Shown here: positions 1 to 64,000 of the stretch, piece after piece | Numbering within the stretch: the stretch's first letter is position 1 | Layout: each line of letters opens with the position of its first letter | Sequence record: NC_070958.1 | Direction: 5' to 3' (one strand) | Length of the DNA stretch: 64,000 bases | The notes under the pieces: model-generated | Databases searched by the model: none | What the model was told of the DNA's origin: nothing | Seen by the model: the letters and a program-made list of their open reading frames with translations, nothing else | Translations under genes and position numbers: made by a program

Positions 1-2073
1 TCGCTCCCTATCTGTACTGACTTCAGCCAAATGTTCATGGGGACCAAGCTGTTCAACCAGAAATTGCCTGCATGGTCATTTAGCCCCAGGACGACATTGC
101 GAGAAATGTTCAGCGGGTCCAAAGCCTACAACCAGTCAATGGACCATTGGATGATGGAACGTGTCGCGTCCATTTCCAGAATGTTCCAGTTCGCCGCTGC
201 TTACCAGCAACCTATCAAGACCTGGACCTTCTATAAGTTGGTTGACTGTTCTTACCTGTTCGCTAATTCCTCGTTCAATGCGGATGTCAATGATATAAAG
301 TGGCCAAGTGATCCAACCCTGGGGATTAACGCCACTGGTATCTTCTATTACAATTTGGTTTATAACCAACCACTGAGTAAATGGAATACCGTTGCATTCA
401 AATTGTTCAATGGTATCTTTAATCTGGCAAGATCGTTTAACCAAGACATTTCAGCCTGGAATGTCTCCAATGGTGAAAACTTTGAAAACCTCTTTAAAGA
501 CGCAATTGAGTTCGATGGGGACATTTCCAACTGGGATGTGGGTAAATCCAAAACGTTCTCTTACTTCGCAGCGAATGCCGTCAAGTTCAAATCCGACCTT
601 TCCAAGTGGAACGTGAGCTCTTGTTTCAACTTCGAAGCGATGTTCAAACACTGTTTGGTTTTCGATAGCGATATCTCTGAATGGGATGTCTCCAACGGTA
701 CCACTTTCGAGTGGATGTTCGATGGATATTCGTTAACCGAAACTGTCACACCTGAATACTTTATGATCTTCAACCAAGATCTGAGTAAATGGAACGTTGG
801 AAAGGGTGTTCGCTTTAATGCCATGTTCCGTAAGTGTCAATTGTTCACGTCTGACCTTTCTGGGTGGGATATGACAAACGCGCAAGAAGCCGGTGCGATG
901 TTCCAACATTGCTACGAGTTCCAGTCGGAACTTGCTTCTTGGAAAGTGGCAAAATTCACTCATGTTCGTTACATGTTCTTCCACGCCCACAACTTCAACG
1001 CTCCTATCCCTGATTGGGACGTGTCAAGGTGTACTGACTTTGAACAGATGTTTAGTTACACCTACATGTTCAACCAGGATTTGAGCAACTGGGATATGAG
1101 CAATGCCAGAAACCTCAATAGGATGTTCGATGTTGCGGCGGTCTTCAATGGCGATGTTTCTACTTGGGATGTTTCCAATGTAGTGACATTCTGGGGAATG
1201 TTCAGGGATGCGGCGGAGTTCAATGGCGATATCTCTGGTTGGGTTACATCCAGTGCGAATGATTTCAGTGGTATGTTCCAAGACGCGGTCTCGTTTGATC
1301 GGGATTTGAGTGGATGGGATGTCTCCAAGGGGATCAAGTTCAATGCGATGTTTAGGTCGACCAAGTGTAATTTCGGTATGAACAACTGGAACGTGGGTAA
1401 CGCCACTACCTTTGCCGAAATGTTCAAGGGGAACATTGTCTTTAACCAGAAACTGTCTACTTGGAAAACAGGTAAAGTTACTGATATGGGACAGATGTTC
1501 TCTGGGTGTAAAGCACTGACTGATCCGGGAATCGGTAATTGGGATACTGGACGCGTGGAACTCATGAATCAGATGTTCTTCGACTGTCCTCTTTTCAATT
1601 CCAATATCTCTGGTTGGAACGTATCCAATGTGACAAACTTCTCCAGGATGTTTATGAGTGCGCTTAAGTTCAACGCTAACTTGTCGACCTGGAATGTTTC
1701 CAACGGTGTAATATTCGAGAAAATGTTCCACACGGCGGAACTCTTTAACCAACCTCTGAATACTTGGAGAATGGTGAAAGGTGAAGATTTCACAGATATG
1801 TTCTATGGTGCGAAAGCGTTCAACCAACCCATCAATGACTGGGGTATGGCCAGCGCCAAGACACTCAACGGGATGTTCCGTGGTTCCTCTGTGTTCAACC
1901 AACCTCTGGATAAATGGAACACGGGCAATGTTGTCAATATGGACTCGACCTTCCGTGATGCCAAACAGTTCAACCAGAATCTGAGTATCTGGAATGTCGC
2001 TAAGGTGACATCCCATGCTGACTTCGATACTGGAGCGACTGCTTGGACCGAGCCACGTCCTAACTTTGTTTAA
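1..2073 (+). CDS. DUF285/BspA-like repeat protein, 5'-truncated by the window edge
   Basis: About 26 tandem ~25-aa repeats of type W(D/N)VS-x-x-x-x-F-x-x-MF-x-x-A-x-x-FN-x-DLS. The frame is open from base 1 (SLPICTDFSQMF matches the internal repeat CTDFEQMF), so ATG 31 is probably internal. Confidence 0.9.
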   Translation, partial: SLPICTDFSQMFMGTKLFNQKLPAWSFSPRTTLREMFSGSKAYNQSMDHWMMERVASISRMFQFAAAYQQPIKTWTFYKLVDCSYLFANSSFNADVNDIKWPSDPTLGINATGIFYYNLVYNQPLSKWNTVAFKLFNGIFNLARSFNQDISAWNVSNGENFENLFKDAIEFDGDISNWDVGKSKTFSYFAANAVKFKSDLSKWNVSSCFNFEAMFKHCLVFDSDISEWDVSNGTTFEWMFDGYSLTETVTPEYFMIFNQDLSKWNVGKGVRFNAMFRKCQLFTSDLSGWDMTNAQEAGAMFQHCYEFQSELASWKVAKFTHVRYMFFHAHNFNAPIPDWDVSRCTDFEQMFSYTYMFNQDLSNWDMSNARNLNRMFDVAAVFNGDVSTWDVSNVVTFWGMFRDAAEFNGDISGWVTSSANDFSGMFQDAVSFDRDLSGWDVSKGIKFNAMFRSTKCNFGMNNWNVGNATTFAEMFKGNIVFNQKLSTWKTGKVTDMGQMFSGCKALTDPGIGNWDTGRVELMNQMFFDCPLFNSNISGWNVSNVTNFSRMFMSALKFNANLSTWNVSNGVIFEKMFHTAELFNQPLNTWRMVKGEDFTDMFYGAKAFNQPINDWGMASAKTLNGMFRGSSVFNQPLDKWNTGNVVNMDSTFRDAKQFNQNLSIWNVAKVTSHADFDTGATAWTEPRPNFV

Positions 2074-2090
2074 CAAGCATAATTAAAGTA

Positions 2091-2122
2091 ACCCTCACCT
2101 CCCTTGACGGGGAGGTGAGGGT
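2091..2122. terminator. Bidirectional intrinsic terminator
   Basis: Perfect 13-bp stem ACCCTCACCTCCC/GGGAGGTGAGGGT with a 6-nt loop, between convergent genes, with A/T-rich flanks. Confidence 0.85.
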
Positions 2123-2136
2123 CTTTATCTTATTTG

Positions 2137-3123
2137 TTAGGTTTTAGCCACATCAGTAACACCGTTACCATTCTGAACTTTACCGTGCTTGTGTGAATCA
2201 AGATCATTACTACCTGATTTCACACCAGACTGACCAGTGACAGTACCACCAGAAGTAACATTACCAGTATTGGCAAAGTCACCTGTTTGGTTATAGTTAC
2301 CAGTCTGTTCTGTGTCACCTTCATGCGTTACGTTTCCCCTCACAAAAATGTTGGGTGATAAGAGATTAGTTTGTTCCCCAATGTCAAGGTTCATACTCTC
2401 TTCACATCGGATATCCAATACTTTCGTCTTGACCGCAATCTTCTCCTTGGCCCTGAGAAGCATTGTATCTTCACAAGTCGCTGTGATATTCTTCTTTTCA
2501 ATAGCGACAATGGACTTCTCTTGGTTTTGGAACGCCCACATGTGTTCCATGCTATTGAGTACAAAAGCGTTCTCCTCACCATCAACCAATGAGAAGCCAC
2601 CATTACCAGTGTCCAGTGTAATCGCATAACTGGTCGGCTCGCCATTACCTTGACCTGTAAGCAGTTGGAACTTCTTGGTATGGGTGCTGATCAAGAAGAT
2701 GTAATAGTTGTCAGTATTGAAGGGAGAATCTTCATTTACCTTGGGAGATGCGGAAATCGCCCAGATGATGGTTTCAAGGCGAAGCGTTCCATCCATGCCG
2801 AAATACATCCAACGATATGTGTTGGTACCCTTGAACTTATAAACAACTACTTTACTACCTTTCCGTACATCGGGGGAGGTGATCCGGTTAGTGTTAAATG
2901 GGAGCCAGATGCAAGGGGTGCCATTCGAGCGTAAAGCTTTACTGGAGTGTGTATCTCCTGTAGGGGATTGAGTTGTTACCTCAACATCTTCTACTGATGC
3001 TTGTAACCCGCCATCCGCTTCCGGGAAAAGTGATGGAATATAAACCAACACCTCATCGGTATTTGTTTGTTTATCTTCCAATACTTCGCCAACACCGAAG
3101 CATTCTAAAACGTTATCGATCAT
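2137..3123 (-). CDS. Baseplate central spike / puncturing protein (gpV/gp45-like; phiKZ gp164-like)
   Basis: C-terminal Gly/Thr-rich beta-helix repeats (GNVTHEGDTEQTGNYNQTGD) ending in an HxH metal-binding tip motif (DSHKHGKV). Sits divergent from an SbcC-like gene, as in phiKZ-like phages. Confidence 0.75.
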   Translation of the reverse strand: MIDNVLECFGVGEVLEDKQTNTDEVLVYIPSLFPEADGGLQASVEDVEVTTQSPTGDTHSSKALRSNGTPCIWLPFNTNRITSPDVRKGSKVVVYKFKGTNTYRWMYFGMDGTLRLETIIWAISASPKVNEDSPFNTDNYYIFLISTHTKKFQLLTGQGNGEPTSYAITLDTGNGGFSLVDGEENAFVLNSMEHMWAFQNQEKSIVAIEKKNITATCEDTMLLRAKEKIAVKTKVLDIRCEESMNLDIGEQTNLLSPNIFVRGNVTHEGDTEQTGNYNQTGDFANTGNVTSGGTVTGQSGVKSGSNDLDSHKHGKVQNGNGVTDVAKT

Positions 3124-3143
3124 TATAACTCCAAGAGGAAAAT

Positions 3144-5624
3144 ATGATTACTGGTTTGATTATAAAGGATTGCATTCCGCTCGCAAGAAAAGGCATTACC
3201 AGTATTGAATTGGATACCAGAGAGCAGTGGAACATTCTGATAGCCCGAAACGGCTTCGGGAAAACCACACTGCTTCGTTTAATGACCCCGCTTCCTCCCG
3301 ACAATGCTGACTTTGGGCCCAATGGTTACAAAGAGTGGCGTTTTGTCGATGACCGCGGGACATTCATTCTCAAAAGCAAAACTGGTAAAAACTCTACTCA
3401 CGAATTTATTCATAACGGCACCAACCTCAATGAGGGTAAAACCCTTATGGTGCAACGAGACCTCGTCAAGATACACTTTGGTATCACTCAACAGATTGTT
3501 GACGTTTTGACAGGACTTGATATTCGTGATCTCTTCACCACTATGTCAGCAGCTCGTCGCAAAGACTTCTTGATGACAGTTAACCCCAACGATACTTCAT
3601 ACGCACTGAAACGCTGGGAGAAGCTTAAAAGCAATCACAACACATTACGTGGTGGTTTGAAAACCCAACGTCAACGTTTGGTAGTTGAAGAAGGACGCCT
3701 CACCCAACTGGCGGCAATGGATGCTGATAAGCTCAGGGAAGAAATTGCCAACCTGGACACACAGATAAAAGACGCACTGGTACTCCATGGTAAACTGGCG
3801 AATGTCAAACATAGGGAGATACAACCCCTCAAGCAAGAAATAAATGACATCATCTCCAGACTTCTGGGTAATGATCACCGCATCAAACTCACTTCTGGTC
3901 AGTACGGACAACAACTGGAAGATCTCACCACCAGACTCGATCGATTGAACCTGGCGTCCAGCAGGCTGTCTGGGATCCACGCAGAGCTCGTTCAACAACT
4001 CCAAGGTGTGGATTCAGGGAGTCAGAATCTCGATGGCTATAAGAAGCGTGTAGAGATGATTGAGCAGACTCTGGAAAGTCTCAAGTCCAACATCGAACTG
4101 ATCGAATTGTTCTTTACTGATCATCAGTTCTTTATGGAAGGTGAGTTCTTTAGGAGTGAAGCGGTGACCACCAACGGGACTGAGCTGATTGAACAACTTC
4201 GATTGGTTCATCGAGCCCGCGACGAGAACGCAACTAGTGAGAAGTTTAAGTCCGTTCAGGAGAAACTGACCCACAAGAAAAATGAACTTGCAAACATCGA
4301 AGCTGATATCACTCAGATCAATCACCAACTCCAACATTACCAGAAAGCGGAAACCGTCGAATGCCCTGATTGCACCAAGAAGTTCAAACTGGGGTTTGAG
4401 AAGTTCAATCCTCAAGAACTGGTAAAAATCAGGGACGAACGAGTTGCCAACAAAGAAGTCATCCAAACCCAAATTCGTAAGTACAGCGATTATGTCGAGG
4501 CTAACGAAGATTGGTACGGGACCATGGCTAGTTTCATGAGATACGTACGTCGTCTTGAACACTCGGATGAGATTCTCCGTCTAGTGAGTCATTACAATGT
4601 AGGTAAAGCTGAAACCATCGTACTTCAAGAGTGTCTCCGCCGAGCGGTTCAACTGGACAAGTCGGTAAAGCAATACGCTAGCCTGGAGGAAGAGAAACAA
4701 AGTCTGGTACGTGACATTAATTACCTTGAAAGTTCTGATGTCAATGCACTGTTCCTGAGAGCCGAAGAGGTTGAGCGTGAGATGGCTATCACTCAACGTC
4801 AGATAGGACGTGTTCGTCAGGACATTAAGGACACACAGGAGAAAATCGACATCATCATCGATGATGGTTATCGCCGTGATCGCCTTAGTGAACTGATGAC
4901 ACAAATCCAAGATGTGCTTGAACAGAACGGTCTGTACCGGATCAAGTTACGGGTTAAGGAAGCTATCGATGAACTTTCACCTCAGAAAGAACAGATGATC
5001 GGTAACCTTATTCGTGCTGAATCTCTGAACTCCGTTATCCAGTCAATTAAGGACGATATTGCCAACCTTGAAAAACGTGAACGCCATACCCAACTTCTGT
5101 TGGATGGACTTTCTCCGGTTAAAGGGTTCATTGGTTATCTCATGAATGATTTCCTCAAATCAGTCATCGGGAATATCAACGTAATCCTTCAAGAGGTGTG
5201 GACAACTCGTCTTCGTGTTCTTAACTGTTCGACCAGTAAAGATGAAGATAGTGTTGACCTCAACTACCAGTTCCCAGCACTAACCAGTTCCGATAACCAT
5301 CCGAATAAAGATATCTCTCAATGTTCAGGTGGTGAACGTGAACTCATCAACTTTGCTTTCCGTCTTGTGGTTCTTCGTTACATGGGTCCAAAATGTGGAA
5401 TTCCATTGATGATGGATGAAGTCGGTGTTGCACTGGATGAGCTTCACCGTGGGATGTTCCGTGCTTGGATGTCTGAGCAGAATCGTACAGATGCGTTGCC
5501 GAAGGTCTTTATGATCTCTCACGACTACGCTCAGTTCGGTGCAACTCACGCCAACTTTATCGGACTGAATACCGAAGGGTTGAAGGTACCGGCTAATGTC
5601 AATGCCAGAAGTGTGATACGTTAA
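3144..5624 (+). CDS. SbcC/Rad50-like SMC-family ATPase
   Basis: Walker A ARNGFGKTT, long coiled coils, central zinc-hook CPDC, signature CSGGE, Walker B LMMDE, H-loop ISH. Confidence 0.92.
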   Translation: MITGLIIKDCIPLARKGITSIELDTREQWNILIARNGFGKTTLLRLMTPLPPDNADFGPNGYKEWRFVDDRGTFILKSKTGKNSTHEFIHNGTNLNEGKTLMVQRDLVKIHFGITQQIVDVLTGLDIRDLFTTMSAARRKDFLMTVNPNDTSYALKRWEKLKSNHNTLRGGLKTQRQRLVVEEGRLTQLAAMDADKLREEIANLDTQIKDALVLHGKLANVKHREIQPLKQEINDIISRLLGNDHRIKLTSGQYGQQLEDLTTRLDRLNLASSRLSGIHAELVQQLQGVDSGSQNLDGYKKRVEMIEQTLESLKSNIELIELFFTDHQFFMEGEFFRSEAVTTNGTELIEQLRLVHRARDENATSEKFKSVQEKLTHKKNELANIEADITQINHQLQHYQKAETVECPDCTKKFKLGFEKFNPQELVKIRDERVANKEVIQTQIRKYSDYVEANEDWYGTMASFMRYVRRLEHSDEILRLVSHYNVGKAETIVLQECLRRAVQLDKSVKQYASLEEEKQSLVRDINYLESSDVNALFLRAEEVEREMAITQRQIGRVRQDIKDTQEKIDIIIDDGYRRDRLSELMTQIQDVLEQNGLYRIKLRVKEAIDELSPQKEQMIGNLIRAESLNSVIQSIKDDIANLEKRERHTQLLLDGLSPVKGFIGYLMNDFLKSVIGNINVILQEVWTTRLRVLNCSTSKDEDSVDLNYQFPALTSSDNHPNKDISQCSGGERELINFAFRLVVLRYMGPKCGIPLMMDEVGVALDELHRGMFRAWMSEQNRTDALPKVFMISHDYAQFGATHANFIGLNTEGLKVPANVNARSVIR

Positions 5625-5627
5625 GCT

Positions 5628-5659
5628 AGAACCTCTCAGAAGCAATTCTGAGAGGTTCT
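5628..5659 (+). terminator. Intrinsic terminator
   Basis: 14-bp stem AGAACCTCTCAGAA/TTCTGAGAGGTTCT with a GCAA loop, right after the stop codon. Confidence 0.85.
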
Positions 5660-5766
5660 TTAACTATGTCTATGGACTTTTACCTATATTGTGCCAAGAG
5701 CTGTTATATGTCGTTATGCGACGTATAACGACTGAATGGTTTATGTTCCGCTATATCTTTTCAGAT

Positions 5767-5784
5767 AGATATTATCCCAATGTA
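5767..5784 (+). promoter_or_regulatory. Putative phage promoter motif, copy 1
   Basis: AGATATTATC-ccaa-TGTA; the same motif and spacing recur 10 times upstream of + strand gene runs. Confidence 0.7.
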
Positions 5785-5840
5785 TGCACGTGGAGAAATT
5801 TGTGTATTACACCTGAAGTACAAACAACTAGGAGTGACCT

Positions 5841-6599
5841 ATGAAGACGTACATTATGCTGATCATCGCTATGCTGTTCAGCACCATGGCTAACGCCTCC
5901 GTTGCCACTACGAGTACTAAGTACAACGCTTATGCTCAACAAGTAATGCTGGATCGTTTCGACAGCATCAAAGGTGAGCTTTACGAAGCCTCCATCACGA
6001 CCGGTATCAACATGAACGAGTTGGTTGCTATCGGTTCCCTCGAGTCTAAACTGAAGAACAATGTTCGACCTAAACGTGGAACAGCCCAAGGTGTACTCCA
6101 GTACACCAATTCCACCTGGAAGAATAAACGGAAACAATACGCAGAAGAACTCGGTGTTCCGGCCAATGCCCATCAAACCAATCTCAAGGCCAACTTGACT
6201 ATTGGCGGGAAGGATCTACAGGACACCAAAGCAAGTCTTATCGCTCGCACCCATCTCACTGAAGAAACACTCACCTTAGGTGATGTGTACATGTCTCATT
6301 TCCTGGGAGAAGATGGTGCGGTTAAAGTGATCAATTCGTACAGTCACAAACCACTCAATCAAATTGTGACTTTGCATGCAGGAAACACTTACTATTACAA
6401 GCCTAACGGTCAGGTCCGGACTGCGCGAGAAATGCGGCAGTACATGGATAAACTCGTTAAGGAAGAGTCACGGGTATATGAAGAGGCTATCATGCATTAC
6501 CAAGTAAAGCGGATCTTCTCTCCTGTGCACCAGTTGCTCACCGTCCTCCAGTCCAATCCCGTCAAAGACGTATTGGCTCGGGCGATAGTTCAAAGTTAA
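5841..6599 (+). CDS. Lytic transglycosylase (SLT / phiKZ gp144-like catalytic domain) with signal peptide
   Basis: LVAIGSLES (catalytic Glu), AQGVLQYTNSTW, YMSHFLGEDGA and YYKPNGQVRT motifs; N-terminal Sec signal MKTYIMLIIAMLFSTMANA. Confidence 0.8.
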   Translation: MKTYIMLIIAMLFSTMANASVATTSTKYNAYAQQVMLDRFDSIKGELYEASITTGINMNELVAIGSLESKLKNNVRPKRGTAQGVLQYTNSTWKNKRKQYAEELGVPANAHQTNLKANLTIGGKDLQDTKASLIARTHLTEETLTLGDVYMSHFLGEDGAVKVINSYSHKPLNQIVTLHAGNTYYYKPNGQVRTAREMRQYMDKLVKEESRVYEEAIMHYQVKRIFSPVHQLLTVLQSNPVKDVLARAIVQS

Positions 6600-6658
6600 A
6601 TGGTAACGGGGTTCATGATGATATGGCGAGAACAATCTTTTATCTAAAGGCATTCATC

Positions 6659-6922
6659 ATGACCATTTCTGCTCTGGAATTTCAATGTCAGGTTCATCCT
6701 GATGGTTCGTTGGAACCTGTAAATCATTTCACCGGCAACATCATCACTGTCACTACTAACACCGACGTTAACGGTCAAAAGACCGGTTCCGTTGCTGTGA
6801 TGAACAGTGTGATTGCTTATCTGAGTTATGACTTCTCCGGTAACCGTGTTGTGGGGTACACACCCACTTACGATAACCCGACGGTCATGAAAACCATGGA
6901 GCGCCTCTTCCCGCTTCTTTAA
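6659..6922 (+). CDS. Hypothetical protein
   Basis: ORF in a gene run; ATG 6659 preferred because AAAGG precedes it. Confidence 0.6.
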   Translation: MTISALEFQCQVHPDGSLEPVNHFTGNIITVTTNTDVNGQKTGSVAVMNSVIAYLSYDFSGNRVVGYTPTYDNPTVMKTMERLFPLL

Positions 6923-6948
6923 TTGGAAGAAACTGTAATGAACATACT

Positions 6949-6976
6949 CCTGGGATGGCCGTTTGGTCATCCCAGG
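6949..6976 (+). other. Intergenic RNA hairpin (terminator or processing stem)
   Basis: CCTGGGATGGCC-GTTT-GGTCATCCCAGG 12-bp stem with one G-U pair; only a weak U-tract follows. Confidence 0.5.
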
Positions 6977-7001
6977 TTATGTTTCTTTAGAGGAACTTGA
7001 A

Positions 7002-7169
7002 ATGAAAGTTGAACACGAGGTAACCGAGGTTATTCTGAACTATCACGAGTTTACTATTGTGACAGTGAAGACTCCTAAAGGTTCTTTCCAAATGTCCGTA
7101 ACTGGTCACAACCAACCCAGGGCTAAGACCAGCCGTATGGCAGAATCCATTCTCAAATCAATCAAGTAA
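7002..7169 (+). CDS. Hypothetical protein
   Basis: GAGGA RBS before ATG 7002. Confidence 0.6.
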   Translation: MKVEHEVTEVILNYHEFTIVTVKTPKGSFQMSVTGHNQPRAKTSRMAESILKSIK

Positions 7170-7178
7170 GGAAGTGTT

Positions 7179-7928
7179 ATGCAAATCACCAAAGCAGCGA
7201 GTCAAAACGTTTGTCTCCATAAATCAGAAAACGGTTCAATCCAACTGATCTATCGTCGTTCACGGGACCTGGGATTGCGGGCCTACATCAATCTCACTAC
7301 CAAGACCGAAGATGCAATGGACATTGTCCCCGGTATCTGTGGTAAGACCCGGTACTCTCATCGGATCATCGTCGACTGGTTGACCAGTGAACACAAGAAA
7401 GAAAACTACCCGGTGGAGTTATTTACACTGGTGGCTGAATATCTTTCTCTGTTCAGATCAGATCCTGCTGTCCGTAAAGCAATGAGTCAATCATTGTACA
7501 AAATGTGTGGAGCCTTGGAACGTGATTTCGAAAGATCCCGCATGTTCGGTAAGTCCAAGGGGAACCTTTTCTACAAACTGTGGGAGCAGGAAGTCATCTC
7601 CCTGGACGACACCCCGAACGAAATGGAGTTCTTCCGACTCACTTTCGTCAAAACAGACACCAGCTACAATCTTGGGCTAGACTATCGTGTCCTCAAGGGA
7701 GACAAACCTGGCTGTTATGCAGGTCGCGTCGATCTGTCCAGGAATCCACCCATGGGGATTGACCAAATTTATGCACTGATCTGCAACGGAGTAAAGACCG
7801 TCGAACAGTGGAAACACATTTCTGGTGAGCGAGCTGAAACCATCTTGGAAACCGCTGAGTACAACATGCACACCGACCTTGCTATGTTGGAAGAAGTGAG
7901 CTACCGTCACCAATGTAAACTCATCTAG
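7179..7928 (+). CDS. Hypothetical protein
   Basis: 249-aa ORF with AAGGAAG RBS. Confidence 0.8.
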   Translation: MQITKAASQNVCLHKSENGSIQLIYRRSRDLGLRAYINLTTKTEDAMDIVPGICGKTRYSHRIIVDWLTSEHKKENYPVELFTLVAEYLSLFRSDPAVRKAMSQSLYKMCGALERDFERSRMFGKSKGNLFYKLWEQEVISLDDTPNEMEFFRLTFVKTDTSYNLGLDYRVLKGDKPGCYAGRVDLSRNPPMGIDQIYALICNGVKTVEQWKHISGERAETILETAEYNMHTDLAMLEEVSYRHQCKLI

Positions 7929-7936
7929 GAGTTTAA

Positions 7937-9916
7937 ATGGAAGTTATGCAAGAACTGACCAAATTGGAGGCGTTGATCGCATACCACGATCACATGTTCT
8001 TCGAAGAGGATCGACCCATCATCTCTGATAGTTCGTACGACTTGTTAGTAGCTCGTCGTAAAGAGTTGATGGAAAAGGTACCCGATTATAAACCAGGCCA
8101 CGTACCTGGTTTTGTTCAATCCACCAGTCTCCTCCAGACCGTCAAGTTCCACGAACCGATGCTGTCTGTCGATAAACACAAAACAGGAGAGAGTATCAAG
8201 GCTTGGGCTGCTAAACAGTTAGCACCACTTGGGTTCAGTGATGAAGAGAAGTTGGATGGAGTGGCACTCAGGGCTATCTATGAATATGGAGTCATAACCG
8301 ATATCCATCTTCGTGGTGATGGCGAGGGCACTTCCGTTATCCACCGTCTCCCGATCATGGTTGATATCCAAACGGTGATATCGGAGTTCATGACAGAACC
8401 CAGGGTAGAGGTGACTGGTGAAGCATACGTTACCTTTAAAGATCTGAATGAATACGCCGATCAATGGAACATTGAAAGCGCCGAGTCCAGGTCAACTGTT
8501 AACGGCATGTTGAAGCGTTTGGTGCCTGAAGAATCTGACACCCTCCCGATCAGGTTCAAAGCGTTCCATGCTAGCGAAAACATCCGGTCCAAGTTCAAAA
8601 GTTATCTTGAACTTCGGGAGTATCTCAAGTCGGTTGGATTCGACGTTCCTGTTCTCATCTCGGAAGAGGAAATAGAGTCCATGTTTGACATGACTCGTAA
8701 ACCGGTCGGCGAGTATGCCATTGACGGGATCGTTCGTAAGAACAATGATCTCTCCCAGTGGAATGACCGTCACATGTCTGGTTACTGGACGTATGCCGCT
8801 TGTTACAAGTACCCCACCAACATTTCACAGACGACTTTGTTGGATGTGATTTGGAGCATCAACACGAAAGGGTACCTGGAGGGAACGGTGTTGTACGAAC
8901 CGGTCAAGTATGATGGTTCTATCATCCAACGTGCTCGTTTCAATTACCCTGAACAGTACATCGCTGCCGGCCTGGCTAAAGGGTCCATTATCGAAGTAAC
9001 CAAGGCCAACGAGATCATTCCTTATATGGTGGGGATGTTGACTGCTGGCGATGGAGAAAAGATCAAGTATCCAGAACACTGTCCGATCTGTGAAGACTTG
9101 GTGGAACGTGAAGCCCCGGCAATGTATCGTTGCGTAAACGAGAACTGCCCTGGGGCGTTCCTGACCAGAGCTGAGCGGTTGGTATCTCCCAAGGGTCTGA
9201 ACGTAGCCAGTTTAGGTCCTAAGCGACTCCTGAGATTGATCGACAGTGGTTACTTCAATGAACCCGCTGATCTTTTCAATCTGAAACATCATCATTTCGA
9301 TAATCTCCAGTTCGATAATGGGGTTGCCGATAAGGTGATACGTAGTCTGGAGAAAGCTAAAGGGATCGGTCTGAACAACTGGCTCTATGCGGCCTGCATA
9401 CCGGAACTTGGTTTTACCAGGGCGACAGAACTGGCTAACCAGTTTGGCAAGCGTTATACCAAACTCGACAACTTCATGGAGACCATGCAGAACGGTGAAT
9501 ATCTCCGTTCGCTGTTCAACAGTAAAGATGGTTTGGTTATGGCTGCTTGGGTCGAAAAGAACCATGATGAACTTTACAACTTCCTGGACAAGTACGACTG
9601 GGACTCCTGTAAGGTTCAAGACGGTGACTTGGTACCTATTGGGATCACCGGCTCGTGGAACTACACTCGTGATGAGATGAAGGTTCTGTTGGCCGAGGAA
9701 GGTTTCTTCCTGGATTCCATTTCCAAGGGTGTCAAGGCAGTCCTGGTGGGTGAGAAACCATCACCTTCAAAAGTAAAGAAAGTTGAGAAGTGGAATATCC
9801 CGCTTATCAAACTCGATAAACTCATGACCTTCGATATGTTGATCGCTATCCTCAAAGGCGAAGGAAACGTTATATCTTGGTCACCATCCTCAAAAGTAAA
9901 AGGAAACACTAAATGA
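7937..9916 (+). CDS. ligA: NAD-dependent DNA ligase
   Basis: N-terminal YHDHMF...ISDSSYD domain Ia, adenylation motif EEKLDG, DGIV motif, OB fold, zinc finger CPIC..RC..ENC, HhH repeats and C-terminal BRCT-like ITGS motif. Confidence 0.93.
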   Translation: MEVMQELTKLEALIAYHDHMFFEEDRPIISDSSYDLLVARRKELMEKVPDYKPGHVPGFVQSTSLLQTVKFHEPMLSVDKHKTGESIKAWAAKQLAPLGFSDEEKLDGVALRAIYEYGVITDIHLRGDGEGTSVIHRLPIMVDIQTVISEFMTEPRVEVTGEAYVTFKDLNEYADQWNIESAESRSTVNGMLKRLVPEESDTLPIRFKAFHASENIRSKFKSYLELREYLKSVGFDVPVLISEEEIESMFDMTRKPVGEYAIDGIVRKNNDLSQWNDRHMSGYWTYAACYKYPTNISQTTLLDVIWSINTKGYLEGTVLYEPVKYDGSIIQRARFNYPEQYIAAGLAKGSIIEVTKANEIIPYMVGMLTAGDGEKIKYPEHCPICEDLVEREAPAMYRCVNENCPGAFLTRAERLVSPKGLNVASLGPKRLLRLIDSGYFNEPADLFNLKHHHFDNLQFDNGVADKVIRSLEKAKGIGLNNWLYAACIPELGFTRATELANQFGKRYTKLDNFMETMQNGEYLRSLFNSKDGLVMAAWVEKNHDELYNFLDKYDWDSCKVQDGDLVPIGITGSWNYTRDEMKVLLAEEGFFLDSISKGVKAVLVGEKPSPSKVKKVEKWNIPLIKLDKLMTFDMLIAILKGEGNVISWSPSSKVKGNTK

Positions 9917-10227
9917 ACACTGCAATCAAACTGATCATCTCCCTGTCCACCCGTAACAAAGACGTCTGCGACAAGATCGCAGACCTTCTCACCCTGGAAG
10001 GCGTGATGCACGCAGAAGTGGTGACTAGCCGTTCCGTGCAGTTCGTCACCTTCCAACCCGGCGCCACTGTGAACACCGGTCACATCGATTCCCGACTCGC
10101 AGAGATCGACGTATCTGTCCTCGGTACCATGCGTGATCAACAAGGCGACTTCCACGTACTCTGCAAAGTCGGGAAAGGATCTATCGATCTCTCCCAACAG
10201 AGCAAACTCGCGAAGGGTCTCTTCTAA
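9913..10227 (+). CDS. Hypothetical protein
   Basis: Overlaps the ligase stop codon (ATGA coupling); AGGAAA RBS. Confidence 0.75.
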   Translation: MNTAIKLIISLSTRNKDVCDKIADLLTLEGVMHAEVVTSRSVQFVTFQPGATVNTGHIDSRLAEIDVSVLGTMRDQQGDFHVLCKVGKGSIDLSQQSKLAKGLF

Positions 10228-10236
10228 GGAGTTAAG

Positions 10237-10512
10237 ATGTTTGAAGGTCGTGCTATTAATGTCATTATCTCGTTTGCAAACCAGGGTGCTTACACTGAGA
10301 AGATGATTGAAATGGCCGCCGGCAAGTTGGTAGTGCCAGGTGAGATTCATCTGGCACATGCCGACAAGATGGGTGTACGTTATCTCTGTGTATCCCAGCG
10401 TCGTGCGGAGCGTTTCGCAAAAGAGATTGGTAAGGATTGTGGTTTCGCCAAAATCATCACCCGTACCACCGATAAACAAGAAAACATCATCCTGATGGGG
10501 GTCCCTTCATGA
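10237..10512 (+). CDS. Hypothetical protein
   Basis: AAGGAG RBS. Confidence 0.75.
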   Translation: MFEGRAINVIISFANQGAYTEKMIEMAAGKLVVPGEIHLAHADKMGVRYLCVSQRRAERFAKEIGKDCGFAKIITRTTDKQENIILMGVPS

Positions 10513-10853
10513 AGAATCCGTTTGACGTGTCAACTCCTGAGTACCATATCCTGGGTCGTCACCATGTGGCCACCATTTCTCAAACCTACAGTTGTGCACC
10601 GAAAGTCCTGGGTGTTGAGCTCGGTGAAAACCGTGGTGTGAAGGAATGCAAGGAACTCTGGGCTCAAGGTAAACTCCAAGAGTTTATCGGGGAAACTACC
10701 GGAGATATCATGAGGCATCGTGAAATACTCCGCACCGGAGCGAAGCGGGATGACCTCTTCAAATTCCTCGATACAGGGAACGAGAAACCACTCCCGGTAG
10801 GTTCACTCGGTCTTGCTGGCTGGGAAAACTTCGTAAGCCAAGAAATCCATTAA
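10509..10853 (+). CDS. Hypothetical protein
   Basis: ATGA-coupled to the previous ORF; followed by a terminator. Confidence 0.75.
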   Translation: MKNPFDVSTPEYHILGRHHVATISQTYSCAPKVLGVELGENRGVKECKELWAQGKLQEFIGETTGDIMRHREILRTGAKRDDLFKFLDTGNEKPLPVGSLGLAGWENFVSQEIH

Positions 10854-10858
10854 TACAA

Positions 10859-10885
10859 GAGTTAGCAGGGTCGTCCTGCTAACTC
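10859..10885 (+). terminator. Intrinsic terminator
   Basis: GAGTTAGCAGG/CCTGCTAACTC stem followed by CTCTTT. Confidence 0.7.
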
Positions 10886-10909
10886 CTCTTTACTATATAA
10901 GGAAACGAT

Positions 10910-11611
10910 ATGAACGCCATTGTAATGAAAACTAACTCCTTGGACGGCAACAAAGTGGTTACTCTCCCGGCTATGTCCGACTACCTCACTATCGCCCGTC
11001 ATCTCTATCCCAACGCAGAGATGTTCAATCTGTACCACTGTGTGCATATCGAACTCAAAGAAGCACTCAACGCACTTTTTGACCTGGGGATGGCTTCAGT
11101 GATCATTAACGACCACTTCATCACCGCTACCATGGATGACCGCGGGGTGGTTCGTTGGTCAATTGACAACATCACCTACATAACCGGTGATCTCTTCCCC
11201 GAAGAAGATGATTACAAGAACCTGGAGAACAATGCGTCCCAGGCTTGGAGTCGAGTTTTCACAGCCTGGATGTGCGAAGAACATGCCGAAAAAGACTTCG
11301 TGGAGTTGATCTCTCATTTTGGTGGTATCAAGATGGAGAATTATGTTCCGGATGTCAACCTGAACACACTGTACAGTGAAGTACTCTTTGCAGTGATACG
11401 TTCCGAGAGGTCTGGTGTTACTGAGCTGTCTCTTCCTGTGCGACTCCACAATGCAGAAATCCTTGCAGAGTTGTCCAATATCGACAACACCGGGTTTGTC
11501 TTCAAGGTCTCTCATCCGATGATGGGGTTCCGGACAATTGTTAACATGGGTGGGATGTTCCCGTCCATCGAGAACATGAACGCTTACTGCAAAGCCACTG
11601 AAACCTTTTAA
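10910..11611 (+). CDS. Hypothetical protein
   Basis: 233-aa ORF with AAGGAAA RBS. Confidence 0.8.
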   Translation: MNAIVMKTNSLDGNKVVTLPAMSDYLTIARHLYPNAEMFNLYHCVHIELKEALNALFDLGMASVIINDHFITATMDDRGVVRWSIDNITYITGDLFPEEDDYKNLENNASQAWSRVFTAWMCEEHAEKDFVELISHFGGIKMENYVPDVNLNTLYSEVLFAVIRSERSGVTELSLPVRLHNAEILAELSNIDNTGFVFKVSHPMMGFRTIVNMGGMFPSIENMNAYCKATETF

Positions 11612-11621
11612 GGAGAACACC

Positions 11622-12236
11622 ATGAACTTCAACATTACTGACAAGCAATCCAAAACAGACACCTCTGAAGTCCGTCATATCGTTCTGGAAGCTGACACCG
11701 AGGTCCTGGTTATCGACATGGTCAAGCCTGTCGATAAACGCCGCCATCCGTCCCATATCCCCGTCGATGTCACCGTAAGCGACCATTACGGAAAGGTACT
11801 GATGTCCTATCCCAGCCGGCTTCAGCTCGACTCAGCTCTTATCCAGATCTACACTGAGCTGGAGCTGAAAGTCAAACTCAAGTCCTGCAAAATAGAAGAT
11901 CACGGAACCGTTCTGTTTTCACTCTCGGAAATAGCGATGTGTTTCGGAACCACGCTTACCCCGCATCTTCTCGATATGGAACATGAGTGTGTTCTCCCCA
12001 ACGGTCTGTATCTCGGTGAAAGCGAAGATCATCCGTATCGGATCACCGTCACCCGGAAACACTCTGCTGGTTATGCCGGTGACGTTATGACTACAATCAA
12101 GTCGGAATACACCGGGCTCGCTAACCAAGGAACCACGGTCCGGTCCTACACTCATGTGACCATTCCTACTGAAACCCCACTGACTACCGATGAGAAGTAT
12201 TTCTCGAAACTCCTCGAGTACATCGGAATGAACTAA
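11622..12236 (+). CDS. Hypothetical protein
   Basis: 204-aa ORF with AAGGAG RBS. Confidence 0.8.
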   Translation: MNFNITDKQSKTDTSEVRHIVLEADTEVLVIDMVKPVDKRRHPSHIPVDVTVSDHYGKVLMSYPSRLQLDSALIQIYTELELKVKLKSCKIEDHGTVLFSLSEIAMCFGTTLTPHLLDMEHECVLPNGLYLGESEDHPYRITVTRKHSAGYAGDVMTTIKSEYTGLANQGTTVRSYTHVTIPTETPLTTDEKYFSKLLEYIGMN

Positions 12237-12244
12237 CACTACAG

Positions 12245-12271
12245 GGTGAATTACTTGTTAGGTAATTCACC
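12245..12271 (+). terminator. Probable terminator hairpin
   Basis: GGTGAATTAC/GTAATTCACC 10-bp stem. Confidence 0.6.
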
Positions 12272-12292
12272 TATAACTTTCAGGAGATTGTA

Positions 12293-12688
12293 ATGATTGA
12301 ACGTAAAGACCTCATGTTGGAAGCAGCAGATGAAATCATTGACCGCGGTTTGAGTGCGCCAGCGAATGTCAAGAAGTTTCGTGCGGGTCCTGAATGGAAC
12401 CTCCACCTTCTGAATCATAAACAGTCGCGATCCTTCGTCAAGATGTCAAAACGTCGTCGAAAGATCTTTCTGGCGACTCTGACCCACTTCAATCCAGCGA
12501 CCGGTGAAATCGGTACCACTCGTTTCGGTAAGAAGAACGGTTGGGAGTGGATTCCCGTCACTCACACGTGTACCGATAAGCACGGGAAAGCTCTTGATAA
12601 TCTTCTCCAGAAATGGGCTGATCTGACATGTCAGGATGATCCTAAGCGTGTCTCCACGGGGATGTACAATGTTCCAGTTGCTAAGTGA
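12293..12688 (+). CDS. Hypothetical protein (possible distant paralog of 12913..13491)
   Basis: CAGGAG RBS; shares SKRR..K and (F/Y)xPxTGEI motifs with 12913..13491. Confidence 0.75.
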   Translation: MIERKDLMLEAADEIIDRGLSAPANVKKFRAGPEWNLHLLNHKQSRSFVKMSKRRRKIFLATLTHFNPATGEIGTTRFGKKNGWEWIPVTHTCTDKHGKALDNLLQKWADLTCQDDPKRVSTGMYNVPVAK

Positions 12689-12905
12689 CGAAGAAGTGAA
12701 AGGTAATCCCGGCCTGGATATATTTCTGACCAGGGCCGATATCAACCCTGAACTCAGGAGAAACTTGGAGAAACGTATGGAGAAACTCCAGTCGGTGGGT
12801 ACTTACAATCCGAGCTTCTCTATCAGGGCTCCGCAACAACCCAATACCTTGTCAGACGGCACGGAAATCGAGTTTACTGATCTCCTCAAGACTATTAAGG
12901 AGTAA
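12669..12905 (+). CDS. Hypothetical protein
   Basis: ATG 12669 (MFQLLSDEE); the C-terminus GTEIEFTDLLKTIKE is encoded by the 64-bp repeat. Confidence 0.65.
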   Translation: MFQLLSDEEVKGNPGLDIFLTRADINPELRRNLEKRMEKLQSVGTYNPSFSIRAPQQPNTLSDGTEIEFTDLLKTIKE

Positions 12906-12920
12906 GCCAGTTATGTTTAA
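12857..12920 (+). repeat. 64-bp direct repeat, copy 1
   Basis: CGGCACGGAAATCGAGTTTACTGATCTCCTCAAGACTATTAAGGAGTAAGCCAGTTATGTTTAA; 61/64 identical to 13468..13531. Confidence 0.95.
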
Positions 12921-13491
12921 AAATCATGTTCACGATCCAGTTACGAGTAACCGTGAAGTTCCGGAGACCGAAGTAGATTACGCGAAGCGTAAGTTCAAAT
13001 TCCACCGAGAACAGTTCTCGAAGTCCCTCAAAGAAACTTGGCATGATCGTGTGCTCAACATCAGTCTGATGATGGATCAACGAGTTCGTCACAACTTCCT
13101 CAGGGCGAGTAAGCGTCGTCAGAAGAAGATGATCGAACACATGTGTGGGTTCATGGTTGTGTATCACCCGACCACCGGAGAAATAGCTCCGCGCACCCAG
13201 CGGCACAACGGTCCCTATCTCTCTAGGAAAATAGAGTTTGTCGAGGAATTCTTTCCAACTACTATTTACGATCCTGAGCAGTTCAGAGAGTACTACACTC
13301 CGAAAGAAAGTGACCTAACACTCTGCATGCACTTCAACGACCCTAAACGTGAGCCGGAAATAGTCCCGTACACGCCGGGTAATATGAAACGTATCTTGGG
13401 GATTGACCCGAGTTTGACCGGAGTGCCGGATGCGATCTGGATGGAACAAGAAGATCCTGACGCCTCCCGGCACGGAAATCGAGTTTACTGA
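12913..13491 (+). CDS. Hypothetical protein flanked by 64-bp direct repeats
   Basis: Its RBS and start lie in repeat copy 1; its stop lies in copy 2. Confidence 0.8.
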   Translation: MFKNHVHDPVTSNREVPETEVDYAKRKFKFHREQFSKSLKETWHDRVLNISLMMDQRVRHNFLRASKRRQKKMIEHMCGFMVVYHPTTGEIAPRTQRHNGPYLSRKIEFVEEFFPTTIYDPEQFREYYTPKESDLTLCMHFNDPKREPEIVPYTPGNMKRILGIDPSLTGVPDAIWMEQEDPDASRHGNRVY

Positions 13492-13531
13492 TCTCCTCAA
13501 GACCATTAAGGAGTAAACCAGCTATGTTTAA
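13468..13531 (+). repeat. 64-bp direct repeat, copy 2
   Basis: CGGCACGGAAATCGAGTTTACTGATCTCCTCAAGACCATTAAGGAGTAAACCAGCTATGTTTAA; 3 mismatches to copy 1. Confidence 0.95.
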
Positions 13532-14159
13532 TTTTGCACAGAAACACGATATCGAAAAAGATACACTCGAGTTATTGGGTGATACTGATAATGGCAGCAT
13601 GGTCGTACGTGTTAGCGACGCTGGTAAAGGTACCTACGCCAGAACTATTACCATGGAGCTCACCAATCAGGGACAAACCTCTGAGGGGATGATCGAGAAC
13701 CTTCAGCTGTTTCAGAACGACCTGGAAACCATCCCGCTGATCCGCCGTCTCCATCACGGGATCAGTCTGGGTGTTTACTGGATCGGTGACGCTGAACTGC
13801 GTCAGGATATAATCCGTGCTCTATCCGAGTGGTACCACAAACTCAATGGCGATCTGATCGTTGATGAGTACATTGAGGACAGCTGGGGCGAATACACTCC
13901 TCAGATTGAAATGGAATTGGAGTTCAACCGTTCCATTACCTTCCAGTTGGGTAACTTCGACGTAAGCGTAAAGCGTACTGGTGAAGAAGGTTTCATTAAG
14001 GATGTGGTCAAGGTCTCCATGGCGAATGGTCAGGCCAGCATCTGCACTTCGATCGTCAAGGACTGGGGGAAAAACCCGGAAATTCCTTGTAAAGAACTCT
14101 ATGTCTCCATAATTGAAGAACATTTCGGAGCTTTTAAAGTAGAACCTAAAGGAGAGTAA
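13524..14159 (+). CDS. Hypothetical protein
   Basis: 211-aa ORF; its RBS and start lie in repeat copy 2. Confidence 0.8.
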   Translation: MFNFAQKHDIEKDTLELLGDTDNGSMVVRVSDAGKGTYARTITMELTNQGQTSEGMIENLQLFQNDLETIPLIRRLHHGISLGVYWIGDAELRQDIIRALSEWYHKLNGDLIVDEYIEDSWGEYTPQIEMELEFNRSITFQLGNFDVSVKRTGEEGFIKDVVKVSMANGQASICTSIVKDWGKNPEIPCKELYVSIIEEHFGAFKVEPKGE

Positions 14160-14162
14160 TTT

Positions 14163-14708
14163 TTGTCACCTGAACATCCCGAAGGCGACTACGCTTATAC
14201 CGATGGATCATCTTTGGAGAACGCCAATCCAAATGGTGGTCCTGGTGGTGTTGGTGTGCACGCCAGAATAAACGGGGAAATCAAAGAGTGGGGTATTGGT
14301 TATCACAAGACGACCAATAACCGTATGGAGATACGGGCCGTTATTTTTATCCTCGAGCAATTTGAGGAACCTACAAAGATCACTGTGTTCACAGACTCCC
14401 AGTACACCATCGATGCAATCACGAAATGGATTCATGGATGGAAACGGAACAACTGGATCACTGGCGCAGGTCTCCCTGTTAAGAACAAAGATCTCTTTGA
14501 GAAACTCGATGCACTCATGAAACTCCATGATGTGACGTTGTCCAAGGTAAAGGGTCACTCCGGTATTCCCGGCAATGAAGCAGCGGATAAACTCGCTGGT
14601 GATGCGGCCAGGGCACCTACTATGGATGACGAGGGTTTCATTCCTCCTAGCCAACAACCCAAACCACCTCCCGGTTACACACCTTGGTGGAAACAACGCA
14701 AAAAGTAA
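14163..14708 (+). CDS. rnhA: Ribonuclease HI
   Basis: YTDGS...GPGG.G, TTNNRMEI, FTDSQY, WIHGWKRNNW and VKGHSGIPGNEAADKLA motifs; TTG start after GGAGAG. Confidence 0.95.
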   Translation: MSPEHPEGDYAYTDGSSLENANPNGGPGGVGVHARINGEIKEWGIGYHKTTNNRMEIRAVIFILEQFEEPTKITVFTDSQYTIDAITKWIHGWKRNNWITGAGLPVKNKDLFEKLDALMKLHDVTLSKVKGHSGIPGNEAADKLAGDAARAPTMDDEGFIPPSQQPKPPPGYTPWWKQRKK

Positions 14709-14717
14709 TTGGGAACT

Positions 14718-14747
14718 GGCTGACTGGACCGTTTGGTTCAGTCAGTC
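14718..14747 (+). terminator. Intrinsic terminator
   Basis: GGCTGACTGGACC-GTTT-GGTTCAGTCAGTC stem followed by a T-rich run. Confidence 0.7.
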
Positions 14748-14799
14748 TTTCCTTATTTCTATTATTTTTTGTACGACTAACCTAACTAGAGGTAAATCT

Positions 14800-16365
14800 A
14801 TGTCAGTTTTGTTCTCTGCCTTCCCGGGTACGGGGAAGAGCACGCTGTGTAAAACAGCGGAAAATCATGGTCTCATTCGGTGTCATGTCACCAAGGATGA
14901 AACCGGTTCTATCATCGTCGACATTCCCAGTGTGGAATCCCCGGACACCAGTGTCTACCTTTACGATAGCGACAGTTCCAACTTCCCCAAAGACGGGTTC
15001 CCTGGGAACTACATCGAACACATCAAAGAAACCCTGGGTCGTCACAAGCATGTGATCATGCTGTTGTCATCCCACGAGGAAGTGCGCTCAGCGCTCCGTG
15101 ACAACGATCTGAACTACCAACTGGTATATCCGGGTCTGGATCTCAAGGAAGAGTACCTGGAGCGTTACAGAGAGCGTGGATCGCCTGAAGGGTTTATCAA
15201 CCTGATGGAATCTCGTTGGGAAGAGTTTGTGGAGTCCTGCGGTGATAAGGATCCTTCCCCTGAACTGCGTAAACATCAGCTCTCTGCCGGACAAGGTCTC
15301 ATCGATGTCGCCCAGCCGTTCATCGACACTGAACTCGCGAGTGTCGAGAAACCGACCCCCGCTACACCGGCTACCCTCCCGTCCAAACTGGAGTTGAAGG
15401 AACTCTTCGCTGCTGCCACCGCAGACTTGATCGCTATCACCGAAAACAAAGATAAGTTGGTGCAAGAACAAATCGATGGTCAAGAAGCTGCTGGTGATAC
15501 ATTCGATGTTATTGCGGCTTATGCCCGTGATCAGTACGGTGTAGAGATCACTCCGGATATCGCCGGCGTGGAATCCTTCATGGATCAGTTGAAGACTGTA
15601 CTGAAGAAGGCTGGTGAATTTCTGAAGGGTCAACCTGATAAGCGCGATCTCGTTCAGATCAAGAAGTACATCAGTGAAGCCCAGAAAGCCATCAAGGTTT
15701 ATAGCAGCTCTAGCTGGCTGGATAAACAGGTGTTCAAGACAGAAATGATCTCTGTCCCTTCTATGCCTGGTGCACTCAAAGTCATCACCAAACTGGATGA
15801 TGTCGATCAGATCGTTTCCCCTGTGATGTCACAGATCGAAAAGGATTTCAACGTACAGAAGAAGTTCAGTGTCCAACAGCTCCCTGCTGGCCTGAAAGTC
15901 TTCCGCAAGTACGAAAATAAATCCCTCACCGAAGCTACACAAGCCGAAGCCGTGAAAGACATCGAAGCGATGTTCAAAGAACGTCCGGCCGGGCCAGATC
16001 TGGTTAAACTGGTGGCGCCTTTGATGGGTGACCGAGTGGAAGGACGTACGCACCTTCATCCTCTCGATAAAGCTGGTGTCAAGAAAGCAGTGGGGTTCAT
16101 TGAAACCTACTCTGGTTTCTGTTACCGTCTGGAAATGGAAGAACTGGAAGTCGCTGAGTCCGGGGTGTCGTTTGACGACTTGTGGGATTCGATATTCTGG
16201 TCTGACATTCACGACGAGGAACTGAACGCGGTTCGGAAACTCCTGAAGACCATCGAATGGGAAAACATCACTGACTCCATGGGCGCCATTAATGGCTCTT
16301 ACGAGAAAGCGATACTTCCGATTCTCCAATTCCTCGAGAATTGGATTCTCTACTCTGTGGAGTAA
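14800..16365 (+). CDS. P-loop NTPase domain fused to a putative virion/head-protein-like domain
   Basis: Start ATG 14800 after GAGGT; Walker A AFPGTGKST, DSDSS, SSHEEVR and LVYP motifs of a small phage P-loop family; C-terminal half begins near AGVESFMDQLKTVLKKAGEFL. Confidence 0.75.
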   Translation: MSVLFSAFPGTGKSTLCKTAENHGLIRCHVTKDETGSIIVDIPSVESPDTSVYLYDSDSSNFPKDGFPGNYIEHIKETLGRHKHVIMLLSSHEEVRSALRDNDLNYQLVYPGLDLKEEYLERYRERGSPEGFINLMESRWEEFVESCGDKDPSPELRKHQLSAGQGLIDVAQPFIDTELASVEKPTPATPATLPSKLELKELFAAATADLIAITENKDKLVQEQIDGQEAAGDTFDVIAAYARDQYGVEITPDIAGVESFMDQLKTVLKKAGEFLKGQPDKRDLVQIKKYISEAQKAIKVYSSSSWLDKQVFKTEMISVPSMPGALKVITKLDDVDQIVSPVMSQIEKDFNVQKKFSVQQLPAGLKVFRKYENKSLTEATQAEAVKDIEAMFKERPAGPDLVKLVAPLMGDRVEGRTHLHPLDKAGVKKAVGFIETYSGFCYRLEMEELEVAESGVSFDDLWDSIFWSDIHDEELNAVRKLLKTIEWENITDSMGAINGSYEKAILPILQFLENWILYSVE

Positions 16366-16380
16366 AAAGATACGACAAAA

Positions 16381-16411
16381 GGGATGGCTTGGGTAGACCC
16401 CAAGTCATCTC
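16381..16411 (+). terminator. Intrinsic terminator
   Basis: GGGATGGCTTGGG/CCCAAGTCATCTC stem followed by TTATTTTTG. Confidence 0.7.
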
Positions 16412-16429
16412 TTATTTTTGGGTTGTCAT

Positions 16430-16813
16430 ATGAAAACTGAAAACAAAGATGAACTGCTGATAAAACAGTTCATGGCTCGGAAGGCATTTAGCCCAACCGA
16501 CATCATCGCCGATATACTCGGTCCTGCAAGCGTTTACTATCGGAAAATCACCAAACGGTTTGCCGAAGAAGTGGAAACACTCAAGAAGGATCTGAAGCAT
16601 GGTATCGTTCATGCTGAATTCCCCAAAGAGTTCTGTCCTGTCACTGGTGCCCATGTGGAATACGTCTACATCGATCCCAGCGACGATCATGTTTATTTCT
16701 CACTGGCTAGCAATCGCCCCGCCTTCGAGAATAAACTTCAGCACTTGCGTTTTTCTTACACCTACCTCCCCACACTCGCTAAGATTGAATTGGGTGTAAA
16801 ACTCGCAGTGTGA
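16430..16813 (+). CDS. Hypothetical protein
   Basis: ATG 16430 (MKTENK). Confidence 0.7.
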   Translation: MKTENKDELLIKQFMARKAFSPTDIIADILGPASVYYRKITKRFAEEVETLKKDLKHGIVHAEFPKEFCPVTGAHVEYVYIDPSDDHVYFSLASNRPAFENKLQHLRFSYTYLPTLAKIELGVKLAV

Positions 16814-16840
16814 TTTTAGTCACGCTATAAATGTTTGGAT

Positions 16841-16858
16841 AGATATTATCATAGTGTC
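16841..16858 (+). promoter_or_regulatory. Putative phage promoter motif, copy 2
   Basis: AGATATTATC-atag-TGTC. Confidence 0.65.
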
Positions 16859-16929
16859 CAGACCAGATAAGTATGGGAGGATGTATGATAAAATTTAGGA
16901 TCTTTTGCGGTACATTATGGGAGTTAATC

Positions 16930-17052
16930 GTGAAAGAAACTAAGAACCATAAGCGTGGCGTTACAGCAGCAATCATCATCCTTCTTACCTGGGTTGGTGC
17001 TTACGCGACTGTGAAGTACCTGTTTAAAGCAGGTGAGCTTATGTTACCATAA
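16930..17052 (+). CDS. Small single-TM membrane protein (not in the ORF track)
   Basis: GGAG-N6-GTG start; 40 aa MKETKNHKRGVTAAIIILLTWVGAYATVKYLFKAGELMLP. An upstream in-frame ATG at 16885 is also possible. Confidence 0.55.
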   Translation: MKETKNHKRGVTAAIIILLTWVGAYATVKYLFKAGELMLP

Positions 17053-17107
17053 CCATCAGTAGTCTCACCGTTTGGTGAGACTACTACCTTTATGTTTGGA
17101 GTTTCTT

Positions 17108-18256
17108 ATGTCCGGCAAGAAAGATAAGGTTGTTAAAGTAGAAGAACAAACCCTCCTCGAACCCACGCCAGTGGACGTCAAACCCAATAACGATGTGTTC
17201 GACTCTATGGCGTTGGAAATGACCCCTCACGCCAAATCCAACGGTATTCCTGAACTGTTGATCGGGAAGACCAAATTGGAAATGATCCCATGTGAAGATC
17301 CGCCCGCGCGCCGTTACTATATGGGTGGACATGGTACTCCATACCACCGGGGTAAGAACGCACCATACGTATGTCAACCCACCGGCATCCTGGAAGCACC
17401 GAAATGGTACCAAGCGCATTACCGTGGGTTGGAGATCTATGCCGCTGGTGACACTACCATCGAACTGGGTGAGTATGTAACAGGTCGTTCCGATCGTAAA
17501 TCGGTGCTCGTTGTTGTGGACTCCACCGTCAAGATACAGCACGGTGAAGTATCAGCCACTTTGGTGATCGGGGAATCGATCCTGGAAACTGATCGCATTC
17601 ACGTGTGGGGTTCCGACACCAACATTTCCAAATCCACCCTTATCTGTCTGGGTGGAAACATCACTCTGGAAGATAGCGATGTCAGAGATGTCCGCGTCAA
17701 TTCTGGCTGCGATATCCGACTCGATCGTTCGAGTATCGAGAACATCACCCTGGCTCCGATTCTCAGTCTGGCATTGGAGAGCTGCTCCATCACTTCCCAT
17801 GATGCAACCTACGCATATGTCGACACCAACGCCAACACGACACTGCACATCAGTCGGTGCAGGGATGTAAAACTCCCGGTGGTGGAACTCCAAGATAGGA
17901 AAATCGAGATCTATCACCGCGCCCACTTTGGGATGCTTCAGGGTGTGGGTGGTGCTGGGTTCGCCAGGTCTACCGATAACGGTATGGTCATCAGCGGTAA
18001 GGAATATGATATCATCACCATCTCTACGTTCTTGAAGATGATGGAGCAAGGCGATGGTTATCAAGAACTGGTTAGTTACAGTGACAAGTTCGAGCCGCTT
18101 TACAATGCGTTCTTTGGCGATCGTTCTTACGTACGTCCCGAAAAGAATTCTGAGTTCGGGGCTTACGAAGAAATGTTCATCAACTATCTGGGTGTCATTC
18201 TGGCCAGGTTGGAGCTGTTCAAAATCATCGAGAGTGTAAAACGAGGTGAGAAATGA
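17108..18256 (+). CDS. Hypothetical beta-helix-like repeat protein (paralog of 18253..19362)
   Basis: GGAG RBS before ATG 17108; I/V/S/D-rich short repeats; shared HRAHFG motif and C-terminal IN..I..++.LF.II. Confidence 0.8.
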   Translation: MSGKKDKVVKVEEQTLLEPTPVDVKPNNDVFDSMALEMTPHAKSNGIPELLIGKTKLEMIPCEDPPARRYYMGGHGTPYHRGKNAPYVCQPTGILEAPKWYQAHYRGLEIYAAGDTTIELGEYVTGRSDRKSVLVVVDSTVKIQHGEVSATLVIGESILETDRIHVWGSDTNISKSTLICLGGNITLEDSDVRDVRVNSGCDIRLDRSSIENITLAPILSLALESCSITSHDATYAYVDTNANTTLHISRCRDVKLPVVELQDRKIEIYHRAHFGMLQGVGGAGFARSTDNGMVISGKEYDIITISTFLKMMEQGDGYQELVSYSDKFEPLYNAFFGDRSYVRPEKNSEFGAYEEMFINYLGVILARLELFKIIESVKRGEK

Positions 18257-19362
18257 AAGGTGTGAAGATAAAGGAGTCTTCGGAAAAGATTTCCCCGGAG
18301 CTGATGGAGGTAGGGTTGGAACTCGCTAAGGAGTGCGGTATGTTCAACCACGTCCCTGTGATCAGGATCAATGGTGTCCAGTTGGACGGTGAACTGGTGG
18401 AGAATCCGGGAAGGATTCGAGCTCCAGGAATTCGACGTAAGGACGGTAGGGAGAACACCTGGGTTGATGAAGATCACCCGGTGATGTACAAACGGATGGC
18501 AGATGTCAAGTGGTATAAGTTCTATGTGGAAAAGGACAAAGTACTTTATGCCACCGAGGGGACCAATGTCCAGCTTGCCCACAATTTCACCTTCCGTAAT
18601 TGTGGTGACACGCCGATTGGTGAACGCTCGATCTTTATGATCGGTTGTGATATCGTCTCCGACTATCTCCACATCGACGCCGGGTCGCTCCTGGATCGTG
18701 TCCGGTACAAGGGTGCGTCGCTGACAGTGAAATCCAGTCAGTTGTCGAATGTCTCCATATCCATCGCTCGGGTCAAGATAGAGAAATCCATCTTTAAGGA
18801 TATCAACGCTGACTGTTACGACAAGTTGAATGTGGACAACTCCCACATCTCTGGTTGTTACATAGATGGCTGGAAAGAGGTAGCAATCTCTGACAGTACC
18901 ATCGTGCGGTATGGACAGTGGTACAGCATCCGTGCCGATAACTTTGAAGGTCCGGTTGGTGATTCCACACTCACCTTGAAGAACTTCAAGGCGGTAAGTG
19001 ATGGACGGCTTTGGGTCAACGAAGCCGCTAACGTCGAGTCTCTCCATCGCGCCCACTTTGGGACATTTAATGGACTGACAGACATTGAGTTCATTCGACT
19101 GAAGAATAACCATATCCTGCTCGGGAGTTCCTACTCTTTCTCTCTTGAGAAATTGGAGGCTGCCAGGGAAAAGGTTGTTCAGGGTTGCAGCGAAGATAAG
19201 GACGTGTCTACACTGTTCAAGTTGTACACTGGCTCTATCTTCAAGCCGGGTAATGAGAACTATGCAATCGTTAAGAAACGTTTCATTAACTTCATCGCCT
19301 CGATTATCGAGAAAGTAAAACTGTTCCAACTGATCGACATCCTCAACTCGTCCCGTAATTAA
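18253..19362 (+). CDS. Hypothetical beta-helix-like repeat protein (paralog of 17108..18256)
   Basis: ATGA-coupled; LHRAHFG motif; similar C-terminus. Confidence 0.8.
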   Translation: MKGVKIKESSEKISPELMEVGLELAKECGMFNHVPVIRINGVQLDGELVENPGRIRAPGIRRKDGRENTWVDEDHPVMYKRMADVKWYKFYVEKDKVLYATEGTNVQLAHNFTFRNCGDTPIGERSIFMIGCDIVSDYLHIDAGSLLDRVRYKGASLTVKSSQLSNVSISIARVKIEKSIFKDINADCYDKLNVDNSHISGCYIDGWKEVAISDSTIVRYGQWYSIRADNFEGPVGDSTLTLKNFKAVSDGRLWVNEAANVESLHRAHFGTFNGLTDIEFIRLKNNHILLGSSYSFSLEKLEAAREKVVQGCSEDKDVSTLFKLYTGSIFKPGNENYAIVKKRFINFIASIIEKVKLFQLIDILNSSRN

Positions 19363-19370
19363 CAATCATT

Positions 19371-19399
19371 CCCTACCTCTCCTTATTGGAGAGGTAGGG
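19371..19399 (+). terminator. Intrinsic terminator
   Basis: CCCTACCTCTCC/GGAGAGGTAGGG stem followed by TTTATTCTTTCTTTT. Confidence 0.85.
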
Positions 19400-19439
19400 T
19401 TTATTCTTTCTTTTATTTTGTCCCCATAAAGTTTCAGAT

Positions 19440-19457
19440 AGATATTATCAGAGTGTA
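19440..19457 (+). promoter_or_regulatory. Putative phage promoter motif, copy 3
   Basis: AGATATTATC-agag-TGTA. Confidence 0.7.
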
Positions 19458-19488
19458 TGTCCTAGCTGTATTTATTAAAGAGGTAACA

Positions 19489-20196
19489 ATGGCAAACAAA
19501 AACACTTCCCGCAAGAACAAAAAGTACAACCCCAATAAAGCAAGAGGTCAAGGAGTTATCACCAAACTCTTTGAGAGCTCATCTCACGTGTACAAGGTGA
19601 AGAACATCACCAAGTATCTCAATCAAGCTCTGGGGGCATTCTACGTCGTTGGAGACCTGTATCACGACCCGATGACCTTTGGTATGGATGTCCTTACCAA
19701 GAATCTTTCTGGTGACATGTTGAAAACCGCACAGGGTCAAATGTTGGAGTTCTTATTTAAAGAGCACCGGACTTGGCATATTGAGGTATTCCATTTCTTT
19801 GACTTCGACGGTATCGTGGAATGTGTCCCTGTTAAAGGTGCGTTCCCCGAAATGTCATTAGGGTTAATAGCTGACCTCACTACTGCGTTCATTGAGGAAT
19901 CCAGAACTGTTCTCTTTGAACTCTCAGAGTACGAAGGGATGGAAGGTCATTACAAACATTTCGGATACTATCTCAACTATGGGGATGATATTGACTTTGA
20001 TCACATGGATCCCCTGATCACCGAAGCTTTCTTTAAAGTTTCCCGTGATCTCACTGTTAACAAAGCGCCTGCGTCAATCAGTGGGAAACACTTGATCGAT
20101 TGCATGACCAAAACTCCCGATCAAATTGCCGGTAGTGAGGGTGTTGAACTCACCACCGACATGATCGATATTGAAACCCTGAAGGGAGTTAAGTGA
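19489..20196 (+). CDS. Hypothetical protein with basic N-terminus
   Basis: GAGGT RBS before ATG 19489 (MANKNTSRKNKKYNPNK). Confidence 0.8.
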   Translation: MANKNTSRKNKKYNPNKARGQGVITKLFESSSHVYKVKNITKYLNQALGAFYVVGDLYHDPMTFGMDVLTKNLSGDMLKTAQGQMLEFLFKEHRTWHIEVFHFFDFDGIVECVPVKGAFPEMSLGLIADLTTAFIEESRTVLFELSEYEGMEGHYKHFGYYLNYGDDIDFDHMDPLITEAFFKVSRDLTVNKAPASISGKHLIDCMTKTPDQIAGSEGVELTTDMIDIETLKGVK

Positions 20197-20810
20197 TGTC
20201 TATACTCATTGAATCGGCAAAATACACTTACGACCCGGAGGAGATTGCCCGTGTCCGCAAACTCTGGGAAGATAAGTTGAAACCCCAACCTGAAGAAGAA
20301 CCCTCACCCACTGTAAAGGAGAAACCTATGAAAGCTACCAACCTGCCGTTTGAAGACTGCAACACTCTGGAAAAATCTTTCCGTGAACTGGTCAAGGACA
20401 AACCATCCGGCATGAACCCGTCCCAGTACGTCAAGGTACTGAAAGACATCACTGCTCAGAGCTTCAACGGAAAGAACATGTTCCGGTCCTGCATCTTCAC
20501 CCAACAAGAACGTGTGAAGTACCTGGTAGAAGAAGTCCGTTGTCACCATGACAGCATTTCCTGGCACAAGCTGACTGGCGGTCGTGGCATGTACATTCCT
20601 CGTCTGTCAGGGATTGCCATTCCGGTGAATCTCAGCTACAACGATCTCTTCCACAAGGCCCGCTTGGTCATTGCAACTCACCGGCACCTCGAATACGTTC
20701 AGATCTCTCTTCAGTTCCTCATGACTGACGACAGCATCTGGGTTGATGTCCCCTGCCGGACCAACAACGTCAAAGAAGTTATCGAGCAACTGCTCATTCA
20801 AGAAGCATAA
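20196..20810 (+). CDS. Hypothetical protein
   Basis: Coupled to the previous stop codon; GGGAG RBS. Confidence 0.8.
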   Translation: MSILIESAKYTYDPEEIARVRKLWEDKLKPQPEEEPSPTVKEKPMKATNLPFEDCNTLEKSFRELVKDKPSGMNPSQYVKVLKDITAQSFNGKNMFRSCIFTQQERVKYLVEEVRCHHDSISWHKLTGGRGMYIPRLSGIAIPVNLSYNDLFHKARLVIATHRHLEYVQISLQFLMTDDSIWVDVPCRTNNVKEVIEQLLIQEA

Positions 20811-20819
20811 GGATAAGGT

Positions 20820-21296
20820 ATGAAAAACTATCGGCTGAAAATAAAGGACCTGTTCAAGGGTCGTGTCGTGTACCTGGCAGAACCTGGATGTACCCCTGTC
20901 AAGGTAAAGGTAGTTGGACACATCAACTCCTACATTTCCTTCCTGACCATCGCTATCGATACTTCAGGTCGTCCTGAGGAGGAAATCCTGAAGCAACATA
21001 ATGGACGGTACAACATCGCAGACCCGGCCATGGTAATGAAGATTGCCGCATCCCGAGGCAAAGAAAGTCCACTCGGGAACGGTTCTGTTGGGTTGGTGGA
21101 ACGTCACATCTCACCCATCAAGTATGTTCAGCTTCTGGATGAAAACAACACCCGGCACGATATCCAGGATTTTTATTTTGATCCGTCGGAATCCAAGCTC
21201 AAAGTGTTCTCTAACTTGAAGCAAGCCGAGCGTTATGCCGATTTCCCGGAAACGTTTGGCGAAGGTTTGGAATCCATCTTTACCGTAGAAGAGTAA
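20820..21296 (+). CDS. Hypothetical protein
   Basis: 158-aa ORF with AAGG RBS. Confidence 0.75.
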   Translation: MKNYRLKIKDLFKGRVVYLAEPGCTPVKVKVVGHINSYISFLTIAIDTSGRPEEEILKQHNGRYNIADPAMVMKIAASRGKESPLGNGSVGLVERHISPIKYVQLLDENNTRHDIQDFYFDPSESKLKVFSNLKQAERYADFPETFGEGLESIFTVEE

Positions 21297-21346
21297 CCCT
21301 GGCGAGGAGTTTAAGACACTCCTCCTCAACATAAGGAATAAATGTA

Positions 21347-21712
21347 ATGCGCGAAGATCTCCTGAACAAACTGTGTTCCCTGATGACCGATACCAAGTCC
21401 GAACATCGTAATGGTCACGAATCCGGTGAGTGTCGGGTTGCCGGCTCTACCTTCGAACTGGGTACCTTTGAAATCCTGGTCACTTTCGATGGTGACGAAG
21501 TACACACCAGCGGTCACTGCGGTCTCCAGTACCTCACCATCAGTAAGACTGACCGTGAACTCACCATCAAGGTTGTTCGTCGGAAAGGTGCGTTCATCAA
21601 GAACGACGTCAAGCTGATGGCTCACGATACCGGTGGTTTGATCGAGTGGTACAACGCCTGGTTCGCCGAGGTCATGGCCGAGAACAAACGCCCCACCCCC
21701 ATGAACTATTAA
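21347..21712 (+). CDS. Hypothetical protein
   Basis: AAGGA RBS; typical codon usage for this genome. Confidence 0.75.
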   Translation: MREDLLNKLCSLMTDTKSEHRNGHESGECRVAGSTFELGTFEILVTFDGDEVHTSGHCGLQYLTISKTDRELTIKVVRRKGAFIKNDVKLMAHDTGGLIEWYNAWFAEVMAENKRPTPMNY

Positions 21713-21718
21713 GGAGGC

Positions 21719-22042
21719 GTGATGTCTAAACGGTTAGATTCGTTATGGGCAAGTGCCGAACGAGAGGTGGAGATCTTCACCTCTCAGAAACAAGGTACCC
21801 TTCTCGATCGGTTCAAATCCTTGGTGGCGTACAAGAACGGTGAGCGTTCAATCAACGTTACTTCAGAGATGTTGCAAGTTCGGTCATATTTGGCTCCAGT
21901 GGTCAAGGGAGTGCCGATTTATAAAGTCTGGGAGAATATGTATTCAGTCTCTCATCGGTTGTTGAAAGGTCGGAGTGTAGATTACTATCTCTGTCAATTC
22001 ATCAAATCCATGCGTGAACTCAACAAGAGTATAAAACAATGA
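21719..22042 (+). CDS. Hypothetical protein
   Basis: AAGGAGG RBS. Confidence 0.75.
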   Translation: MMSKRLDSLWASAEREVEIFTSQKQGTLLDRFKSLVAYKNGERSINVTSEMLQVRSYLAPVVKGVPIYKVWENMYSVSHRLLKGRSVDYYLCQFIKSMRELNKSIKQ

Positions 22043-22425
22043 AGACTTCTATCATCCTGAAAGAACTCATGAACATCGTCTTCCAAGGTGGTATTCGTGA
22101 GAACAACAAAGATGCGTTCGGGCCCGAACTCTATCAGGTCCTGACCTATCTGGGTAAAGTCTCCCCAGTGTTCATGGAAGAAGAAAGCGGAATCGCAGCT
22201 CACATCAGGCGTGATAACCACTCTCTGGTAATCGCCTACGATCTGGACCTCACTGTCTGGACCTGTATCTATACAGAGCTGGACGATGAAGAACGAGTTG
22301 TGCGTGAACTCTCTTCTGCCGTAGAACTCCGGGGTATTGAACATGAAGCTTGGTTTGCTGAAGAAAACTTCCAGTATATCCAGACTGCGTTCTCTCCGAT
22401 CGTCGGGTGCTTCGTTCCGGCTTGA
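22039..22425 (+). CDS. Hypothetical protein
   Basis: ATGA-coupled to the previous ORF. Confidence 0.75.
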   Translation: MKTSIILKELMNIVFQGGIRENNKDAFGPELYQVLTYLGKVSPVFMEEESGIAAHIRRDNHSLVIAYDLDLTVWTCIYTELDDEERVVRELSSAVELRGIEHEAWFAEENFQYIQTAFSPIVGCFVPA

Positions 22426-22457
22426 ATCCTTTGCTAATAACAGAAGAGGATATCTCC

Positions 22458-22811
22458 GTGTCTGAAAGTAAAGATGAATCGGTACCAACCGGACCCGTTC
22501 CCGGTGTATTGTCACCGATCACCTGGCTCATGTACTACGCTAAAAGTGACGTAGCCAGTTTCGAGGGTGAGTTTGACGGCGTGATGTACAAGCTGTCTCT
22601 TTCCCGTTCTACCATCACCCGTGAAGTAACTGGTTACATTGGTCGGGGTCGGATCAACGCTACCGACATCACCATCCGTGGGACCCAGTATACTTGGTTG
22701 ACCAGTGATCTGGATACAGACACCAACAAGTATCCTGACGAACTGGGTGAAGGTAAAATCAACAAGCTCGGTCTCGAAGTCCATGAGTTTGTGAAGTCTC
22801 TGAACGAATAA
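22458..22811 (+). CDS. Hypothetical protein
   Basis: GAGGA RBS before GTG 22458; followed by a terminator. Confidence 0.7.
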   Translation: MSESKDESVPTGPVPGVLSPITWLMYYAKSDVASFEGEFDGVMYKLSLSRSTITREVTGYIGRGRINATDITIRGTQYTWLTSDLDTDTNKYPDELGEGKINKLGLEVHEFVKSLNE

Positions 22812-22827
22812 TCATTCACCATAATAA

Positions 22828-22858
22828 ACCCTACACCGGCGTTATGCTGGTGTAGGGT
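22828..22858 (+). terminator. Intrinsic terminator
   Basis: ACCCTACACCGGC/GCTGGTGTAGGGT stem followed by ATTT. Confidence 0.8.
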
Positions 22859-22881
22859 ATTTACTATTTAAGGGAAATAAC

Positions 22882-23562
22882 ATGAACAACGTATTTGCTA
22901 TTAAAGACATTCTTTCCATGAAGCCTGTTTTCAACGCTCAACTGGTACCTTTCCTTTCTCAAGGCCCGATGATCATCGGTAACGGTCCGTGCCGGCCTGT
23001 AGTGGGTGTGAGCCGCCTCTACGAGACCACTACTGACATGGGTGCCAATGTGGCATACCGTGTTCGCCTGGGTGTCCACAATGAAGATTGTAGCGACGTG
23101 GTTGCTGAACGGATTGGCATGACGATCGTACTGATCCCCAAGCTGGCCACTGAAGAAGAATTCGCGGAACTACTCTGGACCGGTGTGATGCGTGTTATCG
23201 GTCAACTTTACCGCCGTTACATCCGGGAAGAGAATGGCATCTCTCTGGGTAAATCCCTGACGGTTGAAGAGTACGTTCGAGGACTCATCTCTGTGGGAAC
23301 ATTTACCGATAAAGAAGTGGTGCTTGTTCCCAAGGGTCACGACATCGTTCTGGAGCGTGAAGGTGTGGTGTACTTCCAGGACGCATGCATCCAAACCGAC
23401 TATGCTTCTCTCTGCTGTGTACGCAATGAGGAGGAACAAGTGATCGGTACAGGCGCACCGCGTTCCATGAAAGTGTCTCGATTGGTCAATGCTATCGACG
23501 CTGCCATCGAGGCAAAGGTCGAACACTGCTCTGAATTCGCTGAGAAAGTAATCGCTATCTAA
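22882..23562 (+). CDS. Hypothetical protein
   Basis: 226-aa ORF with AAGGGA RBS. Confidence 0.8.
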   Translation: MNNVFAIKDILSMKPVFNAQLVPFLSQGPMIIGNGPCRPVVGVSRLYETTTDMGANVAYRVRLGVHNEDCSDVVAERIGMTIVLIPKLATEEEFAELLWTGVMRVIGQLYRRYIREENGISLGKSLTVEEYVRGLISVGTFTDKEVVLVPKGHDIVLEREGVVYFQDACIQTDYASLCCVRNEEEQVIGTGAPRSMKVSRLVNAIDAAIEAKVEHCSEFAEKVIAI

Positions 23563-23572
23563 GGAGATAGAA

Positions 23573-24307
23573 ATGCAAGCAGAAACAAAACTCACAATGA
23601 ACCCACTGCTCCGTCTGATGTGTGTCGGTCCATCCAGGAATCTTCCTCCTGTAGAAAAGATGACTGCCACCAAGGGTAAGTGCCGGTACGACGCAGAACT
23701 GGTAAACCGGACAGCAAAAGACTGTGTGTACAAGATCAAGATCACGTTCCCTGGCGGTGTCTACACCTATATCTGGTTGATACAGAACTATGTCGTTCAA
23801 GTTGTCCGGGTGTCATTCAACGAACTGCTTTCACCGACCAGTGTCAGTTTCACCTATGAAGGTGCGGCTGATCTCTTGGAGGGTTGGTTGAATGAGTTAC
23901 TTCATGGGATCTACGTTCGAAACTATGATCCCGACTTTCATGAACTCCCGGTAAAGGAAGTAGTTTACAAAGAACTCCCGCCAGCGTTGTTTGAAGAGAT
24001 AGATGTTAACGTCCGTAACGCCTGCTCGATTAACGAGGTGGGTTATGAGATCAGTTTCATCATCGCTTCCATTGTGGTACACGATAAGAGTGACAATCGA
24101 AAGCTTGCCATTCTGCAACGTTGGGGGTTCACCGACGTGGCTATTGATCGTGAAAACGACATCTTGACCTTTAAGCATTTCGGTCGGAAGGTCGTTCAGG
24201 ATAGCAAGAAAGCCACTTGCATTCGCGGCGGAGTGTATCTTGGTCACAGCATGAACCTTCGTCAAGTTGTGGCCGCCTGTATTGTAATCGGTGATAAGGA
24301 TCGATAA
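23573..24307 (+). CDS. Hypothetical protein
   Basis: 244-aa ORF with AAGGAG RBS. Confidence 0.8.
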   Translation: MQAETKLTMNPLLRLMCVGPSRNLPPVEKMTATKGKCRYDAELVNRTAKDCVYKIKITFPGGVYTYIWLIQNYVVQVVRVSFNELLSPTSVSFTYEGAADLLEGWLNELLHGIYVRNYDPDFHELPVKEVVYKELPPALFEEIDVNVRNACSINEVGYEISFIIASIVVHDKSDNRKLAILQRWGFTDVAIDRENDILTFKHFGRKVVQDSKKATCIRGGVYLGHSMNLRQVVAACIVIGDKDR

Positions 24308-24709
24308 ATGAAAAAGTTTATGGCTGTGGTAACGATGTTGTTGATCGCATTCGGTATGTACTTCGTTTACAAAGTAGCTGAAGTCTACCAGGAACCTGTC
24401 GAGGCCCGCGGTAAACTTATCGAATGTTACATTGATGGCGAGGTGACTGTAAACCCCGCTTACAAATGTGACTACAATGTAGGTGATGGTAAACATTACA
24501 CCATCGAGATCTCTCGTCAGGATTGGAGAAAGGAATACTTCCGAGTTGGACATGAGCGCGATCTTCGTATCTATAACGATAACGTAGATGCGGTGATTAT
24601 CATAGCCGCCATTTTGGAACTGTTCCTTTTCCTGTTCTTCCTTGCGATGTTTTGGACCTTGACCAGGTCTGAACCCAAAGAGGTAACTGCACGATGGAGA
24701 GAAGGATAA
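24308..24709 (+). CDS. Membrane protein with two TM segments
   Basis: Hydrophobic N-terminal segment (MKKFMAVVTMLLIAFGMYFVY) and C-terminal segment (AVIIIAAILELFLFLFFLAMFW). Confidence 0.75.
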   Translation: MKKFMAVVTMLLIAFGMYFVYKVAEVYQEPVEARGKLIECYIDGEVTVNPAYKCDYNVGDGKHYTIEISRQDWRKEYFRVGHERDLRIYNDNVDAVIIIAAILELFLFLFFLAMFWTLTRSEPKEVTARWREG

Positions 24710-24870
24710 TGCTCATTGCTGGGGTGATCTCGATCATGATCGCCTTGGCTTTCTTTATCGATATCGTCGGGCTGATCAAGTCAGGTAACATCGGTAGCGA
24801 ATTAGGCTGGCTCATACTTGGAGGTTTCTCCATGGGGCTAATTGGTATTAAACTGTTAGACGAGGTATAA
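24709..24870 (+). CDS. Small two-TM membrane protein (not in the ORF track)
   Basis: TAATG coupling; 53 aa MLIAGVISIMIALAFFIDIVGLIKSGNIGSELGWLILGGFSMGLIGIKLLDEV; the next gene starts immediately after its stop. Confidence 0.65.
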   Translation: MLIAGVISIMIALAFFIDIVGLIKSGNIGSELGWLILGGFSMGLIGIKLLDEV

Positions 24871-25233
24871 ATGAAGACCGAAGAAATCGTTAATGTACTG
24901 GGTTTGTTGGACAACGATCAGGACATCGAGGAAATTACCAAGGCTGGTATCAAGTCGGTACGTTGCGAGTCCCCTGAACCGCACTGGATCATCGGGACTG
25001 ATAGCGTTGCTCTTCGAGTCCGTTTCATAACGAGTATCGAGACTGCCAACTTCTTCTCGATCAGTGTTGGATTTGTCGAGGACACTGAAAATCCTGAAGG
25101 GACTTTCAAGATAGTCGCCAAGTCTGACCGGGAGTGGGTGGATCAAGAATACGAAACGTTGAAACAGATGATCTGTGCAACTGTTCGTGAACTGGTCTCC
25201 CCGTGGAGTCCTGCTAACCCTGATCCGTTTTAA
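24871..25233 (+). CDS. Hypothetical protein
   Basis: GAGGT RBS. Confidence 0.75.
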   Translation: MKTEEIVNVLGLLDNDQDIEEITKAGIKSVRCESPEPHWIIGTDSVALRVRFITSIETANFFSISVGFVEDTENPEGTFKIVAKSDREWVDQEYETLKQMICATVRELVSPWSPANPDPF

Positions 25234-25242
25234 GGGGAAGTA

Positions 25243-25395
25243 ATGAACCTTGATAAAGGTGGCTCTATCGGACGTGCTATCCAGGAGTATGCCGAGTTTC
25301 AACTCTGGATGTCTGACCAAGAGCAAAACAAAAACTGTCTTCGAAATCAACCTAAGGGAGAACTCCGTATTCTCCCCAAGCAAAAGAAGGATTAG
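25243..25395 (+). CDS. Small hypothetical protein (not in the ORF track)
   Basis: AAGGGGA RBS; the 50-aa ORF fills the gap between its neighbours. Confidence 0.55.
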   Translation: MNLDKGGSIGRAIQEYAEFQLWMSDQEQNKNCLRNQPKGELRILPKQKKD

Positions 25396-25398
25396 ACA

Positions 25399-25917
25399 AT
25401 GAACAACATTACAGTTGCCCAACTGAAAGCTCACCTCAAGTCAGCAGTGGTGAGATTCCTGGAAACCGACATGATCTCTCACGGTGACGAGATCATTTCC
25501 AAGATGACCGTCAAGAACCCTCCCAAGGGCGTGATGTCATACGGGTCGATCGTATTCGACTTAACCGAGAAAGCCATACCCTACGCTCCATCCCGGACCA
25601 TCACGGCGAGCTTCGATAGCGATGACATGTATGGCGACATGGATAAAGCCGTAGAAGATGCTGTCTTCCAATACCTCAACAACGTTGGTGCGGAATCCAT
25701 CGCTCTGATTCCTGGTCACGAAGTGGTCAAGAGTGGGGTCGGGTTTGAAGTGACGGTGAGGGATGGTGACATCATCCTGTACAACGCCTCCATGAAAGTT
25801 CCGGCTAACATGAAGGAAGGGTTGGACGCTGCCTTTGATCAAGCCGTTGATCTGGCCATGGTGGTCAAATACAAACGGATGGTTTCCGATCGTAGTTTCG
25901 ACAGCGTGGTAATCTGA
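25399..25917 (+). CDS. Hypothetical protein
   Basis: AAGGA RBS; followed by a terminator. Confidence 0.75.
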   Translation: MNNITVAQLKAHLKSAVVRFLETDMISHGDEIISKMTVKNPPKGVMSYGSIVFDLTEKAIPYAPSRTITASFDSDDMYGDMDKAVEDAVFQYLNNVGAESIALIPGHEVVKSGVGFEVTVRDGDIILYNASMKVPANMKEGLDAAFDQAVDLAMVVKYKRMVSDRSFDSVVI

Positions 25918-25927
25918 CAATAATACA

Positions 25928-25959
25928 AACCCCTTACTCCCAAGAGGGAGTAAGGGGTT
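25928..25959. terminator. Bidirectional intrinsic terminator
   Basis: AACCCCTTACTCCC/GGGAGTAAGGGGTT 14-bp stem between convergent genes. Confidence 0.85.
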
Positions 25960-25969
25960 GTCACTAACT

Positions 25970-26323
25970 TTATTTCTTTCCTTTATAATGGCTTTCGCCA
26001 CCAACCCTAACAGCTACATACATGAGCTGGTAATAACGCCACGACAGTTTGAGTCGAACCTCCATGTTGTATTTAAACAACTTGTCCGCTTCTTCACGAC
26101 TCCACATCCCGGTTGCGTACATATAGTCATGTACTAGGGCTGCTGGGAGGTACGTGTGAAATGAGGGATAGAAGGATTGTAACGCTCTTCCTGTGCTAGC
26201 ACCATTACTCCTGAATCCCTTAGGGACTGTGCATTCTGGTGTGACATAGTCTTCTAATAAGACCATTGTACCGTTGGTATAGTCGAACTCTACCTTAGGT
26301 TTGGCAAATACGAACTCTGACAT
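25970..26323 (-). CDS. DUF1353 family protein
   Basis: VPKGFRSNGAS...AALVHDYMY...EADKLF motif set; GAGGT RBS. Confidence 0.8.
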   Translation of the reverse strand: MSEFVFAKPKVEFDYTNGTMVLLEDYVTPECTVPKGFRSNGASTGRALQSFYPSFHTYLPAALVHDYMYATGMWSREEADKLFKYNMEVRLKLSWRYYQLMYVAVRVGGESHYKGKK

Positions 26324-26358
26324 AATGACCTCTATTTAATGTGCAAATGATTTCAGAA

Positions 26359-26376
26359 GTATATTATCTTAGTGGA
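26359..26376 (+). promoter_or_regulatory. Putative phage promoter motif, copy 4 (variant)
   Basis: GTATATTATC-ttag-TGGA. Confidence 0.55.
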
Positions 26377-26407
26377 TAAACTAATTTAATTTTTGTGAGG
26401 ACTTATT

Positions 26408-27418
26408 ATGTTGCCCATTATTGTTGGTGGTATCGCTCTGGCTGCAATCTTCGGTGGTAAGAAAGCATATACCGGACACAGGAAGAATGGAAGTGCTGAG
26501 GAATTGTTCACACTATCAGAGACTTGCCGAGTAGAGAGCGAAGCGAGTATTAAGCGCTCATCTGAATCACTGGATGAACTCATTAACAACTACACGTTGT
26601 TCTGTTCTGAATTTGGGAAGGAGATTAATTCCTTTACTATATTGGCTAAAGAAGTAACCGGTGTTCCCGTCACTGAGCTTAACCTGAACATTAAGTATGA
26701 TGACCTGGTTATCGCAACCAACTACGGTGAAGTTGCTAAGAGCATCGCGACAACAATTTCAGGTGGTGTGCTCACTGGCGCACTGATGGGGTTCGGTGGT
26801 TGGGGGAGTATGTTGTCTCTAGGTGTCGCTAGTACAGGCACACCCATTTCCGCGTTAGCTGGCGCGTCGGCTACCAACGCAGCCCTGGCTGCATTTGGTG
26901 GTGGTAGTCTGGCTACTGGCGGGTTGGGTATTGCCGGCGGTGTGGCCAGTCTGTCCGGAATCACTGTTGTTCCCGCTCTGGCAGCAATGGGTTGGAAATA
27001 TGACCGTGACGCCACCGCTAAATTAGATAGTGCACTTAATGTGGCCGAGGCCGCTTTAGAATTGCGCGAGAATGCCAAGAAGCTCGATACGTTCGTTACC
27101 GAATTAGAAGAGTACATCGGTTTGGTAATGACCGCGTTAACCAGAACCCGCGAAATCTTTGGTGAATACCACGAAGCACTGCGTAATCTCGATATTCTTA
27201 TAAAAGAACGTCGGGTAAACGAAATCGTGGAAGACGAAGAAAAGCGCATCATTTCGAACGCAATGAATCTGGGTCAGATCGCAGCCAAGATCATGACCAC
27301 ACCTCTGCTGGTCACTGAAACTGTAGACAACGAGCTTGTCATCAAGAAGAATGATGACGACCTCCCTGAAATAAATTGTGATGGTTTCATGGCTATAATG
27401 GAGAGTGCTAATCCCTAA
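26408..27418 (+). CDS. Glycine-zipper hydrophobic-hairpin coiled-coil protein (bacterial-type family)
   Basis: N-terminal hydrophobic MLPIIVGGIALAAIFGG; central GVASTGTPISALAGASATNAALAAFGGGSLATGGLGIAGG glycine-rich segment flanked by amphipathic helices. Confidence 0.85.
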   Translation: MLPIIVGGIALAAIFGGKKAYTGHRKNGSAEELFTLSETCRVESEASIKRSSESLDELINNYTLFCSEFGKEINSFTILAKEVTGVPVTELNLNIKYDDLVIATNYGEVAKSIATTISGGVLTGALMGFGGWGSMLSLGVASTGTPISALAGASATNAALAAFGGGSLATGGLGIAGGVASLSGITVVPALAAMGWKYDRDATAKLDSALNVAEAALELRENAKKLDTFVTELEEYIGLVMTALTRTREIFGEYHEALRNLDILIKERRVNEIVEDEEKRIISNAMNLGQIAAKIMTTPLLVTETVDNELVIKKNDDDLPEINCDGFMAIMESANP

Positions 27419-27429
27419 TAGGAGTAAAT

Positions 27430-29004
27430 ATGCAAACTCAAACTTATGATTGGACTGGTGAGTTCAACAAAATGATGGTAAACAGTCTGATCACAACGTT
27501 TGGGTTAGACCCAATGTTGTTTGATGACAAACGAGGTGGTAACGTCACCACTCTCCACAATGTTCGTTCTGAAGGTCTTGTGGCTGGAGAGCATCATCGT
27601 GAACTGATAGCGAATAAGCCAGGGTATGACGCACACGCCGCTCATAACGTTAAGGAGTTCCTTGACGCTAAAGCCGAACTCAAGGTATTGCGTAAAAGCG
27701 GCGCAGAGATCCAGGATGCTTACTCGGATCAAATCCTTAACAATTCCAGAACTGACCTGGATCACATCGTCTCTGCTAAGGCGATTGATGCAGATCCGGC
27801 AAGAATCATTTCTGGATTGAACGTGGGTGAACTTGCCGCCATAGAGGAAAACCTCACTCCTACCTCTGCAAGTATTAACCGTTCCAAAGGTGCTGATTCC
27901 GCTGATGAGTTCGAGAAGCGTATTAAACGTGATCAGAAAGTCAGGGATAAGTTCAGAGCGAGTATCGCTGGGAGAACAGATCTATCCAAGGAAGAACAGC
28001 AAACCCTTAATCTTTACGATCAACAAGAGATGATCGATTTCGATAAGATGCGGGAGCTTGAAGCAAAGGCCAATAACGCTCGTCAACGTAAAGAGGACGA
28101 TGCTTATTATGCGAGTGTTGACTTTGCCAAGCACACAATCAAGGACGCCGGTATTAGCGGTGTAAAGAACGGGACCAAGTTGGTACTCGGCACTTTGTTC
28201 ACTGAACTCTGGTTTGAACTTAAAGCAGGTATCCCCGAGATCTATAAGAAACATTCCGGACATTTCGTTCTCGTTAACTTTATGTCTGATGTTCGTGATC
28301 TCCTGGATAAATGCTGGGAACGGATCATGGTTAAGATAGCTGAGGTTCCGGCGTTGTTTATGAACGGCTTGTTCTCTGGTGTAATTACCAGTGTAACAAC
28401 CACCGTAGTTAACAAGGCCACCACTACCGTTAAGCTCTTTGGTCGTTTCTTCAGAACGATCTTTGACGCCATTATCGCTAGTATCAAAATGATTGTCTTC
28501 CCGCCAGCAGGTATGAAGGCCAGCGAACGCGCACAAGGTGTTGTGAACATCCTGTCAGTAGCAATCGCTGGGTGCGTAGGGATCGCCGTTAATGGTGCTG
28601 TAAATGCCAGTTACACAGGTCCCTTCGCAGAAGAGGTTGGTCTCTTCCTGGGCATGCTGGCCACAGGTATTGTAACTATTACCTGTGGTTACTTCATTAA
28701 CCATTCACCAACAGTTCAGAAGTTCTGGAATTTCTTCAACCACTTCAAATCAACAGAGGTGCAAACTCTCGAACACACTAACATGCTTAATGAGAAGCTG
28801 AATAAGTTGTTCGAGGATGTCGCTGAAGTTGAAATGGGGTTGAATGCAGAAGAACTTTCACAGTTTGTTTCATCCTTGCGTGGAAGCAGCACCGAATCTG
28901 ATCGCACTCAAGTACTGAAAGTACAGATCGAGAAGATGGGTATTGACTCGCCATTCATCCCAGGAGATATCGAATCCATCGATTCCTGGTTAGCAACACT
29001 TTAA
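27430..29004 (+). CDS. HNH-like motif plus C-terminal membrane hairpin protein, partner of 26408..27418
   Basis: GGNVTTLHNVR, DLDHIVSAK...NLTPTSASINRSKG (DH...N...N pattern), coiled coil, then hydrophobic GVVNILSVAIAGCVGIAV...VGLFLGMLATGIVTITCGYFI. Confidence 0.8.
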   Translation: MQTQTYDWTGEFNKMMVNSLITTFGLDPMLFDDKRGGNVTTLHNVRSEGLVAGEHHRELIANKPGYDAHAAHNVKEFLDAKAELKVLRKSGAEIQDAYSDQILNNSRTDLDHIVSAKAIDADPARIISGLNVGELAAIEENLTPTSASINRSKGADSADEFEKRIKRDQKVRDKFRASIAGRTDLSKEEQQTLNLYDQQEMIDFDKMRELEAKANNARQRKEDDAYYASVDFAKHTIKDAGISGVKNGTKLVLGTLFTELWFELKAGIPEIYKKHSGHFVLVNFMSDVRDLLDKCWERIMVKIAEVPALFMNGLFSGVITSVTTTVVNKATTTVKLFGRFFRTIFDAIIASIKMIVFPPAGMKASERAQGVVNILSVAIAGCVGIAVNGAVNASYTGPFAEEVGLFLGMLATGIVTITCGYFINHSPTVQKFWNFFNHFKSTEVQTLEHTNMLNEKLNKLFEDVAEVEMGLNAEELSQFVSSLRGSSTESDRTQVLKVQIEKMGIDSPFIPGDIESIDSWLATL

Positions 29005-29023
29005 ACCAATTGAGGTAACTACC

Positions 29024-29482
29024 ATGAAAAAGATTATTATCGCTAGCGCTTTTGTATTTTGTTCATTTGCAGTTCAAGCCGCTGACGTAGCCGTGCTGGG
29101 TGGTGGAATGTCCTATCACTTCAAACATGAAGGTCAGAACCAGGTACATCCCAGCATCGGGGTACAGATCGATAACTTCTCCGTTCTGTACACCACCAAG
29201 AATTCCATTGAACTCCCGTCCCTCCAGGTAGCTTATGGCGACAACTTCTTTGAATCCAAAGTTGTTGACTTCGGATATCGGGTTGGCCTTGCCACTGGGT
29301 ATCGTAAGGGGCACAAGTACAGTAACGGTGAATACTACTACGATGGGCACGAGATCGGAAACACTGGACTTCTCCCTCTGGTGACCATCACCACCACCAT
29401 CCACACCCCAATCCCCAAACTTGACTTGGTCGCTGATACAGCACCTAACGTAGTAATGTTTGGTTTTAAATACAACCTGTAA
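29024..29482 (+). CDS. Exported small outer-membrane beta-barrel-like protein
   Basis: Signal peptide MKKIIIASAFVFCSFAVQA; alternating beta-strand pattern; C-terminal VVMFGFKYNL resembling a BAM beta-signal. Confidence 0.65.
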   Translation: MKKIIIASAFVFCSFAVQAADVAVLGGGMSYHFKHEGQNQVHPSIGVQIDNFSVLYTTKNSIELPSLQVAYGDNFFESKVVDFGYRVGLATGYRKGHKYSNGEYYYDGHEIGNTGLLPLVTITTTIHTPIPKLDLVADTAPNVVMFGFKYNL

Positions 29483-29492
29483 GGAGTTAACT

Positions 29493-29723
29493 ATGTCTAT
29501 TCTGGAAATGATCGCACTGACTTGCAGCCTGTTTATCATCGCTGTGTCGTTCATCGCGATATACCATATCAACAGAATGAAGAACCTCTGCTACAACGAT
29601 TACGTTGTTCGTGGCGAGATCTGGAGGGTCAGACTGGTGGCTTGGTCCATCAATGCGTTCCTTCTGATCAGTGTTCTCAGACTGGTCATGTCGATCTGGA
29701 TCTATTTCAGCAAAATGTTCTAA
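29493..29723 (+). CDS. Small two-TM membrane protein
   Basis: AAGGAG RBS before ATG 29493; two hydrophobic segments. Confidence 0.65.
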   Translation: MSILEMIALTCSLFIIAVSFIAIYHINRMKNLCYNDYVVRGEIWRVRLVAWSINAFLLISVLRLVMSIWIYFSKMF

Positions 29724-29740
29724 TCTATATTTTCTTACCT

Positions 29741-29758
29741 AGATATCATTGTTATGTC
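29741..29758 (+). promoter_or_regulatory. Putative phage promoter motif, copy 5
   Basis: AGATATCATT-gtta-TGTC. Confidence 0.6.
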
Positions 29759-29799
29759 AATGAGTAGAAGTATCCATCCATAAACAAAGGAATAATACC

Positions 29800-30621
29800 A
29801 TGAAAACTCTGCCTAATGAATTCCTGAAAGTAAACCCGATCGCAAGCCAAGTCATCCCGCTCTACTTTGAAGATGCGTGGAACATGAACTCCCAGGGTTC
29901 TTGGAAGATCAATGGACGTCATGACGATGTCGGTTACGACGTCGAGATCGTTCACGCCTTGGGCTCTGTAATCGTCCGTGGGACGTTTGGGCACAATGTT
30001 GGTGTCATTACCATGCCCCGGAATAGCATGGCTAAAATGGCCATTGGAGAGAGCATGGTGCAGGCAGTTGGTAATCTTGACAACTCGCGTCTCTGTAGCG
30101 AAGCCAACCCCCAGTCCAAAGATAAGATCCTGGCTCTGTTCGATGCTGCGTTCTCCAGGGCCAAGCGCGAGGTCAACTACTTCAAAGCAAGTAATGCCGG
30201 CTACAAGGGTGCTGACCTGATGCGTCAAGCCGAGTTCATCGGCCTGGGTGCGATTCTGACCCGACTGATTGCGAACCGGAAGATCTCCATGGGTGACTTC
30301 GAAGTACTCACCATGAGTGGTTGGGAGATTGATTTCGATCGCATGACCGAGATCAACGAAGGCAAAGTTGGTCTCTTCGATGCCCCGGCTATCATCCTTC
30401 GTTCGACTGCAAAGGTGGATATCCACGTCACTCTCAAGGCGACAGGTACTATTATAGTCTCCTTGATAGAACAGGTTGAAGGTGAGGTCATTCACCGGAC
30501 AACTCTCCCCATGGGAGTATGTGACCAGATCACCGGCACTCATTCCTCGTTGAATGAGAACTGCACCAGCATGTTCGTAGAACTCTCCAAGTATATTTTA
30601 GGGGGTAAGAACAGGAGTTAA
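29800..30621 (+). CDS. Hypothetical protein
   Basis: 273-aa ORF with AAGGA RBS. Confidence 0.8.
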   Translation: MKTLPNEFLKVNPIASQVIPLYFEDAWNMNSQGSWKINGRHDDVGYDVEIVHALGSVIVRGTFGHNVGVITMPRNSMAKMAIGESMVQAVGNLDNSRLCSEANPQSKDKILALFDAAFSRAKREVNYFKASNAGYKGADLMRQAEFIGLGAILTRLIANRKISMGDFEVLTMSGWEIDFDRMTEINEGKVGLFDAPAIILRSTAKVDIHVTLKATGTIIVSLIEQVEGEVIHRTTLPMGVCDQITGTHSSLNENCTSMFVELSKYILGGKNRS

Positions 30622-30623
30622 CC

Positions 30624-30992
30624 GTGAAACCCATCAGGATCAATCCGAGAGCTCAAGCGATTAACGTGGACTACTTGCCCACGCCAAAGCAGTTGGAAGA
30701 ATGGCACGATGAAGATGCGGTCATTAATCATCTAGCCAAGAAAGTATTAACAAAGTGGTATCAAGTACCTGCCAATAAGGTAGAGAAAGATAAAGCATTG
30801 TTATTCCTTCCGCAGGGTAAGTTGTACGACACACTTATTCCGAAGATGGGAATCAACAAGAGGGATGCGTTTAACCATATGGTGATCGTCCATGGGATGA
30901 CAGAACCTGGTTCTCTGCAACTTCACTTGATGATGTACTTTCTTTGTAAGTGGTTCACCAAGAGTTCTCTAAGAACTTATTCTGAAGCCTAA
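30624..30992 (+). CDS. Hypothetical protein
   Basis: CAGGAG RBS with GTG start; followed by a terminator. Confidence 0.75.
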   Translation: MKPIRINPRAQAINVDYLPTPKQLEEWHDEDAVINHLAKKVLTKWYQVPANKVEKDKALLFLPQGKLYDTLIPKMGINKRDAFNHMVIVHGMTEPGSLQLHLMMYFLCKWFTKSSLRTYSEA

Positions 30993-30993
30993 T

Positions 30994-31026
30994 AACTCTC
31001 TGTCACCCAATGGGTGACAGAGAGTT
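30994..31026. terminator. Intrinsic terminator
   Basis: AACTCTCTGTCACCC/GGGTGACAGAGAGTT 15-bp stem with T-rich flank. Confidence 0.85.
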
Positions 31027-31228
31027 TACTATTTATTATTTCTTTTTGGTCATCGGAATGACAACAGGGCGTTTATACCTGTCATCACCACGACAACTTC
31101 TGGGTTGGAACGCGAGATCAATACCTTCTGTGCTGTGATCAGCTATTACATGTACCTTTCTATTTATGCGCAACCCGAAATTAGTCATGGATTCAACGTT
31201 AAAAATTAATATGGAAATGAATTCAGAC

Positions 31229-31246
31229 ATATATAATTACAGTGTA
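31229..31246 (+). promoter_or_regulatory. Putative phage promoter motif, copy 6 (variant)
   Basis: ATATATAATT-acag-TGTA upstream of the YadA-like gene. Confidence 0.5.
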
Positions 31247-31356
31247 AATACATACGGTATTTATATCTAACTTAACTTGTTATGTTTTGACTAGAACTAT
31301 AGTCAAACAAACCTACTTGTAATTTTTCAAGTAGATAAACAAAGAGGAAATACTCT

Positions 31357-34227
31357 ATGAAGAAGTCATGCATTGCCATTCTGGTTTGGGCCGCTGTATC
31401 GGTTGCACCTTTCAACGCTACAGCGGCGAATATGAACGTTGACCAAGAAGGAACTTGGAGTCCCAACTGGGTCGATAAAAACGAAGGTGGTTACAACAAC
31501 GGGACCCGCAACCCGTATTGTAAAGATAATGAAAACGCCGGAAGCTGGGGTGCTGATGGTTGCACTCAAAACCACAAGAACGATGAATACGTTCAGTGGG
31601 GCGAGATGCGTGGTGTAGTTGCTGACATTCAAACCCTCAACACCTGGACCACCTGGAACAACGAGCACGTCAAAGCAGCCGAGAAAGACATTGCGGTCAT
31701 CAATGGCAAGATCGAGAAATTCGAATACGTCGGAACCCAGATCGCCGGCAACATCGATGTCATCGTTGACAAGGGTACCAGTGTCGTCGAAGGTGCTAAG
31801 ACCAGCATCAACAACAGCATCGACGGTAAGATCGAAATCGCCAAGGGTGAAGTTAATACCCAGATCGACAACTCCATCACTAACATTGTGAACGGTGGCA
31901 ACACCGAAATCAATGCCAAGTGGGAAGGTGCCAAGGCCACCGCTAACGATTTCGACGAGCGGATCACCGCTAACAAGAATCGTATCGATGACCAAGCCGG
32001 TCGTATTGGTAAGGTTGAAGATCTCAGTGCACAGAACGCCAAAGATGTCAAAGCAGCTAACAAAGAACTTGTCCGTCTGGACAATGTCAAAGCTGACAAG
32101 ACTGACCTGGACGCTCTGGGTGGTCGTGTCGACGTAATCGAAGGTGACGTAGCCACCATCAATGGTAAGATCGAGAAGGTTGAAGGTAACAAAGACCTGA
32201 TCATCTCCAAGGCTGGCGATGCGTACACCAACGTACGTACCGACATCACCAACGAAATCAACAGCACTGTAACTGGTGCAATTGATGTTGCGATTGACAA
32301 TGCCAAAACCACTGTGAACAACAAGTGGGAAGAAAACAAAGGTGACATCGTTGCCAATGTTAACGGCAAAGTCGAGAACATCCAAAATGACATCACCAAC
32401 AACGTGATGAACCAAATTGGTGACATCGTAATTGATGGTAACAGCGAAACCGTTATCAACATCAAGAACGACATTACCAAGGATGTAACCAACCAACTCA
32501 AACTCGATGGCAAGGGCGTTGCTCTGAACATCAAGAAAGAGATCCAGGAAGGTAACAACGACATCTACAACAACATCTCCGGTAAGATCGAAGGTAAGTT
32601 CGATGATCAGTACGCTACCCTGGTAGCTATGGGTCAGGCTGAGTCCGATCGTCTGGAAGTTAAGAAGGCTGACAAAGCAGATCTCGATGCCGCTGTACAA
32701 GCTGGTAAAGATGAAGCTGCCAACATCAATGCTTCTATTGGTGCAATGGGTGACCGTGTAACCAATGTTGAAGGTGACGTGTCCAACATCAAGCAGGATG
32801 TAACCAACATCCAGGGTGATATCACCACTATCCAAGGTGACGTTGCTAACATCAACGGCAAAATCTCTTACGTCGAAAACAACAGCCAGGAAATCATCAA
32901 CAAGGCTGGTGCTGCTGTAGACGCCAAGATCGATGTTGCTTACGAAGGTGCCAAGACCGAAGTGACCAATCTGTACGACAACGCTCGTACCGAAATCACT
33001 AACGAAATTGACAACGCCGTAAACGTTGCTGTGGAAGGTGCTCGTACTGAAGTTAACAACAAGTACGAAACCATCAAGAACGAAGTCGTTAACGGTGATA
33101 ACAACACCTACAATTCCATCAAAGCTGACATCAGCAAAGATGTGAAGAACGAAATCGTCAACAACATCACTGAAGGTAACAATACCGTTGTAAACGAAAT
33201 CAAAGATGGTCTGGTTGAAGAAATCCGCGAAGAAGGTAAAACTGTCGTAGTGGATCTCCAAGACCAAATCGATGCGGCTAACGCACGTATCGATGTACAG
33301 ACCGGTCGTGGTGAGCAAGCTTGGGCTTCCTATCAAGAAGACCGTGCGTATGCCACCCAGCAGTATACCCAGGATCGTCAAGTTGCCGTAACCACTTACA
33401 ACAACGCCCGCGTTGAAGCTGAAAGTGCTTATGTTACTATGGATGATAAGAAAGCCGACAAGTCCGATCTGGATGTATTGAATGACAAAATCGATGGTGT
33501 CGCTGCCAACGGTAAGACCGACGAAGAAATCAAGGCTATCGCAGACCAAGCTGCTGCTGACGCTGTGAACAATGCCAAGAAAGAAGTCGTCGTGGCTGTT
33601 AAAGACAAAGCTCCCGCAGCTAACGAAGCTGTAACCGCTGCTAAGACCGAAGCTAAAAAGCAGGTACAAGCTAGTATCGATGCGTCTATCTCCAAAGCGA
33701 AAGCTGCCGCTAAAGACCAAGCTGGTCAGGCTGTTGCTGCTGCTAAAGAGAAAGCACGTGCCGAGCTGGCCGCTGCCATGCCTGAGCTGAAAGGTAAAGC
33801 AGAAGTTGTTCGTACCGAAGCTGTTGAAACCCGCAAGCGTGCTGACCTGGCCCTGAAAGCCACCCAGGACAACCACACTGCAATTCAACAAGAGCGTGCT
33901 GATCGTATCCAAGGTCAGCGTGAGACTCTGCAATCTGCCAACAACTACACTGATCAGAAAGTTGAACAACTGCGTGGTGAAGTCGAGCATAACCGTCGTA
34001 AAGCTGCCGCTGGTATCGCTGGCGTGGCTGCAATGACCAACATCCCGACTATCTCCCAAGGTAAGAACTTCGCGATTGGTGCTGGTATGGGTTACTACGA
34101 TGGCGAGCAATCCCTGGCTATCGGTTCCCAAGGTCGTTTCAACGAGAACCTCACTGGTAAAGCAACTATCTCCACCGACTTCCACGGCAACACTGTAATT
34201 GGTGCTGGCGTAGGTTTCGAGTGGTAA
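31357..34227 (+). CDS. Trimeric autotransporter adhesin (YadA-like)
   Basis: Sec signal MKKSCIAILVWAAVSVAPFNATA; long coiled-coil stalk with NGKI and KADKxDL repeats; ANNYTDQKV connector; C-terminal YadA anchor AAAGIAGVAAMTNIP...FAIGAGMGYYDGEQSLAIG...GAGVGFEW. Confidence 0.92.
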   Translation: MKKSCIAILVWAAVSVAPFNATAANMNVDQEGTWSPNWVDKNEGGYNNGTRNPYCKDNENAGSWGADGCTQNHKNDEYVQWGEMRGVVADIQTLNTWTTWNNEHVKAAEKDIAVINGKIEKFEYVGTQIAGNIDVIVDKGTSVVEGAKTSINNSIDGKIEIAKGEVNTQIDNSITNIVNGGNTEINAKWEGAKATANDFDERITANKNRIDDQAGRIGKVEDLSAQNAKDVKAANKELVRLDNVKADKTDLDALGGRVDVIEGDVATINGKIEKVEGNKDLIISKAGDAYTNVRTDITNEINSTVTGAIDVAIDNAKTTVNNKWEENKGDIVANVNGKVENIQNDITNNVMNQIGDIVIDGNSETVINIKNDITKDVTNQLKLDGKGVALNIKKEIQEGNNDIYNNISGKIEGKFDDQYATLVAMGQAESDRLEVKKADKADLDAAVQAGKDEAANINASIGAMGDRVTNVEGDVSNIKQDVTNIQGDITTIQGDVANINGKISYVENNSQEIINKAGAAVDAKIDVAYEGAKTEVTNLYDNARTEITNEIDNAVNVAVEGARTEVNNKYETIKNEVVNGDNNTYNSIKADISKDVKNEIVNNITEGNNTVVNEIKDGLVEEIREEGKTVVVDLQDQIDAANARIDVQTGRGEQAWASYQEDRAYATQQYTQDRQVAVTTYNNARVEAESAYVTMDDKKADKSDLDVLNDKIDGVAANGKTDEEIKAIADQAAADAVNNAKKEVVVAVKDKAPAANEAVTAAKTEAKKQVQASIDASISKAKAAAKDQAGQAVAAAKEKARAELAAAMPELKGKAEVVRTEAVETRKRADLALKATQDNHTAIQQERADRIQGQRETLQSANNYTDQKVEQLRGEVEHNRRKAAAGIAGVAAMTNIPTISQGKNFAIGAGMGYYDGEQSLAIGSQGRFNENLTGKATISTDFHGNTVIGAGVGFEW

Positions 34228-34242
34228 CGTAATAAAGTGATA

Positions 34243-34276
34243 AACTCCTACCTCCCTTAACGGGGAGGTAGGAGTT
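34243..34276. terminator. Bidirectional intrinsic terminator
   Basis: AACTCCTACCTCCC/GGGAGGTAGGAGTT stem between convergent genes; closely similar to the 2091 terminator. Confidence 0.85.
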
Positions 34277-34300
34277 CTTTATATCACTTATTTTTTTTTG

Positions 34301-37300
34301 TTACTTGACCATATTGATCGGAACAGTTACACGCCAATCCTTGGTTCTGAGGGATGTTTCTTGATCAGTGAATGTGAAGGACACATCTCCTGTACCAGCC
34401 TCACCTGTGGATGTGACTGTCATGGTTGTGTACCCGGAAGGATCCGGCTCACCAGTGATCTGTCCGACACTCTGGAAGAATCGATCATTCTTGACGACAT
34501 CCTTAGTGATGTTACCCTTCATAACCTTGAACTGACCACCCCACCTGTCTTGTCTCAGTACAAACTTAACTGTCGATGTCGCGTTATTAACCGCAGTACC
34601 TTCAGTCACACTAAGGACATTGACGGGTTGCTCCGGACAAACGTAAGTTCCCTCACACCTGACATTGAATTGCCGTTTAGCAATGGTTACCACCAATTCA
34701 GGCCAGAATTCACCACCGAGATGGCTAGTACTGACAGAGAGGTAGTATACGCCAGGGGCTGCCGATGGGGAGTGAATAAGGCTATTAGAATAACCTTGGA
34801 TTACAGGTAAACCAGGATCCTTGTTCTTCATACTCAATGTAAAGAAGGCCGCTCCCTGGAGAGGTTCCCCATCCACTTCAATACGGCACTTGATCCGTTG
34901 CATCTTGATGGGTTCAATACCTTCACTATCCGGATAGAGTACCAGATCAGTGATGGGTGGTCGAGCCATCTCAATGTTGCCAACCACACTGTGGGTGGTC
35001 ACTTTACCATCGGGCGCGGTATAAGTCGCACGAATAGTAAACGGTACGTCGTCGGTACTGAAGTAGGCGTCACGGTTAGTGAAGAACAGAAGTCCATTCG
35101 CATCAGTACCACGTTTCTCCATTGCGGTCTGGTTAACAACCCCTTCCCAAGTCTTGTCAAACGTAACTTCGATTTGGACATTGGGATCGTCAATAGCCAC
35201 TGGCTTATCGTCGTAAGAAAGTGACATGGGCATGCTTTCTACTTCGTACGGCTGCCAGTTCAACAGTGCTTGGTGGGTGATAAGGATATTCTCATCAGCT
35301 TTCACTGTAGAGTCTATCGTTACCTTAGCCACCTGTGCTTCTGTAGGTGTTGTGATATCGTTCCTTGTAAACGCCACTACGTTCTTGTGGGATCCAGGTG
35401 CGATCATCTTCCAAGGAAGGTCAAGACTCTTCCCAGTCACCTTTTCGGGAACACCGATCTGTAAACCACCGGTGGTCGTAGTGAAAGCGGGAACTGTCTT
35501 GTGGTTATCCGTGAAACGAGTCTCATCATTCCACAATGCAAATGACACCACACCCTTATCGTCACGTTTACCGTCAAGAGTGAACAGATTAGGTATCGCC
35601 AGGAAATCAGGACCGTCGTAAGGCTTGAGAGTGAACTTCTTGGTGTACGAGAAACGACGCCAGCCATTATCGACACCAATAGCCATATCAAACTTTACAT
35701 CTACCACCTTTTCCTCGGTTACTTTCTTGATGTAGAGCCACGCTGTTTTATCCCAAGTATAAGGATCGATATGCTTCACGACTTCTTTACCAGGTGTGGT
35801 AACAAAGTCAATCAAGACATCTCTTGTCCGTTCTTCGCCGTTCACCAATACCTTAACTGGGAGGCCGCCACCATCATAACGATTTGCAATAATGTTTTCG
35901 CCGGACAGCGGAATGACAGAGATAACGGAATCTTTGACGATATTGGGATAGACGTAAAGTTGGTCCCACCAAATCGTTCCCTGAGGAGATACGTAGTGAC
36001 TCTTGAATCCAACTGTGTCGGTCACCATCACACCAGGTTGACCAGAGTCTCTGATCACTTCATAGAACAACCGGTTAGGTTCGGCACGAGTCAACTGGAT
36101 AAGTTTCTTGGGTCCCAATTCTTCACCAACTGGGAAATCCATGTCCTCAGTAGGAATGTTCTTCCCACCAATTGCGGCGATATAGTTGGTGTAGAGTGTC
36201 TCCCCTTTCTTACCAGTCAAGCCGTTGGGATCCAATTTGACCTGTGTGAGTCTACCGTATCCAGGGATGGCTTTGGTGATTTCCAGATCAATGAAACACT
36301 TGGCCGTGTAAACCTCGGTAAGGACTGTATGACGGAACGTCCCTATCAACAGGTCTAACAACACCCCGTCTGTGACAGCGTTGGTAATCGGACCTGTATA
36401 GAGGACACCACCCTTGTACTCTCCCTTGGACCGAACACTTACGCCGTGGAGCATGGATGTCATGTATTCCGGGACAGTTGCCAGTTTAATGGGTGCGCCT
36501 TTAAACTTCGCCTTCACCACGATACCCAGCTCGGCGCCAGTCGGTGCGTTAATAAGCAACGGATATCCGTAAAGCGTTAAATCAGAAGGAGTGTCTTTCT
36601 GGATTTTCACGATCATCTTTGCGGTAGTGTCGTAGTCGAAACCACCAGAGCTATGGATCATGTTTACTTGGATTTCCTCAATGAAATCTTCAGTAGCTGA
36701 TCCACGGAATGCCTTGATCACCATTTCCAGCTTGTTATCAGTGCGCTCGATGACCAATCGGTTAGACGGACTAAACGTCATGTCTACAAGAGTGGTAACG
36801 TCCACGTCACCAATGGTGAGTTTGAGGTTATGTCGGGCCTCTTGTCCACGCTGGATGTTGACGTTCTTGGGGATGTTGTGTTGTATGTCATTTAGACCCA
36901 ACTCTTCCCGGATTAGCTCACTTACGTAGATGATGACATTCTCGCTCCCGATCGCTTCGTCTGTTACCTTTACAGTTCCAGAAGTAAACGTGTTGGGATC
37001 GATGTCAGTGGCGTTCTTTCTCGACAACTCCATCGATTTAAAGAAGATATCTCCAAAGAGATCATTGATCGCTTGGAGATCATTCAGTTGGCGATTGGGT
37101 AAACACACCCCGATTGAATTACGCCAGGCCAAGAACAGCACTTTACCCTGGACGGTACCGCGTTTAAAACCTTCAATGAAATCTTCAAAGGTCATAATCA
37201 CTTCTACCGCGACACCAAAGTCCGTGAGAACGTCTCTGAGCGATACTTGTTCTAACTCCAGGTCAACCCTCGCAAAGTTACGAGAACGTCGTGTAAGGCA

Positions 37301-37510
37301 CACACGTTTGACATTATCAGGTCCTGTATGGACTCGTTCAATGATAAAGTCTTCCGCTTTCATTCCACTGTAACGAACATCGGCAAGTTGACGATCAACT
37401 ATGTCACCCTGTTCTGTTACGAGTTCATGTCGTTTCCGGAGGAAACGTTTAACAGGTGAATACAATGGGTCTTTTACCCATCGTGGAAACACCTTGCTTT
37501 CTTCTGCCAT
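34301..37510 (-). CDS. Large putative tail/baseplate structural protein
   Basis: Start probably MAEESK (ATG 37510); N-terminal domain shared with 37602..45986, 46078..49314 and 60946..61584; beta-rich remainder. Confidence 0.8.
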   Translation of the reverse strand: MAEESKVFPRWVKDPLYSPVKRFLRKRHELVTEQGDIVDRQLADVRYSGMKAEDFIIERVHTGPDNVKRVCLTRRSRNFARVDLELEQVSLRDVLTDFGVAVEVIMTFEDFIEGFKRGTVQGKVLFLAWRNSIGVCLPNRQLNDLQAINDLFGDIFFKSMELSRKNATDIDPNTFTSGTVKVTDEAIGSENVIIYVSELIREELGLNDIQHNIPKNVNIQRGQEARHNLKLTIGDVDVTTLVDMTFSPSNRLVIERTDNKLEMVIKAFRGSATEDFIEEIQVNMIHSSGGFDYDTTAKMIVKIQKDTPSDLTLYGYPLLINAPTGAELGIVVKAKFKGAPIKLATVPEYMTSMLHGVSVRSKGEYKGGVLYTGPITNAVTDGVLLDLLIGTFRHTVLTEVYTAKCFIDLEITKAIPGYGRLTQVKLDPNGLTGKKGETLYTNYIAAIGGKNIPTEDMDFPVGEELGPKKLIQLTRAEPNRLFYEVIRDSGQPGVMVTDTVGFKSHYVSPQGTIWWDQLYVYPNIVKDSVISVIPLSGENIIANRYDGGGLPVKVLVNGEERTRDVLIDFVTTPGKEVVKHIDPYTWDKTAWLYIKKVTEEKVVDVKFDMAIGVDNGWRRFSYTKKFTLKPYDGPDFLAIPNLFTLDGKRDDKGVVSFALWNDETRFTDNHKTVPAFTTTTGGLQIGVPEKVTGKSLDLPWKMIAPGSHKNVVAFTRNDITTPTEAQVAKVTIDSTVKADENILITHQALLNWQPYEVESMPMSLSYDDKPVAIDDPNVQIEVTFDKTWEGVVNQTAMEKRGTDANGLLFFTNRDAYFSTDDVPFTIRATYTAPDGKVTTHSVVGNIEMARPPITDLVLYPDSEGIEPIKMQRIKCRIEVDGEPLQGAAFFTLSMKNKDPGLPVIQGYSNSLIHSPSAAPGVYYLSVSTSHLGGEFWPELVVTIAKRQFNVRCEGTYVCPEQPVNVLSVTEGTAVNNATSTVKFVLRQDRWGGQFKVMKGNITKDVVKNDRFFQSVGQITGEPDPSGYTTMTVTSTGEAGTGDVSFTFTDQETSLRTKDWRVTVPINMVK

Positions 37511-37560
37511 AACTATACCCCTTATTGTCGTCATAGCATTTGAGAATAAACAAAATAAAG

Positions 37561-37586
37561 AGAACCCTACCTTTCGGTAGGGTTCT
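37561..37586 (-). terminator. Intrinsic terminator / hairpin
   Basis: AGAACCCTACC-TTTC-GGTAGGGTTCT (GAAA loop on the - strand) followed by TTTATTTT on the - strand. Confidence 0.8.
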
Positions 37587-37601
37587 CTAATGACTTATTG
37601 T

Positions 37602-40600
37602 TTACTTGTTGTGGATACCACCACCGAACGCACGGTTATCCAGTGCACGGTTCACAACAGCATCCAAGGTTTCGTTGTTCGGGTACTTGTAAGTACCGGT
37701 CAACTGGAAGTCCGAAGGTGTTGCATTCGGACCCGCACCAGGGAATGTCGCTGTCAAGATACCGGTTGCAGGATCGTAAGTTTCGTTGGCTACGCCAGCG
37801 CCATCGGTACGACCTGGGGTGTACACGCGAGTAACTGTCGGACCCAACTTAACAGACGGACTGAACGAACCATCGGCTTCTTTACACATCATGGAGAAGT
37901 TGACATTACCACCACCCCAAGAGATGTCATACAACTCAACGTTACGCGCACCCTTCACAGGGATGGACGTTGCTGAGAAGCTGATAGTGAACGGAACGTA
38001 CACTTCTGCGTTCTCCGCATTACCGTCTACCTTGATCCAGCCATTACCGTTGTAGTTGGTACCGGCGGCGTCAGGAGCTGCAACAGCGTAGGTTGTTACA
38101 TACGCACTCTCGTTGTTCAGGTGTTCACAAACGTAACGATTAGTGCCAGGAATGAGACCCGTCATGTTACCGAATACGTAAGTGGCTTGTCTCGGCATGA
38201 CCGAGTTAGCACCCGGAACCAGGTTGTGAGACATTTTCAGGTTGTTACCAATCCAGGTGTAGCCTGTGGTGTTTGCACTGTAGTACCAAGCGCGACGAGA
38301 ACCAGAAATCTGGGTCTTGGCCGCCGCTTCGGTTGTTACCATTGCAGTACAACCAACGAGCATGCTCAGGTCAACAGGAATCGGTTCGATGTCGAACTGA
38401 ACTGTGAGAACACCAGTTGCTGGGTCATAAGCACTGCTCTTCACATCCAGGGAACCACCCTTAGAACCTTGTGCTGAATCCAGCTTGGTCACGGTAGCTT
38501 CAGTCGGAAGATCGTTAGTGTTATTCTTCAGCGTGTACTTCATTGTGGCCACGTTATCCTTGACGGAAACAGAATCCAGCGTTGAGACGTACGGTCCTTT
38601 AGGAAGAACATTGGTGTAATCCAGAACCCAAGGAAGTCTTACCTCCAGGTTATCCGGTTGTTTGAGCGACAGGTATCCATTACCAGTGTAATGGGTGTCC
38701 TGTGTTGTACTCGGAGCAGCTACGTTGTAGTCGATGATCCAAGATACTTCACCCTTGTTGTGGATGGTACCAACCGCACCTGTTGTCGCAGACGGATTAA
38801 CTGCCAGTGCCACGAACGCGCCGTCACCTTGGAAGTTGTAACCACCGTTAAGCGTCACATAGTAGTCACGCTGTAAGCGACCATTTTTCCATTCGATGCC
38901 GATGTCACGCATTTCGAAGACGTTCTGTACGAAGTCGACTTTGTACTTAGCGATCTGTCCATCATTGGTAGTGATTTCCATATCCGCTTCGAACTTATCG
39001 GCCCAAGAACCAGTGAGGATCTTGGTCTTCGCAGACCAGCTCAGGGTGCCAGTCGCAGGATCGTAGGACTGTGTGAGTTGGTTAGAGACGTTATCGAGGA
39101 AACCCTTCACCGGAGTGAACTTGGTAATCCGAGCACTAGTTGGGATTGTCCCGGTCAGATCCATTTTCAGTTTCTGGGAGAACAAATCAACTTGGTGGTA
39201 CTGACTAACAGGACCTGCGGAAGGAACAATCGGTTCACTATAGTCCACAGTGAACGGGATGATTACCTTAACCTTGTTACCCTTGTCGACGCTGTAGTTA
39301 CCAGTCCCCGTGGTCTTGTACGGACGGATGTCAGTACGACGTGGGAGATTCAGTTTCCACACCTTGTCACCGGCAGTGTGATCCAGCAAGCTAGCAGTGC
39401 CAGCATTGTTGGTGTATTCAACACCATTCAGTACGAGGTTGTCGATAGCCACGGTGCCCGCTGTTACTTCATGGTCAAGGACCAGAGCGTTAGCACCCAG
39501 CGTTGCGTTCACACTCTTAACGAGATGTTCCACATGCTGGTAGGTCACGTGAGGCTTGAAGGTACTACCATCTTCGTTACCGGAATCAATGGTGCCCTCG
39601 AGGATAACTTCAACTGGTGTTGCGCCACTAGGAGCGTCACAGTCATAAGTCACCACAAAGAGACCGGTTGTCTTGTCATAGACAGGAGGTTTGGTCGAAG
39701 AGATGGTCGCGCCAGTTGCCACAGGTTCACCGACAAACTTAACATCAGGCGGGAATGCACCATCGTTATTGGCAAACTTGTAGGTCTCTACCAGTTCATT
39801 GTTAGTGATAACAGTGCTGACCTTGGTAGGAGTGTAAATAACCGGAGCAGGAGGTACCACAGCCTTGGTAACTTCCATCTTACTATCCAACGCCGGTTTG
39901 GTGATGTTATCGCCATAAGCCGGGAAGTTCACACGACTGTTGAAGGTCGCCTGACCACCGTTCTTAGCGAACGCATCAGTCATCTCGAACACAAATGTCA
40001 AGATGCCAGTTACTGGATCGTAGCTTTCACTCTTAGGTGTCTTGGTTCCGTTCAGGGTATTCAGAACGTAGTCGAACGGCTTATTGGTATAAGCTGTGCC
40101 TTTCGGAACCCCGCCTTGGGCAAAAGCGTTGTTAACTGTCACTGTCAACAGGTTGCCTTCCAGCTCCATGTCTTTCAGCCAGGTGTTAACGTAACCGTTG
40201 TTAGTCAAGAACTGCTTGAAGGTACAAGTCCACGGGAGTGCGTAGAACAGCTTACCACCTGCGTTGGCCATGAACTTACCGCTGACCTTGTAGACAGTAA
40301 CGTCATCAGTCTTCGGAGGAGTTGTTGGGACATAGCACAGATAGAAGATGTTCGGGGTAGCACTACCGGTCTTCTCGGTACGGATGGGTCCGGTTGATTC
40401 AGGATCAGCCGAAGTCACCACGTGGTAACCTTCAGTGATGTCTACATCACCAGCATTGCGCTTCACCTTGTGGGTGACACGGAACGCCTTTTCGTAGTCC
40501 TGCCATCCAGCGTTGGTCTGGGTGACACTATGGACATACAGGGTGTGAGTGAGAGGAGCGGTCAGCTCTTTGACACCAGCCTTGAACACCGGGTTGATCA

Positions 40601-43600
40601 CAACAGGGAGTGCGGCCGTACCGGTCGGTTTGGTAATCCCAACCTTGAAGCTGAAACGACCAGTTTGGTCATCATAAACTTCTTCAGTTGCTACACCGTC
40701 GATGTTGGAAGGAGAAGAGAACGCCTTAACCATCATCTCTGTCGGAATGCTGCCGTCACCATTGGTGATGTCATAGACAATCGCCATAGTTGCGTCGTCA
40801 ACAGTACTGGAGACGTGAGTAGCGATCAGAATCCGATCCGGGTTAACAATAGCCTCGAACAGTGTGTCCTTACCAATGCCACCGTCGTCGGCCCAGATAT
40901 CGGTTACGAACTTGATCTTCTCGCCATCCAGCAACGGGTTCATCTCGAATACAAACGAACCTTCACCAGTTGCAGGATCGTACTTGTACAGCTCACCGTC
41001 GACACTCAACGGAGTGCGGTTCCCGCCAACAGTTTTCTCGGCTGAACTGAACGGTGTTTTCAGGCGGAGATTGAACGGATAGGCATCACCTTCCGGAGTG
41101 ACCTTGAAGGAGACGGTCAACTGGTTAGTATCCACGTCATACTTCCCACCAAGGGTGGTGGTGGTAAAGGTCTTCGGTTTAGGCAAGATGTAACTGCCGC
41201 GAGTCACAGTCGGTGTGATGAACCCACACAGGGACTTCAGCTTGATTGTCCCGATAGCCGAAACGGAGGTTTGTGCAGTCGCATTACCGTAATAGTGAAC
41301 CACCACAGTAATTACACCAGTCGCAGGATCGTAGCTTTGGGCCTGGATTTTCCCGTTATCGGCAGTGTTGGACCCACTAATGGCTCCTGTAAAATATCCA
41401 TCCAACGGGATCTTGCCGTCTTTGGTCCTGACATCAACCAACCAACTCACCGCCATGACCGGTCGAGTTCCAACAGGGACATTTACTTGTTTGTACTCGG
41501 GGTCGTTCCGGAATATAGCTGTGCCTTCATTCACATCTGAGAGCACGTGGTAATCAGAACGAGAAGCTGTTACCGTCATATTCTCGAACGGGTAATTGAA
41601 CTCCAGAGTCCAATCCCAGCGGTTTCTCGGGTCCTCGTGCATCGGAACAGCGACGGTACCGACCCAGACGTTACGATCTTCACCTTCTGTGGCTTTACGT
41701 TTCCAGACAAGCTCAGCTTCGAAGCCAGGATGGTTCCCGCCATTACTAATCTTGAAGTTGGTCAGCTTGGCGGCCACATCTACAGAACTAACGCCCTTGG
41801 TATCGCGGAACGAATACTCAAACTTGAGTTCTTGGTTGCAATAGGACTTGTTCAGCAGATAGATGGTCAACGGCTCCACCGTCTCGGTCACACGGAACGG
41901 GACTTCGGTATCTTCAACCAGTACGATCCCCTCGTAGTCGTACCGTACCGGAACAGTGGTCACTTCCTTAGCTGTTACGCTATAAGTGATGGTCATGGTC
42001 CCGGCATTGTAATTCTGGGAAACCGGGTTAACCCCTTCCAGGCCAGTCCCACCATTGATGGGTTGAACCACAACAGTTGTCGGTGCAGGAGAGCCATCGT
42101 TAGCCACGACTTTACCGGAGTGAGTGATCAACTTGGTGGTCATCACCGGCTTTTCCCAGACAATGGAGTACGCGCTCTTAGCTGTCGTTTCCACAGTGTA
42201 GGACTCAGAGGCGTTCGGGTATTCGTCGGCGTAGACACGACCTTCAACCAGGTAGTTGGTACCCTCACCACTCGGATTCTCCAGAGCGATATCAGCGTAC
42301 ACAGTTCCTGTATTGACGTCGTAACGACGATTGGTCAATTCCTTGGTACCGTTCTTGGTATTCACCGCACGGGTAACCGGAGTCACCAGTGTAGCACCTT
42401 CAGGGATGGTGTCGTCGGACAGACGAACTTGCATACTGACAGTACCGATGGTCCCGTTAACAGTCAGTTTGGCCTCAGTCACCTTGATCGGGGTACGAAT
42501 AACTTTGACGACCACGTCATCGATGAACTGAAGTTCCGGCTTACCAACATACGGAGTCAGAATTACTGACCCAACGAATGCGTACGTCATATCCTTGGAA
42601 GGATCGAGTGTCACAGTCGCTTCGAACTTGGCGAGACCAGTCACGGGATCGTAACTCGTGTCTTCCTTGGTGATCGGAGTCGCAACGTTGGTTGCAGTAG
42701 CAAACGGAATCTTGAAGTCAGCGGCTACTGGGTAGGACCCGTCTGCAAGCCGAACCTTGTAAATGCCGATTGCTTTATCACCGACAACTTCCAGAGACTG
42801 GAGAGTGATACTAGGATCGGTGTTTCCAGTGCCATCGTCCGGGAGAGTCCAGGAATCAGGTTTCACTGTACCAGTTGTTTCGGCTACAGCGTAGCTGGTA
42901 CCAGAAGGAACAGTTGCACTTACGGTGAGCGCATACTTCTCGATGGTGTCGTTCGGTGCAATGATGTCCGCACTAACTTCCCACAAGCCCTTGCTCTTAT
43001 CAATCTCCTTGAAGGAGAACTTGGGATCAGCAGCGATGTTCTCACCAGAAACATAGGCAAGTGTGGCGTCGCCGGTGTAGGCGGCATCACCAAGGTACAG
43101 CCCTACCTTCCTGACGATACGGAGACCATTGAGTGTGGTTTCAACATCGGTTGCAGTGAGGTCGAGTACCAGGTCCTTGACGGATACGGTGAACAAGGAA
43201 CCATCTGCTTCGATACGAGCGTTGTAGGTGATCGGTTCGATCACACCTGTCTTCAACACGAGGTCGAAGTACAAGACACCGGTACCCGGGTGGTAATCCT
43301 GGTTAGGCGTTCCCTGATCAGGTGCGATACCAGAGATGGAACTGGCGTCGTAGAACTTGGCATCGCCGGGATGTACGTTGGGGGAGCCGATACGATTGAT
43401 CCGAACGGTATGACGGATCTTGTCACCCATCAACTTGACACCCAGGTCGGTAGCTTCCCATTCCACCTCGCCGCTATTGGTGTACGTTCCGGTGAAATCA
43501 CCAAACAGAGGCTTCTTGAAGTCGTCTGCTTTGAACTCACCCTTGGCGGAGTAAACGTTATCGCCCAGATCGGGGTAAACGATATCCACTGTCAGCGTCC

Positions 43601-45986
43601 AGAAGTCACCGGCCTTTTCCAGAGTGTGAGTACCATTGGGTTTGAGACCGACTGTATTGGTCAGACCCAACAGAGTCAGATCTTTAACCTTGGAACCATC
43701 ATCACTGTAGGTTGCGTCCAAAGTCCAGCGAAGTTTGGGATCGGCTCTGTCCAGGAGGAACTCGGTGTTCGTGGTGGTGAAGTTGATTTCGAGATCGTTA
43801 TCGAATACAGCTTCGAATTTGGCGGTTGCTGTTTTCACAGTTCCGTCGCGTTCGTGAGTGCCGTGGACAACCCATTCGAAGTCGACAGTAAGTTCTACCG
43901 GATCATTTCCATAAGCAGTCAGTTCTGCGGAAACGGTACCGGATTGGAGATCGACGTCCCAACCTGGTTGAGAGAAACTTTCAGGTACGAGACCTTTGAT
44001 GTTTTCCATGCCTTTGGGGTCGATAGCCGGAATGTCTTTACCATCAGACAGTACAGCGTTATACGGCCACGTTACTTTGGTCGGTGCGCGAGGGGAATCG
44101 AACACTCCCTTGCCTGGTGTGATGACAGCACTGACCACAGTCACCCAAGTACCATCACCGTTGGTGGTTCCAAACGGAGTGGACGGGGTGCTACAGACTA
44201 CGCTGAGTTTTACGGAGATCTTGATCGGCTCAATGTCCGGATCAGGAATGATAACGATTGTCACGAAACCATTTTCGATAACCGCTGCGTCACGCATTGT
44301 CCCACCAACGATGGCCGGGAATACGTTTGCGATCATCGGATCGTTCGGGCTTTCAGAGTTGTCTACCTTAACACGATAAGTGACCAACTGGGTCTTTTCA
44401 TCGTAGGTGAGAGTCTGTTGGGTGAACGTGATGACCGGATCACCGGTGGTATCGAACTCCTTGGAGAACTTCATGGAGTAGGGAATCATCTCCTCCAGGT
44501 CGTCGATCTTCGCTTCACAGAAAAGTTCGATCTCGTACTTCTCAGGCGTTTGCGGAATCACGGTTATGTCGTGATAGACCTCACCGTTTTCGGTGATGAC
44601 ACCAGGTCCCGCATTGTTGTTGTCTTCCAAACCAACAGTCCCCGGAAGGAACTTATTGGAGCGTTGTGTGAAGTAAGGAACGATCCCACCCACATAACGG
44701 AAACGACCAACCATGTTCAGTACTGGACCGAATGCGGGTTCATCATAGACAAACTCGATCTCCGGGCGCACTTCCTTAGGGATGGAAACTTCGGTTTCTG
44801 CTTTGCGGAGACCGATATCCCACTTATGGGTTTGAGCACCCATCGTCTCAGTTTTCAGAGTGAACGTGTAAACATCACCATCGACTGATTTGACTTCTGC
44901 TGTTTCAGACTTCAGCTTGTCGGACAGACCAGTGACATATTCACCAGTATAGGTGTCTTTCACTTTGGCCGTCAAGGTGTACGCATCAACAACTGCCACT
45001 TGTTCGATGACCAAGCGATCCACGTCGACGCCACCAGTGAACTCAGCGCTCTTGGTCACTGACTTAGAACCTTCAGTGTCTTTCCGAGTGAAGTCCACTT
45101 TAACGGTCAAAGTACCGAGGAACTGATCGTTGACCTCTTCGTCACCGGTGTACGGTTCGAATTCACTGTAAACAGTAGCGACTGTTTTGTGTTCAGTCAC
45201 AGAGAGTTCGTTGGAAAGTTCCAGACGGAAACCAGCAGGTACTTTGTAGTCACTAGCGATGCTAACTACCGGTGACATGGTTTCGATACCCTGCCAGTGT
45301 GCTACCAGTTCGATATCGAACTTGGCTACGACACCAGTCTTGTTTTCCATGCCAGTTGCACGACTAGGGTTGATCTTGACGACCATACCGTCGCCGCCAT
45401 CCAGGTTCTCGTCATAAACGAAAACTGCTACCGGGGTGGGTTCCAGGAGTGACCGATCATTGACCATCATGGTGTAGTCAGCACTGAGTGGATGGGCGTC
45501 CTCGGCGGAAACATCCAGGCGATCAAAGAAGATGTTGGAAGTGGCTTCACGGAGACCACCTTCACCTTTCAGAGTCTTGAGGAAGAGACAATACTGTCCG
45601 GTCGGTTCATAAAACACGTACTCGAAATCCCAGTTGTTACTGCGGAAGAGTGCGTGAAGTTCACCGATAGTTTTAACGGTTTTGACGTTAGTCTCCATAC
45701 CAGTCAGGATTTCACCGAAGGGCAAACGCTCTACAGGGATATCCACCCGACCGAAACCGGTAATGCGTGAAGTGATACAAACCAAAGACTCACGATCCCC
45801 CTGGATGGGTTCGATACGCACATCTTCGGCTTTAAGGTTATTGTAGCGCTCTCTCGCTACTTCGAGTTCGCCCTTGGGATCATCGATTTCGAGATCAGCA
45901 AGGCGCTTTGCGAGGAACCGTTGTACAGAGACCCAGAATGGATCACGTACAAAGGCACTCCTTTCAACAATCAACCCGTTTTCCAT
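37602..45986 (-). CDS. Giant (2794 aa) putative tail fibre / receptor-binding protein with Ig-like repeats
   Basis: Shared N-terminal domain; about a dozen Y(D/H)xxTG motifs in T/V/P-rich beta-sandwich-like repeats. Confidence 0.85.
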   Translation of the reverse strand: MENGLIVERSAFVRDPFWVSVQRFLAKRLADLEIDDPKGELEVARERYNNLKAEDVRIEPIQGDRESLVCITSRITGFGRVDIPVERLPFGEILTGMETNVKTVKTIGELHALFRSNNWDFEYVFYEPTGQYCLFLKTLKGEGGLREATSNIFFDRLDVSAEDAHPLSADYTMMVNDRSLLEPTPVAVFVYDENLDGGDGMVVKINPSRATGMENKTGVVAKFDIELVAHWQGIETMSPVVSIASDYKVPAGFRLELSNELSVTEHKTVATVYSEFEPYTGDEEVNDQFLGTLTVKVDFTRKDTEGSKSVTKSAEFTGGVDVDRLVIEQVAVVDAYTLTAKVKDTYTGEYVTGLSDKLKSETAEVKSVDGDVYTFTLKTETMGAQTHKWDIGLRKAETEVSIPKEVRPEIEFVYDEPAFGPVLNMVGRFRYVGGIVPYFTQRSNKFLPGTVGLEDNNNAGPGVITENGEVYHDITVIPQTPEKYEIELFCEAKIDDLEEMIPYSMKFSKEFDTTGDPVITFTQQTLTYDEKTQLVTYRVKVDNSESPNDPMIANVFPAIVGGTMRDAAVIENGFVTIVIIPDPDIEPIKISVKLSVVCSTPSTPFGTTNGDGTWVTVVSAVITPGKGVFDSPRAPTKVTWPYNAVLSDGKDIPAIDPKGMENIKGLVPESFSQPGWDVDLQSGTVSAELTAYGNDPVELTVDFEWVVHGTHERDGTVKTATAKFEAVFDNDLEINFTTTNTEFLLDRADPKLRWTLDATYSDDGSKVKDLTLLGLTNTVGLKPNGTHTLEKAGDFWTLTVDIVYPDLGDNVYSAKGEFKADDFKKPLFGDFTGTYTNSGEVEWEATDLGVKLMGDKIRHTVRINRIGSPNVHPGDAKFYDASSISGIAPDQGTPNQDYHPGTGVLYFDLVLKTGVIEPITYNARIEADGSLFTVSVKDLVLDLTATDVETTLNGLRIVRKVGLYLGDAAYTGDATLAYVSGENIAADPKFSFKEIDKSKGLWEVSADIIAPNDTIEKYALTVSATVPSGTSYAVAETTGTVKPDSWTLPDDGTGNTDPSITLQSLEVVGDKAIGIYKVRLADGSYPVAADFKIPFATATNVATPITKEDTSYDPVTGLAKFEATVTLDPSKDMTYAFVGSVILTPYVGKPELQFIDDVVVKVIRTPIKVTEAKLTVNGTIGTVSMQVRLSDDTIPEGATLVTPVTRAVNTKNGTKELTNRRYDVNTGTVYADIALENPSGEGTNYLVEGRVYADEYPNASESYTVETTAKSAYSIVWEKPVMTTKLITHSGKVVANDGSPAPTTVVVQPINGGTGLEGVNPVSQNYNAGTMTITYSVTAKEVTTVPVRYDYEGIVLVEDTEVPFRVTETVEPLTIYLLNKSYCNQELKFEYSFRDTKGVSSVDVAAKLTNFKISNGGNHPGFEAELVWKRKATEGEDRNVWVGTVAVPMHEDPRNRWDWTLEFNYPFENMTVTASRSDYHVLSDVNEGTAIFRNDPEYKQVNVPVGTRPVMAVSWLVDVRTKDGKIPLDGYFTGAISGSNTADNGKIQAQSYDPATGVITVVVHYYGNATAQTSVSAIGTIKLKSLCGFITPTVTRGSYILPKPKTFTTTTLGGKYDVDTNQLTVSFKVTPEGDAYPFNLRLKTPFSSAEKTVGGNRTPLSVDGELYKYDPATGEGSFVFEMNPLLDGEKIKFVTDIWADDGGIGKDTLFEAIVNPDRILIATHVSSTVDDATMAIVYDITNGDGSIPTEMMVKAFSSPSNIDGVATEEVYDDQTGRFSFKVGITKPTGTAALPVVINPVFKAGVKELTAPLTHTLYVHSVTQTNAGWQDYEKAFRVTHKVKRNAGDVDITEGYHVVTSADPESTGPIRTEKTGSATPNIFYLCYVPTTPPKTDDVTVYKVSGKFMANAGGKLFYALPWTCTFKQFLTNNGYVNTWLKDMELEGNLLTVTVNNAFAQGGVPKGTAYTNKPFDYVLNTLNGTKTPKSESYDPVTGILTFVFEMTDAFAKNGGQATFNSRVNFPAYGDNITKPALDSKMEVTKAVVPPAPVIYTPTKVSTVITNNELVETYKFANNDGAFPPDVKFVGEPVATGATISSTKPPVYDKTTGLFVVTYDCDAPSGATPVEVILEGTIDSGNEDGSTFKPHVTYQHVEHLVKSVNATLGANALVLDHEVTAGTVAIDNLVLNGVEYTNNAGTASLLDHTAGDKVWKLNLPRRTDIRPYKTTGTGNYSVDKGNKVKVIIPFTVDYSEPIVPSAGPVSQYHQVDLFSQKLKMDLTGTIPTSARITKFTPVKGFLDNVSNQLTQSYDPATGTLSWSAKTKILTGSWADKFEADMEITTNDGQIAKYKVDFVQNVFEMRDIGIEWKNGRLQRDYYVTLNGGYNFQGDGAFVALAVNPSATTGAVGTIHNKGEVSWIIDYNVAAPSTTQDTHYTGNGYLSLKQPDNLEVRLPWVLDYTNVLPKGPYVSTLDSVSVKDNVATMKYTLKNNTNDLPTEATVTKLDSAQGSKGGSLDVKSSAYDPATGVLTVQFDIEPIPVDLSMLVGCTAMVTTEAAAKTQISGSRRAWYYSANTTGYTWIGNNLKMSHNLVPGANSVMPRQATYVFGNMTGLIPGTNRYVCEHLNNESAYVTTYAVAAPDAAGTNYNGNGWIKVDGNAENAEVYVPFTISFSATSIPVKGARNVELYDISWGGGNVNFSMMCKEADGSFSPSVKLGPTVTRVYTPGRTDGAGVANETYDPATGILTATFPGAGPNATPSDFQLTGTYKYPNNETLDAVVNRALDNRAFGGGIHNK

Positions 45987-46077
45987 TTATTGGCTCCAGG
46001 ATATGTGGGTTATAAAGAAGGGGTGAACGAATCCACCCCATACTACATTAGTTCGCAGATAACTGTGACTGGTGTCT

Positions 46078-49000
46078 TTAAGTAGTCAGTGTGATCGTTG
46101 CTACGAAGGTGGGTTTGACTTCGCCTTCCCAAGTACCTGCACGGAACTTGGCACGAACAGTAACCTTCTCATCAGGTGTCACTCTAGCAGGATTTGTAAA
46201 CCGCACACCTTCCTGACTGAATTTCACCCGAGGGCTGTTGGACTCACCATTCACACTGTAACTGATGATCTCGACCAAGTTTCTGGCGGTATTCTCAACA
46301 ACCTCTCCAGTTTCTGTATTGCGATACACGACATTCCAGGGTTGGAAATATTCGTGGTCCCATTCGCCTTCAACCAACTCGTGTACCCAACCAGCCAAGA
46401 GTGGAGGTTTATGGGTAAACACTTGACCTGATTCGATGAACCATCCAGTGAGTCCTACCGGACTCACAAGCAACGGTTGATAAGGACGCTCAATCGGAGT
46501 GATGCTGTTCTCTACTGGGGTGCTGTGGACTACAGCTCCACTATTGAGAACACTACCTCTATTACCGTTAAGGTCGACCACATGTACGTCATGAGCATCC
46601 ATGGCCAAATCGTTCATCCGGAGATATTGGAAACTGAGAACTGCCTCCATGTCTTCCGGATTGCTTGTCAGCTCAAACCCAGGATTCTTCCCGTAAGGAG
46701 GAATGGGAGGACCTTTAAGGACGTTACCCTTTATGGGGTTATCCAGACCTGGATATGTGATTTCCAGAACATAGGTTCCGTTACCCATAGGTTCTGTCCA
46801 CAGGTTACCATGCGGGACATCTGTGTGGAACACTGCGAACATCGTTCCTTCCTCAACCTTCGCCTCAACAATCCCGACCAAAGGCATTTTCAAGTTGACA
46901 ACGCTAGGAAGGAAGGAAGGAAGAACGTTTTTCAACATCGCAAAACTTGTCGTCCCGGACGACTCTTTCCTGAACTGGACCGCTTGGGGGATGTGGGTGT
47001 TACCCAAACCTTGATGGTAGAAGTAAGCCCACTGATCAGGGATCGATACTTCTTTGTCCTGGACTTTGAAGTTCAGAACAGGTCGGATCAACGAAGCTGG
47101 GAGATTTTCATCGATCACCCGGAGTTTCAAACTGACACTCTGTCTGTTGGTCACCTGACCATAAGGTATTTCCTCATGGATAAACTCCAGGTTATTGAGA
47201 ATCCCACTCACACTTTCGAAAGTAACTGGGACGGCATACTCATTGGTATAAGGAGTGCCGATTAACGGTGTAAATACCAACGAACGTTCACCAGGACTAT
47301 AAGTGCACGTGATATCGGGATAAACCACTTTAGGAGTAAGAGTGACAGTGACAACGTTGAAATACTGCAACCCGTCCTTGATGCATCCTACTGGAAGGGT
47401 CAGGGAGATTTCTGTGCCGTGGACATAGTCCTTATCCAGAACCACGATCTTGGTCATCTCGACCATCTTACCGTCTTTATCGGCGAATGGGCTGTCGAGG
47501 AAACCGGTCTTGAGTACTTGGACGAGACTCTTGTTGTAAAAACCTTCCTTCAAGAACCAATCACGAATATAGAGTTCGTTGGGCCTGCTAGGATGAACCA
47601 ACGCCTCAATGGCGAGCTTGGATTCACCGGCGAGATCAAGGTCAGTGCGACATTCGATCACTTGGAGTTGATGATAAAGATCCAACGTCCAGATGGTCTC
47701 ATACTCATCGTGCTGGAAACGGGTTTGCAATTCAAACCACTCGCCAGGATGTGAAGCGATAAAACGTTCAGTACTCCCATATGGCCGGATCAGGGGATCG
47801 GAAATAATGCGGTACAGATCGTCCGCGGTACCGTCCATATCGTACTCGTGTGGATCACCCCAGGGTTCATTGGGATTCGATGTCGGGAAAACCCACAGGT
47901 CACGGAAACCAGGATGGTTAAACTCATGTTCAACCGTCAATTGAAGTTTCGCGGAGAACAATGGATCCGTACCAGCTGTCGGGACTTGTGCAAAATCAAA
48001 AGACAAATCCTTCATCCGGGCACCTGCTATGAACGGATGAACTGCAACACGCTTATCGAATGTCATCGACAGTTCAGCGTTGTCGCAACCAGTGACACGA
48101 CACTCGATATGGTGAAGTCCCAATTTCTCTACATAGGTCATTTGACCGATGTCTGCGAAAGGTCCCTTAAGTTCCCAACTGTCGGGAATAGCGGTAATTT
48201 TCTCTGCGTCATCTCCCAGAAGGAACATGAATCCCTGTGGGAGAGTCACACGACCAGCATTTTTGTAATAGAAGGAACCGGCTTTGGTTGCAATAAAACC
48301 ATTATTCCGGAAACGCGATTGGTCTAAAGTGGCTTCGAACATGAACGTCGAGTCAGAACTAACTTTCTTATCCCCTTGTTCATTGGAGAGTTCTGCTTCG
48401 AACACCAAGGAGGAAGATTCCAAGGTCTCCATGTGGAGAGGAAGAATAAACTCCAGCTCAGCGGTATATTCAAGATCGTTGATCTTTCTCAGACTGCCGG
48501 TGAAGTCTTTAGTGAATACCGCGGGACCAGCCCAGCGCAAGTTCTTTCCTACCAACACACTGGGTTCGAAATCGGGTTTCTTACTCAATGTCAGGTTGAC
48601 TGTAACACTCCCCACGTTTTCGTCATAGGCGACCTTTTTGGGGAAAATCGCCAGAAACGTTTTCTCGGATTCTTCGTCCAGTTTATCTCCAGACAAGAGT
48701 ACGATTTCACCAGTTCCATCGATAGCCAAGTCTTCGATAATCACACTCTGCGGATCTACCGCCGGATTAATAGATGTGGGGAAGTGGAACCCACTCATCT
48801 TCTCGAAGATGATGTCGGTAACAACCGGGAAGTTGTATATGTCATTACCCAGGAGTGCTTTGCGGGCGAAGTAGTAGAACTTGTTTGTTTCTACCACGTA
48901 GAAGTAATCTCCCTTTCCTGTATGGAAAGGTGCCATAGCGATCATGTCGCTAACAGTAGCGCATTCATAGAGTCCTGTGAAAGTTTTGGTGTGCTGGACC

Positions 49001-49314
49001 AAATCCATGAACAACTCTTTGAAGGGAAGCGGATGAACCTCTACGTCAAAACGTGCGTATCCGTTAGTACGGTAAGCAATGGTACTGTACGTTACGCCGT
49101 CTTTTACAACGGGCGGCTCTACACTGTTGTTAGTGGGGGTCGGATTCAGATAACGTTTGCGCAATTCCGCTATCTGTTCTTCCGTCGGGTTTTTGAGCTC
49201 GGCGATACGCTCTTCACACACCTTAGCCAGCGCAATTTTAACTGCTGGCCAAGAAGGGCTGAGGATCGACCGATCACGGTTAATCGTGAAATCGACTGAC
49301 ATGGGTTTCTCCAT
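46078..49314 (-). CDS. Large putative tail/baseplate structural protein
   Basis: 1078-aa ORF; shared N-terminal domain (PSWPAVKIALAK...KRYLN...GYARFDVEVHPLPFKELF). Confidence 0.8.
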   Translation of the reverse strand: MEKPMSVDFTINRDRSILSPSWPAVKIALAKVCEERIAELKNPTEEQIAELRKRYLNPTPTNNSVEPPVVKDGVTYSTIAYRTNGYARFDVEVHPLPFKELFMDLVQHTKTFTGLYECATVSDMIAMAPFHTGKGDYFYVVETNKFYYFARKALLGNDIYNFPVVTDIIFEKMSGFHFPTSINPAVDPQSVIIEDLAIDGTGEIVLLSGDKLDEESEKTFLAIFPKKVAYDENVGSVTVNLTLSKKPDFEPSVLVGKNLRWAGPAVFTKDFTGSLRKINDLEYTAELEFILPLHMETLESSSLVFEAELSNEQGDKKVSSDSTFMFEATLDQSRFRNNGFIATKAGSFYYKNAGRVTLPQGFMFLLGDDAEKITAIPDSWELKGPFADIGQMTYVEKLGLHHIECRVTGCDNAELSMTFDKRVAVHPFIAGARMKDLSFDFAQVPTAGTDPLFSAKLQLTVEHEFNHPGFRDLWVFPTSNPNEPWGDPHEYDMDGTADDLYRIISDPLIRPYGSTERFIASHPGEWFELQTRFQHDEYETIWTLDLYHQLQVIECRTDLDLAGESKLAIEALVHPSRPNELYIRDWFLKEGFYNKSLVQVLKTGFLDSPFADKDGKMVEMTKIVVLDKDYVHGTEISLTLPVGCIKDGLQYFNVVTVTLTPKVVYPDITCTYSPGERSLVFTPLIGTPYTNEYAVPVTFESVSGILNNLEFIHEEIPYGQVTNRQSVSLKLRVIDENLPASLIRPVLNFKVQDKEVSIPDQWAYFYHQGLGNTHIPQAVQFRKESSGTTSFAMLKNVLPSFLPSVVNLKMPLVGIVEAKVEEGTMFAVFHTDVPHGNLWTEPMGNGTYVLEITYPGLDNPIKGNVLKGPPIPPYGKNPGFELTSNPEDMEAVLSFQYLRMNDLAMDAHDVHVVDLNGNRGSVLNSGAVVHSTPVENSITPIERPYQPLLVSPVGLTGWFIESGQVFTHKPPLLAGWVHELVEGEWDHEYFQPWNVVYRNTETGEVVENTARNLVEIISYSVNGESNSPRVKFSQEGVRFTNPARVTPDEKVTVRAKFRAGTWEGEVKPTFVATITLTT

Positions 49315-49438
49315 TTGGTTTGTTATTACTTATTACCTAGGCATAGCATTCGGAAATAAATAAAGAACATAAAAGACACCCCCAGCCTAAGCCAGGAGTG
49401 CCTTTATTTAAGCTTACAAATGGGCAATGACGCACAAG

Positions 49439-49909
49439 TTATTCAGTCAGGGTTCTGAGGACGCCACAGATGCTGTAATTGTGGGTGATAAAGTCATGAC
49501 TACCCATGGTATCCTTGACTTGAGCTGGCTCGGAGGACTGGTGTATCCCACGAATTATCCAACTATCCGGGTCGCTCTGATGAATGGTGTAACCCATCAA
49601 GATGAAGTTCTCTTCCATCTCTTCTATGTTTGCCATCACGCTAGGACTGTAGCAAACTCCTTTGGATATTCTCCAGGTGGGCTCATTACCCCCGTTGACC
49701 ATCACTATTGTGAAGCCACGGGAAATGAAGCTGGAAAGAGCCTTCTCGAGGTGACTTGCATTCCCCTCGGATTGCCGTTCTTCGATCAAGAAAGCCGCTA
49801 CTTCGGGACTGTCTTTACGGAAGGTTTCTCCGAACAACTTATCGCTCTGTTGACGACGAGCGACGTTATCGTTCACCGCTGTCATTATCCAGTTATGAAA
49901 ACCTTTCAT
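49439..49909 (-). CDS. Hypothetical protein
   Basis: AAGGAG RBS before ATG 49909 (MKGFHNW), directly downstream of nrdB. Confidence 0.7.
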   Translation of the reverse strand: MKGFHNWIMTAVNDNVARRQQSDKLFGETFRKDSPEVAAFLIEERQSEGNASHLEKALSSFISRGFTIVMVNGGNEPTWRISKGVCYSPSVMANIEEMEENFILMGYTIHQSDPDSWIIRGIHQSSEPAQVKDTMGSHDFITHNYSICGVLRTLTE

Positions 49910-49925
49910 TGTTAACTCCTTGGTG

Positions 49926-51059
49926 TTAGATGGTGATGTCGTCGAATGCACCTTCTTCTACGGTAGAGTCGATCTGCCCTACCAGGTAGGACTTGACTTC
50001 TACTTCTTGAGGTGCTACTTGGACGTTATCACTGTTCAGGTGGGTATTGATCCACGGGATCGGGTTACTGTTGGAACCAGGGAACGCTTCCGGGAGACCG
50101 ATAGCCTTCATGCGGATGTTGGTGATGTACTCGACGTACTGACAGAGGATGGTCTTATTGAGACCGATCATGGAACCATCCTGGAAGAGATAGTTGGCCC
50201 ACTCCTTCTCTTGGTCGGCAGCGTCCTTGAAGATTTTCTGAGATTCCTGGAAACACTCCATGGCGATCTCCATCATCTCCGGATCATCACGGCCATCAGC
50301 CATGAGGTTCAGCATATGCTGAGTACCGGTAAGGTGAAGAGCCTCGTCCCTGGCGATCATTGAGATGATCTTGGCATTACCTTCCATCAGTTCGCGTTCA
50401 GCGAATGCGAAGGAACAGGCGAAAGAAACATAGAACCGGATTGCTTCCAGGGCGTTGATGGACTGGAGACAGAGGTAGAGTTTCTTCTTGATGTCGCGTT
50501 TCTTGACGACCACCTGTTTACCGTCGATGACGTGAGAACCTTCACCAACGGAATGAAGAAGGTTGGTCAGGTTGATCAGATCGTCGTAGTACTTGGAGAT
50601 ATCCTTGGCACGTTTCAGAATGTGCTCGTTCTGAACGATGTCGTCAAACACCACCGAGGGATCAGTGAAGATGTTCCGAAGGATGTGGGTGTAGGAACGA
50701 CTGTGGATAGTCTCGGAGAAAGACCAGGTCTCAATCCAGGTTTCCAGTTCAGGGATGGAAACCAGCGGGAGCAGTGCTACTGAAGGAGCGCGGCCTTGGA
50801 TGGAGTCCAGCAGAGTCTGGTACTTCAGGTTGGAGATGAAGATGTGCTGCTCGTGGGGAGGCAGCGCTTTGAAGTCGATAGCATCGCGACTAACGTCGAC
50901 TTCTTCGGGACGCCAGAAGAAAGAGAGTTGTTTCTCGATCAGTGCTTCGAAGATGAAGAACTTCTGCTGGTCGTACCGGGATACGTTTACAGACTGACCC
51001 AGGAACATGTGTTCTTTCAGTTGATCATTCTGGGTCGGGTTAAATACGGAATAAGACAT
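49926..51059 (-). CDS. nrdB: Ribonucleotide reductase class Ia beta subunit
   Basis: [57 protein letters not shown] and IARDEALH motifs; start MSYSVF (ATG 51059) after AAGGAAA. Confidence 0.97.
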
Positions 51060-51279
51060 TCTCGGTTTCCTTGTGTTTGGTTGAAAAGAAATCATTACTT
51101 AGCGAACAATTAAAGTTCTGGTTAGAAATAAAATAAATTACTTTTAGACTTCGGTTATAATACAATGAACTTAGATGAGAACTTCCGAAGGGGAGGGGAA
51201 AGGGGGAATATTTCTATATAAGCGATTACGTAGTAATCATCCTTTTATCTTTGTCTTTAAGATCCAAAGTCTTTCAGGT

Positions 51280-51297
51280 AGATATCATTAAAGTGTA
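51280..51297 (+). promoter_or_regulatory. Putative phage promoter motif, copy 7
   Basis: AGATATCATT-aaag-TGTA. Confidence 0.7.
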
Positions 51298-51326
51298 ATT
51301 ACAACCATTTTTAATTGGAGCAAGTT

Positions 51327-51521
51327 ATGTCTAAGCATATTCTTATTGGTATGATCATTGGTACTATTCTGTTGATCGGTTCTGTACTCGGTTTTAAAAC
51401 TGAACTGGTGAATAACCTGGAAGGTTTCTTTATCGCTGGGTTTACAGTTGGGTTCTTCTTGGTGGCTAGTTCTGCTATTGCCGCTCTGGGTGAATACGCT
51501 AACAACGGAAAGAAGGAATAA
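51327..51521 (+). CDS. Small two-TM membrane protein
   Basis: GGAG RBS before ATG 51327; two hydrophobic segments. Confidence 0.7.
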   Translation: MSKHILIGMIIGTILLIGSVLGFKTELVNNLEGFFIAGFTVGFFLVASSAIAALGEYANNGKKE

Positions 51522-51524
51522 ATC

Positions 51525-51941
51525 ATGGCTAAGACTTTCCGTAAGGCTGATACTATCAGTTCTAACTATCCCCTGTACGCTGTTGTGAATGCGGACGCTA
51601 AATCCACAAAGAACCTGACAGTGTTTCCGCAACAATTGGTTCAGAAGTTATCTCAATGGAAGTATATGCGAATCACTCAAGTCGGTGATCGTGTTATCTT
51701 CTTCTTTACCGATAAGAAGTCTGCTCTGGACTTCGATCTCTCTGCCGGCCGGATCCTGGTCAATCTTGACAAGATGAGCTCTAGTGGTCGTGATTGGCAC
51801 GAGTACCTCGTCGACTCAATACAGGGTAAGGTTACGTTCGAGAGTAACTATGGTATCGACGACATCATGGACATGGTCAAAGTCATTCGTCCTGACCTGG
51901 GTGGTGATACCGAAACCATTTTGAGAATACTCGATAAATGA
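51525..51941 (+). CDS. Hypothetical protein
   Basis: AAGGA RBS; followed by a UUCG terminator. Confidence 0.75.
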   Translation: MAKTFRKADTISSNYPLYAVVNADAKSTKNLTVFPQQLVQKLSQWKYMRITQVGDRVIFFFTDKKSALDFDLSAGRILVNLDKMSSSGRDWHEYLVDSIQGKVTFESNYGIDDIMDMVKVIRPDLGGDTETILRILDK

Positions 51942-51943
51942 AC

Positions 51944-51963
51944 GAGGGGTCTTCGGACCCCTC
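51944..51963 (+). terminator. Intrinsic terminator
   Basis: GAGGGGTC-TTCG-GACCCCTC followed by TTTATT. Confidence 0.85.
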
Positions 51964-52004
51964 TTTATTATCTCTTATTTTCTTTTGTCTAAAACAACTC
52001 AGAT

Positions 52005-52022
52005 AGATATTATCTTGATGTA
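52005..52022 (+). promoter_or_regulatory. Putative phage promoter motif, copy 8
   Basis: AGATATTATC-ttga-TGTA. Confidence 0.7.
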
Positions 52023-52056
52023 CCAACAAGAACTAATGTTAACAAAGGAGAAACAA

Positions 52057-52440
52057 ATGAAAGTAACTGTAACTTGGAACGCACCTCAAAGCACACCTGC
52101 TGGTGAACTCGCCCTGAATCTTCCAAAGGAACTTCGTGAAGGTGTTTTCATCGGACGTTCTCCGTATCACGGGGCATGTCATTCATTCAAGGTGTCCGGT
52201 GAACGAGAAGCTGTCGAGGAGTGGTTTAAACGGCTCCAGGTGCTCTCCCCGATGAATACCGAGACCATCGATCGGGTAATTGCCGAAATCGCTAAGCGAG
52301 TTGCTGGTGCGCTTTACGAAGGTCACACAGCAATCCGTGTTAACGCCGCCGAGATCAAGGTAATCGAGAAACCTGATTTCGATACCGAGTTCACCTCGTT
52401 TCTCTTTGAAACCCGTGAACAAACCGCAATCACTTTTTAA
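52057..52440 (+). CDS. Hypothetical protein (possible paralog of 52450..52947)
   Basis: AAGGAG RBS before ATG 52057 (MKVTVTWNAPQ). Confidence 0.75.
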   Translation: MKVTVTWNAPQSTPAGELALNLPKELREGVFIGRSPYHGACHSFKVSGEREAVEEWFKRLQVLSPMNTETIDRVIAEIAKRVAGALYEGHTAIRVNAAEIKVIEKPDFDTEFTSFLFETREQTAITF

Positions 52441-52449
52441 GGAACTATC

Positions 52450-52947
52450 ATGCACGATTGGCTGGAAGGAACTAAAGGTTATAACGAGTGTGTTGTTCAG
52501 GTCAGACTCGACGCACCCCAGGATAGCCGCACTGGCTACATGTTGAACAACATGCTTTACAGCAACACCGATCTCACTGAACTGGCACCAGACTTCCGGG
52601 GTTGCCCTCACAACGGTGGTGAACACACTTGTACTGTAACTGGTACTCGACAAGAAGTCATCGCCTGGTTGGATTTGGTTGTGGATGAGTATCCTGATTG
52701 GGAGTACGCTGCAACCAAGATCAAGGGACATATCCGCAAAGAGTTCCTCGGAACTGAATGGCGTAAATATGGTCGAATCAACATCCATCTGAAAAAGATG
52801 GAATGCCTGAAGTTGGAACGGGGTCAAGATCGCCCCGATATCAAACCGTGGTTCAAGGGTGAGTGGGAAAACGAAGAGCGTAAGAACTTCAAACCCACTC
52901 GTCGTCAACAACTCATCAACGAAAAGAACCGTACTGGTCGCCGTTAA
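52450..52947 (+). CDS. Hypothetical protein (possible paralog of 52057..52440)
   Basis: AAGGA RBS; shares APQ...G and HxxxVxGxRxxVxxW patterns with the previous gene. Confidence 0.75.
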   Translation: MHDWLEGTKGYNECVVQVRLDAPQDSRTGYMLNNMLYSNTDLTELAPDFRGCPHNGGEHTCTVTGTRQEVIAWLDLVVDEYPDWEYAATKIKGHIRKEFLGTEWRKYGRINIHLKKMECLKLERGQDRPDIKPWFKGEWENEERKNFKPTRRQQLINEKNRTGRR

Positions 52948-52956
52948 GGAATCATC

Positions 52957-53742
52957 ATGTCAATAGCAAACAAAGAAATCAACATCTTAACCATAAAAGA
53001 TCTCAACAATGAAGTTGGGAGACGCCACCACACCCAAGGGTACAAAATTTCGTTCCCGTTCGTGTCTGGCTGTAACATGACCCTTTTACCATTGCTGGTA
53101 CTTGGGGGTGATCCTGTTAGAGACCTCCGAACTGCAATGGTCAAGATGACCAACGAACCCACTCCAGCCACCTATCACGAGTTTTACATTACTGGTGATG
53201 ATCTGGCTGAAAAGGAAAATCAGGAGTTTATCGAAGAGTGGTTGGGTAAGACTCACGGTTCATCAGGGTTGGGCAGAACCCTATCTGGGGAGGATGATGA
53301 TAAGTTTAACAAGCTCATTGCTCTGGTCGATGAAACCTACGATAAAATTTGTTTTTACCATTCCGGTGAACGAATCTTTGTCTGGGTGAGCTCTTTCAAG
53401 CAGGATTATCCCAATGATACCTTGACAGGATTCGGCAGGTTTGAATACAGATGTTACAGCAGTAGTGCCCTGAAAGCCGCTACCTTTATGGATGATTTCA
53501 ATAACCTCTACGGACTGATCACTGTACTTCCCAAAGGTGCTTTCATAGATGATGGCGGTGTGCTGGTGAATAATAGTGGAAGGTCCATCCATCTCGAGTT
53601 CATCGAGAATGACAAAGAACCGTCCACGGAACAGTACACCAAGGAAGAAGTTGTGAAACTGGTGCGGTTCATCGACAACTCCATTACGGACGAAGAACTC
53701 GAAACACTACTTCGTGTTATGAAGAAGAGGACCGTTTCGTGA
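52957..53742 (+). CDS. Hypothetical protein
   Basis: 261-aa ORF with AAGGA RBS. Confidence 0.8.
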   Translation: MSIANKEINILTIKDLNNEVGRRHHTQGYKISFPFVSGCNMTLLPLLVLGGDPVRDLRTAMVKMTNEPTPATYHEFYITGDDLAEKENQEFIEEWLGKTHGSSGLGRTLSGEDDDKFNKLIALVDETYDKICFYHSGERIFVWVSSFKQDYPNDTLTGFGRFEYRCYSSSALKAATFMDDFNNLYGLITVLPKGAFIDDGGVLVNNSGRSIHLEFIENDKEPSTEQYTKEEVVKLVRFIDNSITDEELETLLRVMKKRTVS

Positions 53743-54140
53743 TTACTCGTCAAACCTTTAAGAACTTGGATGCGGAACTTCCATCGCTTTCAAGCTTCTT
53801 TCTGGCAAACATTCCGTGTGCGGAAGTTAATGGATACTTGGTGATCCAAGCCAATGCTAGGAAGTTTCCCGAGAAACTGCTCATGCTGGCCAGGAAGTAT
53901 CCAGGAATCACGATCCAACACTGCAATGGTAAATTGTTGTTCGGTGGATCATTAGTGGGACCTGGTATCCCTGAAAGAACGGAGAAAAGAGACGGGACGT
54001 TTACGTTTCATATCTCCACCTACCCAGAACTTGCAACACCTAGATTCTGGGCGACACTTTCTATGCTTGCTCAAGCTCAACGTAAAACCTGGGTCACCGA
54101 GTTCACAAGCTACCTAAAACCTGTACAAAACAACTATTAA
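53739..54140 (+). CDS. Hypothetical protein
   Basis: GTGA-coupled; GAGGA RBS. Confidence 0.7.
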   Translation: MITRQTFKNLDAELPSLSSFFLANIPCAEVNGYLVIQANARKFPEKLLMLARKYPGITIQHCNGKLLFGGSLVGPGIPERTEKRDGTFTFHISTYPELATPRFWATLSMLAQAQRKTWVTEFTSYLKPVQNNY

Positions 54141-54150
54141 GGAAAAGATC

Positions 54151-55665
54151 ATGCAAAACACCAAAATGATGAGTGAGAACAAAGACTGGATCGTTTACAG
54201 CAACTACTGGCGCACCACCTCGCGGATCCTTGAACGTATGGGTGGCGAGTACACCAGCCAGGTTGAAATCAATCTGTCCGACGAGAACAACTCTGCCGAA
54301 GCTTTGGCAGAATTGCGTATTCGTCAACATACCACTCCACCGTCCCTCCGTGATGTGATCAGTCACTATTACGAAACTTCTGTCCACGACAAACTGGTTG
54401 AGCTGATCGGACCTGATAAAGCCTGGATCGCTGAGCACTGCAACATCCTCCCGTTCATTGACTGGCCGGAGTATAACCGGAAATGTAATGGTGGGGTCCC
54501 GTTGATCGAGTGTCTGAAAGAACTGGCGCCCCCGGTCCATGCGTACAGTGCGGTGAACGCGGTCAAGTTGAATACGTATCCGACTCGCGAACAGTTCTTC
54601 TACGACTTCGTTCTTGATGAATGGGATCGTGAGCTGGGGCACTTGGAGTTCATCTGCGGTTCCATCATTATGTATGCAGCCGCTTCCGCCAGGTTGTTCT
54701 TCATGTTCAATCCTTCCAGTGAGACATTCCATCTTTTCCTGAAGTGTCGTGACAGTGCTAACGGCAGTGCCCAGGTTATGATGAGTGCCGATTTGGAAGG
54801 TCTCAAGAAGTGGCATGAAAGTACTCGTGGGATGGTTAGCTCGTTCTTCCAGGATGACTACGAAGGGATCTATCCTGATACCGCCATTCTTCAAAAGGGG
54901 ATGACGGATGGGATCAACTACCTGATCTGGAAATACCTGGTCAAAGATGTGATCACTGAGAAACCCAAGGAGATCGAACGTCGTTGGATGATCACTGATC
55001 GCAAGGTAGCTCTCCAGCGTCTTGTGGGCTCCGTGTGTAAGAGTGTTCAACAATTCTACACACCGGACGGCACCCGTTACCGCCAGACCATCAACGAAGA
55101 CCAAATTACCACTTACGAGAAAACCGTGAAGACTGGTAAGGGTCTGGTCAGGACCGAAGTGAACACCCCGATCACTCACAAAGCGTATCTGGATATGTAT
55201 CACGCGCTTGACTGTCCTAAGCCGGTGAATAAGCTCCGTTATGAATACCATCACAAAGGCTATTGTTTTGATGTTGATGTTTACACCGACAACAAGATGA
55301 TCACCGCTGAGCTGGAGTTCAAAACAGTCAAGGAAGCGAAAGAGTTCCATAAGGTACCTGATTGGTTCGGTGAAGAGATCACTGATCTGGAAGGCGTCAG
55401 TAACTTCGACATCTTCAAAACGATCAATGAAAAGCCGAAGGTAACTCTGGAACAACTCACGATGCACATGAAAGGTCGTGAACTTCGTTTTGTTTACAAG
55501 AACTACCGTGGTGATGTAGCCACTCGCCGGGTATCTCGACCGTTCTCTATCAAGTTCGGGTCTAACGAGTATCACGAAGAAGAACAGTGGTTGTTGGAAG
55601 CGTGGGATCTTGACAAGAACCTCCCTCGTGTATTCGCAATGAAAGACATCATCGAGTTTAAATAA
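54151..55665 (+). CDS. Unknown N-terminal domain + CYTH (triphosphate tunnel) domain + C-terminal WYL domain
   Basis: CYTH: KEIERRW, RYRQT, TYEKTVKTGKGLVRTEVN, KLRY, DVDVY, AELEF, PDWFGEEIT..SN. WYL: LRFVYKNYRGDVATRRVSRP...WLLEAWDLDKNLPRVFAMKDI. Confidence 0.8.
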   Translation: MQNTKMMSENKDWIVYSNYWRTTSRILERMGGEYTSQVEINLSDENNSAEALAELRIRQHTTPPSLRDVISHYYETSVHDKLVELIGPDKAWIAEHCNILPFIDWPEYNRKCNGGVPLIECLKELAPPVHAYSAVNAVKLNTYPTREQFFYDFVLDEWDRELGHLEFICGSIIMYAAASARLFFMFNPSSETFHLFLKCRDSANGSAQVMMSADLEGLKKWHESTRGMVSSFFQDDYEGIYPDTAILQKGMTDGINYLIWKYLVKDVITEKPKEIERRWMITDRKVALQRLVGSVCKSVQQFYTPDGTRYRQTINEDQITTYEKTVKTGKGLVRTEVNTPITHKAYLDMYHALDCPKPVNKLRYEYHHKGYCFDVDVYTDNKMITAELEFKTVKEAKEFHKVPDWFGEEITDLEGVSNFDIFKTINEKPKVTLEQLTMHMKGRELRFVYKNYRGDVATRRVSRPFSIKFGSNEYHEEEQWLLEAWDLDKNLPRVFAMKDIIEFK

Positions 55666-55675
55666 GGAGTGCAGG

Positions 55676-56281
55676 ATGTTTAACCGTAAAGAAACCGCTG
55701 AAAAGATCATGGAGCGTCTTCGTTTGATCGTCGTTCCTGGTGGAGATATCTACGTGTACCCTGAAGAGATCGCCTACAAAGTAGGCTCTCATTTCTGTGG
55801 GAAGACCATCACCACCTTCTATTCGAGCGGGAAGGGTTTTCTTGAGTTACGGAAGAGAGTGCTCGAGTTAGCTAATATCGCGGAACAGCCACTGAAGGCT
55901 GTTCCCGTAATTCGGCTACTCGCTCTCAATGAAAAACACAAGGTTGTTTCCAATCCAATCGTCATTCATGATGCCGACACCCCGGAACAACTGTTCGACA
56001 GTTCTATCGCCGTGGCCTGTGCCGAAGCCAGGAAGTATGTTAATGCCAGGGGTGTGTTCGGACGAGTCTTCTTTGAAGAAGTAGAAGACTCGCTTTCCCT
56101 CTTCGCATTGAGCATGGTTCAACGGCGTGTTCCAGGGTTCTCGGTAGGACCCCGTCCCACCAACCCCGGTAAGTCGGTCACTCAGGCCGAGGTAATGTTC
56201 GCCATCGAAAAACTGAAACAGAAGGATGGTCGTGTATCTGCCAACCTTCTTCTCAATCACTTGTTTGGAGTACAGAAATGA
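55676..56281 (+). CDS. Hypothetical protein
   Basis: AAGGAG RBS. Confidence 0.75.
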   Translation: MFNRKETAEKIMERLRLIVVPGGDIYVYPEEIAYKVGSHFCGKTITTFYSSGKGFLELRKRVLELANIAEQPLKAVPVIRLLALNEKHKVVSNPIVIHDADTPEQLFDSSIAVACAEARKYVNARGVFGRVFFEEVEDSLSLFALSMVQRRVPGFSVGPRPTNPGKSVTQAEVMFAIEKLKQKDGRVSANLLLNHLFGVQK

Positions 56282-57345
56282 GTAACGATAACTACATGCA
56301 GGCTCTCAAGCATGCTTTCGAAGTGACCAAAGAGGAACAGGCTGGGAAAGCCACCACCCCTATCTGCCCCACCGGTCATGAATCCTTCATTAACAAACTG
56401 AAGGACGCCCACGCACCGACTCACCCTAGTTACTTCGACGACCTGGATAAGAAAGGTAAAGAAGGTTACATTCCTCCCGCTGGATGTGCGTTTCCTCACT
56501 CGGCACCACACATCCGTCGTTCTGTCAACGGTCTCGATGAATTTCTTTCTGGTCTGGAACAGGAGGAGTCCGAAACACTGCGTGTTGGGTGCCCGGTGGA
56601 TTTCGATGAGGAAGATGCTTTCGACATCGAACTCGACGAGACACCGGAAGAAATGCTGGCCAGGATGGAAGCTCGCGAGAAACGTTGGGATCCCACTCCC
56701 ATTCCCCGAGCGTTGTATGACATCGAACAACTGGTGGAACCGCTCCTGGGTCGTTTACTCGGCGCTGCACGGCACCAACGTGACACCCAGATCGACATGG
56801 GCACTGCGGTATCTCCCGATCCCGCATTCAGTGGTGAACTGGAAGGGTTCCAGGTGGTCATCACTCCGCGACCTTTGACACGCTACATTCAGATCCAGGT
56901 TGGACGCTGCGGCTTCATCAACCATCTGATGGAACCTGGCTGGGAGTTCGGTAGTTTCACTGAAGAAGAGTTGAAAGATACCACTCTCTATCAGTGTCAA
57001 CTCAATCTCTTGAAGAAGCTGTTGGTGGATATGCATTACGGCCTGTCCATCTACCAGCACATCAAGATGGAGGTGTTGGGTCCGATTCTCGAGAAACGTG
57101 ATCACTACGAGATGAAGAAGATTCTTCCTCCCTCTGTTGATTACCGGTTCAAGGGTAACAAAGGTTGCTTCTTCATGTTTAATGGTGAAGAAGTGTTTTA
57201 CAAAGATCGTTCCGTCCATGCCAGGGAGCAGAAAGTGAAGGAGTACGCAAAACTCCATTCTCTGCTGAAAACCGCCATGTTGAAAACGTCGTACATTCCG
57301 CCTTTCATGGTGGATTACAACAGTCCCAAAGTCTTCCGTTATTAA
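56278..57345 (+). CDS. Hypothetical protein
   Basis: ATGA-coupled; GGAG RBS; 355 aa. Confidence 0.8.
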   Translation: MSNDNYMQALKHAFEVTKEEQAGKATTPICPTGHESFINKLKDAHAPTHPSYFDDLDKKGKEGYIPPAGCAFPHSAPHIRRSVNGLDEFLSGLEQEESETLRVGCPVDFDEEDAFDIELDETPEEMLARMEAREKRWDPTPIPRALYDIEQLVEPLLGRLLGAARHQRDTQIDMGTAVSPDPAFSGELEGFQVVITPRPLTRYIQIQVGRCGFINHLMEPGWEFGSFTEEELKDTTLYQCQLNLLKKLLVDMHYGLSIYQHIKMEVLGPILEKRDHYEMKKILPPSVDYRFKGNKGCFFMFNGEEVFYKDRSVHAREQKVKEYAKLHSLLKTAMLKTSYIPPFMVDYNSPKVFRY

Positions 57346-57354
57346 GGAACCATT

Positions 57355-58029
57355 ATGTCTAACCGTTATCAGTTCGCAACCCTTTCCTCCAAAAGCAAAT
57401 TCCTGGGTGTCGTGATGTCTCTTGGCGAACTTGCCTTGGTACAGGAAGTCGCTCTCACTGCTAAAAGTCCCGCCGAAACCGGTTACGACCGTCTTGGGTT
57501 CATCAAGACTCGTTACCCCGAAGTACAGGTGATTGAGGGTGAAGGTAAAGAGACTGTCATCATCGACATCGCCAACGACGAAGTCATGGCCAAGTTCTCT
57601 GACCTCAACTCCGACTTTGGTGGTTTCTTCGGAATCACCAATATCGAGCTGTTCACTGATCGTCTTCGGAACATGGACCGGACCAAATCCAAGGCATCAA
57701 CCGTCGCTGCCAACGAAATGGTCTTCCACGGCAAGTTCAAGCCCTTCCGTAACGCCGCACCATCTGCACCCCATGATGATGGGCTCCGGATATTCAAGGA
57801 GATGAACGCACATCTGGGTCCGAAAATCCAATTCGGTGTTTATGCCTACGACATGCCTGGTTTCAAAGAACCCGTAATGTTCTACGTCGGTTCCAAACAG
57901 GCTCGTCTGAAAGGACACCTGAATATGGCGCAGTGGCGCGATGTCACTGATGAAGAAGGTCTGAAGCTGTTCAACACTCTTCGGACTCCCCTGGCCAGTA
58001 TCGGTCGTACAGCAATGGTGAAGTCGTAA
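57355..58029 (+). CDS. Hypothetical protein
   Basis: AAGGA RBS; 224 aa. Confidence 0.8.
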   Translation: MSNRYQFATLSSKSKFLGVVMSLGELALVQEVALTAKSPAETGYDRLGFIKTRYPEVQVIEGEGKETVIIDIANDEVMAKFSDLNSDFGGFFGITNIELFTDRLRNMDRTKSKASTVAANEMVFHGKFKPFRNAAPSAPHDDGLRIFKEMNAHLGPKIQFGVYAYDMPGFKEPVMFYVGSKQARLKGHLNMAQWRDVTDEEGLKLFNTLRTPLASIGRTAMVKS

Positions 58030-58439
58030 TGAGCTTCGAACGTTCCAAGGATCATGTCCAGGTTTCCTCTATTGGACATGTTAACTTTGGACGTGCGTAC
58101 ATTACGGAAATGGTTCGTAAGAGTATGAAGGTAGGGCTGCTCTATGCAGCCCTTGATAGCATCACACCTAAACGAGTCGATCCGTATTTCGACATGTCCA
58201 AGTTAACCGGTATCCCAGGTCGACTCTGGGAAAGCTACATTCAGAAACAATATCCCTTCTCTTTCTTCGGTAAGGAGTACACCGGACAAAAGGAGTGTGG
58301 GATAACCATCTTGTCCGATGGTGCAATCCGGTACCATGAAACATTCCTGGATAATGAATTAAGCGTTATCCTGAATGGTTCTGTCACCAAACCCAAGGCA
58401 GAACGTATTCTGTTTTACACTGGCGTAAGGAGTGAATAG
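58029..58439 (+). CDS. Hypothetical protein
   Basis: TAATG coupling. Confidence 0.75.
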   Translation: MSFERSKDHVQVSSIGHVNFGRAYITEMVRKSMKVGLLYAALDSITPKRVDPYFDMSKLTGIPGRLWESYIQKQYPFSFFGKEYTGQKECGITILSDGAIRYHETFLDNELSVILNGSVTKPKAERILFYTGVRSE

Positions 58440-58939
58440 TGAAACTACACGAACTGTATCGCAATACCGTTCAGAAATCCAACAGCACTGGTGGCGGTCC
58501 ACTGATGTTGTTCTCCGGGGTGATGAAGAATGGACCCGAGTCCAAATCCAAACTCCCCGGTAAAGTCTTCGGGATCTGTTGCCAGCAGTATGGTGACGAC
58601 GATACCCTGGAAGAAGAATCTGACCTGGCAGCGATCGAGATCGACTCTCCTGTAGCGATCATCCTGGAAGAAAGCCTGATCGTGGATGACTTCGGGGACG
58701 TTCTGAAACTGTTGAGCGAAATCGACAGTGAAGATGCACTCCGGATCGGTTCCGATATCAACAGCGTCCTGGACGTAACCCACACCATGTACCGGTCCAG
58801 TGAGGGTCGTCAGAATGCTCACGTTGGTATCTGGTTGACCAAACTGAGTAAGACCAAACTCCCTGGTGAGTTCGTCACTTGCTCTGGCTCCAGCGAAGAA
58901 GAAGATTTCTTCTACGACGTAACCGACTGTATCAACTAA
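58439..58939 (+). CDS. Acidic hypothetical protein
   Basis: AAGGAG RBS with GTG start; followed by a terminator. Confidence 0.75.
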   Translation: MKLHELYRNTVQKSNSTGGGPLMLFSGVMKNGPESKSKLPGKVFGICCQQYGDDDTLEEESDLAAIEIDSPVAIILEESLIVDDFGDVLKLLSEIDSEDALRIGSDINSVLDVTHTMYRSSEGRQNAHVGIWLTKLSKTKLPGEFVTCSGSSEEEDFFYDVTDCIN

Positions 58940-58942
58940 GTG

Positions 58943-58972
58943 AAGCTCTGGGGTCTTCGGATCCCAGGGCTT
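58943..58972 (+). terminator. Intrinsic terminator
   Basis: AAGCTCTGGGGTC-TTCG-GATCCCAGGGCTT. Confidence 0.8.
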
Positions 58973-58994
58973 TAAGACCCATATCTTTTTAATT

Positions 58995-59012
58995 AGATAT
59001 CATTAACGTGTA
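58995..59012 (+). promoter_or_regulatory. Putative phage promoter motif, copy 9
   Basis: AGATATCATT-aacg-TGTA. Confidence 0.7.
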
Positions 59013-59049
59013 GCAACCAGTTATTACATTTAACTAAAGGAAAGACACT

Positions 59050-59790
59050 ATGAAAAAGATTATTATCGCCACACTGTTCTTCGTCCCGTTCTTCGGTAAT
59101 GCAGCTTCCTTTGACTGTCGCAAAGCGACCACTGTCATCGAGAAGACGATCTGCGAGGACGAAGTTGTCAGCAAGCTGGATGAAGAAGTCGCAAAAGTCT
59201 ACAAGGCGGTTCGTCAGGCTAATCCTGGTGATCAAGACATCATCAACCAACAACGTGACTGGATCAAGTCCCGCAACAAAGCCACCAGTGTTGTGGAACT
59301 GGAAGAGAAACACAGGGACCGCCTGGACGTTCTCAACATCATGCTGAAAGCCTCCAACGAACCCCAGGCTATGAAGCGTGACAACGCCGGTCCTGTTGCT
59401 ATGAAGCGTGGCGATGCTCCTGTGAAAACTCAGGAACAGAAAACCAAGCCGGTTAAGAAAGGCACCATTGCCGAATTGGATGACATGGCCAAGCAGGTTA
59501 GTGAGACTGGCTACTACGTTGACCCTAAAGGTATGAAGTTCGATGGTCGCACTCTGGGTGCAGGCATCAATGGTTTCCCTGGCTGGTGTGCTCAGCGTGT
59601 TAACCGCGTCACCGACACCCTGGTACTGCAAATGGTGAAGACCGATGAAGAACGTGCGGCATTCGTCAAACACAGTTCCATGTTCCGCATCGTAATGGGC
59701 AACATGATGTTGGAAAGCGCCAAGATGACTACCGAGAAAATGGGTGTTCCTTTTGACGCCAACAACTTCTGTTTCAATCTGGACGTATAA
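59050..59790 (+). CDS. Exported LprI/DUF1311-like (lysozyme-inhibitor-like) protein
   Basis: Signal peptide then AASFDCRKATTVIEKTIC...SKLDEEVAKVY...QQRDWIKSRN, the characteristic N-terminal LprI-family pattern. Confidence 0.75.
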   Translation: MKKIIIATLFFVPFFGNAASFDCRKATTVIEKTICEDEVVSKLDEEVAKVYKAVRQANPGDQDIINQQRDWIKSRNKATSVVELEEKHRDRLDVLNIMLKASNEPQAMKRDNAGPVAMKRGDAPVKTQEQKTKPVKKGTIAELDDMAKQVSETGYYVDPKGMKFDGRTLGAGINGFPGWCAQRVNRVTDTLVLQMVKTDEERAAFVKHSSMFRIVMGNMMLESAKMTTEKMGVPFDANNFCFNLDV

Positions 59791-59799
59791 GGAAAGATC

Positions 59800-60189
59800 A
59801 TGAAAAAGATTATTCTTGCGTTGTTCTTTACTTCTTTCTTCGCTGTGGCTGATACCGGTGTCAGTAAGGAAGAGGTTGAAGAGCTGATCGAAGTTGCTTC
59901 CGGTCACGTAACCGAAATCGATATCAACGGTTTCGCCGTCTCCGGGACTTCTATCAATACCACATCCAACAAAGAGTTGCGTAACTGTGCCCAAGCTTTG
60001 GGTTCGCAGTTGATCGCCGACGTCTACCTCAAGCCAGCCCACGAGTATGGGCTTTACGCGGAGCTGACCAACGTCCGTGATGGAGCCAACACCGTTGGTG
60101 CAAATATGGTGATCAATCAGCTCCTGGGGATCTCTGGGTCTGATGAAGTCGCTCTCACTATCTGCAACAAACTTCGGAGCAACATGTAA
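59800..60189 (+). CDS. Exported hypothetical protein
   Basis: Signal peptide MKKIILALFFTSFFAVA; one Cys pair. Confidence 0.75.
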   Translation: MKKIILALFFTSFFAVADTGVSKEEVEELIEVASGHVTEIDINGFAVSGTSINTTSNKELRNCAQALGSQLIADVYLKPAHEYGLYAELTNVRDGANTVGANMVINQLLGISGSDEVALTICNKLRSNM

Positions 60190-60668
60190 TGTTCAAGTAT
60201 CTGTTTGGTAAAATGCGTCTGGTTGACGATCAGGGTGAATCCATGAAGGACGATGTCTTGATGGTCACCAGACGTTGCGACTCCTTCCAACATCGCGAAA
60301 TGGCGCAGAGTGGTAAACTCATTCCTTTCGCCGGTGGGTTCTGTGGTAGCGCCTTGAAACCCGACAACTACTTCCCTGGTCAGTTCAACGGCGAGTCCAT
60401 CTCTTGCCGGGTCAAGACTGATTCCTTTACGGCTGAAGAAGTCAAGAGTGAACTGGAAGAGCACGACATTTATATGTCCGGGCTTTCACCGTGGGAAACT
60501 CATGGTAAGAAGGATAAACTCTATCTGACGGCCATCTTTGTTCCGAAGGGAACCCGGCCCGATAAACCCAGGAATCCTGAGATCAAAGGACCGGACTGGG
60601 TTCTGAAAACTCCGGAAGAATTCTGTTCAGAAATGAAAGAAATCTTCGACGATCCGTATTACTTCTAA
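60189..60668 (+). CDS. Hypothetical protein
   Basis: TAATG coupling; GGAG RBS. Confidence 0.75.
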   Translation: MFKYLFGKMRLVDDQGESMKDDVLMVTRRCDSFQHREMAQSGKLIPFAGGFCGSALKPDNYFPGQFNGESISCRVKTDSFTAEEVKSELEEHDIYMSGLSPWETHGKKDKLYLTAIFVPKGTRPDKPRNPEIKGPDWVLKTPEEFCSEMKEIFDDPYYF

Positions 60669-60677
60669 GGAGCGACC

Positions 60678-60899
60678 ATGCCCATTGTGGAAATCTTTCT
60701 TGGTTTGTTGGCTTTACTGTACCTGTTTATAGGTTGGGAGATTTTCGCACCTATGGGTTGGTACTTCGGTGAGCCGTTCAAACGGACCTGGTATAACAAC
60801 GTGTTATACTTTATCGCATTCCCCACTGCTGTCGTGATGTGGTTGCCGATTCTCGCAGTCATTGTCATTGGTGGGGTGACGTTTAACCGCAAACCGTAA
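60678..60899 (+). CDS. Small two-TM membrane protein
   Basis: AAGGAG RBS; two hydrophobic segments. Confidence 0.7.
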   Translation: MPIVEIFLGLLALLYLFIGWEIFAPMGWYFGEPFKRTWYNNVLYFIAFPTAVVMWLPILAVIVIGGVTFNRKP

Positions 60900-60903
60900 A
60901 TAA

Positions 60904-60935
60904 AGCTAGAGCTACCCGCTTGGGTAGCTCTAGCT
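60904..60935. terminator. Bidirectional intrinsic terminator
   Basis: AGCTAGAGCTACCC/GGGTAGCTCTAGCT 14-bp stem between convergent genes. Confidence 0.85.
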
Positions 60936-60945
60936 ATTACATTAA

Positions 60946-61584
60946 TTATTTTTTCGTTTTTGCCGCAATCACATGTTCGGCATAGAACACGGGAATAACG
61001 TAGTTCTGCATGGCGACACAGAGTGGTGTCACACTTCCTGAGCGCTTCGTAGAGGCGTTTATTGCATTATCTATGGAAACGGTCAGCTTGTCCCAATAAA
61101 GGTCGCCAAGGAGTCCCTGGACATCTTTAATCGACTTCTTACCTGAATTGAGAACAATTGCGTATTCTTTCTTATCGGTAAGATAAAAGATCCCAAAGGA
61201 AACAACCTTATCTTCGATCTTCACAATGAGATCGCTCTCTTTGATCTTGGTCGGAGCTATTTCAAAATCACGGAAGATGTCGAGCAGTGTTTGTTTCTCT
61301 ATCAGTGCGTCAGCATGGAAATACGGAGCACCGGCCCTTGTCAGGAAGCAGGCTCTCATGATTCCGTTCGCAAATGTCTTTACCGGTTCAATCTGTACGT
61401 TATCGGGAGTGATCCCTAAATAACGTTGCCGAGCCAAATCTATCTTCTTTTGGTCGCCTTCGAGATGTATTTCGTTCAGTCGCTTAGTGACGTAAGCTTT
61501 GATAGCGGAGAAGACTGGATCTTTGATGACCTTACTCCGCTCTATTTTATCAGTGATCATAACGTTCTCCTGTAACTGGATCAA
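60946..61584 (-). CDS. Stand-alone paralog of the tail-protein N-terminal domain
   Basis: DPVFSAIKAYVTKRL...ARQRYLGITPDNVQIEP aligns by eye with the N-termini of the three large - strand proteins. The start codon is uncertain (TTG 61584 or ATG 61563). Confidence 0.75.
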   Translation of the reverse strand: MIQLQENVMITDKIERSKVIKDPVFSAIKAYVTKRLNEIHLEGDQKKIDLARQRYLGITPDNVQIEPVKTFANGIMRACFLTRAGAPYFHADALIEKQTLLDIFRDFEIAPTKIKESDLIVKIEDKVVSFGIFYLTDKKEYAIVLNSGKKSIKDVQGLLGDLYWDKLTVSIDNAINASTKRSGSVTPLCVAMQNYVIPVFYAEHVIAAKTKK

Positions 61585-61660
61585 AAGATCCTTTTAGTAA
61601 AATACTAATCTTGTTATCTTAGGAGCGAATTCCGCTATTAATTTAAACTTGGAGTAAGGT

Positions 61661-62269
61661 ATGCAGATCAGAAAGCAATTTGATCCCAACAACCTTCCCG
61701 AAGATATCAACAGTATCTATGATCAGAGTCGCTACATTCCGAAACGTAGCGGTGGACCGAACACTCCTAACGAATGGTTTTGGAGTGATCTCCATATTGA
61801 CCATTTACCAGCGCTTAAGGCGCGTGGTTGGTTCGGTACTTTACAGGAGTATCAAGATTACGTTGCATTCATCTGGGACACCCACGTTAAAGATATTGAC
61901 ACCATTCACTTGGTAGGCGATATCGCATTAACATGGCAGGGGTTGCGTTGGATCAGCGAGAGGACTGGGAAGAAGATTCTCTATATGGGTAATCATGATA
62001 CAGAACGAGAGAACTGTATTCGTGACCTCCTCTCTGTTTACGATGACATCAGGGGGTTCTGGAAACACAAGAAAGGTTTCTATATTGGACATTGCCCAAG
62101 CCACCCTAGTGAGTTGCGTGGAAGAAGAATGATCCACGGCCATACCCACACTAAGGTAATACAAGATCAGCGCTTCATCAACGTTGCTATCGATCTTCTC
62201 CCTAACGGTCCTGTAAATATGAAGGACTTGGTGTCAGGAGATTACCGTAGTTATCGAGACCCGGTATAA
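61661..62269 (+). CDS. Calcineurin-like metallophosphoesterase
   Basis: WSDLH, VGD, GNHD, HCP and IHGHTH motifs plus INVAID. Confidence 0.9.
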   Translation: MQIRKQFDPNNLPEDINSIYDQSRYIPKRSGGPNTPNEWFWSDLHIDHLPALKARGWFGTLQEYQDYVAFIWDTHVKDIDTIHLVGDIALTWQGLRWISERTGKKILYMGNHDTERENCIRDLLSVYDDIRGFWKHKKGFYIGHCPSHPSELRGRRMIHGHTHTKVIQDQRFINVAIDLLPNGPVNMKDLVSGDYRSYRDPV

Positions 62270-62275
62270 ACTAAT

Positions 62276-62301
62276 CCATCACTGCCTTAGGGTGGTGATG
62301 G
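62276..62301 (+). terminator. Probable terminator hairpin
   Basis: CCATCACTGCC-TTAG-GGTGGTGATGG. Confidence 0.6.
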
Positions 62302-62325
62302 GTTGATCTCCATATCTTTTCAAGT

Positions 62326-62343
62326 AGATATTATCTAAGTGCA
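62326..62343 (+). promoter_or_regulatory. Putative phage promoter motif, copy 10
   Basis: AGATATTATC-taag-TGCA. Confidence 0.65.
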
Positions 62344-62373
62344 TTCATAACCAAAATTGCTAAGGAGCAATAA

Positions 62374-62847
62374 ATGAATCTCTTAAATAAAGCACTCGTC
62401 AAAATGTTCATGCTGGCAGGTTGCCGGAGTCGAATCTGTGGGAGGGATCGTCAAGTCTTCATTCTGAAGAAATGTGTAGTGAAGATACCAGTGATGTCCA
62501 ATGGCTGGTTTGAATTCGTCCGTGGTTATTATTCCAATCTCAAAGAGATGGATAGTATCCGAGGTTACGAAGGTAATTTCCAAGAACATCTTCCAGAAAT
62601 ACTGGGGAGTTATTTATTTGGGTTAGTCGTCGTTTACAAGAAATATCGTGAGATTATGGATGGTAAAGATGACAATGAAACCGGCGACTTTGCCGAGTAC
62701 ACTAGGTTCCTAGGTAAACTTGATGACATCCGGAGAAATGAGAAAAACTCAGAAAAATATATCTGGACTCAAGACACCAAGATCTTTAACTTTGCCTGGG
62801 ATAAATATGGCCGGGTGGTAGTCATCGATCTGGGTACACCTTATTAA
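62374..62847 (+). CDS. Minimal protein-kinase-like fold protein
   Basis: GRDRQV (P-loop-like), VVKIP (catalytic Lys), NLKE (helix C Glu), DTKIFNF (catalytic loop D..N) and VIDLG (DFG-like). Confidence 0.65.
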   Translation: MNLLNKALVKMFMLAGCRSRICGRDRQVFILKKCVVKIPVMSNGWFEFVRGYYSNLKEMDSIRGYEGNFQEHLPEILGSYLFGLVVVYKKYREIMDGKDDNETGDFAEYTRFLGKLDDIRRNEKNSEKYIWTQDTKIFNFAWDKYGRVVVIDLGTPY

Positions 62848-62857
62848 CAAAGAGGGA

Positions 62858-63262
62858 ATGATTATGTCTGAAGTAAACATGAGTGAACTTATGAAGAAAG
62901 TTCATGAGAAAGGAATGAAAGCGTTTGAGGAAATGGACCATAAGGAACGCTGGGCTTTCTGGACCGCAGTCTCCGTCCCACCTCTCCGTTTTGTTCTTCG
63001 TAACGCAATGTCTTGCGAAGATAAGAAGTTGCGGTATGACCATCGTGACATTTCGTTGGTGCTGGGTTACGTATTGGGAATGCACAAGGTCGCTCCCATC
63101 CGTGACCTCATGAACAGCCAATCCATTCGTCTGGCCATTGTTGTTCTCCTGGATGCAATGACTGGGATGAAAGAAATGGATGCAGTCATGGACGACATGG
63201 TCAATATCGCGGCCAAAACGATGAACACCATCGACAACAAGATACTCTACTATTACCAATAG
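62858..63262 (+). CDS. Hypothetical helical protein
   Basis: GAGGGA RBS. Confidence 0.7.
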   Translation: MIMSEVNMSELMKKVHEKGMKAFEEMDHKERWAFWTAVSVPPLRFVLRNAMSCEDKKLRYDHRDISLVLGYVLGMHKVAPIRDLMNSQSIRLAIVVLLDAMTGMKEMDAVMDDMVNIAAKTMNTIDNKILYYYQ

Positions 63263-63270
63263 GCGGGTGT

Positions 63271-63660
63271 ATGAAACCTGAAGTCATTGGAACAACTCGC
63301 CACGTAAGGTTATTCAAACATTTCGTGGTAAAGTTTCCTAGGATGACAACGTGGTTTGAGAAAGGCTTTAATCTAAGAGTCTTTCTCAATAACCTTTATC
63401 TCAATCGTAGAGAGCGCAGGTTGGCAAAGAAGTATAAGGGAGCCGAAGGTATTCCTCATATTTACTTTGCAGACCCATTCGGTTTTGTTGTTATAATGAA
63501 ACGTTACAACACTAATCTGAAGACTGAACAATTCTGCGCACTTTATAATTCACTACTCGACAGGACTGAAATAGATCCTGAATTTTGGGAAGATGATTCG
63601 AGTGTCCCCAACTTCGGTTTAACTGAGGACGGGAAACTTGTTAAAATTGATTTGGGGTAA
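63271..63660 (+). CDS. Minimal protein-kinase-like fold protein (paralog of 62374..62847)
   Basis: GTTRHV, VVKFP, NRRE, DSSVPNFG and KIDLG motifs. Confidence 0.65.
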   Translation: MKPEVIGTTRHVRLFKHFVVKFPRMTTWFEKGFNLRVFLNNLYLNRRERRLAKKYKGAEGIPHIYFADPFGFVVIMKRYNTNLKTEQFCALYNSLLDRTEIDPEFWEDDSSVPNFGLTEDGKLVKIDLG

Positions 63661-63663
63661 CTA

Positions 63664-64000
63664 ATGCAACACTGTACTTTTGATACTGTAGGTGAATTGG
63701 TAGGCGTCTTAAATGGTCTCGGGAAACCAGAAGCCATGGTGGATAGCTTTTATGTCTATGAACGACAGGAAAGAAACTACATTGTGATGGAACGAACCGA
63801 GGAAGGGGAAACTTCTTTCAACTTTGCTCCAGTCCGTCACAATCACCCTTATCAAGGTTATGACGATATCGTAATCTCGTCCTCACTCACCGTAGGTAAG
63901 TTTATCGAGATGCTAGAAACCTTCCCACTGGATACACACATCAAGTACATCCGGTTGAAAGGTGCCGACAACATGGTGGCAATGAACGTTGAAGAAGACG
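63664..64000 (+). CDS. Hypothetical protein, 3'-truncated by the window edge (not in the ORF track)
   Basis: GGGGT RBS then ATG 63664 (MQHCTFDTVGELVG...); no stop codon before the window end. Confidence 0.7.
   Translation, partial: MQHCTFDTVGELVGVLNGLGKPEAMVDSFYVYERQERNYIVMERTEEGETSFNFAPVRHNHPYQGYDDIVISSSLTVGKFIEMLETFPLDTHIKYIRLKGADNMVAMNVEED

Follow-up and report, generated by a model that had tools for sequence, protein, structure and literature searches.

A gene pair of Aeromonas phage D6 related to a bacterial membrane-associated operon, and its possible role in superinfection exclusion

What use might a lytic phage have for two adjacent genes whose closest known setting is the non-prophage islands of bacteria? 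The question is raised by gp118 and gp117, here called gene 1 and gene 2, of Aeromonas phage D6 (Ludhianavirus). The window that was analyzed—the whole 64,000-nucleotide stretch of sequence record NC_070958.1—comes from this phage, whose genome of 259.8 kb bears out the jumbo phage that the first-pass annotation had proposed as carrier.

The gene pair and its transcription unit

Genes 1 and 2 are the first genes of a six-gene unit that lies between two strong hairpins (25928–25959 and 30994–31026), the former of which separates an upstream plus-strand gene array from the divergent gp119. The reading frames, their shared orientation and the 11-bp gap between them are as first described, and the gap contains an AGGAG Shine-Dalgarno sequence. 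The features discussed below are these:

25928..25959, no strand assigned: G+C-rich strong hairpin with a 14-bp stem; upstream boundary of the unit
26351..26374, plus strand: copy of a 24-nt promoter-like motif; the ATG of gene 1 follows 34 nt downstream
26408..27418, plus strand: gene 1 (gp118), open reading frame of 336 aa; PADLOC family PDC-M09A
26741..26995, plus strand: charge-free region of gene 1, residues 112–196; 85 residues without D, E, K or R
27430..29004, plus strand: gene 2 (gp117), open reading frame of 524 aa; PADLOC family PDC-M40B
27430..27939, plus strand: N-terminal domain of gene 2, approximately residues 1–170, with a GG.V.T..N motif (residues 36–44) and a His-Me-type motif
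28345..28701, plus strand: predicted membrane region of gene 2, residues 306–424; four hydrophobic segments
28702..29001, plus strand: C-terminal helical domain of gene 2, about 100 aa
29024..29482, plus strand: gp116, 152 aa, starting 19 bp past gene 2
29493..29723, plus strand: gp115, 76 aa, with two hydrophobic segments; same six-gene unit
29800..30992, plus strand: gp114 (273 aa) and gp113 (122 aa), soluble, function unassigned; same unit
30994..31026, plus strand: terminator-like hairpin with a 15-bp stem; downstream boundary of the unit

The upstream neighbors of the pair are a divergent DUF1353 gene and a copy of the phage motif. When up to three mismatches are allowed, the motif, TTYMRGATAGATATTATCNNRRTG, has seven matches in the window, all on the plus strand and all intergenic, against none in 100 shuffles of the sequence; the motif reported ahead of the pair is real, and it probably acts as a promoter. 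The copy in front of gene 1 is the most divergent of the seven, with three mismatches, and it is kept in phages D3, D9 and LAh10.

Downstream of the pair, gp116 combines a signal peptide, a beta-rich body and a C-terminal end rich in aromatic residues, features that suggest a small protein of the outer membrane. It is probably co-transcribed with genes 1 and 2, and it has no counterpart in the bacterial version of the system. The record labels it 'PagP', a name that Pfam does not support and that we have dropped. Two more envelope proteins, in all, come after genes 1 and 2 within their unit. Distant relatives of gp114 are present in Aeromonas jumbo phages that have neither gene 1 nor gene 2.

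Architecture of the two proteins

Gene 1 begins with an N-terminal hydrophobic helix (residues 1–20). Two helical hairpins follow, the first of them long, with a Gly/Ala 'glycine-zipper' region between them, and the protein closes with a small C-terminal element. Residues 112–196, the charge-free stretch, are 23% Gly and 19% Ala and contain the invariant core of the family: A141 S142 T143 G144 T145…G164 G165 G166…G171 G172 G174. Long charge-free Gly/Ala regions, or glycine zippers, are typical of oligomeric membrane-inserting effectors. The Gly/Ala peptide singled out at first corresponds to residues 141–178; that description had the hydrophobic center right, and left out the N-terminal helix and the full 85-residue extent.

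Gene 2 carries in its N-terminal domain a His-Me-type motif, D111 H112…N141…N150..K153, in which residues 111–115 read DHIVS. Among 52 diverse relatives, H112, N141 and N150 show no variation, and conservation at D111 and K153 is 90% or higher. In the structure model, strands at 108–112 and 142–146 are followed by a helix, and D111-H112 lies inside the first strand. Family profiles A1, A2, A3 and A4 were searched against PDB sequences. The top match of A3, the broader family profile, was the DUF1524 region of BrxU (7p9k_A, residues 470–533; E 0.074), with which DH, NL and N..K align motif for motif; A1, A2 and A4 found coiled-coil or chance matches only. Pfam GmrSD_C scores 9.6e-4 at best, below its gathering threshold, and appears sub-threshold in 6 of 52 and 3 of 23 family members; HNH_4 (0.086) and PHROG endonuclease VII (0.0068) match weakly, too, and Foldseek against the PDB gave nothing below E 2.8. 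The N-terminal domain is a putative HNH-like, His-Me nuclease of the DUF1524 type, by a statistically weak match. The earlier assignment to the His-Me/HNH arrangement is upheld to this extent: the motif is invariant among the relatives and aligns with BrxU, while every match lies below threshold. Its account of the rest of the protein needs amending, for the hydrophobic part is not a single two-helix hairpin; it comprises four segments, at residues 306–328, 340–362, 367–395 and 399–424.

Both proteins are predicted from hydropathy to insert in membranes, as had been proposed. Neither has a significant match in Pfam, NCBIfam or PHROGs, and their structure models, which are of middling quality (mean pLDDT 63) and poor where the membrane is concerned, have no Foldseek match in the PDB at E ≤ 0.001. 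Against BFVD, the sole find for gene 1 was the sister-phage ortholog. Matches of another kind are found in PADLOC. Gene 1 matches subunit A of PDC-M09 (PDLC04407, 2e-15; PDLC04406, 5e-11), and gene 2 matches PDC-M40B (PDLC04630, 6.3e-31, residues 14–422 against profile positions 22–432 of 547). Both families are thus already known as candidates, found by embedding within known defense systems and not yet validated, so that 'undescribed system', the label first given to the pair, is half right.

The first-pass annotation had also placed gene 1 in the architecture of the ClyA/Hbl/Nhe/YaxAB toxins, as an alpha-pore-forming subunit which, with an HNH nuclease, would make up a wholly undescribed two-component system. 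A resemblance exists: like ClyA, Hbl, Nhe and AhlB, gene 1 appears to be an elongated bundle of helices that includes a hydrophobic hairpin, its hydrophobic tip flanked by helical hairpins; AhlB, ClyA, SmhB and MakA are among its top Foldseek matches, none significant; and NheC of NCBIfam matches weakly (E 0.0059). The scores fall far short, however. NheC reaches 15.9 bits against a cut-off of 420, no Pfam family is matched, and AhlB, ClyA and SmhB give E values of 0.1–0.5 and TM scores of 0.17–0.21, a weak negative with models of medium quality. BDLP and Tc-pore helices score equally, which indicates that the likeness is one generic to long helical hairpins. ClyA-type toxins have a short tongue, whereas gene 1 has a zipper of some 85 residues and no secretion signal. 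Both families, moreover, are PADLOC candidates already, and the bacterial system has three genes. Membership of the toxin family was rejected, and we regard this version of the system as very unlikely.

The bacterial operon and its phage version

Bacterial loci were collected by a search with the gene 1 alignment. In the proteobacterial clade whose gene 1 proteins are about 366 aa long, a gene 2 homolog lies directly downstream of the gene 1 homolog in 26 of 26 loci. Adjacent pairs occur also in E. coli, in Pseudomonas and in one metagenome contig (identity 30% from end to end; E 5e-95 and 2e-80), and 383 of 5,426 complete E. coli genomes, about 7%, have the pair. A word-indexed protein search returned 11–12 gene 2 relatives, even when started from an alignment; the fuller set came from an exhaustive search of representatives, and the gene 2 family forms 625 clusters at 50% identity (E ≤ 1e-30). 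The bacterial pairs reside in non-prophage islands, in the company of McrBC, a type ISP restriction enzyme, methyltransferases and integrases, under such names as 'chemotaxis protein' and 'cobalamin adenosyltransferase'. The earlier statement that the two kinds of protein are neighbors in bacterial accessory DNA under uninformative annotations was sound, both in the adjacency and in the misleading product names, and the co-localization of homologs near restriction systems and integrases agrees with it.

What had been missed is that the bacterial system is larger than two genes. A third, for a small eight-cysteine CxxCxxCC protein (PF03692), abuts the gene 2 stop in all 26 loci and in E. coli (locus L003), and a WYL-domain regulator lies near the pair in 16 of the 26. 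The phage does have two genes only: the CxxCxxCC gene has no match in the six-frame translation of the window, nor in any phage record at E ≤ 1, and the WYL regulator is absent upstream of the phage pair. The third gene of the bacterial HNH-type operon, and its absence from the phage, are new findings here. As functional substitutes for the CxxCxxCC protein, gp113 to gp116 were ruled out; they have one to three cysteines apiece, and none of them matches. Across the operon variants, the glycine-zipper gene 1 is the constant element, whereas its partners vary and the nuclease is not constant; in bacterial gene 1 operons of other types, the CxxCxxCC gene is likewise missing about half the time.

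Among phages the pair is rare. It is present in 4 of 50,697 phage records, no other phage there having either gene, and 2.9 million viral contigs yielded three weak matches. The related Aeromonas jumbo phages AerS_266 and ZPAH34 do not have it. These facts bear on whether the two proteins might have no role in conflict at all, and serve in structure, ejection or lysis, instead, as tape-measure-like membrane inserters, for example. A PHROG tape-measure family matches the Gly-rich region weakly (E 0.12), and tape-measure proteins are among the non-significant BFVD matches. Rarity in phages, absence from the two related jumbo phages, and the position of the bacterial homologs in non-prophage islands behind WYL regulators all speak against such a role; a tape-measure or structural function was rejected on the island context and the rarity, and we give explanations of this sort almost no credence.

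Where it does occur, the pair is maintained. All four Ludhianavirus phages have intact copies of both genes, which are under purifying selection along their whole length (dN/dS 0.03–0.13). The phage copy is also very divergent, with no more than 36% identity to any bacterial relative, and in a rough neighbor-joining tree its branch is long and falls outside the proteobacterial clade. Such divergence, along with the missing third gene and regulator, might be expected of an anti-defense decoy: phage copies that mimic the gene 1 and gene 2 proteins of the host, and poison its three-gene system by forming mixed, inactive complexes. Against the idea, the phage copy has retained every one of the invariant catalytic-type residues, and purifying selection extends over the full length of both genes. 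There is no Aeromonas locus, either, among the best 80 genome matches, and we judge the decoy highly improbable.

We think it possible to account for these observations as follows. Genes 1 and 2 may be a reduced phage derivative of a widespread bacterial membrane-associated conflict system, a candidate anti-phage system, the original of which, in Proteobacteria, is an operon of three genes. These encode a glycine-zipper protein, an HNH-like protein with a membrane anchor, and the small CxxCxxCC protein, and in most cases a WYL regulator precedes them. Both phage proteins would insert in the inner membrane of the host, with the large helical domains and the nuclease domain on the cytoplasmic side, and would form a complex with one another. 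Held at the membrane, the His-Me domain of gene 2 might cut DNA as it arrives through the envelope, while the replicating phage genome, in the cell interior, would be beyond its reach. Superinfecting rival phages would thereby be excluded. The loss of both third gene and regulator from the phage version suggests that the pair is used against rivals. Use of such an inner-membrane nuclease complex for superinfection exclusion is the explanation we tentatively prefer, at a probability we would place a little short of even.

The same loss can be read otherwise. Since the bacterial HNH-type operon always includes the CxxCxxCC gene and the phage has none, the phage pair may work differently, or unregulated. 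If it were constitutively active, freed from the CxxCxxCC protein and the WYL repressor, it could be a weapon directed at the host, or an abortive module unleashed: gene 1 would permeabilize or depolarize the inner membrane, and the nuclease would degrade host DNA, leading to host shut-off or timed killing. The charge-free zipper of gene 1 would suit this well, as would its constancy in all operon variants while partners vary; a constant glycine-zipper protein fits a membrane-damaging effector as well as a scaffold. A nuclease tethered to the membrane is badly placed to degrade the nucleoid, on the other hand, and a lytic phage needs an energized cell until late. Because about half of the other-type bacterial operons manage without the CxxCxxCC gene, moreover, its loss need not mean deregulation. 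We consider a host-directed function unlikely.

A broader version of superinfection exclusion is also conceivable, though we are doubtful of it. The operon of gene 1, gene 2 and the CxxCxxCC gene might represent a new class of bacterial immunity, in which the glycine-zipper protein and a His-Me nuclease embedded in the membrane stand guard where DNA enters, and the Cys-rich protein serves for regulation or sensing. The phage would have rewired the two-protein core for superinfection exclusion, under a phage promoter and released from control by the regulatory subunit and by the WYL repressor; its pair would then be a natural 'minimal system' that reveals which parts form the effector core.

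If superinfection exclusion by the membrane-held pair is correct, an operon of many lineages, present in about one in fourteen complete E. coli genomes, would become a concrete, mechanistically interpretable defense candidate. The phage copy would be a natural deletion series, without CxxCxxCC gene and without WYL regulator, that points to genes 1 and 2 as the part that does the work.

Relation to known systems

The nearest relatives of the pair are the PADLOC candidates, whose models are matched by the bacterial homologs just as by the phage proteins. The phage combines an M09A-type protein with an M40B-type protein. No match to subunit B of PDC-M09 lies next to gene 1, gene 2 matching PDC-M40B only; PDC-M09B-type partners have in common with gene 2 only the membrane region and the C-terminal domain (hhalign probability 94.7%). 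PDC-M40A, for its part, has no match on gene 1, on gp116 or on the bacterial operon genes scanned (WYL regulators aside). The phage version differs from these candidate sets, too, in having neither CxxCxxCC gene nor WYL regulator. In the literature searched, there was nothing on PDC-M40 and one passing mention of PDC-M09, nothing that connects CxxCxxCC proteins to phages, and no experiment on any member of the gene 1 or gene 2 families.

Likenesses of gene 1 to other membrane-active proteins are fainter. LeoBC of Eleos gives weak, recurrent PADLOC matches on gene 1 relatives (3e-3 to 6e-9), confined to the helical and hydrophobic part; the aligned positions shift between members, and part of the signal may be compositional. 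The non-significant Foldseek matches of gene 1 include BDLP, both proteins having a helical hairpin with a hydrophobic, membrane-inserting tip. A dynamin-like protein was ruled out, there being no P-loop or GTPase family match in gene 1 or gene 2.

For gene 2, the comparison is with the Type IV restriction enzymes GmrSD and BrxU, which have D-H, N-L and N..K in the same order and at similar spacing. In BrxU the motif reads DHIYP, and it is reported to be required for defense. Gene 2 differs from these enzymes in that it has no DUF262, is predicted to be anchored in the membrane, and is paired with a glycine-zipper protein.

In mode of action, the closest parallel would be SNIPE, a GIY-YIG nuclease bound to the membrane, which cuts phage DNA as it is injected and whose anchor keeps it away from host DNA (10.1101/2025.11.03.685801). 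Compared by description, the two show no evident homology, and the likeness is one of functional analogy only, that of a nuclease held at the inner membrane. SNIPE consists of one protein, in which DUF4041 and GIY-YIG domains accompany one transmembrane helix (10.1101/2025.11.03.685801), whereas the phage module comprises two proteins, of which one has an HNH-like domain and four hydrophobic segments and the other is its glycine-zipper partner, and Pfam finds neither DUF4041 nor GIY-YIG in gene 1 or gene 2. Should our preferred explanation hold, the module would be a second, independent case of discrimination between self and non-self by location, achieved by a different nuclease fold and with a dedicated membrane partner.

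Carriage of such genes by phages has precedents. T4 Imm and Sp, and the defense hotspots of prophages and satellites, are phage-encoded modules for superinfection exclusion or defense. What the pair has in common with them is that envelope proteins which a phage carries are most simply read as aimed at rival phages. The pair has no homology to them and derives from a bacterial multi-gene candidate, now housed in a lytic jumbo phage; it would offer, if we are right, a clear example of how a strictly lytic jumbo phage has turned a host-type immune module on its competitors.

The gene pair and its surroundings

The window matches Aeromonas phage D6 (NC_070958.1) at 100% identity; D6 is a Ludhianavirus, a jumbo phage of 259,831 bp on A. 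hydrophila, and window coordinates are record coordinates minus 124,000. Two adjacent genes concern us here: gene 1, for a glycine-zipper membrane protein, and gene 2, for an HNH-like membrane protein. The first-pass annotation had described both from the sequence alone, and both reading frames, with the two peptides it quoted, are indeed present where it placed them. The 11-bp spacer between them includes AGGAG. Together they are a candidate defence system, as yet uncharacterised, in a reduced, phage-borne version.

Table. Features of the window
5759-5782, 16833-16856, 19432-19455, 26351-26374, 51272-51295, 51997-52020, 62318-62341, plus strand: copies of a 24-nt motif, by pattern match
25970-26323, minus strand: gp119, DUF1353 protein (Pfam 6e-16), annotated 'tail assembly chaperone'
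26408-27418, plus strand: gene 1 (gp118), 336 aa, annotated hypothetical
27430-29004, plus strand: gene 2 (gp117), 524 aa, annotated hypothetical
29024-29482, plus strand: gp116, starting 19 bp past gene 2
37602-45986, minus strand: gp109, giant gene of 8,385 nt, about 2,790 aa, hypothetical

Genes 1 and 2 are the first of six in a unit that continues with gp116, gp115, gp114 and gp113 and has a strong hairpin on either side (25928-25959 and 30994-31026). With its signal peptide, beta-rich body and aromatic-rich C-terminal end, gp116 resembles a small outer-membrane protein of unknown family; its RefSeq label, 'PagP', finds no Pfam match. Since gp116 has these features and gp115 (76 aa) has two hydrophobic segments, the unit's first four products appear to be envelope proteins. 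A solitary minus-strand gene, gp119, lies between the bidirectional hairpin and the motif ahead of gene 1.

The window has seven copies of that motif (core GATAGATATTATC followed by nnRRTG), each of them on the plus strand and between genes; shuffled sequence yields no copy, and 0 are expected by chance. What had been called a phage promoter motif is therefore a genuine repeat. Flanking sequence was read for six copies (all but that at 51272), and each of these has a start codon ~30-50 nt after it; the copy ahead of gene 1, the most divergent of the seven, is yet kept in three of three sister phages. The motif presumably acts as a promoter, and is likely to represent one promoter class of D6. 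The annotated starts of gp133 (GTG, 19453) and gp102 (ATG, 52018) fall within its conserved 3' end, and in-frame ATGs with good Shine-Dalgarno sequences occur 36 nt (19489) and 39 nt (52057) further on, so these two genes are probably annotated as starting too far upstream.

Elsewhere, a 956-aa 'YadA-like' ORF (31357-34227) has a 939-aa ORF antisense to it and lies where AT skew is extreme (0.25 at 32001-34000), which suggests that this coding sequence is strongly biased or repetitive. Two more minus-strand genes, of about 1,000 aa each, flank gp109, where G+C (0.50-0.52) is the window's highest.

Anatomy of the two proteins

Gene 1 protein begins with a hydrophobic stretch (residues 1-20) and a basic patch, and is modelled as helices at 19-84, 97-119, 202-268 and 276-297 (pLDDT about 75-90). 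Residues 112-196, poorly modelled, contain no charged residue, 23% Gly and 19% Ala, and the invariant positions of the family cluster in 141-189. The first-pass annotation had likened its architecture to that of ClyA/Hbl/Nhe-type pore-formers. It does not belong to that family, which tells against the rival reading of the pair as a ClyA-like pore. Nor is it a dynamin-like protein, since it lacks a GTPase domain and resembles LeoBC and BDLP only weakly.

In the modelled N-terminal domain of gene 2 protein (about residues 40-230; pLDDT 72-88), residues 108-112 and 142-146 form strands and a long helix starts at 158. Eight positions—G36, G37, T41, H112, N141, N150, G313 and N328—are invariant in 52 diverse representatives of the family, in which D111 and K153 are conserved to 90% or more. 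When the family profile is compared with PDB sequences, the top match is BrxU (7p9k_A, residues 470-533), but at E 0.074; DH, NL and N..K are all aligned with its DUF1524 His-Me finger region, whose motif, DHIYP, is needed for defence. Pfam GmrSD_C appears below threshold in 6/52 and 3/23 family members. The putative His-Me assignment is thus one of motif and not of statistical score. Four hydrophobic segments follow in residues 306-424, then a helical C-terminal domain. Because the protein lacks a signal peptide and its predicted membrane segments are even in number, its nuclease-like head and C-terminal domain would both be cytoplasmic.

Bacterial operons and their partners

Both families are large. 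Gene 1 draws 368 matches in a word-index search, usually annotated 'chemotaxis protein', and gene 2 draws 625 clusters (50% identity) at E<=1e-30 and 2,666 at E<=1e-3, usually annotated 'cobalamin adenosyltransferase'; there is no support for either name. The gene 1 alignment was used to retrieve the 80 best genome loci, and 26 of these have a gene 2 homologue directly downstream; they are the loci whose gene 1 belongs to the ~366-aa proteobacterial clade. The order is the same in E. coli, Pseudomonas mosselii and one metagenome contig, where phage gene 2 is 30% identical over its full length, and 383 of 5,426 complete E. coli genomes carry the pair on the chromosome. The bacterial pair sits in tRNA-linked integrase islands, adjoining type ISP restriction, cytosine methyltransferases or McrBC, with a WYL/WCX regulator ahead of it (found in 16 of the 26 loci). 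Of the PADLOC models, PDC-M09A matches gene 1 at 2e-15 and PDC-M40B matches gene 2 at 6e-31. These 'phage defence candidates' were proposed through guilt-by-embedding and most are still unvalidated; our literature search found no experimental studies on PDC-M09 or PDC-M40. The parent bacterial conflict system is most probably anti-phage.

In all 26 loci, and in E. coli locus L003, a small third gene adjoins or overlaps the stop of gene 2; its product (~90-105 aa, eight conserved Cys) matches Pfam CxxCxxCC, PF03692. The two-gene module first described is therefore right for the phage and incomplete for bacteria. In L003 this gene (10716-11000, 4-bp overlap) was missed by gene callers; L004 has the same gene coordinates, likewise no third-gene call, and probably the gene at the same position. 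The CxxCxxCC gene is thus probably under-counted in public annotation.

Across the wider gene 1 family the operons are modular, with gene 1 as the constant element and gene 2 as one of several partners. The ~335-aa gene 1 clade has PDC-M09B-type partners instead, sharing with gene 2 only the membrane and C-terminal half (residues 225-524, hhalign probability 94.7%); the HNH-like domain, by this comparison, is a swappable N-terminal head. CxxCxxCC proteins recur in 29 of 54 loci of PDC-M09B-type operons, where TerB-domain proteins and other small partners are also often present. Gene 2 relatives, in turn, may follow a 295-aa PDC-M09A protein or a different Gly-zipper/TerB-like protein; in one locus (L094, 5324-5974) the partner is an N-terminal Gly-rich hydrophobic segment fused to a TerB-like domain. 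Many non-HNH-type gene 1 operons contain TerB-domain proteins (L021, L070 and others; upstream genes of ~130 aa). These TerB partners hint at some connection with Ter-type membrane stress systems. Some loci (L030, L031, L047, L053) have two gene 1 paralogues, or gene 1 split in two ORFs, and in L030 an M09B-type gene occurs together with a complete gene 1/gene 2/CxxCxxCC operon.

Role in the phage and comparison with known systems

Both genes are intact in all four Ludhianavirus genomes (D6, D3, D9, LAh10), where gene 1 has a pairwise dN/dS of 0.05-0.13 and gene 2 one of 0.03-0.13. Outside the genus, tblastn (E<=1e-3) found no relatives among 50,697 phage genome records, and the 2.9 million contigs of IMG/VR gave just three gene 1 matches, all weak. 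The related Aeromonas jumbo phages AerS_266 and ZPAH34 have a distant gp114 homologue and lack the pair. Identity to the closest bacterial relatives is just 32-36%, and phage gene 2 forms a long branch beside the entire proteobacterial clade in a rough NJ tree; either the acquisition is old, or the genes evolve fast.

D6 lacks the CxxCxxCC gene: its family HMM finds no match in the six-frame translation of the window, tblastn finds none in any phage record at E<=1, and none of gp113-gp116 is Cys-rich. Loss of this gene and of the WYL regulator suggests that they are regulatory or sensing parts dispensable to the phage. It equally permits an unregulated, host-directed role, with the pair as a host shut-off or abortive weapon.

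By the best-supported reading from sequence and models, a glycine-zipper protein and a membrane-tethered putative His-Me nuclease would form a complex in the inner membrane; of this, we infer the nuclease activity, the complex, the topology and the target. The proteins of gene 1 and gene 2 would assemble at the inner membrane, where the confined nuclease would meet DNA coming in through the envelope, the resident phage genome being beyond its reach. The natural use for a lytic phage would be superinfection exclusion. An anti-defence decoy and a structural role in the phage are rivals to this membrane-nuclease reading. The first-pass view—a jumbo phage with a bacterial membrane-plus-nuclease pair, which it likely uses in conflict—holds in outline, shorn of its ClyA membership and extended by the operon.

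An experimental precedent for such logic is SNIPE, a GIY-YIG nuclease bound to the membrane, which cleaves phage DNA as it is injected and becomes toxic once its anchor is removed (bioRxiv 10.1101/2025.11.03.685801). Judged by its published domain description, SNIPE is unrelated to gene 1 and gene 2, with no homology evident. The PADLOC candidates do match at the level of sequence, but the phage mixes an M09A-type gene with an M40B-type gene, and does so without the third.

What the first reader, a model, noticed from the sequence alone, without database searches (positions are those of the whole stretch)
31357..34227. Complete trimeric autotransporter adhesin encoded by a jumbo phage
Seen: Sec signal peptide, a roughly 800-aa coiled-coil stalk and an intact YadA-type beta-barrel anchor ending in GVGFEW. 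The stalk has three related blocks (DIAVINGKIEKFE / DVATINGKIEKVE / DVANINGKISYVE, each followed by a segment ending in AKWE/NKWE/NKYE) and three KADKxDLD motifs. It is a stand-alone unit with its own promoter motif and terminator. Knowledge: TAAs need Sec and BAM for assembly and are known in temperate phages (Eib proteins), where they act by lysogenic conversion. Inference: here it is displayed on infected cells and could clump them with uninfected hosts, mask receptors or block superinfection.
Basis: partly seen in the sequence, partly recalled or inferred. Interest (0 to 1): 0.7.

Follow-up and report, generated by a model that had tools for sequence, protein, structure and literature searches.

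The report
Phage-encoded outer-membrane adhesin fibre gene
A lytic giant virus of the fish and human pathogen Aeromonas carries an intact, well-conserved gene for a very long bacterial-style surface adhesin, probably made early in infection and planted in the outer membrane of the infected cell; the gene was already annotated, similar genes are known in other lytic phages, and what it does is still untested.

Summary
Window 31357-34227 (+) is an intact 956-aa ORF with an N-terminal signal peptide, a roughly 810-residue helical stalk, and a YadA-type anchor (Pfam PF03895, 53.8 bits against a cutoff of 22.7) that ends in an aromatic residue. The three stalk blocks, the three KADKxDLD motifs, the downstream terminator and the promoter motif are all real.

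The window comes from Aeromonas phage D6 (Ludhianavirus, Chimalliviridae), a lytic phiKZ-like jumbo phage. GenBank already names this gene "putative YadA-like protein". YadA-anchor genes occur in 84 of 50,697 phage records, most of them virulent phages, and this was noted in print in 2013. The kind is therefore not new.

New here:
- The gene has a 33-nt phage promoter motif (about 31 sites in D6, all on the + strand, none before annotated structural genes). It is probably an early promoter.
- dN/dS is 0.03-0.09, so the gene is under strong purifying selection.
- The protein is a mosaic. The tip and one stalk block are swapped between sister phages and shared with Proteus/Providencia (pro)phage adhesins, while the anchor-proximal half stays constant.
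- The stalk family is mostly phage-borne.

It is most likely an adhesin displayed on infected cells, not a virion fibre. Its biological role is untested.

The parts
30994..31026 (+). Terminator-like hairpin (15-bp stem) that closes the upstream + strand gene array (D6_0157-0162) and isolates the adhesin unit from it
31036..31230 (-). D6_0163, a 64-aa divergent ORF. It is a truncated C-terminal remnant (one large deletion) of a 447-aa gene that is intact in phage LAh10 (LAh10_84). Its first codons lie inside the promoter motif of the adhesin gene.
   Evidence: no Pfam hit for the intact LAh10 gene
31217..31249 (+). 33-nt phage promoter-like motif, probably an early promoter read by the virion RNA polymerase. 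It scores 30.8 bits and ranks 21 of about 31 sites in D6.
   Evidence: kept 105-142 nt upstream of the adhesin start in LAh10, D3 and D9; the class is assigned by analogy with PMC7598289
31250..31356 (+). Probable 5' untranslated leader with two small hairpins (31287-31308 and 31313-31334) and the AGAGGA ribosome-binding site (31343-31348)
   Evidence: RNA fold z = -2.9 against shuffles; no covariation test was possible
31357..31428 (+). Sec-type signal peptide, residues 1-24, with predicted cleavage after residue 23 or 24
   Evidence: hydropathy, A-x-A; homologues have the same type of N-terminus
31429..31692 (+). Distal tip ('head'), residues 25-112. It is rich in Trp, Asn and Gly and has two Cys. 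It is an orphan domain shared only with LAh10; D3 and D9 carry an unrelated, longer N-terminal module in its place.
   Evidence: one hit among 1.84 billion representatives; dN/dS 0.036
31693..32145 (+). Stalk block 1, residues 113-263 (INGKIEK ... AKWE, ending at the first KADKTDLD motif)
32146..32664 (+). Stalk block 2, residues 264-436 (INGKIEK ... NKWE, periodicity 3.74-3.84). It is replaced in LAh10 (37% identity) but is 56-57% identical to a Proteus prophage adhesin.
32665..33426 (+). Stalk block 3, residues 437-690 (second KADKADLD, a perfect heptad run at 459-524, INGKISY ... NKYE, then a 3.75-3.84 segment)
33427..33936 (+). Membrane-proximal stalk rich in Ala, Lys and Glu, residues 691-860, including the third KADKSDLD motif. 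It is nearly invariant in D6, D3 and LAh10.
33937..34227 (+). Last stalk helix plus the YadA-type membrane anchor, residues 861-956 (Pfam match 899-956; four beta strands at 905-954; C-terminal ...GVGFEW), and the stop codon
34243..34276 (+). Intrinsic-terminator-like hairpin (15-bp stem, 8 G-C pairs) between the convergent adhesin gene and D6_0165

Best explanation
The gene encodes a genuine trimeric autotransporter adhesin (type Vc secretion) that the lytic, nucleus-forming jumbo phage D6 makes during infection.

Shown:
- The ORF is intact and has a signal peptide, a long helical stalk built from three homologous blocks, and a YadA-type anchor.
- It carries its own copy of a phage promoter motif and its own terminator.
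- It is under strong purifying selection.
- Its tip and one stalk block are exchanged as cassettes between sister phages and with adhesins of Proteus/Providencia (pro)phages.

Inferred:
- The motif is the phage's early promoter, so the gene is transcribed soon after injection.
- The precursor is exported by the host Sec system. The C-terminal 12-stranded barrel (four strands from each of three chains) is inserted by the host BAM machinery, and the stalk passes through it. The infected cell then carries fibres up to about 120 nm long (about 810 helical residues at about 0.15 nm each) with the variable tip outermost.
- The tip binds a ligand and makes the infected cell sticky towards neighbouring cells or surfaces. 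Progeny would then be released next to new hosts.
- The protein is not a virion part.
For: Architecture:
- Pfam anchor above its cutoff.
- Sequence matches to the solved Hia and YadA anchors.
- One helix followed by four strands in the model.
- Signal peptide and C-terminal aromatic residue.
- Mixed 3.5 and roughly 3.75 periodicity, typical of these stalks.

Selection:
- dN/dS is 0.03-0.09 over every segment. The tip keeps dN/dS 0.036 at dS 0.6.

Expression unit:
- Upstream and downstream hairpins.
- The 33-nt motif scores 30.8 bits, with none found in shuffles. It is conserved upstream of the gene in all four phages even though the leader and tip differ.
- The roughly 31 D6 sites are all on the + strand, ahead of arrays of small genes and ahead of RNA-polymerase-subunit genes D6_0046 and D6_0060. 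None lies ahead of an annotated structural gene.
- In phiKZ-like phages such a motif marks early promoters (PMC7598289).

Lifestyle:
- The record annotates a tubulin-like protein and five split RNA-polymerase subunit genes, and no integrase.
- D6, D3 and LAh10 are placed in Chimalliviridae (PMC13678102).

Evidence for ligand binding:
- The tip is replaced as a whole in D3 and D9 by a module that also heads a chromosomal Providencia adhesin.
- Block 2 is closer to a Proteus prophage adhesin (56%) than to the sister phage LAh10 (37%).
- The anchor-proximal 520 residues are nearly identical in all relatives.

A persistent phage trait:
- Relatives sit in another phiKZ-like contig at a different genome position, in three other large phage contigs, and at the ends of two prophages.
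Against: - Nothing here shows expression, export, trimerisation or surface display.
- The structure model is a monomer with pLDDT 46.6.
- The promoter class rests on analogy, not on transcript data for D6.
- The tip is an orphan with no recognisable fold or ligand, so 'adhesin' is inferred from family membership.
- The gene lies next to three very large, fast-evolving genes on the minus strand that may be tail fibres.
- The GenBank depositors and PHROGs label the family 'recognition of host receptor' or 'tail protein'.
- It is not known whether a short lytic cycle leaves enough time to assemble a long autotransporter.
Confidence: 0.55

Rival explanations
1. The molecule and its location are the same (an outer-membrane fibre on infected cells), but its role is protective rather than adhesive. 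A dense lawn of long fibres, or binding of a receptor, would block adsorption of competing phages, or stop the phage's own progeny from adsorbing to infected cells and debris. This would be superinfection exclusion or receptor masking.
For: - Probable early expression.
- A very long stalk.
- The constant stalk under purifying selection.
- From established knowledge: virulent phages do encode envelope proteins that block their own receptor, such as the T5 Llp lipoprotein.
Against: - A purely steric shield does not explain why the tip is exchanged as a cassette yet strongly conserved within each type.
- It does not explain why the D3-type tip is shared with a chromosomal Providencia adhesin.
- No similarity to any known exclusion protein was found.
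Confidence: 0.22
2. It is a virion fibre or receptor-binding protein, as the GenBank note 'recognition of host receptor' and the PHROG label 'tail protein' imply. On this view the YadA-like end would serve as a trimerisation or attachment module in the particle.
For: - PHROG 26246 'tail protein' (E=5e-29) and 17426 'adhesin'.
- Adjacency to large, variable genes on the minus strand.
- A 'YadA domain-containing structural protein' was detected in cyanophage virions (PMC9146016).
- Cassette-like tip exchange also typifies tail fibres.
Against: - A cleavable signal peptide would send the chain to the periplasm, away from cytoplasmic tail assembly.
- The C-terminus is a membrane beta-barrel anchor with a terminal aromatic residue, which has no place in a membrane-free particle.
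- The promoter motif is of the class absent from annotated structural genes.
- YadA-anchor genes in phiEco32, FSL SP-076, GAP32 and XbC2 lie among small ORFs or tRNAs, not tail genes, and also start with signal-like sequences (PMC3728262).
- The PHROG labels are unverified annotations.
- It was not checked whether the cyanophage protein has the anchor.
Confidence: 0.07
3. It is a passenger gene, picked up from a bacterium or prophage and carried without any function in the lytic cycle.
For: - The closest cellular and prophage relatives are in Proteus and Providencia, where such genes sit at prophage ends like lysogenic-conversion genes.
- Related Aeromonas jumbo phages outside the genus lack the gene.
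Against: - dN/dS is 0.03-0.09 with substantial synonymous divergence (dS 0.18 to 1.3).
- The gene is intact in four phages from two continents.
- A phage-type promoter is conserved in front of it.
- Its composition matches that of the phage.
- Homologues are kept in several other large lytic phage contigs.
Confidence: 0.05
4. It is an assembly artefact, a host or prophage fragment joined into the phage contig.
For: None found.
Against: - The same locus with the same flanks occurs in four separately sequenced genomes.
- GC is 0.486, against about 0.47 for the window.
- The phage promoter motif lies directly upstream.
- No Aeromonas relative was found among GTDB species representatives.
Confidence: 0.01

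Closest known systems
Trimeric autotransporter adhesins of bacteria (YadA of Yersinia, Hia of Haemophilus; type Vc secretion)
   Same: Signal peptide, fibrous helical stalk with mixed periodicity, and a C-terminal PF03895 anchor with one helix, four strands and a terminal aromatic residue. The sequence matches the solved Hia and YadA anchors.
   Different: It is encoded by a strictly lytic jumbo phage and preceded by a phage promoter motif. No known head, neck or stalk Pfam domain (YadA_head, YadA_stalk) was found, and the tip is an orphan. At about 810 helical residues, the stalk is much longer than YadA's.
YadA-anchor 'agglutinating adhesin' or 'adhesin' genes of virulent phages (phiEco32 gp119, Salmonella FSL SP-058 and SP-076, Cronobacter GAP32 gp424, Xanthomonas XbC2 gp453)
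   Same: They occur in lytic phages, have a signal-like N-terminus and a C-terminal anchor ending in W, lie outside tail modules, and have no known function.
   Different: Only the last 100-140 residues align. Those proteins are 265-577 aa, against 956-1105 aa here. The stalk family here is shared only with the four Ludhianavirus genomes, a few uncultured large phages, and Proteus/Providencia (pro)phage adhesins.
Eib immunoglobulin-binding proteins of E. coli prophages
   Same: They are phage-borne trimeric autotransporters. The relatives P0016 and P0011 sit at prophage ends, as Eib genes do.
   Different: No Eib chain came back from the solved-structure search at E<=1. D6 is not temperate, so lysogenic conversion cannot be the mode of action.
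Envelope proteins of phages that alter the infected cell surface (T5 Llp; lambda Lom and Bor), recalled from knowledge and not tested here
   Same: A phage-encoded protein is exported to the host outer membrane during infection or lysogeny.
   Different: They are unrelated in sequence and fold. They are small lipoproteins or 8-stranded barrels, not 100-nm fibres.

Membership tests
Trimeric autotransporter adhesin (type Vc) | C-terminal YadA-like membrane anchor domain (PF03895) above the family threshold | tested here: met
   53.8 bits against a cutoff of 22.7, residues 899-956. phmmer hits to the Hia (3emo, 2gr7) and YadA (2lme) anchors.
Trimeric autotransporter adhesin (type Vc) | Each chain contributes a linker helix plus four beta strands, and the last residue is aromatic | tested here: met
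   Helix up to residue 894, then strands at 905-914, 917-929, 932-941 and 946-954. pLDDT is 57-69 in this part. The protein ends ...GVGFEW.
Trimeric autotransporter adhesin (type Vc) | N-terminal Sec signal peptide | tested here: met
   Positive n-region, hydrophobic core, A-x-A site. This is a heuristic only, as no dedicated predictor was available.
Trimeric autotransporter adhesin (type Vc) | Fibrous passenger built on a trimeric coiled-coil stalk | tested here: inconclusive
   Helical from residue 85 to 894 in a low-confidence monomer model. Significant 3.5 and 3.74-3.84 periodicities. The trimeric state itself was not modelled.
Trimeric autotransporter adhesin (type Vc) | Homotrimer assembled in the outer membrane, with the passenger exposed on the surface | not testable with these tools
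   This needs envelope proteomics, imaging or a solved structure.
Trimeric autotransporter adhesin (type Vc) | Recognised head or neck modules (YadA_head PF05658, YadA_stalk PF05662). These are common but not obligatory. | tested here: not met
   No such Pfam hit at E<=1. The tip at residues 24-112 has no relative outside LAh10 among 1.84 billion representatives.
Eib-type prophage immunoglobulin-binding adhesins | Sequence similarity to the Eib passenger, and carriage by a temperate phage | tested here: not met
   No Eib chain among PDB hits. The D6 record has no integrase and shows phiKZ-like hallmarks.
Phage tail fibre or receptor-binding protein | Cytoplasmic assembly into the virion, with the gene in a structural module | tested here: not met
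   The signal peptide and membrane anchor are incompatible with cytoplasmic assembly. The promoter motif is of the class absent from annotated structural genes. Actual virion content was not testable.
phiKZ-type early transcription unit | A conserved AT-rich motif shared by many co-directional non-structural operons | tested here: met
   30.8-bit site at 31217-31249. About 31 sites in D6, all on the + strand, and none in shuffles. Transcription timing itself was not testable.

The most novel reading that the evidence does not exclude
Large lytic phages, including nucleus-forming ones, keep a phage-borne family of very long outer-membrane adhesins with interchangeable tips. They express these early, so that the doomed cell is tethered to uninfected neighbours or to a surface. 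This would be a viral strategy for cell-to-cell spread in structured habitats. Tip cassettes traded with prophages and bacteria would set what the infected cell sticks to.
Probability: 0.25. Interest if true: 0.75.

Novelty: new member of a known kind. Interest (0 to 1): 0.4.

Why it matters
Genes for YadA-type adhesins have sat unexplained in the genomes of virulent phages since 2008. This locus is a good case for study because:
- the gene is intact and strongly conserved;
- it probably has an early promoter, in a phage family whose transcription programme is well understood;
- natural tip variants exist in sister phages.

If the protein is displayed on infected cells, lytic phages would be remodelling the host surface for their own spread or protection. 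That bears on phage ecology in biofilms and on how Aeromonas phage preparations behave.

For annotation, the labels 'tail protein' and 'recognition of host receptor' attached to this family are probably wrong.

Tried and rejected
- **Sigma-70 promoter scan:** no + strand match upstream. It is the wrong promoter type for a phage with its own polymerases.
- **Exact or near-exact reuse of the upstream sequence:** the 9-mer TATAATTAC and all 12-mers of the intergenic region showed no recurrence above chance. The motif emerged only from enrichment analysis of upstream regions.
- **Genome-wide k-mer counts:** these gave only coding words and a recurrent GC-rich hairpin.
- **Pfam and PHROG scans of eight neighbouring genes:** no hit at all.
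- **Pfam on candidate shell-protein genes:** nothing. Family placement was taken from PMC13678102 instead.
- **Full-length AlphaFold2 monomer:** pLDDT 46.6, usable for secondary structure only. For that reason no fold search was run, and the second structure job was not used.
- **NCBIfam:** only far-sub-threshold anchor matches to BimA models.
- **Rfam:** one far-sub-threshold hit (29.9 bits against 174.8), treated as noise.
- **PDB search:** it also returned weak coiled-coil matches (E from 1.6e-4 upwards) to heptad-repeat regions of animal-virus fusion proteins, T4 fibritin and reovirus sigma-1. These reflect coiled-coil composition and were not pursued.
- **Literature:** no paper discusses this gene or tests any phage YadA-like protein.

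- Before I recognised D6_0163 as a deletion remnant, a script output and notebook entry 3 recorded bounds of nucleotide colinearity blocks. One of those bounds lies inside that ORF. It is not repeated here.
- The script computed a majority string of the promoter motif in memory. It was never printed, saved or used.
Full report
**What is there.** The window is bases 124001-188000 of Aeromonas phage D6 (MN131137.2, 259,831 bp, genus Ludhianavirus; 100% identity).
- **Signal peptide.** The N-terminus is MKK, then a hydrophobic core, then A-T-A-A.
- **Anchor.** A C-terminal YadA_anchor domain scores 53.8 bits against a gathering score of 22.7. It aligns with the solved anchors of Hia and YadA and ends ...GVGFEW.
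- **Stalk.** Between them lies a passenger that a low-confidence monomer model (pLDDT 46.6) draws as helix from residue 85 to 894, with six short breaks, followed by exactly four beta strands.
- **Periodicity.** It is 3.5 at residues 459-524 and 3.74-3.84 at residues 283-348 and 525-634. From established knowledge of YadA-type stalks, this is the usual mix of left- and right-handed coiled-coil segments.
- **Repeats.** The three INGKI... blocks are true internal repeats (34-43% identity, z 9-18). The three KADKxDLD motifs lie at residues 245, 437 and 699. The first of them is invariant in K, A, D, L and L across 17 family members and coincides with a helix break in the model.

**The phage.**
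- The D6 record annotates a tubulin-like protein, five split RNA-polymerase beta/beta' genes, a phiKZ-like internal head protein and a tail sheath. It has no integrase or repressor.
- A 2026 paper places D3, D6 and LAh10 in Chimalliviridae (PMC13678102).

**A stand-alone unit with a phage promoter.**
- A 15-bp-stem hairpin (30994-31026) ends the upstream gene array, and another (34243-34276) follows the stop codon.
- No sigma-70 match exists on the + strand, as expected for a phage that brings its own polymerases.
- Enrichment analysis of 119 upstream regions of D6 found the word AGATATTAT (the 8-mer GATATTAT occurred 11 times against 0.3 expected). It sits inside a 33-nt motif that also has a T-rich ...TCA part upstream and GTG(T) downstream.
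- A weight matrix finds about 31 sites in D6, all on the + strand. Ten of them are in this window, and 20 shuffled windows held none.
- The site at 31217-31249 scores 30.8 bits, rank 21. The motif is kept 105-142 nt upstream of the adhesin start in LAh10, D3 and D9, although the leader and the first 110 or more codons differ there.
- The sites precede arrays of small genes, nucleotide-metabolism genes and RNA-polymerase-subunit genes D6_0046 and D6_0060. None precedes an annotated structural gene (one search read).
- In phiKZ-like phages a bioinformatically visible AT-rich motif of this kind is the early promoter used by the injected virion polymerase (PMC7598289). Early expression of the adhesin is therefore an inference by analogy, not a measurement.

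**Selection and mosaic structure.**
- D6, D3, D9 and LAh10 all keep the gene intact.
- dN/dS is 0.03-0.09 in every segment.
- The last 520 codons are almost identical in protein while still differing at synonymous sites (dS 0.18 to LAh10).
- The first 275 codons of D6 and LAh10 have dS 1.34, so the two halves have different histories.
- The tip (residues 25-112) is shared by D6 and LAh10 only. It has no other relative among 1.84 billion representative proteins.
- D3 and D9 carry instead a longer N-terminal module with its own signal peptide. That module resembles the start of a chromosomal Providencia adhesin and of several uncultured ones.
- Stalk block 2 (residues 264-436) is 99% identical in D3 and only 37% in LAh10, but 56-57% identical to a Proteus mirabilis prophage adhesin. 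Block 1 is 64% identical to an adhesin on an uncultured large-phage contig.
- The pattern is a constant anchor-proximal half with exchangeable distal cassettes, each of them conserved. This is what one expects of a fibre whose tip binds something.

**Where the family lives.**
- Full-length relatives (27-40% identity) are few.
- One lies on a 169-kb contig that is a distant D6 relative (backbone proteins 29-40% identical and syntenic with D6 229.9-258 kb). There the adhesin sits between orthologues of the D6 genes at 243 kb and 249 kb, not at 155 kb.
- Two lie on related phage contigs that carry Acb1 and thymidine kinase.
- One lies on a contig with ribonucleotide reductase and a T4-type gene.
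- Two lie immediately after prophage tail genes in Proteus-like chromosomes.
- One lies in a Providencia chromosome near a fimbrial usher.
- Among 185,579 species-representative genomes only Proteus cibi gave a full-length match, and no Aeromonas did.
- More distantly, the anchor alone is found in 84 of 50,697 phage records, most of them virulent phages, and in 20 IMG/VR contigs.
- Four of these genes that I read all begin with signal-like sequences, end in W, and lie among small ORFs or tRNAs.
- Moreno Switt et al. 2013 had already pointed out yadA homologues in virulent phages, away from tail genes and of unknown function (PMC3728262). A Serratia phage study found one in a dispensable region (PMC5449768).

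**What it most likely does.**
- Steps shown: the architecture, integrity, selection, expression signals and cassette exchange.
- Steps inferred: early transcription; Sec export; BAM-dependent barrel insertion and passenger extrusion; and display of a fibre up to about 120 nm long on the infected cell.
- The role I think most likely is adhesion through the tip, which would tether the infected cell to neighbouring cells or surfaces.
- A protective role (exclusion of other phages, or of progeny from debris) is the main rival.
- A virion role is unlikely, because a cleavable signal peptide and a membrane barrel do not fit cytoplasmic tail assembly, and because the promoter class differs from that of structural genes.
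- A functionless passenger is unlikely given dN/dS.
- An assembly chimera is excluded by the four genomes and by the phage-like composition.

**Comparison and novelty.**
- By its defining anchor the protein is a member of the trimeric autotransporter family, but it has none of the catalogued head or stalk domains.
- It is not Eib-like.
- The kind, a YadA-anchor gene in a virulent phage, is known, and this very gene is already annotated.
- The additions here are the probable early promoter, the cassette structure, the strength of selection, and the mostly phage-borne distribution of the stalk family.
- I rate it a new member of a known kind, of moderate interest. The open question it makes testable is what lytic phages gain from planting adhesins on their hosts.

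**Limits.**
- No signal-peptide predictor, trimer modelling or transcript data were available.
- The neighbours D6_0165 to D6_0167 have no family hits, so their possible tail-fibre nature is only suggested by their size, variability and paralogy.

Noticed in passing
window 31036-31230 (-); L002 6447-7790 (-); L014 6819-7085 (-): D6_0163 (64 aa) and D3_0162 (88 aa) are C-terminal remnants, each left by one large deletion, of a 447-aa gene that is intact only in LAh10 (LAh10_84). That gene has no Pfam hit. It is transcribed divergently from the adhesin, and its 5' end overlaps the adhesin's promoter motif.
   Followed up: partly
window 5755, 16829, 19428, 26347, 29729, 31217, 51268, 51993, 58983, 62314 (33-nt sites, + strand): Ten copies of the 33-nt promoter-like motif lie in the window, and about 31 in the whole D6 record, all on the + strand. 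They probably mark the early transcription units of this phage. Two sites (D6 record 3494 and 21556) have no obvious + strand gene directly downstream.
   Followed up: partly
window 34301-37534 (-), D6_0165: This 1077-aa protein has no family hit. It has orthologues across OBP-like jumbo phages and about three paralogous places per genome. The part of the gene that encodes its C-terminal region drops to 76-86% nucleotide identity between sister phages, against 95-99% around it, a pattern typical of a receptor-binding protein. In phage D9 the orthologue is annotated as two ORFs (one break).
   Followed up: partly
window 46078-49008 (-), D6_0167: This 976-aa protein is found only in the four Ludhianavirus genomes. 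It is only 61-78% identical among them, far more diverged than the genome average, so it is a second candidate host-range determinant.
   Followed up: partly
window 37602-45986 (-), D6_0166: This 2794-aa ORF has no Pfam or PHROG hit at all.
   Followed up: no
window 31250-31356 (+): The probable 5' leader of the adhesin mRNA folds more stably than shuffles (z = -2.9). It has two hairpins and a weak pairing that covers the ribosome-binding site. The leader sequence differs in LAh10 and D3, and there are too few sequences for a covariation test.
   Followed up: partly
D6 record, several places (not mapped to window coordinates): A GC-rich hairpin-forming word family (CCCCTACCCC... together with its reverse complement) recurs up to 11 times in the genome. 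It is probably a shared terminator.
   Followed up: no
L003 10001-14896 and L042 10001-14110: Two related uncultured phage contigs (200 kb and 77.5 kb; Acb1 and thymidine kinase lie nearby in L042) carry even longer relatives of the adhesin (1631 and 1369 aa) in the same local gene order. Their flanks show no similarity to D6.
   Followed up: partly
window 30993-31160 (-): A sub-threshold Rfam match to Bacteroides sRNA BTnc005 (29.9 bits against a gathering score of 174.8) overlaps the upstream terminator hairpin. I regard it as chance.
   Followed up: no
adhesin residues 128-285 and 456-518: These regions give weak sequence matches (E from 1.6e-4 upwards) to heptad-repeat regions of animal-virus fusion proteins, T4 fibritin and reovirus sigma-1 in the PDB search. 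I read them as shared trimeric coiled-coil composition, not homology, and did nothing further with them.
   Followed up: no

What the first reader, a model, noticed from the sequence alone, without database searches (positions are those of the whole stretch)
54151..55665. Three-domain fusion: unknown domain + CYTH + WYL
Seen: CYTH motifs (EIERRW, RYRQT, YEKTVKTGKGLVRTE, AELEF, PDWFGEEIT) immediately followed by a C-terminal WYL domain (FVYKNYRGDVATRRV...WLLEAWDLDKNLPRVF), with about 270 aa of unrecognised N-terminal sequence. Knowledge: CYTH enzymes bind or hydrolyse triphosphates (class IV adenylyl cyclase, RNA/thiamine triphosphatases); WYL domains sense nucleic-acid ligands and typically regulate defence loci (BrxR/CapW). 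Inference: a ligand-gated nucleotide or RNA-end processing enzyme, possibly countering nucleotide-signal-based defence or repairing RNA.
Basis: partly seen in the sequence, partly recalled or inferred. Interest (0 to 1): 0.68.

Follow-up and report, generated by a model that had tools for sequence, protein, structure and literature searches.

The report
Phage triphosphatase fused to WYL domain
One intact gene of Aeromonas jumbo phage D6 joins an unknown jumbo-phage domain, a triphosphate-cleaving CYTH enzyme (a hydrolase, not a cyclase) and a small WYL binding domain, a combination not described before whose substrate and role remain untested.

Summary
Window 54151-55665 (+) is a 504-aa ORF, gene D6_0177 of Aeromonas phage D6, deposited as "putative CYTH-like phosphatase". 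It has three modules, each a separate protein in other phages.

- Residues 6-271: a jumbo-phage-specific domain with no Pfam match and no convincing known fold.
- Residues 272-428: a CYTH domain of the NeuTTM/CthTTM kind. The family profile matches NeuTTM at E 1.5e-40, and all tunnel and metal residues are kept.
- Residues 441-504: a minimal WYL beta-barrel. The query itself is just under Pfam's cut-off, but relatives pass it, and the best structural matches are all WYL proteins (CapW, BrxR, PafBC, DriD).

The fusion is real. A syntenic homologue at about 35% identity has the same three parts. Two independent assemblies span the gene with no indel inside it. 29 of 32 listed substitutions fall on third codon positions.

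Three published sequence determinants mark the CYTH part as a hydrolase, not a class IV cyclase.

New here: the N-domain and the WYL domain are linked in three lineages, either fused or in neighbouring genes, and CYTH is present in only two of them.

The substrate, the WYL ligand and any anti-defence role are untested. I rate this a new architecture of known domains, of moderate interest.

The parts
54151..55665 (+). Complete CDS (504 aa plus stop), D6_0177, a three-module protein
   Evidence: Independent contigs span it with no indel inside the ORF, and 29 of 32 listed substitutions are at codon position 3.
54139..54143 (+). Shine-Dalgarno AAGGA, 7 nt upstream of the ATG. It overlaps the TAA stop (54138-54140) of the upstream gene.
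   Evidence: sequence read directly. Relatives start at the position of M7 (ATG 54169), so the true start could be 54166 or 54169.
54166..54963 (+). N-domain (residues 6-271), a jumbo-phage-specific family of unknown function. Sub-domain A covers about residues 1-133 and sub-domain B about 145-270.
   Evidence: phrog_30474. Family alignment A2 has invariant D12 and R25 and nearly invariant F14, Y19, W20, L27, R29, G31, G32, H72 and H96. AF2 pLDDT 84.9. No PDB match by Foldseek at E<=1e-3. VIA best Z 7.1, on residues 145-270 only. Relatives occur in jumbo phages pEt-SU, RisingSun and EL.
54964..55434 (+). CYTH / triphosphate tunnel metalloenzyme domain (residues 272-428), NeuTTM-like
   Evidence: phrog_6660 at E 3.5e-34. 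NeuTTM 2FBL at E 8e-5 for the single sequence and 1.5e-40 for the family profile. Invariant E274, E276, Q301, R309, K327, R334, E336, K361, R363, E387, E389. These are also kept in fused relatives.
55435..55470 (+). Linker (residues 429-440), a predicted short helix with lower confidence
   Evidence: helix at model residues 5-12, pLDDT 67-79.
55471..55662 (+). Minimal WYL domain (residues 441-504), an Sm-like five/six-stranded beta-barrel with no wHTH and no WCX
   Evidence: Pfam WYL 19.3 bits on the query; relatives 24-38 bits. PADLOC WYL at E 0.005. AF2 pLDDT 89.2. Foldseek top rows are PafBC, BrxR, CapW and DriD. VIA gives CapW Z 7.2, rmsd 2.5 A over 57 residues.
54103..55710 (-). 535-aa antisense ORF overlapping the whole gene; judged not coding
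   Evidence: One search lists it. The natural substitutions fall on its first codon positions (my arithmetic), which fits selection on the + frame only.

Best explanation
D6_0177 is one expressed-as-one polypeptide built from three modules.

Its catalytic core is a NeuTTM/CthTTM-type triphosphate tunnel metalloenzyme. It should remove the terminal phosphate of a triphosphate-bearing substrate by the two-metal mechanism of this family. E274, E276, E387 and E389 would hold the metals. R309, R311, K327, R334, K361 and R363 would line the tunnel. Y303 and K327 correspond to the Tyr28/Lys52 dyad of NeuTTM. It is a hydrolase, not a cyclase.

The flanking N-domain and mini-WYL barrel form a conserved pair of jumbo-phage modules, found fused or as neighbouring genes even where CYTH is absent. 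I infer that they supply targeting or gating, most likely by binding a nucleic acid or a nucleotide-like ligand.

My committed reading of the substrate is free triphosphates, meaning tripolyphosphate and/or (d)NTPs. This follows the characterised relatives and the nucleotide-metabolism context of the stand-alone phage CYTH genes. Activity would be tied to replication or repair intermediates through the WYL/N-domain pair.

Shown here: the domain identities, the intact catalytic residues, the real fusion and the conserved N-WYL linkage. Inferred: enzymatic activity, the substrate, and that WYL/N-domain regulate or target.
For: - CYTH identity: the family profile matches NeuTTM at E 1.5e-40 over the whole domain, and the catalytic and tunnel residues are invariant.
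- These residues are kept in all fused relatives.
- Hydrolase, not cyclase or ThTPase, by the HF, xRxR and ExE determinants (applied to the sequence).
- NeuTTM and CthTTM are PPPases/NTPases without cyclase activity, and the Tyr28/Lys52 dyad is documented (PMC3440374).
- WYL fold.
- The fusion is real: P0005 has the same three parts over its full length (36% identity by phmmer; 35% by BLASTP) in a syntenic locus.
- Contigs from two other studies span the gene with no indel inside the ORF, and substitutions fall on third codon positions.
- N-WYL linkage in three lineages. D6 and L009 are fused. L010 and L022 have [N+CYTH] followed by [X+WYL] one or two genes downstream. ACP1 and L024 have [N] followed by [X+WYL], and ACP1 has no CYTH in its genome.
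- Stand-alone CYTH genes lie beside tk (Aes012), and beside thyA with dhfr about 4 kb downstream (CF8).
- Iyer et al. 2021 proposed that jumbo-phage CYTH proteins are NTP-degrading triphosphatases.
- Stand-alone mini-WYL genes lie beside EndoVII, RNase H, exonuclease and DNA polymerase genes.
Against: - No activity data exist for any phage CYTH in the searched library.
- The query itself fails Pfam's CYTH model.
- The ExExK lysine is Arg278 in D6.
- The CYTH domain was not folded here.
- CapW's ssDNA-contact arginines appear not to be kept in the mini-WYL, so nucleic-acid binding is not assured.
- The N-domain has no recognisable fold, so its role is a guess.
- Two N-domain lineages (L023, L025) have no WYL within 4 kb.
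- All direct neighbours are unknowns, so the context of the D6 gene itself says little.
- A fused nucleic-acid-type handle would fit a polynucleotide 5'-end substrate as well as free triphosphates.
Confidence: 0.5

Rival explanations
1. Polynucleotide 5'-triphosphatase. The tunnel takes the 5'-ppp end of RNA (phage or host transcripts, primers) or DNA, held by the WYL barrel and the N-domain. This would convert ppp ends to pp or p ends for decay, ligation, repair or capping-like chemistry.
For: - TTM enzymes include the Cet1-type RNA triphosphatases.
- WYL domains of CapW, BrxR, DriD and PIF1 bind single-stranded nucleic acid.
- Mini-WYL genes sit in replication/recombination modules.
- N-domain sub-domain B weakly resembles PUR-alpha/Whirly and PARP WGR nucleic-acid binders, at Z 4-6.
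- A metagenomic relative fuses this CYTH type to a SAM methyltransferase (P0143).
Against: - The domain belongs with NeuTTM/CthTTM, not with Cet1-like enzymes.
- PF02940 (mRNA_triPase) gave no hit.
- The CapW ssDNA-contact arginines are not kept.
- The structural similarities of the N-domain lie in the range of chance arrangements (notes).
Confidence: 0.2
2. Counter-defence protein. The WYL barrel acts as a decoy or sensor for the ssDNA or nucleotide cue that de-represses host WYL regulators (CapW/BrxR), or the CYTH destroys a triphosphate-bearing immune nucleotide or its precursor.
For: - Host WYL repressors of CBASS and BREX sense ssDNA made during infection.
- Mini-WYL proteins are frequent in virulent phages: 405 phage records match.
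- The gene lies in a block of small unknown genes.
Against: - No anti-defence family hit; PADLOC gives only a weak WYL match.
- No literature link between CYTH and anti-defence was found.
- TTM enzymes cleave beta-gamma bonds of triphosphates, not cyclic oligonucleotides.
- The ssDNA-contact residues of CapW are not conserved.
Confidence: 0.1
3. Class IV (CyaB-like) nucleotide cyclase that makes cAMP or another cNMP to reprogram the Aeromonas host.
For: The founding CYTH cyclase CyaB comes from Aeromonas hydrophila, the host species. The Aes012 homologue is annotated 'similar to bacterial adenylate cyclase'.
Against: All three cyclase determinants fail: there is no HF motif, the first Arg of xRxR is kept, and the second Glu of ExE is kept. 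The profile search of PDB at E<=0.01 finds only NeuTTM and no AC-IV structure.
Confidence: 0.03
4. Artefact: two or three separate genes joined by a sequencing or assembly frameshift.
For: Each module exists as a separate gene in other phages.
Against: - The same 504-aa ORF is present in D3, D9 and LAh10.
- A homologue at about 35% identity has the same three parts.
- Contigs X3 and X5 from other studies span the gene with no indel inside the ORF.
- Third-position substitutions run along the whole length.
Confidence: 0.01

Closest known systems
NeuTTM (Nitrosomonas europaea NE1496, PDB 2FBL/3TYP) and CthTTM, bacterial CYTH tripolyphosphatases/NTPases
   Same: They share the whole-domain sequence family (profile E 1.5e-40). 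ExE on beta-1, RxR, K, RxE, KxR and ExE are all conserved, and the counterparts of the Tyr28/Lys52 dyad are present (Y303, K327).
   Different: The known enzymes are single-domain proteins of about 150 aa from bacteria. Here the domain sits between a 270-aa unknown domain and a WYL barrel in a phage protein. The ExExK lysine is Arg. The substrate is untested.
Stand-alone phage CYTH proteins (phrog_6660; e.g. Aes012_099, CF8_0187), noted by Iyer et al. 2021 as jumbo-phage triphosphatases
   Same: They are 35-40% identical over the CYTH domain and have the same invariant residues.
   Different: Those are single-domain proteins of 150-180 aa next to tk or thyA. D6 carries the fused form.
WYL domains of CapW, BrxR, PafBC and DriD (ssDNA-sensing transcription factors) and of Thermotoga elfii PIF1
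   Same: Same beta-barrel fold (VIA Z 5.6-7.2, rmsd 2.5-2.9 A over 57-58 residues). The sequence pattern is the same: Y...R.V.P....W[YL]L.A.D....R.F....I.
   Different: There is no wHTH and no WCX extension, so it is not a transcription factor. The motif reads WLL. The CapW ssDNA-contact residues S144, R164, R168 and R184 correspond to N, Q, a variable residue and D. There is an extra conserved loop with an invariant His (GSTExHPExQ).
Known enzymatic WYL fusions (Cas3, exoRNase, Mrr, HNH, SF1 helicase, AbiGII nucleotidyltransferase; Makarova et al. 2014)
   Same: The logic is the same: a WYL barrel attached to an enzyme that acts on nucleic acids or nucleotides.
   Different: A CYTH partner is not among the listed fusions. 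Known CYTH fusions (HD, Ppx, nucleotidyl kinase, CHAD) do not include WYL.

Membership tests
CYTH / triphosphate tunnel metalloenzyme (PF01928) | N-terminal ExExK motif on strand beta-1 | tested here: met
   E274-I-E276-R-R278. Both Glu are invariant in A3. The Lys position is Arg in D6 and in a few relatives (P0019, P0046).
CYTH / triphosphate tunnel metalloenzyme (PF01928) | Basic residues lining the tunnel, plus the C-terminal ExE metal site | tested here: met
   R309, K327, R334, K361, R363, E336, E387 and E389 are invariant and R311 is nearly invariant. They are also kept in P0005, P0007 and P0009.
CYTH / triphosphate tunnel metalloenzyme (PF01928) | Score above Pfam's gathering cut-off | tested here: not met
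   The query has no PF01928 hit at E<=1. Relatives P0030 (38.4 bits), P0140 (33.5) and P0017 (28.4) pass the 23.2 cut-off. The family profile hits NeuTTM at 1.5e-40, so membership holds through the family.
CYTH / triphosphate tunnel metalloenzyme (PF01928) | Eight-stranded beta-barrel or cleft fold | not tested
A two-domain alignment that would have let CYTH and WYL be folded in one job came out mis-aligned (A5).
CYTH / triphosphate tunnel metalloenzyme (PF01928) | Metal-dependent triphosphate hydrolysis | not testable with these tools
   Needs an enzyme assay.
Class IV adenylyl cyclase (CyaB/AC-IV) | HF motif four residues before ExExK (HFxxxxExExK) | tested here: not met
   D6 has I268-T269 at those positions (sequence; criterion from PMC8233210).
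Class IV adenylyl cyclase (CyaB/AC-IV) | Second Glu of ExE replaced by Ala, and first Arg of xRxR replaced by a small residue | tested here: not met
   E389 and R309 are both kept.
Thiamine triphosphatase | Aromatic W/Y before RxR (W/YxRxR) | tested here: not met
   T308 precedes R309-Y-R311.
WYL domain (PF13280) | Score above Pfam's gathering cut-off | tested here: inconclusive
   The query scores 19.3 bits against the 21.8 cut-off. Family members score 38.2 (P0096), 29.7 (P0069), 24.2 (P0048), 24.0 (P0107) and 21.8 (P0070).
WYL domain (PF13280) | [quoted passage not shown] | tested here: met
   AF2 pLDDT 89.2. Foldseek ranks 1-22 are all WYL proteins at probability 1.00. The VIA top seven are all WYL, Z 5.6-7.2.
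WYL domain (PF13280) | Conserved basic residues of the ligand groove, as in the CapW ssDNA contacts S144, R164, R168 and R184 | tested here: not met
   From the alignment plus the WLL=WHV motif match, these map to N451, Q479, E483 and D499. The family has other invariant basic or polar residues (R459, H475, K489, R493). The mapping is tentative because there is no residue-level structural alignment.
WYL transcription factors (CapW/BrxR/PafBC/DriD) | N-terminal wHTH and C-terminal WCX domains around the WYL | tested here: not met
   No HTH or WCX is present. The protein ends 4 residues after the barrel.

The most novel reading that the evidence does not exclude
The N-domain and the mini-WYL barrel are the two halves of a so far undescribed jumbo-phage sensing or targeting module. 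The very common stand-alone phage mini-WYL proteins would bind the same kind of infection cue (ssDNA or a nucleotide derivative) that host WYL regulators use. In D6 this module would steer a triphosphatase to that cue or to a triphosphate-bearing immune or replication intermediate, making it a phage counter-measure or a replication-coupled nucleotide control of a new type.
Probability: 0.12. Interest if true: 0.8.

Novelty: new variant of a known kind. Interest (0 to 1): 0.45.

Why it matters
CYTH enzymes are ancient, and their physiological substrates are mostly unknown. Phage copies have only been guessed to clean nucleotide pools. A natural fusion to a WYL barrel, whose solved relatives (CapW, BrxR, DriD) are known to sense ssDNA, gives a concrete handle. 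It predicts that the enzyme's activity or location depends on a nucleic-acid-like ligand, and that can be tested with simple assays.

The work also exposes two phage families with no assigned function that deserve study in their own right. One is a mini-WYL protein present in hundreds of phage genomes, often beside EndoVII and DNA polymerase. The other is a jumbo-phage N-domain that travels with it.

If mini-WYL proteins bind the same cues as host WYL defence regulators, they would bear on how phages and hosts compete over infection signals.

Tried and rejected
- **Mixed alignments (A1, A5).** MAFFT stretched single-domain proteins across the query. I discarded these alignments, so neither the full-length protein nor CYTH+WYL was folded.
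- **The search for homologous proteins.** The full-length search found only the protein's own cluster, the N-domain search found nothing, and CYTH found three hits. The exhaustive search was therefore needed.
- **The search for related loci on viral contigs.** N-domain: none. CYTH: none. WYL: one locus.
- **N-domain fold searches.** Foldseek against PDB found nothing at E<=1e-3. VIA wide and the VIA second look gave Z<=7.1, only on residues 135-270, and only generic alpha/beta arrangements.
- **Protein Atlas.** No usable hit.
- **NCBIfam.** Nothing.
- **The genome search 'own'.** No genome is held for this window, so I used record handles instead.
- **Complex prediction.** The P0007+P0015 pair was sent eight times and the machine was busy each time, so there is no result and no verdict on binding.
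- **N-terminal parts of the [X+WYL] neighbours.** I tested whether they are degenerate CYTH domains. They are not (hhalign probability <1%).
- **P0137 (511 aa) and P0070 (464 aa).** Both carry a C-terminal WYL. P0137 shows no CYTH by hhalign. P0070 matches the query only over the linker and WYL (BLASTP) and has no CYTH hit with the A3 profile.
- **Literature.** No paper on the function of a phage CYTH or a phage mini-WYL was found.
- **RNA evidence.** There is only one 173-nt contig in a wastewater metatranscriptome, which is not proof of transcription.
Full report
**What is there.**
- Window 54151-55665 (+) holds a 504-aa ORF. A good Shine-Dalgarno sequence (AAGGA, 54139-54143) lies 7 nt before the ATG.
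- The window is identical to Aeromonas phage D6 (MN131137.2, genus Ludhianavirus, 260 kb). Window position equals record position minus 124000.
- The ORF is D6_0177, deposited as "putative CYTH-like phosphatase". The enzyme part was therefore already annotated. The other two parts were not.

**Three modules.**
- PHROGs split the protein into 6-117 (phrog_30474), 273-428 (phrog_6660) and 429-503 (phrog_3715), all of unknown function.
- An exhaustive phmmer search found 3233 proteins at E<=1e-3.
  - 70 WYL only
  - 59 CYTH only
  - 17 N-domain only
  - 2 tandem WYL
  - 2 N+CYTH
  - 2 N+CYTH+WYL (the D6 cluster and P0005)
- Each module is thus an independent evolutionary unit, and the three-part form is rare.

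**Is the fusion real?** Yes.
- D3, D9 and LAh10 carry the same ORF at 99% or more.
- P0005 (506 aa) matches the query from end to end, at 36% identity by phmmer and 35% by BLASTP. It lies in a contig whose flanking genes are homologous to D6_0176, 0178, 0179 and 0180.
- Contigs from two other studies (X3, 73 kb; X5) span 53900-55899 in one piece, with 42 and 59 substitutions and no indel inside the ORF. The only indel is an extra A behind 54142, which is intergenic.
- Of the 32 listed substitutions inside the ORF, 29 are at third codon positions along the whole length (my count). That shows purifying selection on one continuous frame.
- The same substitutions fall on first codon positions of the 535-aa antisense ORF (54103-55710), so that ORF is not coding.

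**CYTH domain (272-428).**
- Pfam misses it on the query. The query does hit NeuTTM (2FBL/3TYP) at E 8e-5. The 43-sequence family profile hits NeuTTM at E 1.5e-40 over the entire domain and hits nothing else in the PDB at E<=0.01.
- Relatives pass the PF01928 cut-off.
- Invariant columns are E274, E276, Q301, R309, K327, R334, E336, K361, R363, E387 and E389. R311 and Y303 are nearly invariant.
- The fused relatives keep them all.
- Vogt et al. 2021 give three sequence determinants that separate class IV cyclases and thiamine triphosphatases from TTM hydrolases (PMC8233210):
  - An HF motif four residues before ExExK. D6 has I268-T269, so it is absent.
  - The residue before RxR, and the first Arg. 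D6 has T308 and keeps R309, so it is neither a ThTPase nor a cyclase.
  - The second Glu of ExE. D6 keeps E389, whereas cyclases have Ala.
- NeuTTM and CthTTM are tripolyphosphatases/NTPases without cyclase activity. NeuTTM's proposed Tyr28/Lys52 dyad (PMC3440374) corresponds to Y303 and K327.
- One deviation: the Lys of ExExK is Arg278.
- Conclusion: this is a catalytically intact TTM-type triphosphohydrolase. Activity itself is inferred.

**C-terminal domain (441-504).**
- The query scores 19.3 bits on Pfam WYL against a cut-off of 21.8. PADLOC's WYL model gives E 0.005.
- Family members reach 38.2, 29.7, 24.2, 24.0 and 21.8 bits at the same profile positions.
- The consensus F.Y.NYRGE...R.V.P..I.FGSTE.HPE.QWLL.A.DLDK...R.FA.KDI follows the WYL pattern, with WLL in place of WYL.
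- The AF2 model (34 sequences, pLDDT 89.2) is a small beta-barrel.
- Foldseek's first 22 ranks are PafBC, BrxR, CapW and DriD at probability 1.00 and TM about 0.6-0.66.
- An independent all-against-representatives search puts CapW (Z 7.2, 2.5 A over 57 residues), BrxR, PafBC and DriD in the first seven rows.
- It is a WYL domain, but a bare one, with no wHTH and no WCX, so it is not a transcription factor.
- CapW contacts ssDNA through S144, R164, R168 and R184 (PMC11662680). From the HMM alignment and the WLL=WHV motif match, these correspond to N451, Q479, E483 and D499.
- The family instead has its own invariant Y449, N451, R459, H475, Q479, D486 and R493, and nearly invariant K489.
- The ligand may therefore differ from the ssDNA bound by CapW. 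This mapping is tentative.

**N-domain (6-271).**
- There is no Pfam or NCBIfam hit.
- Alignment A2 shows a well conserved first half, with D12 and R25 invariant and F14, Y19, W20, L27, R29, G31, G32, H72 and H96 nearly so. The second half is variable.
- The AF2 model is confident (pLDDT 84.9, pTM 0.81). It has a beta-rich sub-domain (about 1-133) and a helix / four-strand sheet / two-helix sub-domain (145-270).
- Foldseek finds no PDB match at E<=1e-3. VIA finds only generic matches with Z of 7.1 or less to the second sub-domain, including PUR-alpha/Whirly-like and PARP WGR folds at Z 4-6.
- In BFVD its relatives are uncharacterised proteins of the jumbo phages pEt-SU, RisingSun and EL.
- The function is unknown. 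The first sub-domain could not be searched alone.

**Linkage between the modules (new).**
- In L010 (P0007) the gene after [N+CYTH] encodes a 237-aa protein whose C-terminus is the mini-WYL. It is 97% identical to P0015.
- In L022 (P0009) the equivalent gene is two genes downstream.
- In phage ACP1 the stand-alone N-domain gene is followed directly by a 175-aa protein ending in the mini-WYL, and the genome has no CYTH. L024 is a close relative of ACP1 with the same order.
- Together with the fused D6/L009 form, this makes three lineages in which N and WYL travel together, with CYTH present in two of them.
- Two other N-domain lineages (L023, L025) have no WYL within 4 kb.
- The non-WYL parts of the neighbour proteins are not CYTH.
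- I could not test physical binding. The ACP1 pair was not eligible, and the P0007+P0015 job never reached the machine.

**Context.**
- The gene sits in a tightly packed + strand array. The array runs from a strong hairpin terminator at 51944-51963 to a terminator-like hairpin, scored on the - strand, at 60904-60935.
- It lies about 3 kb from the RNR beta gene and about 9.5 kb before a thymidylate-synthase-like gene.
- The neighbours have no Pfam, PHROG or PADLOC hits.
- Stand-alone CYTH relatives lie next to tk (Aes012), and next to thyA with dhfr about 4 kb downstream (CF8).
- Stand-alone mini-WYL genes lie between EndoVII and a DNA polymerase/exonuclease gene in Vequintavirinae, and after HNH and exonuclease genes in Gordonclarkvirinae.
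- Iyer et al. 2021 noted CYTH and MazG triphosphatases scattered in jumbo phages and proposed NTP degradation.
- CYTH is not among the enzymatic WYL fusions listed by Makarova et al. 2014. WYL is not among the known CYTH fusions.

**Verdict.**
The domains and the fusion are right, and the enzyme is a hydrolase rather than a cyclase. "Ligand-gated" is plausible, and the anti-defence or RNA-repair role is unsupported.
- The best reading is a NeuTTM-like triphosphohydrolase whose targeting or regulation comes from a conserved N-domain/mini-WYL pair. I take free triphosphates (PPPi, (d)NTPs) as the most likely substrate class, and a polynucleotide 5'-ppp end as the main rival.
- This is a new architecture of known domains, with one unknown domain. 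It is of moderate interest, mainly because it offers a testable handle on phage CYTH enzymes and exposes a widespread, unstudied phage mini-WYL family.
The reads call used 2001 bases.
- Earlier scan notes near this place concern other genes and did not affect this reading.

Noticed in passing
L002:2459-2680, L003:2444-2695, L004:2396-2695, L008:1956-2183: The mini-WYL domain is a stand-alone protein of 70-100 aa in hundreds of phage genomes (405 records at E<=1e-3). In Vequintavirinae it lies between EndoVII and a DNA polymerase/exonuclease gene. It has no annotated function (phrog_3715, 'unknown function').
   Followed up: partly
P0143 (metagenomic protein, 422 aa): An N-terminal CYTH domain of this same family (residues 1-157) is fused to a SAM-dependent methyltransferase domain (residues 194-327). 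This resembles the triphosphatase plus methyltransferase pairing of capping enzymes.
   Followed up: no
P0013 (139 aa), P0025 (167 aa): These proteins consist of two tandem mini-WYL barrels. This fits the idea that WYL barrels work as oligomers.
   Followed up: no
P0070 (464 aa), P0137 (511 aa): Larger proteins with the same mini-WYL at the C-terminus, preceded by a D6-like linker. Their N-terminal 390-440 residues have no Pfam hit and no CYTH hit.
   Followed up: partly
window 54103-55710 (-): A 535-aa open frame lies antisense to the whole gene. Natural substitutions fall on its first codon positions, so it is most likely a by-product of the codon usage of the + frame.
   Followed up: yes
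window 51944-51963 and 60904-60935: Two strong GC-rich hairpin terminator-like sites (8 and 14 pairs) bracket the + strand array of about 14 small unknown genes that contains the finding. The first hairpin scores on both strands.
   Followed up: no
L020 (phage CF8 record 172280-172702): In CF8 only the first ~120-145 positions of the N-domain match. The first match contained one TAG stop. This may be a truncated or broken copy, and it lies 10 kb from that phage's stand-alone CYTH gene.
   Followed up: no
window 59050-59790 (+): A 246-aa ORF with a signal-peptide-like N-terminus. The gene at the syntenic position in L009 (10574-11404; its homology to this ORF was not tested) has a weak LprI (PF07007) hit. 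This may be a secreted or periplasmic phage protein.
   Followed up: no
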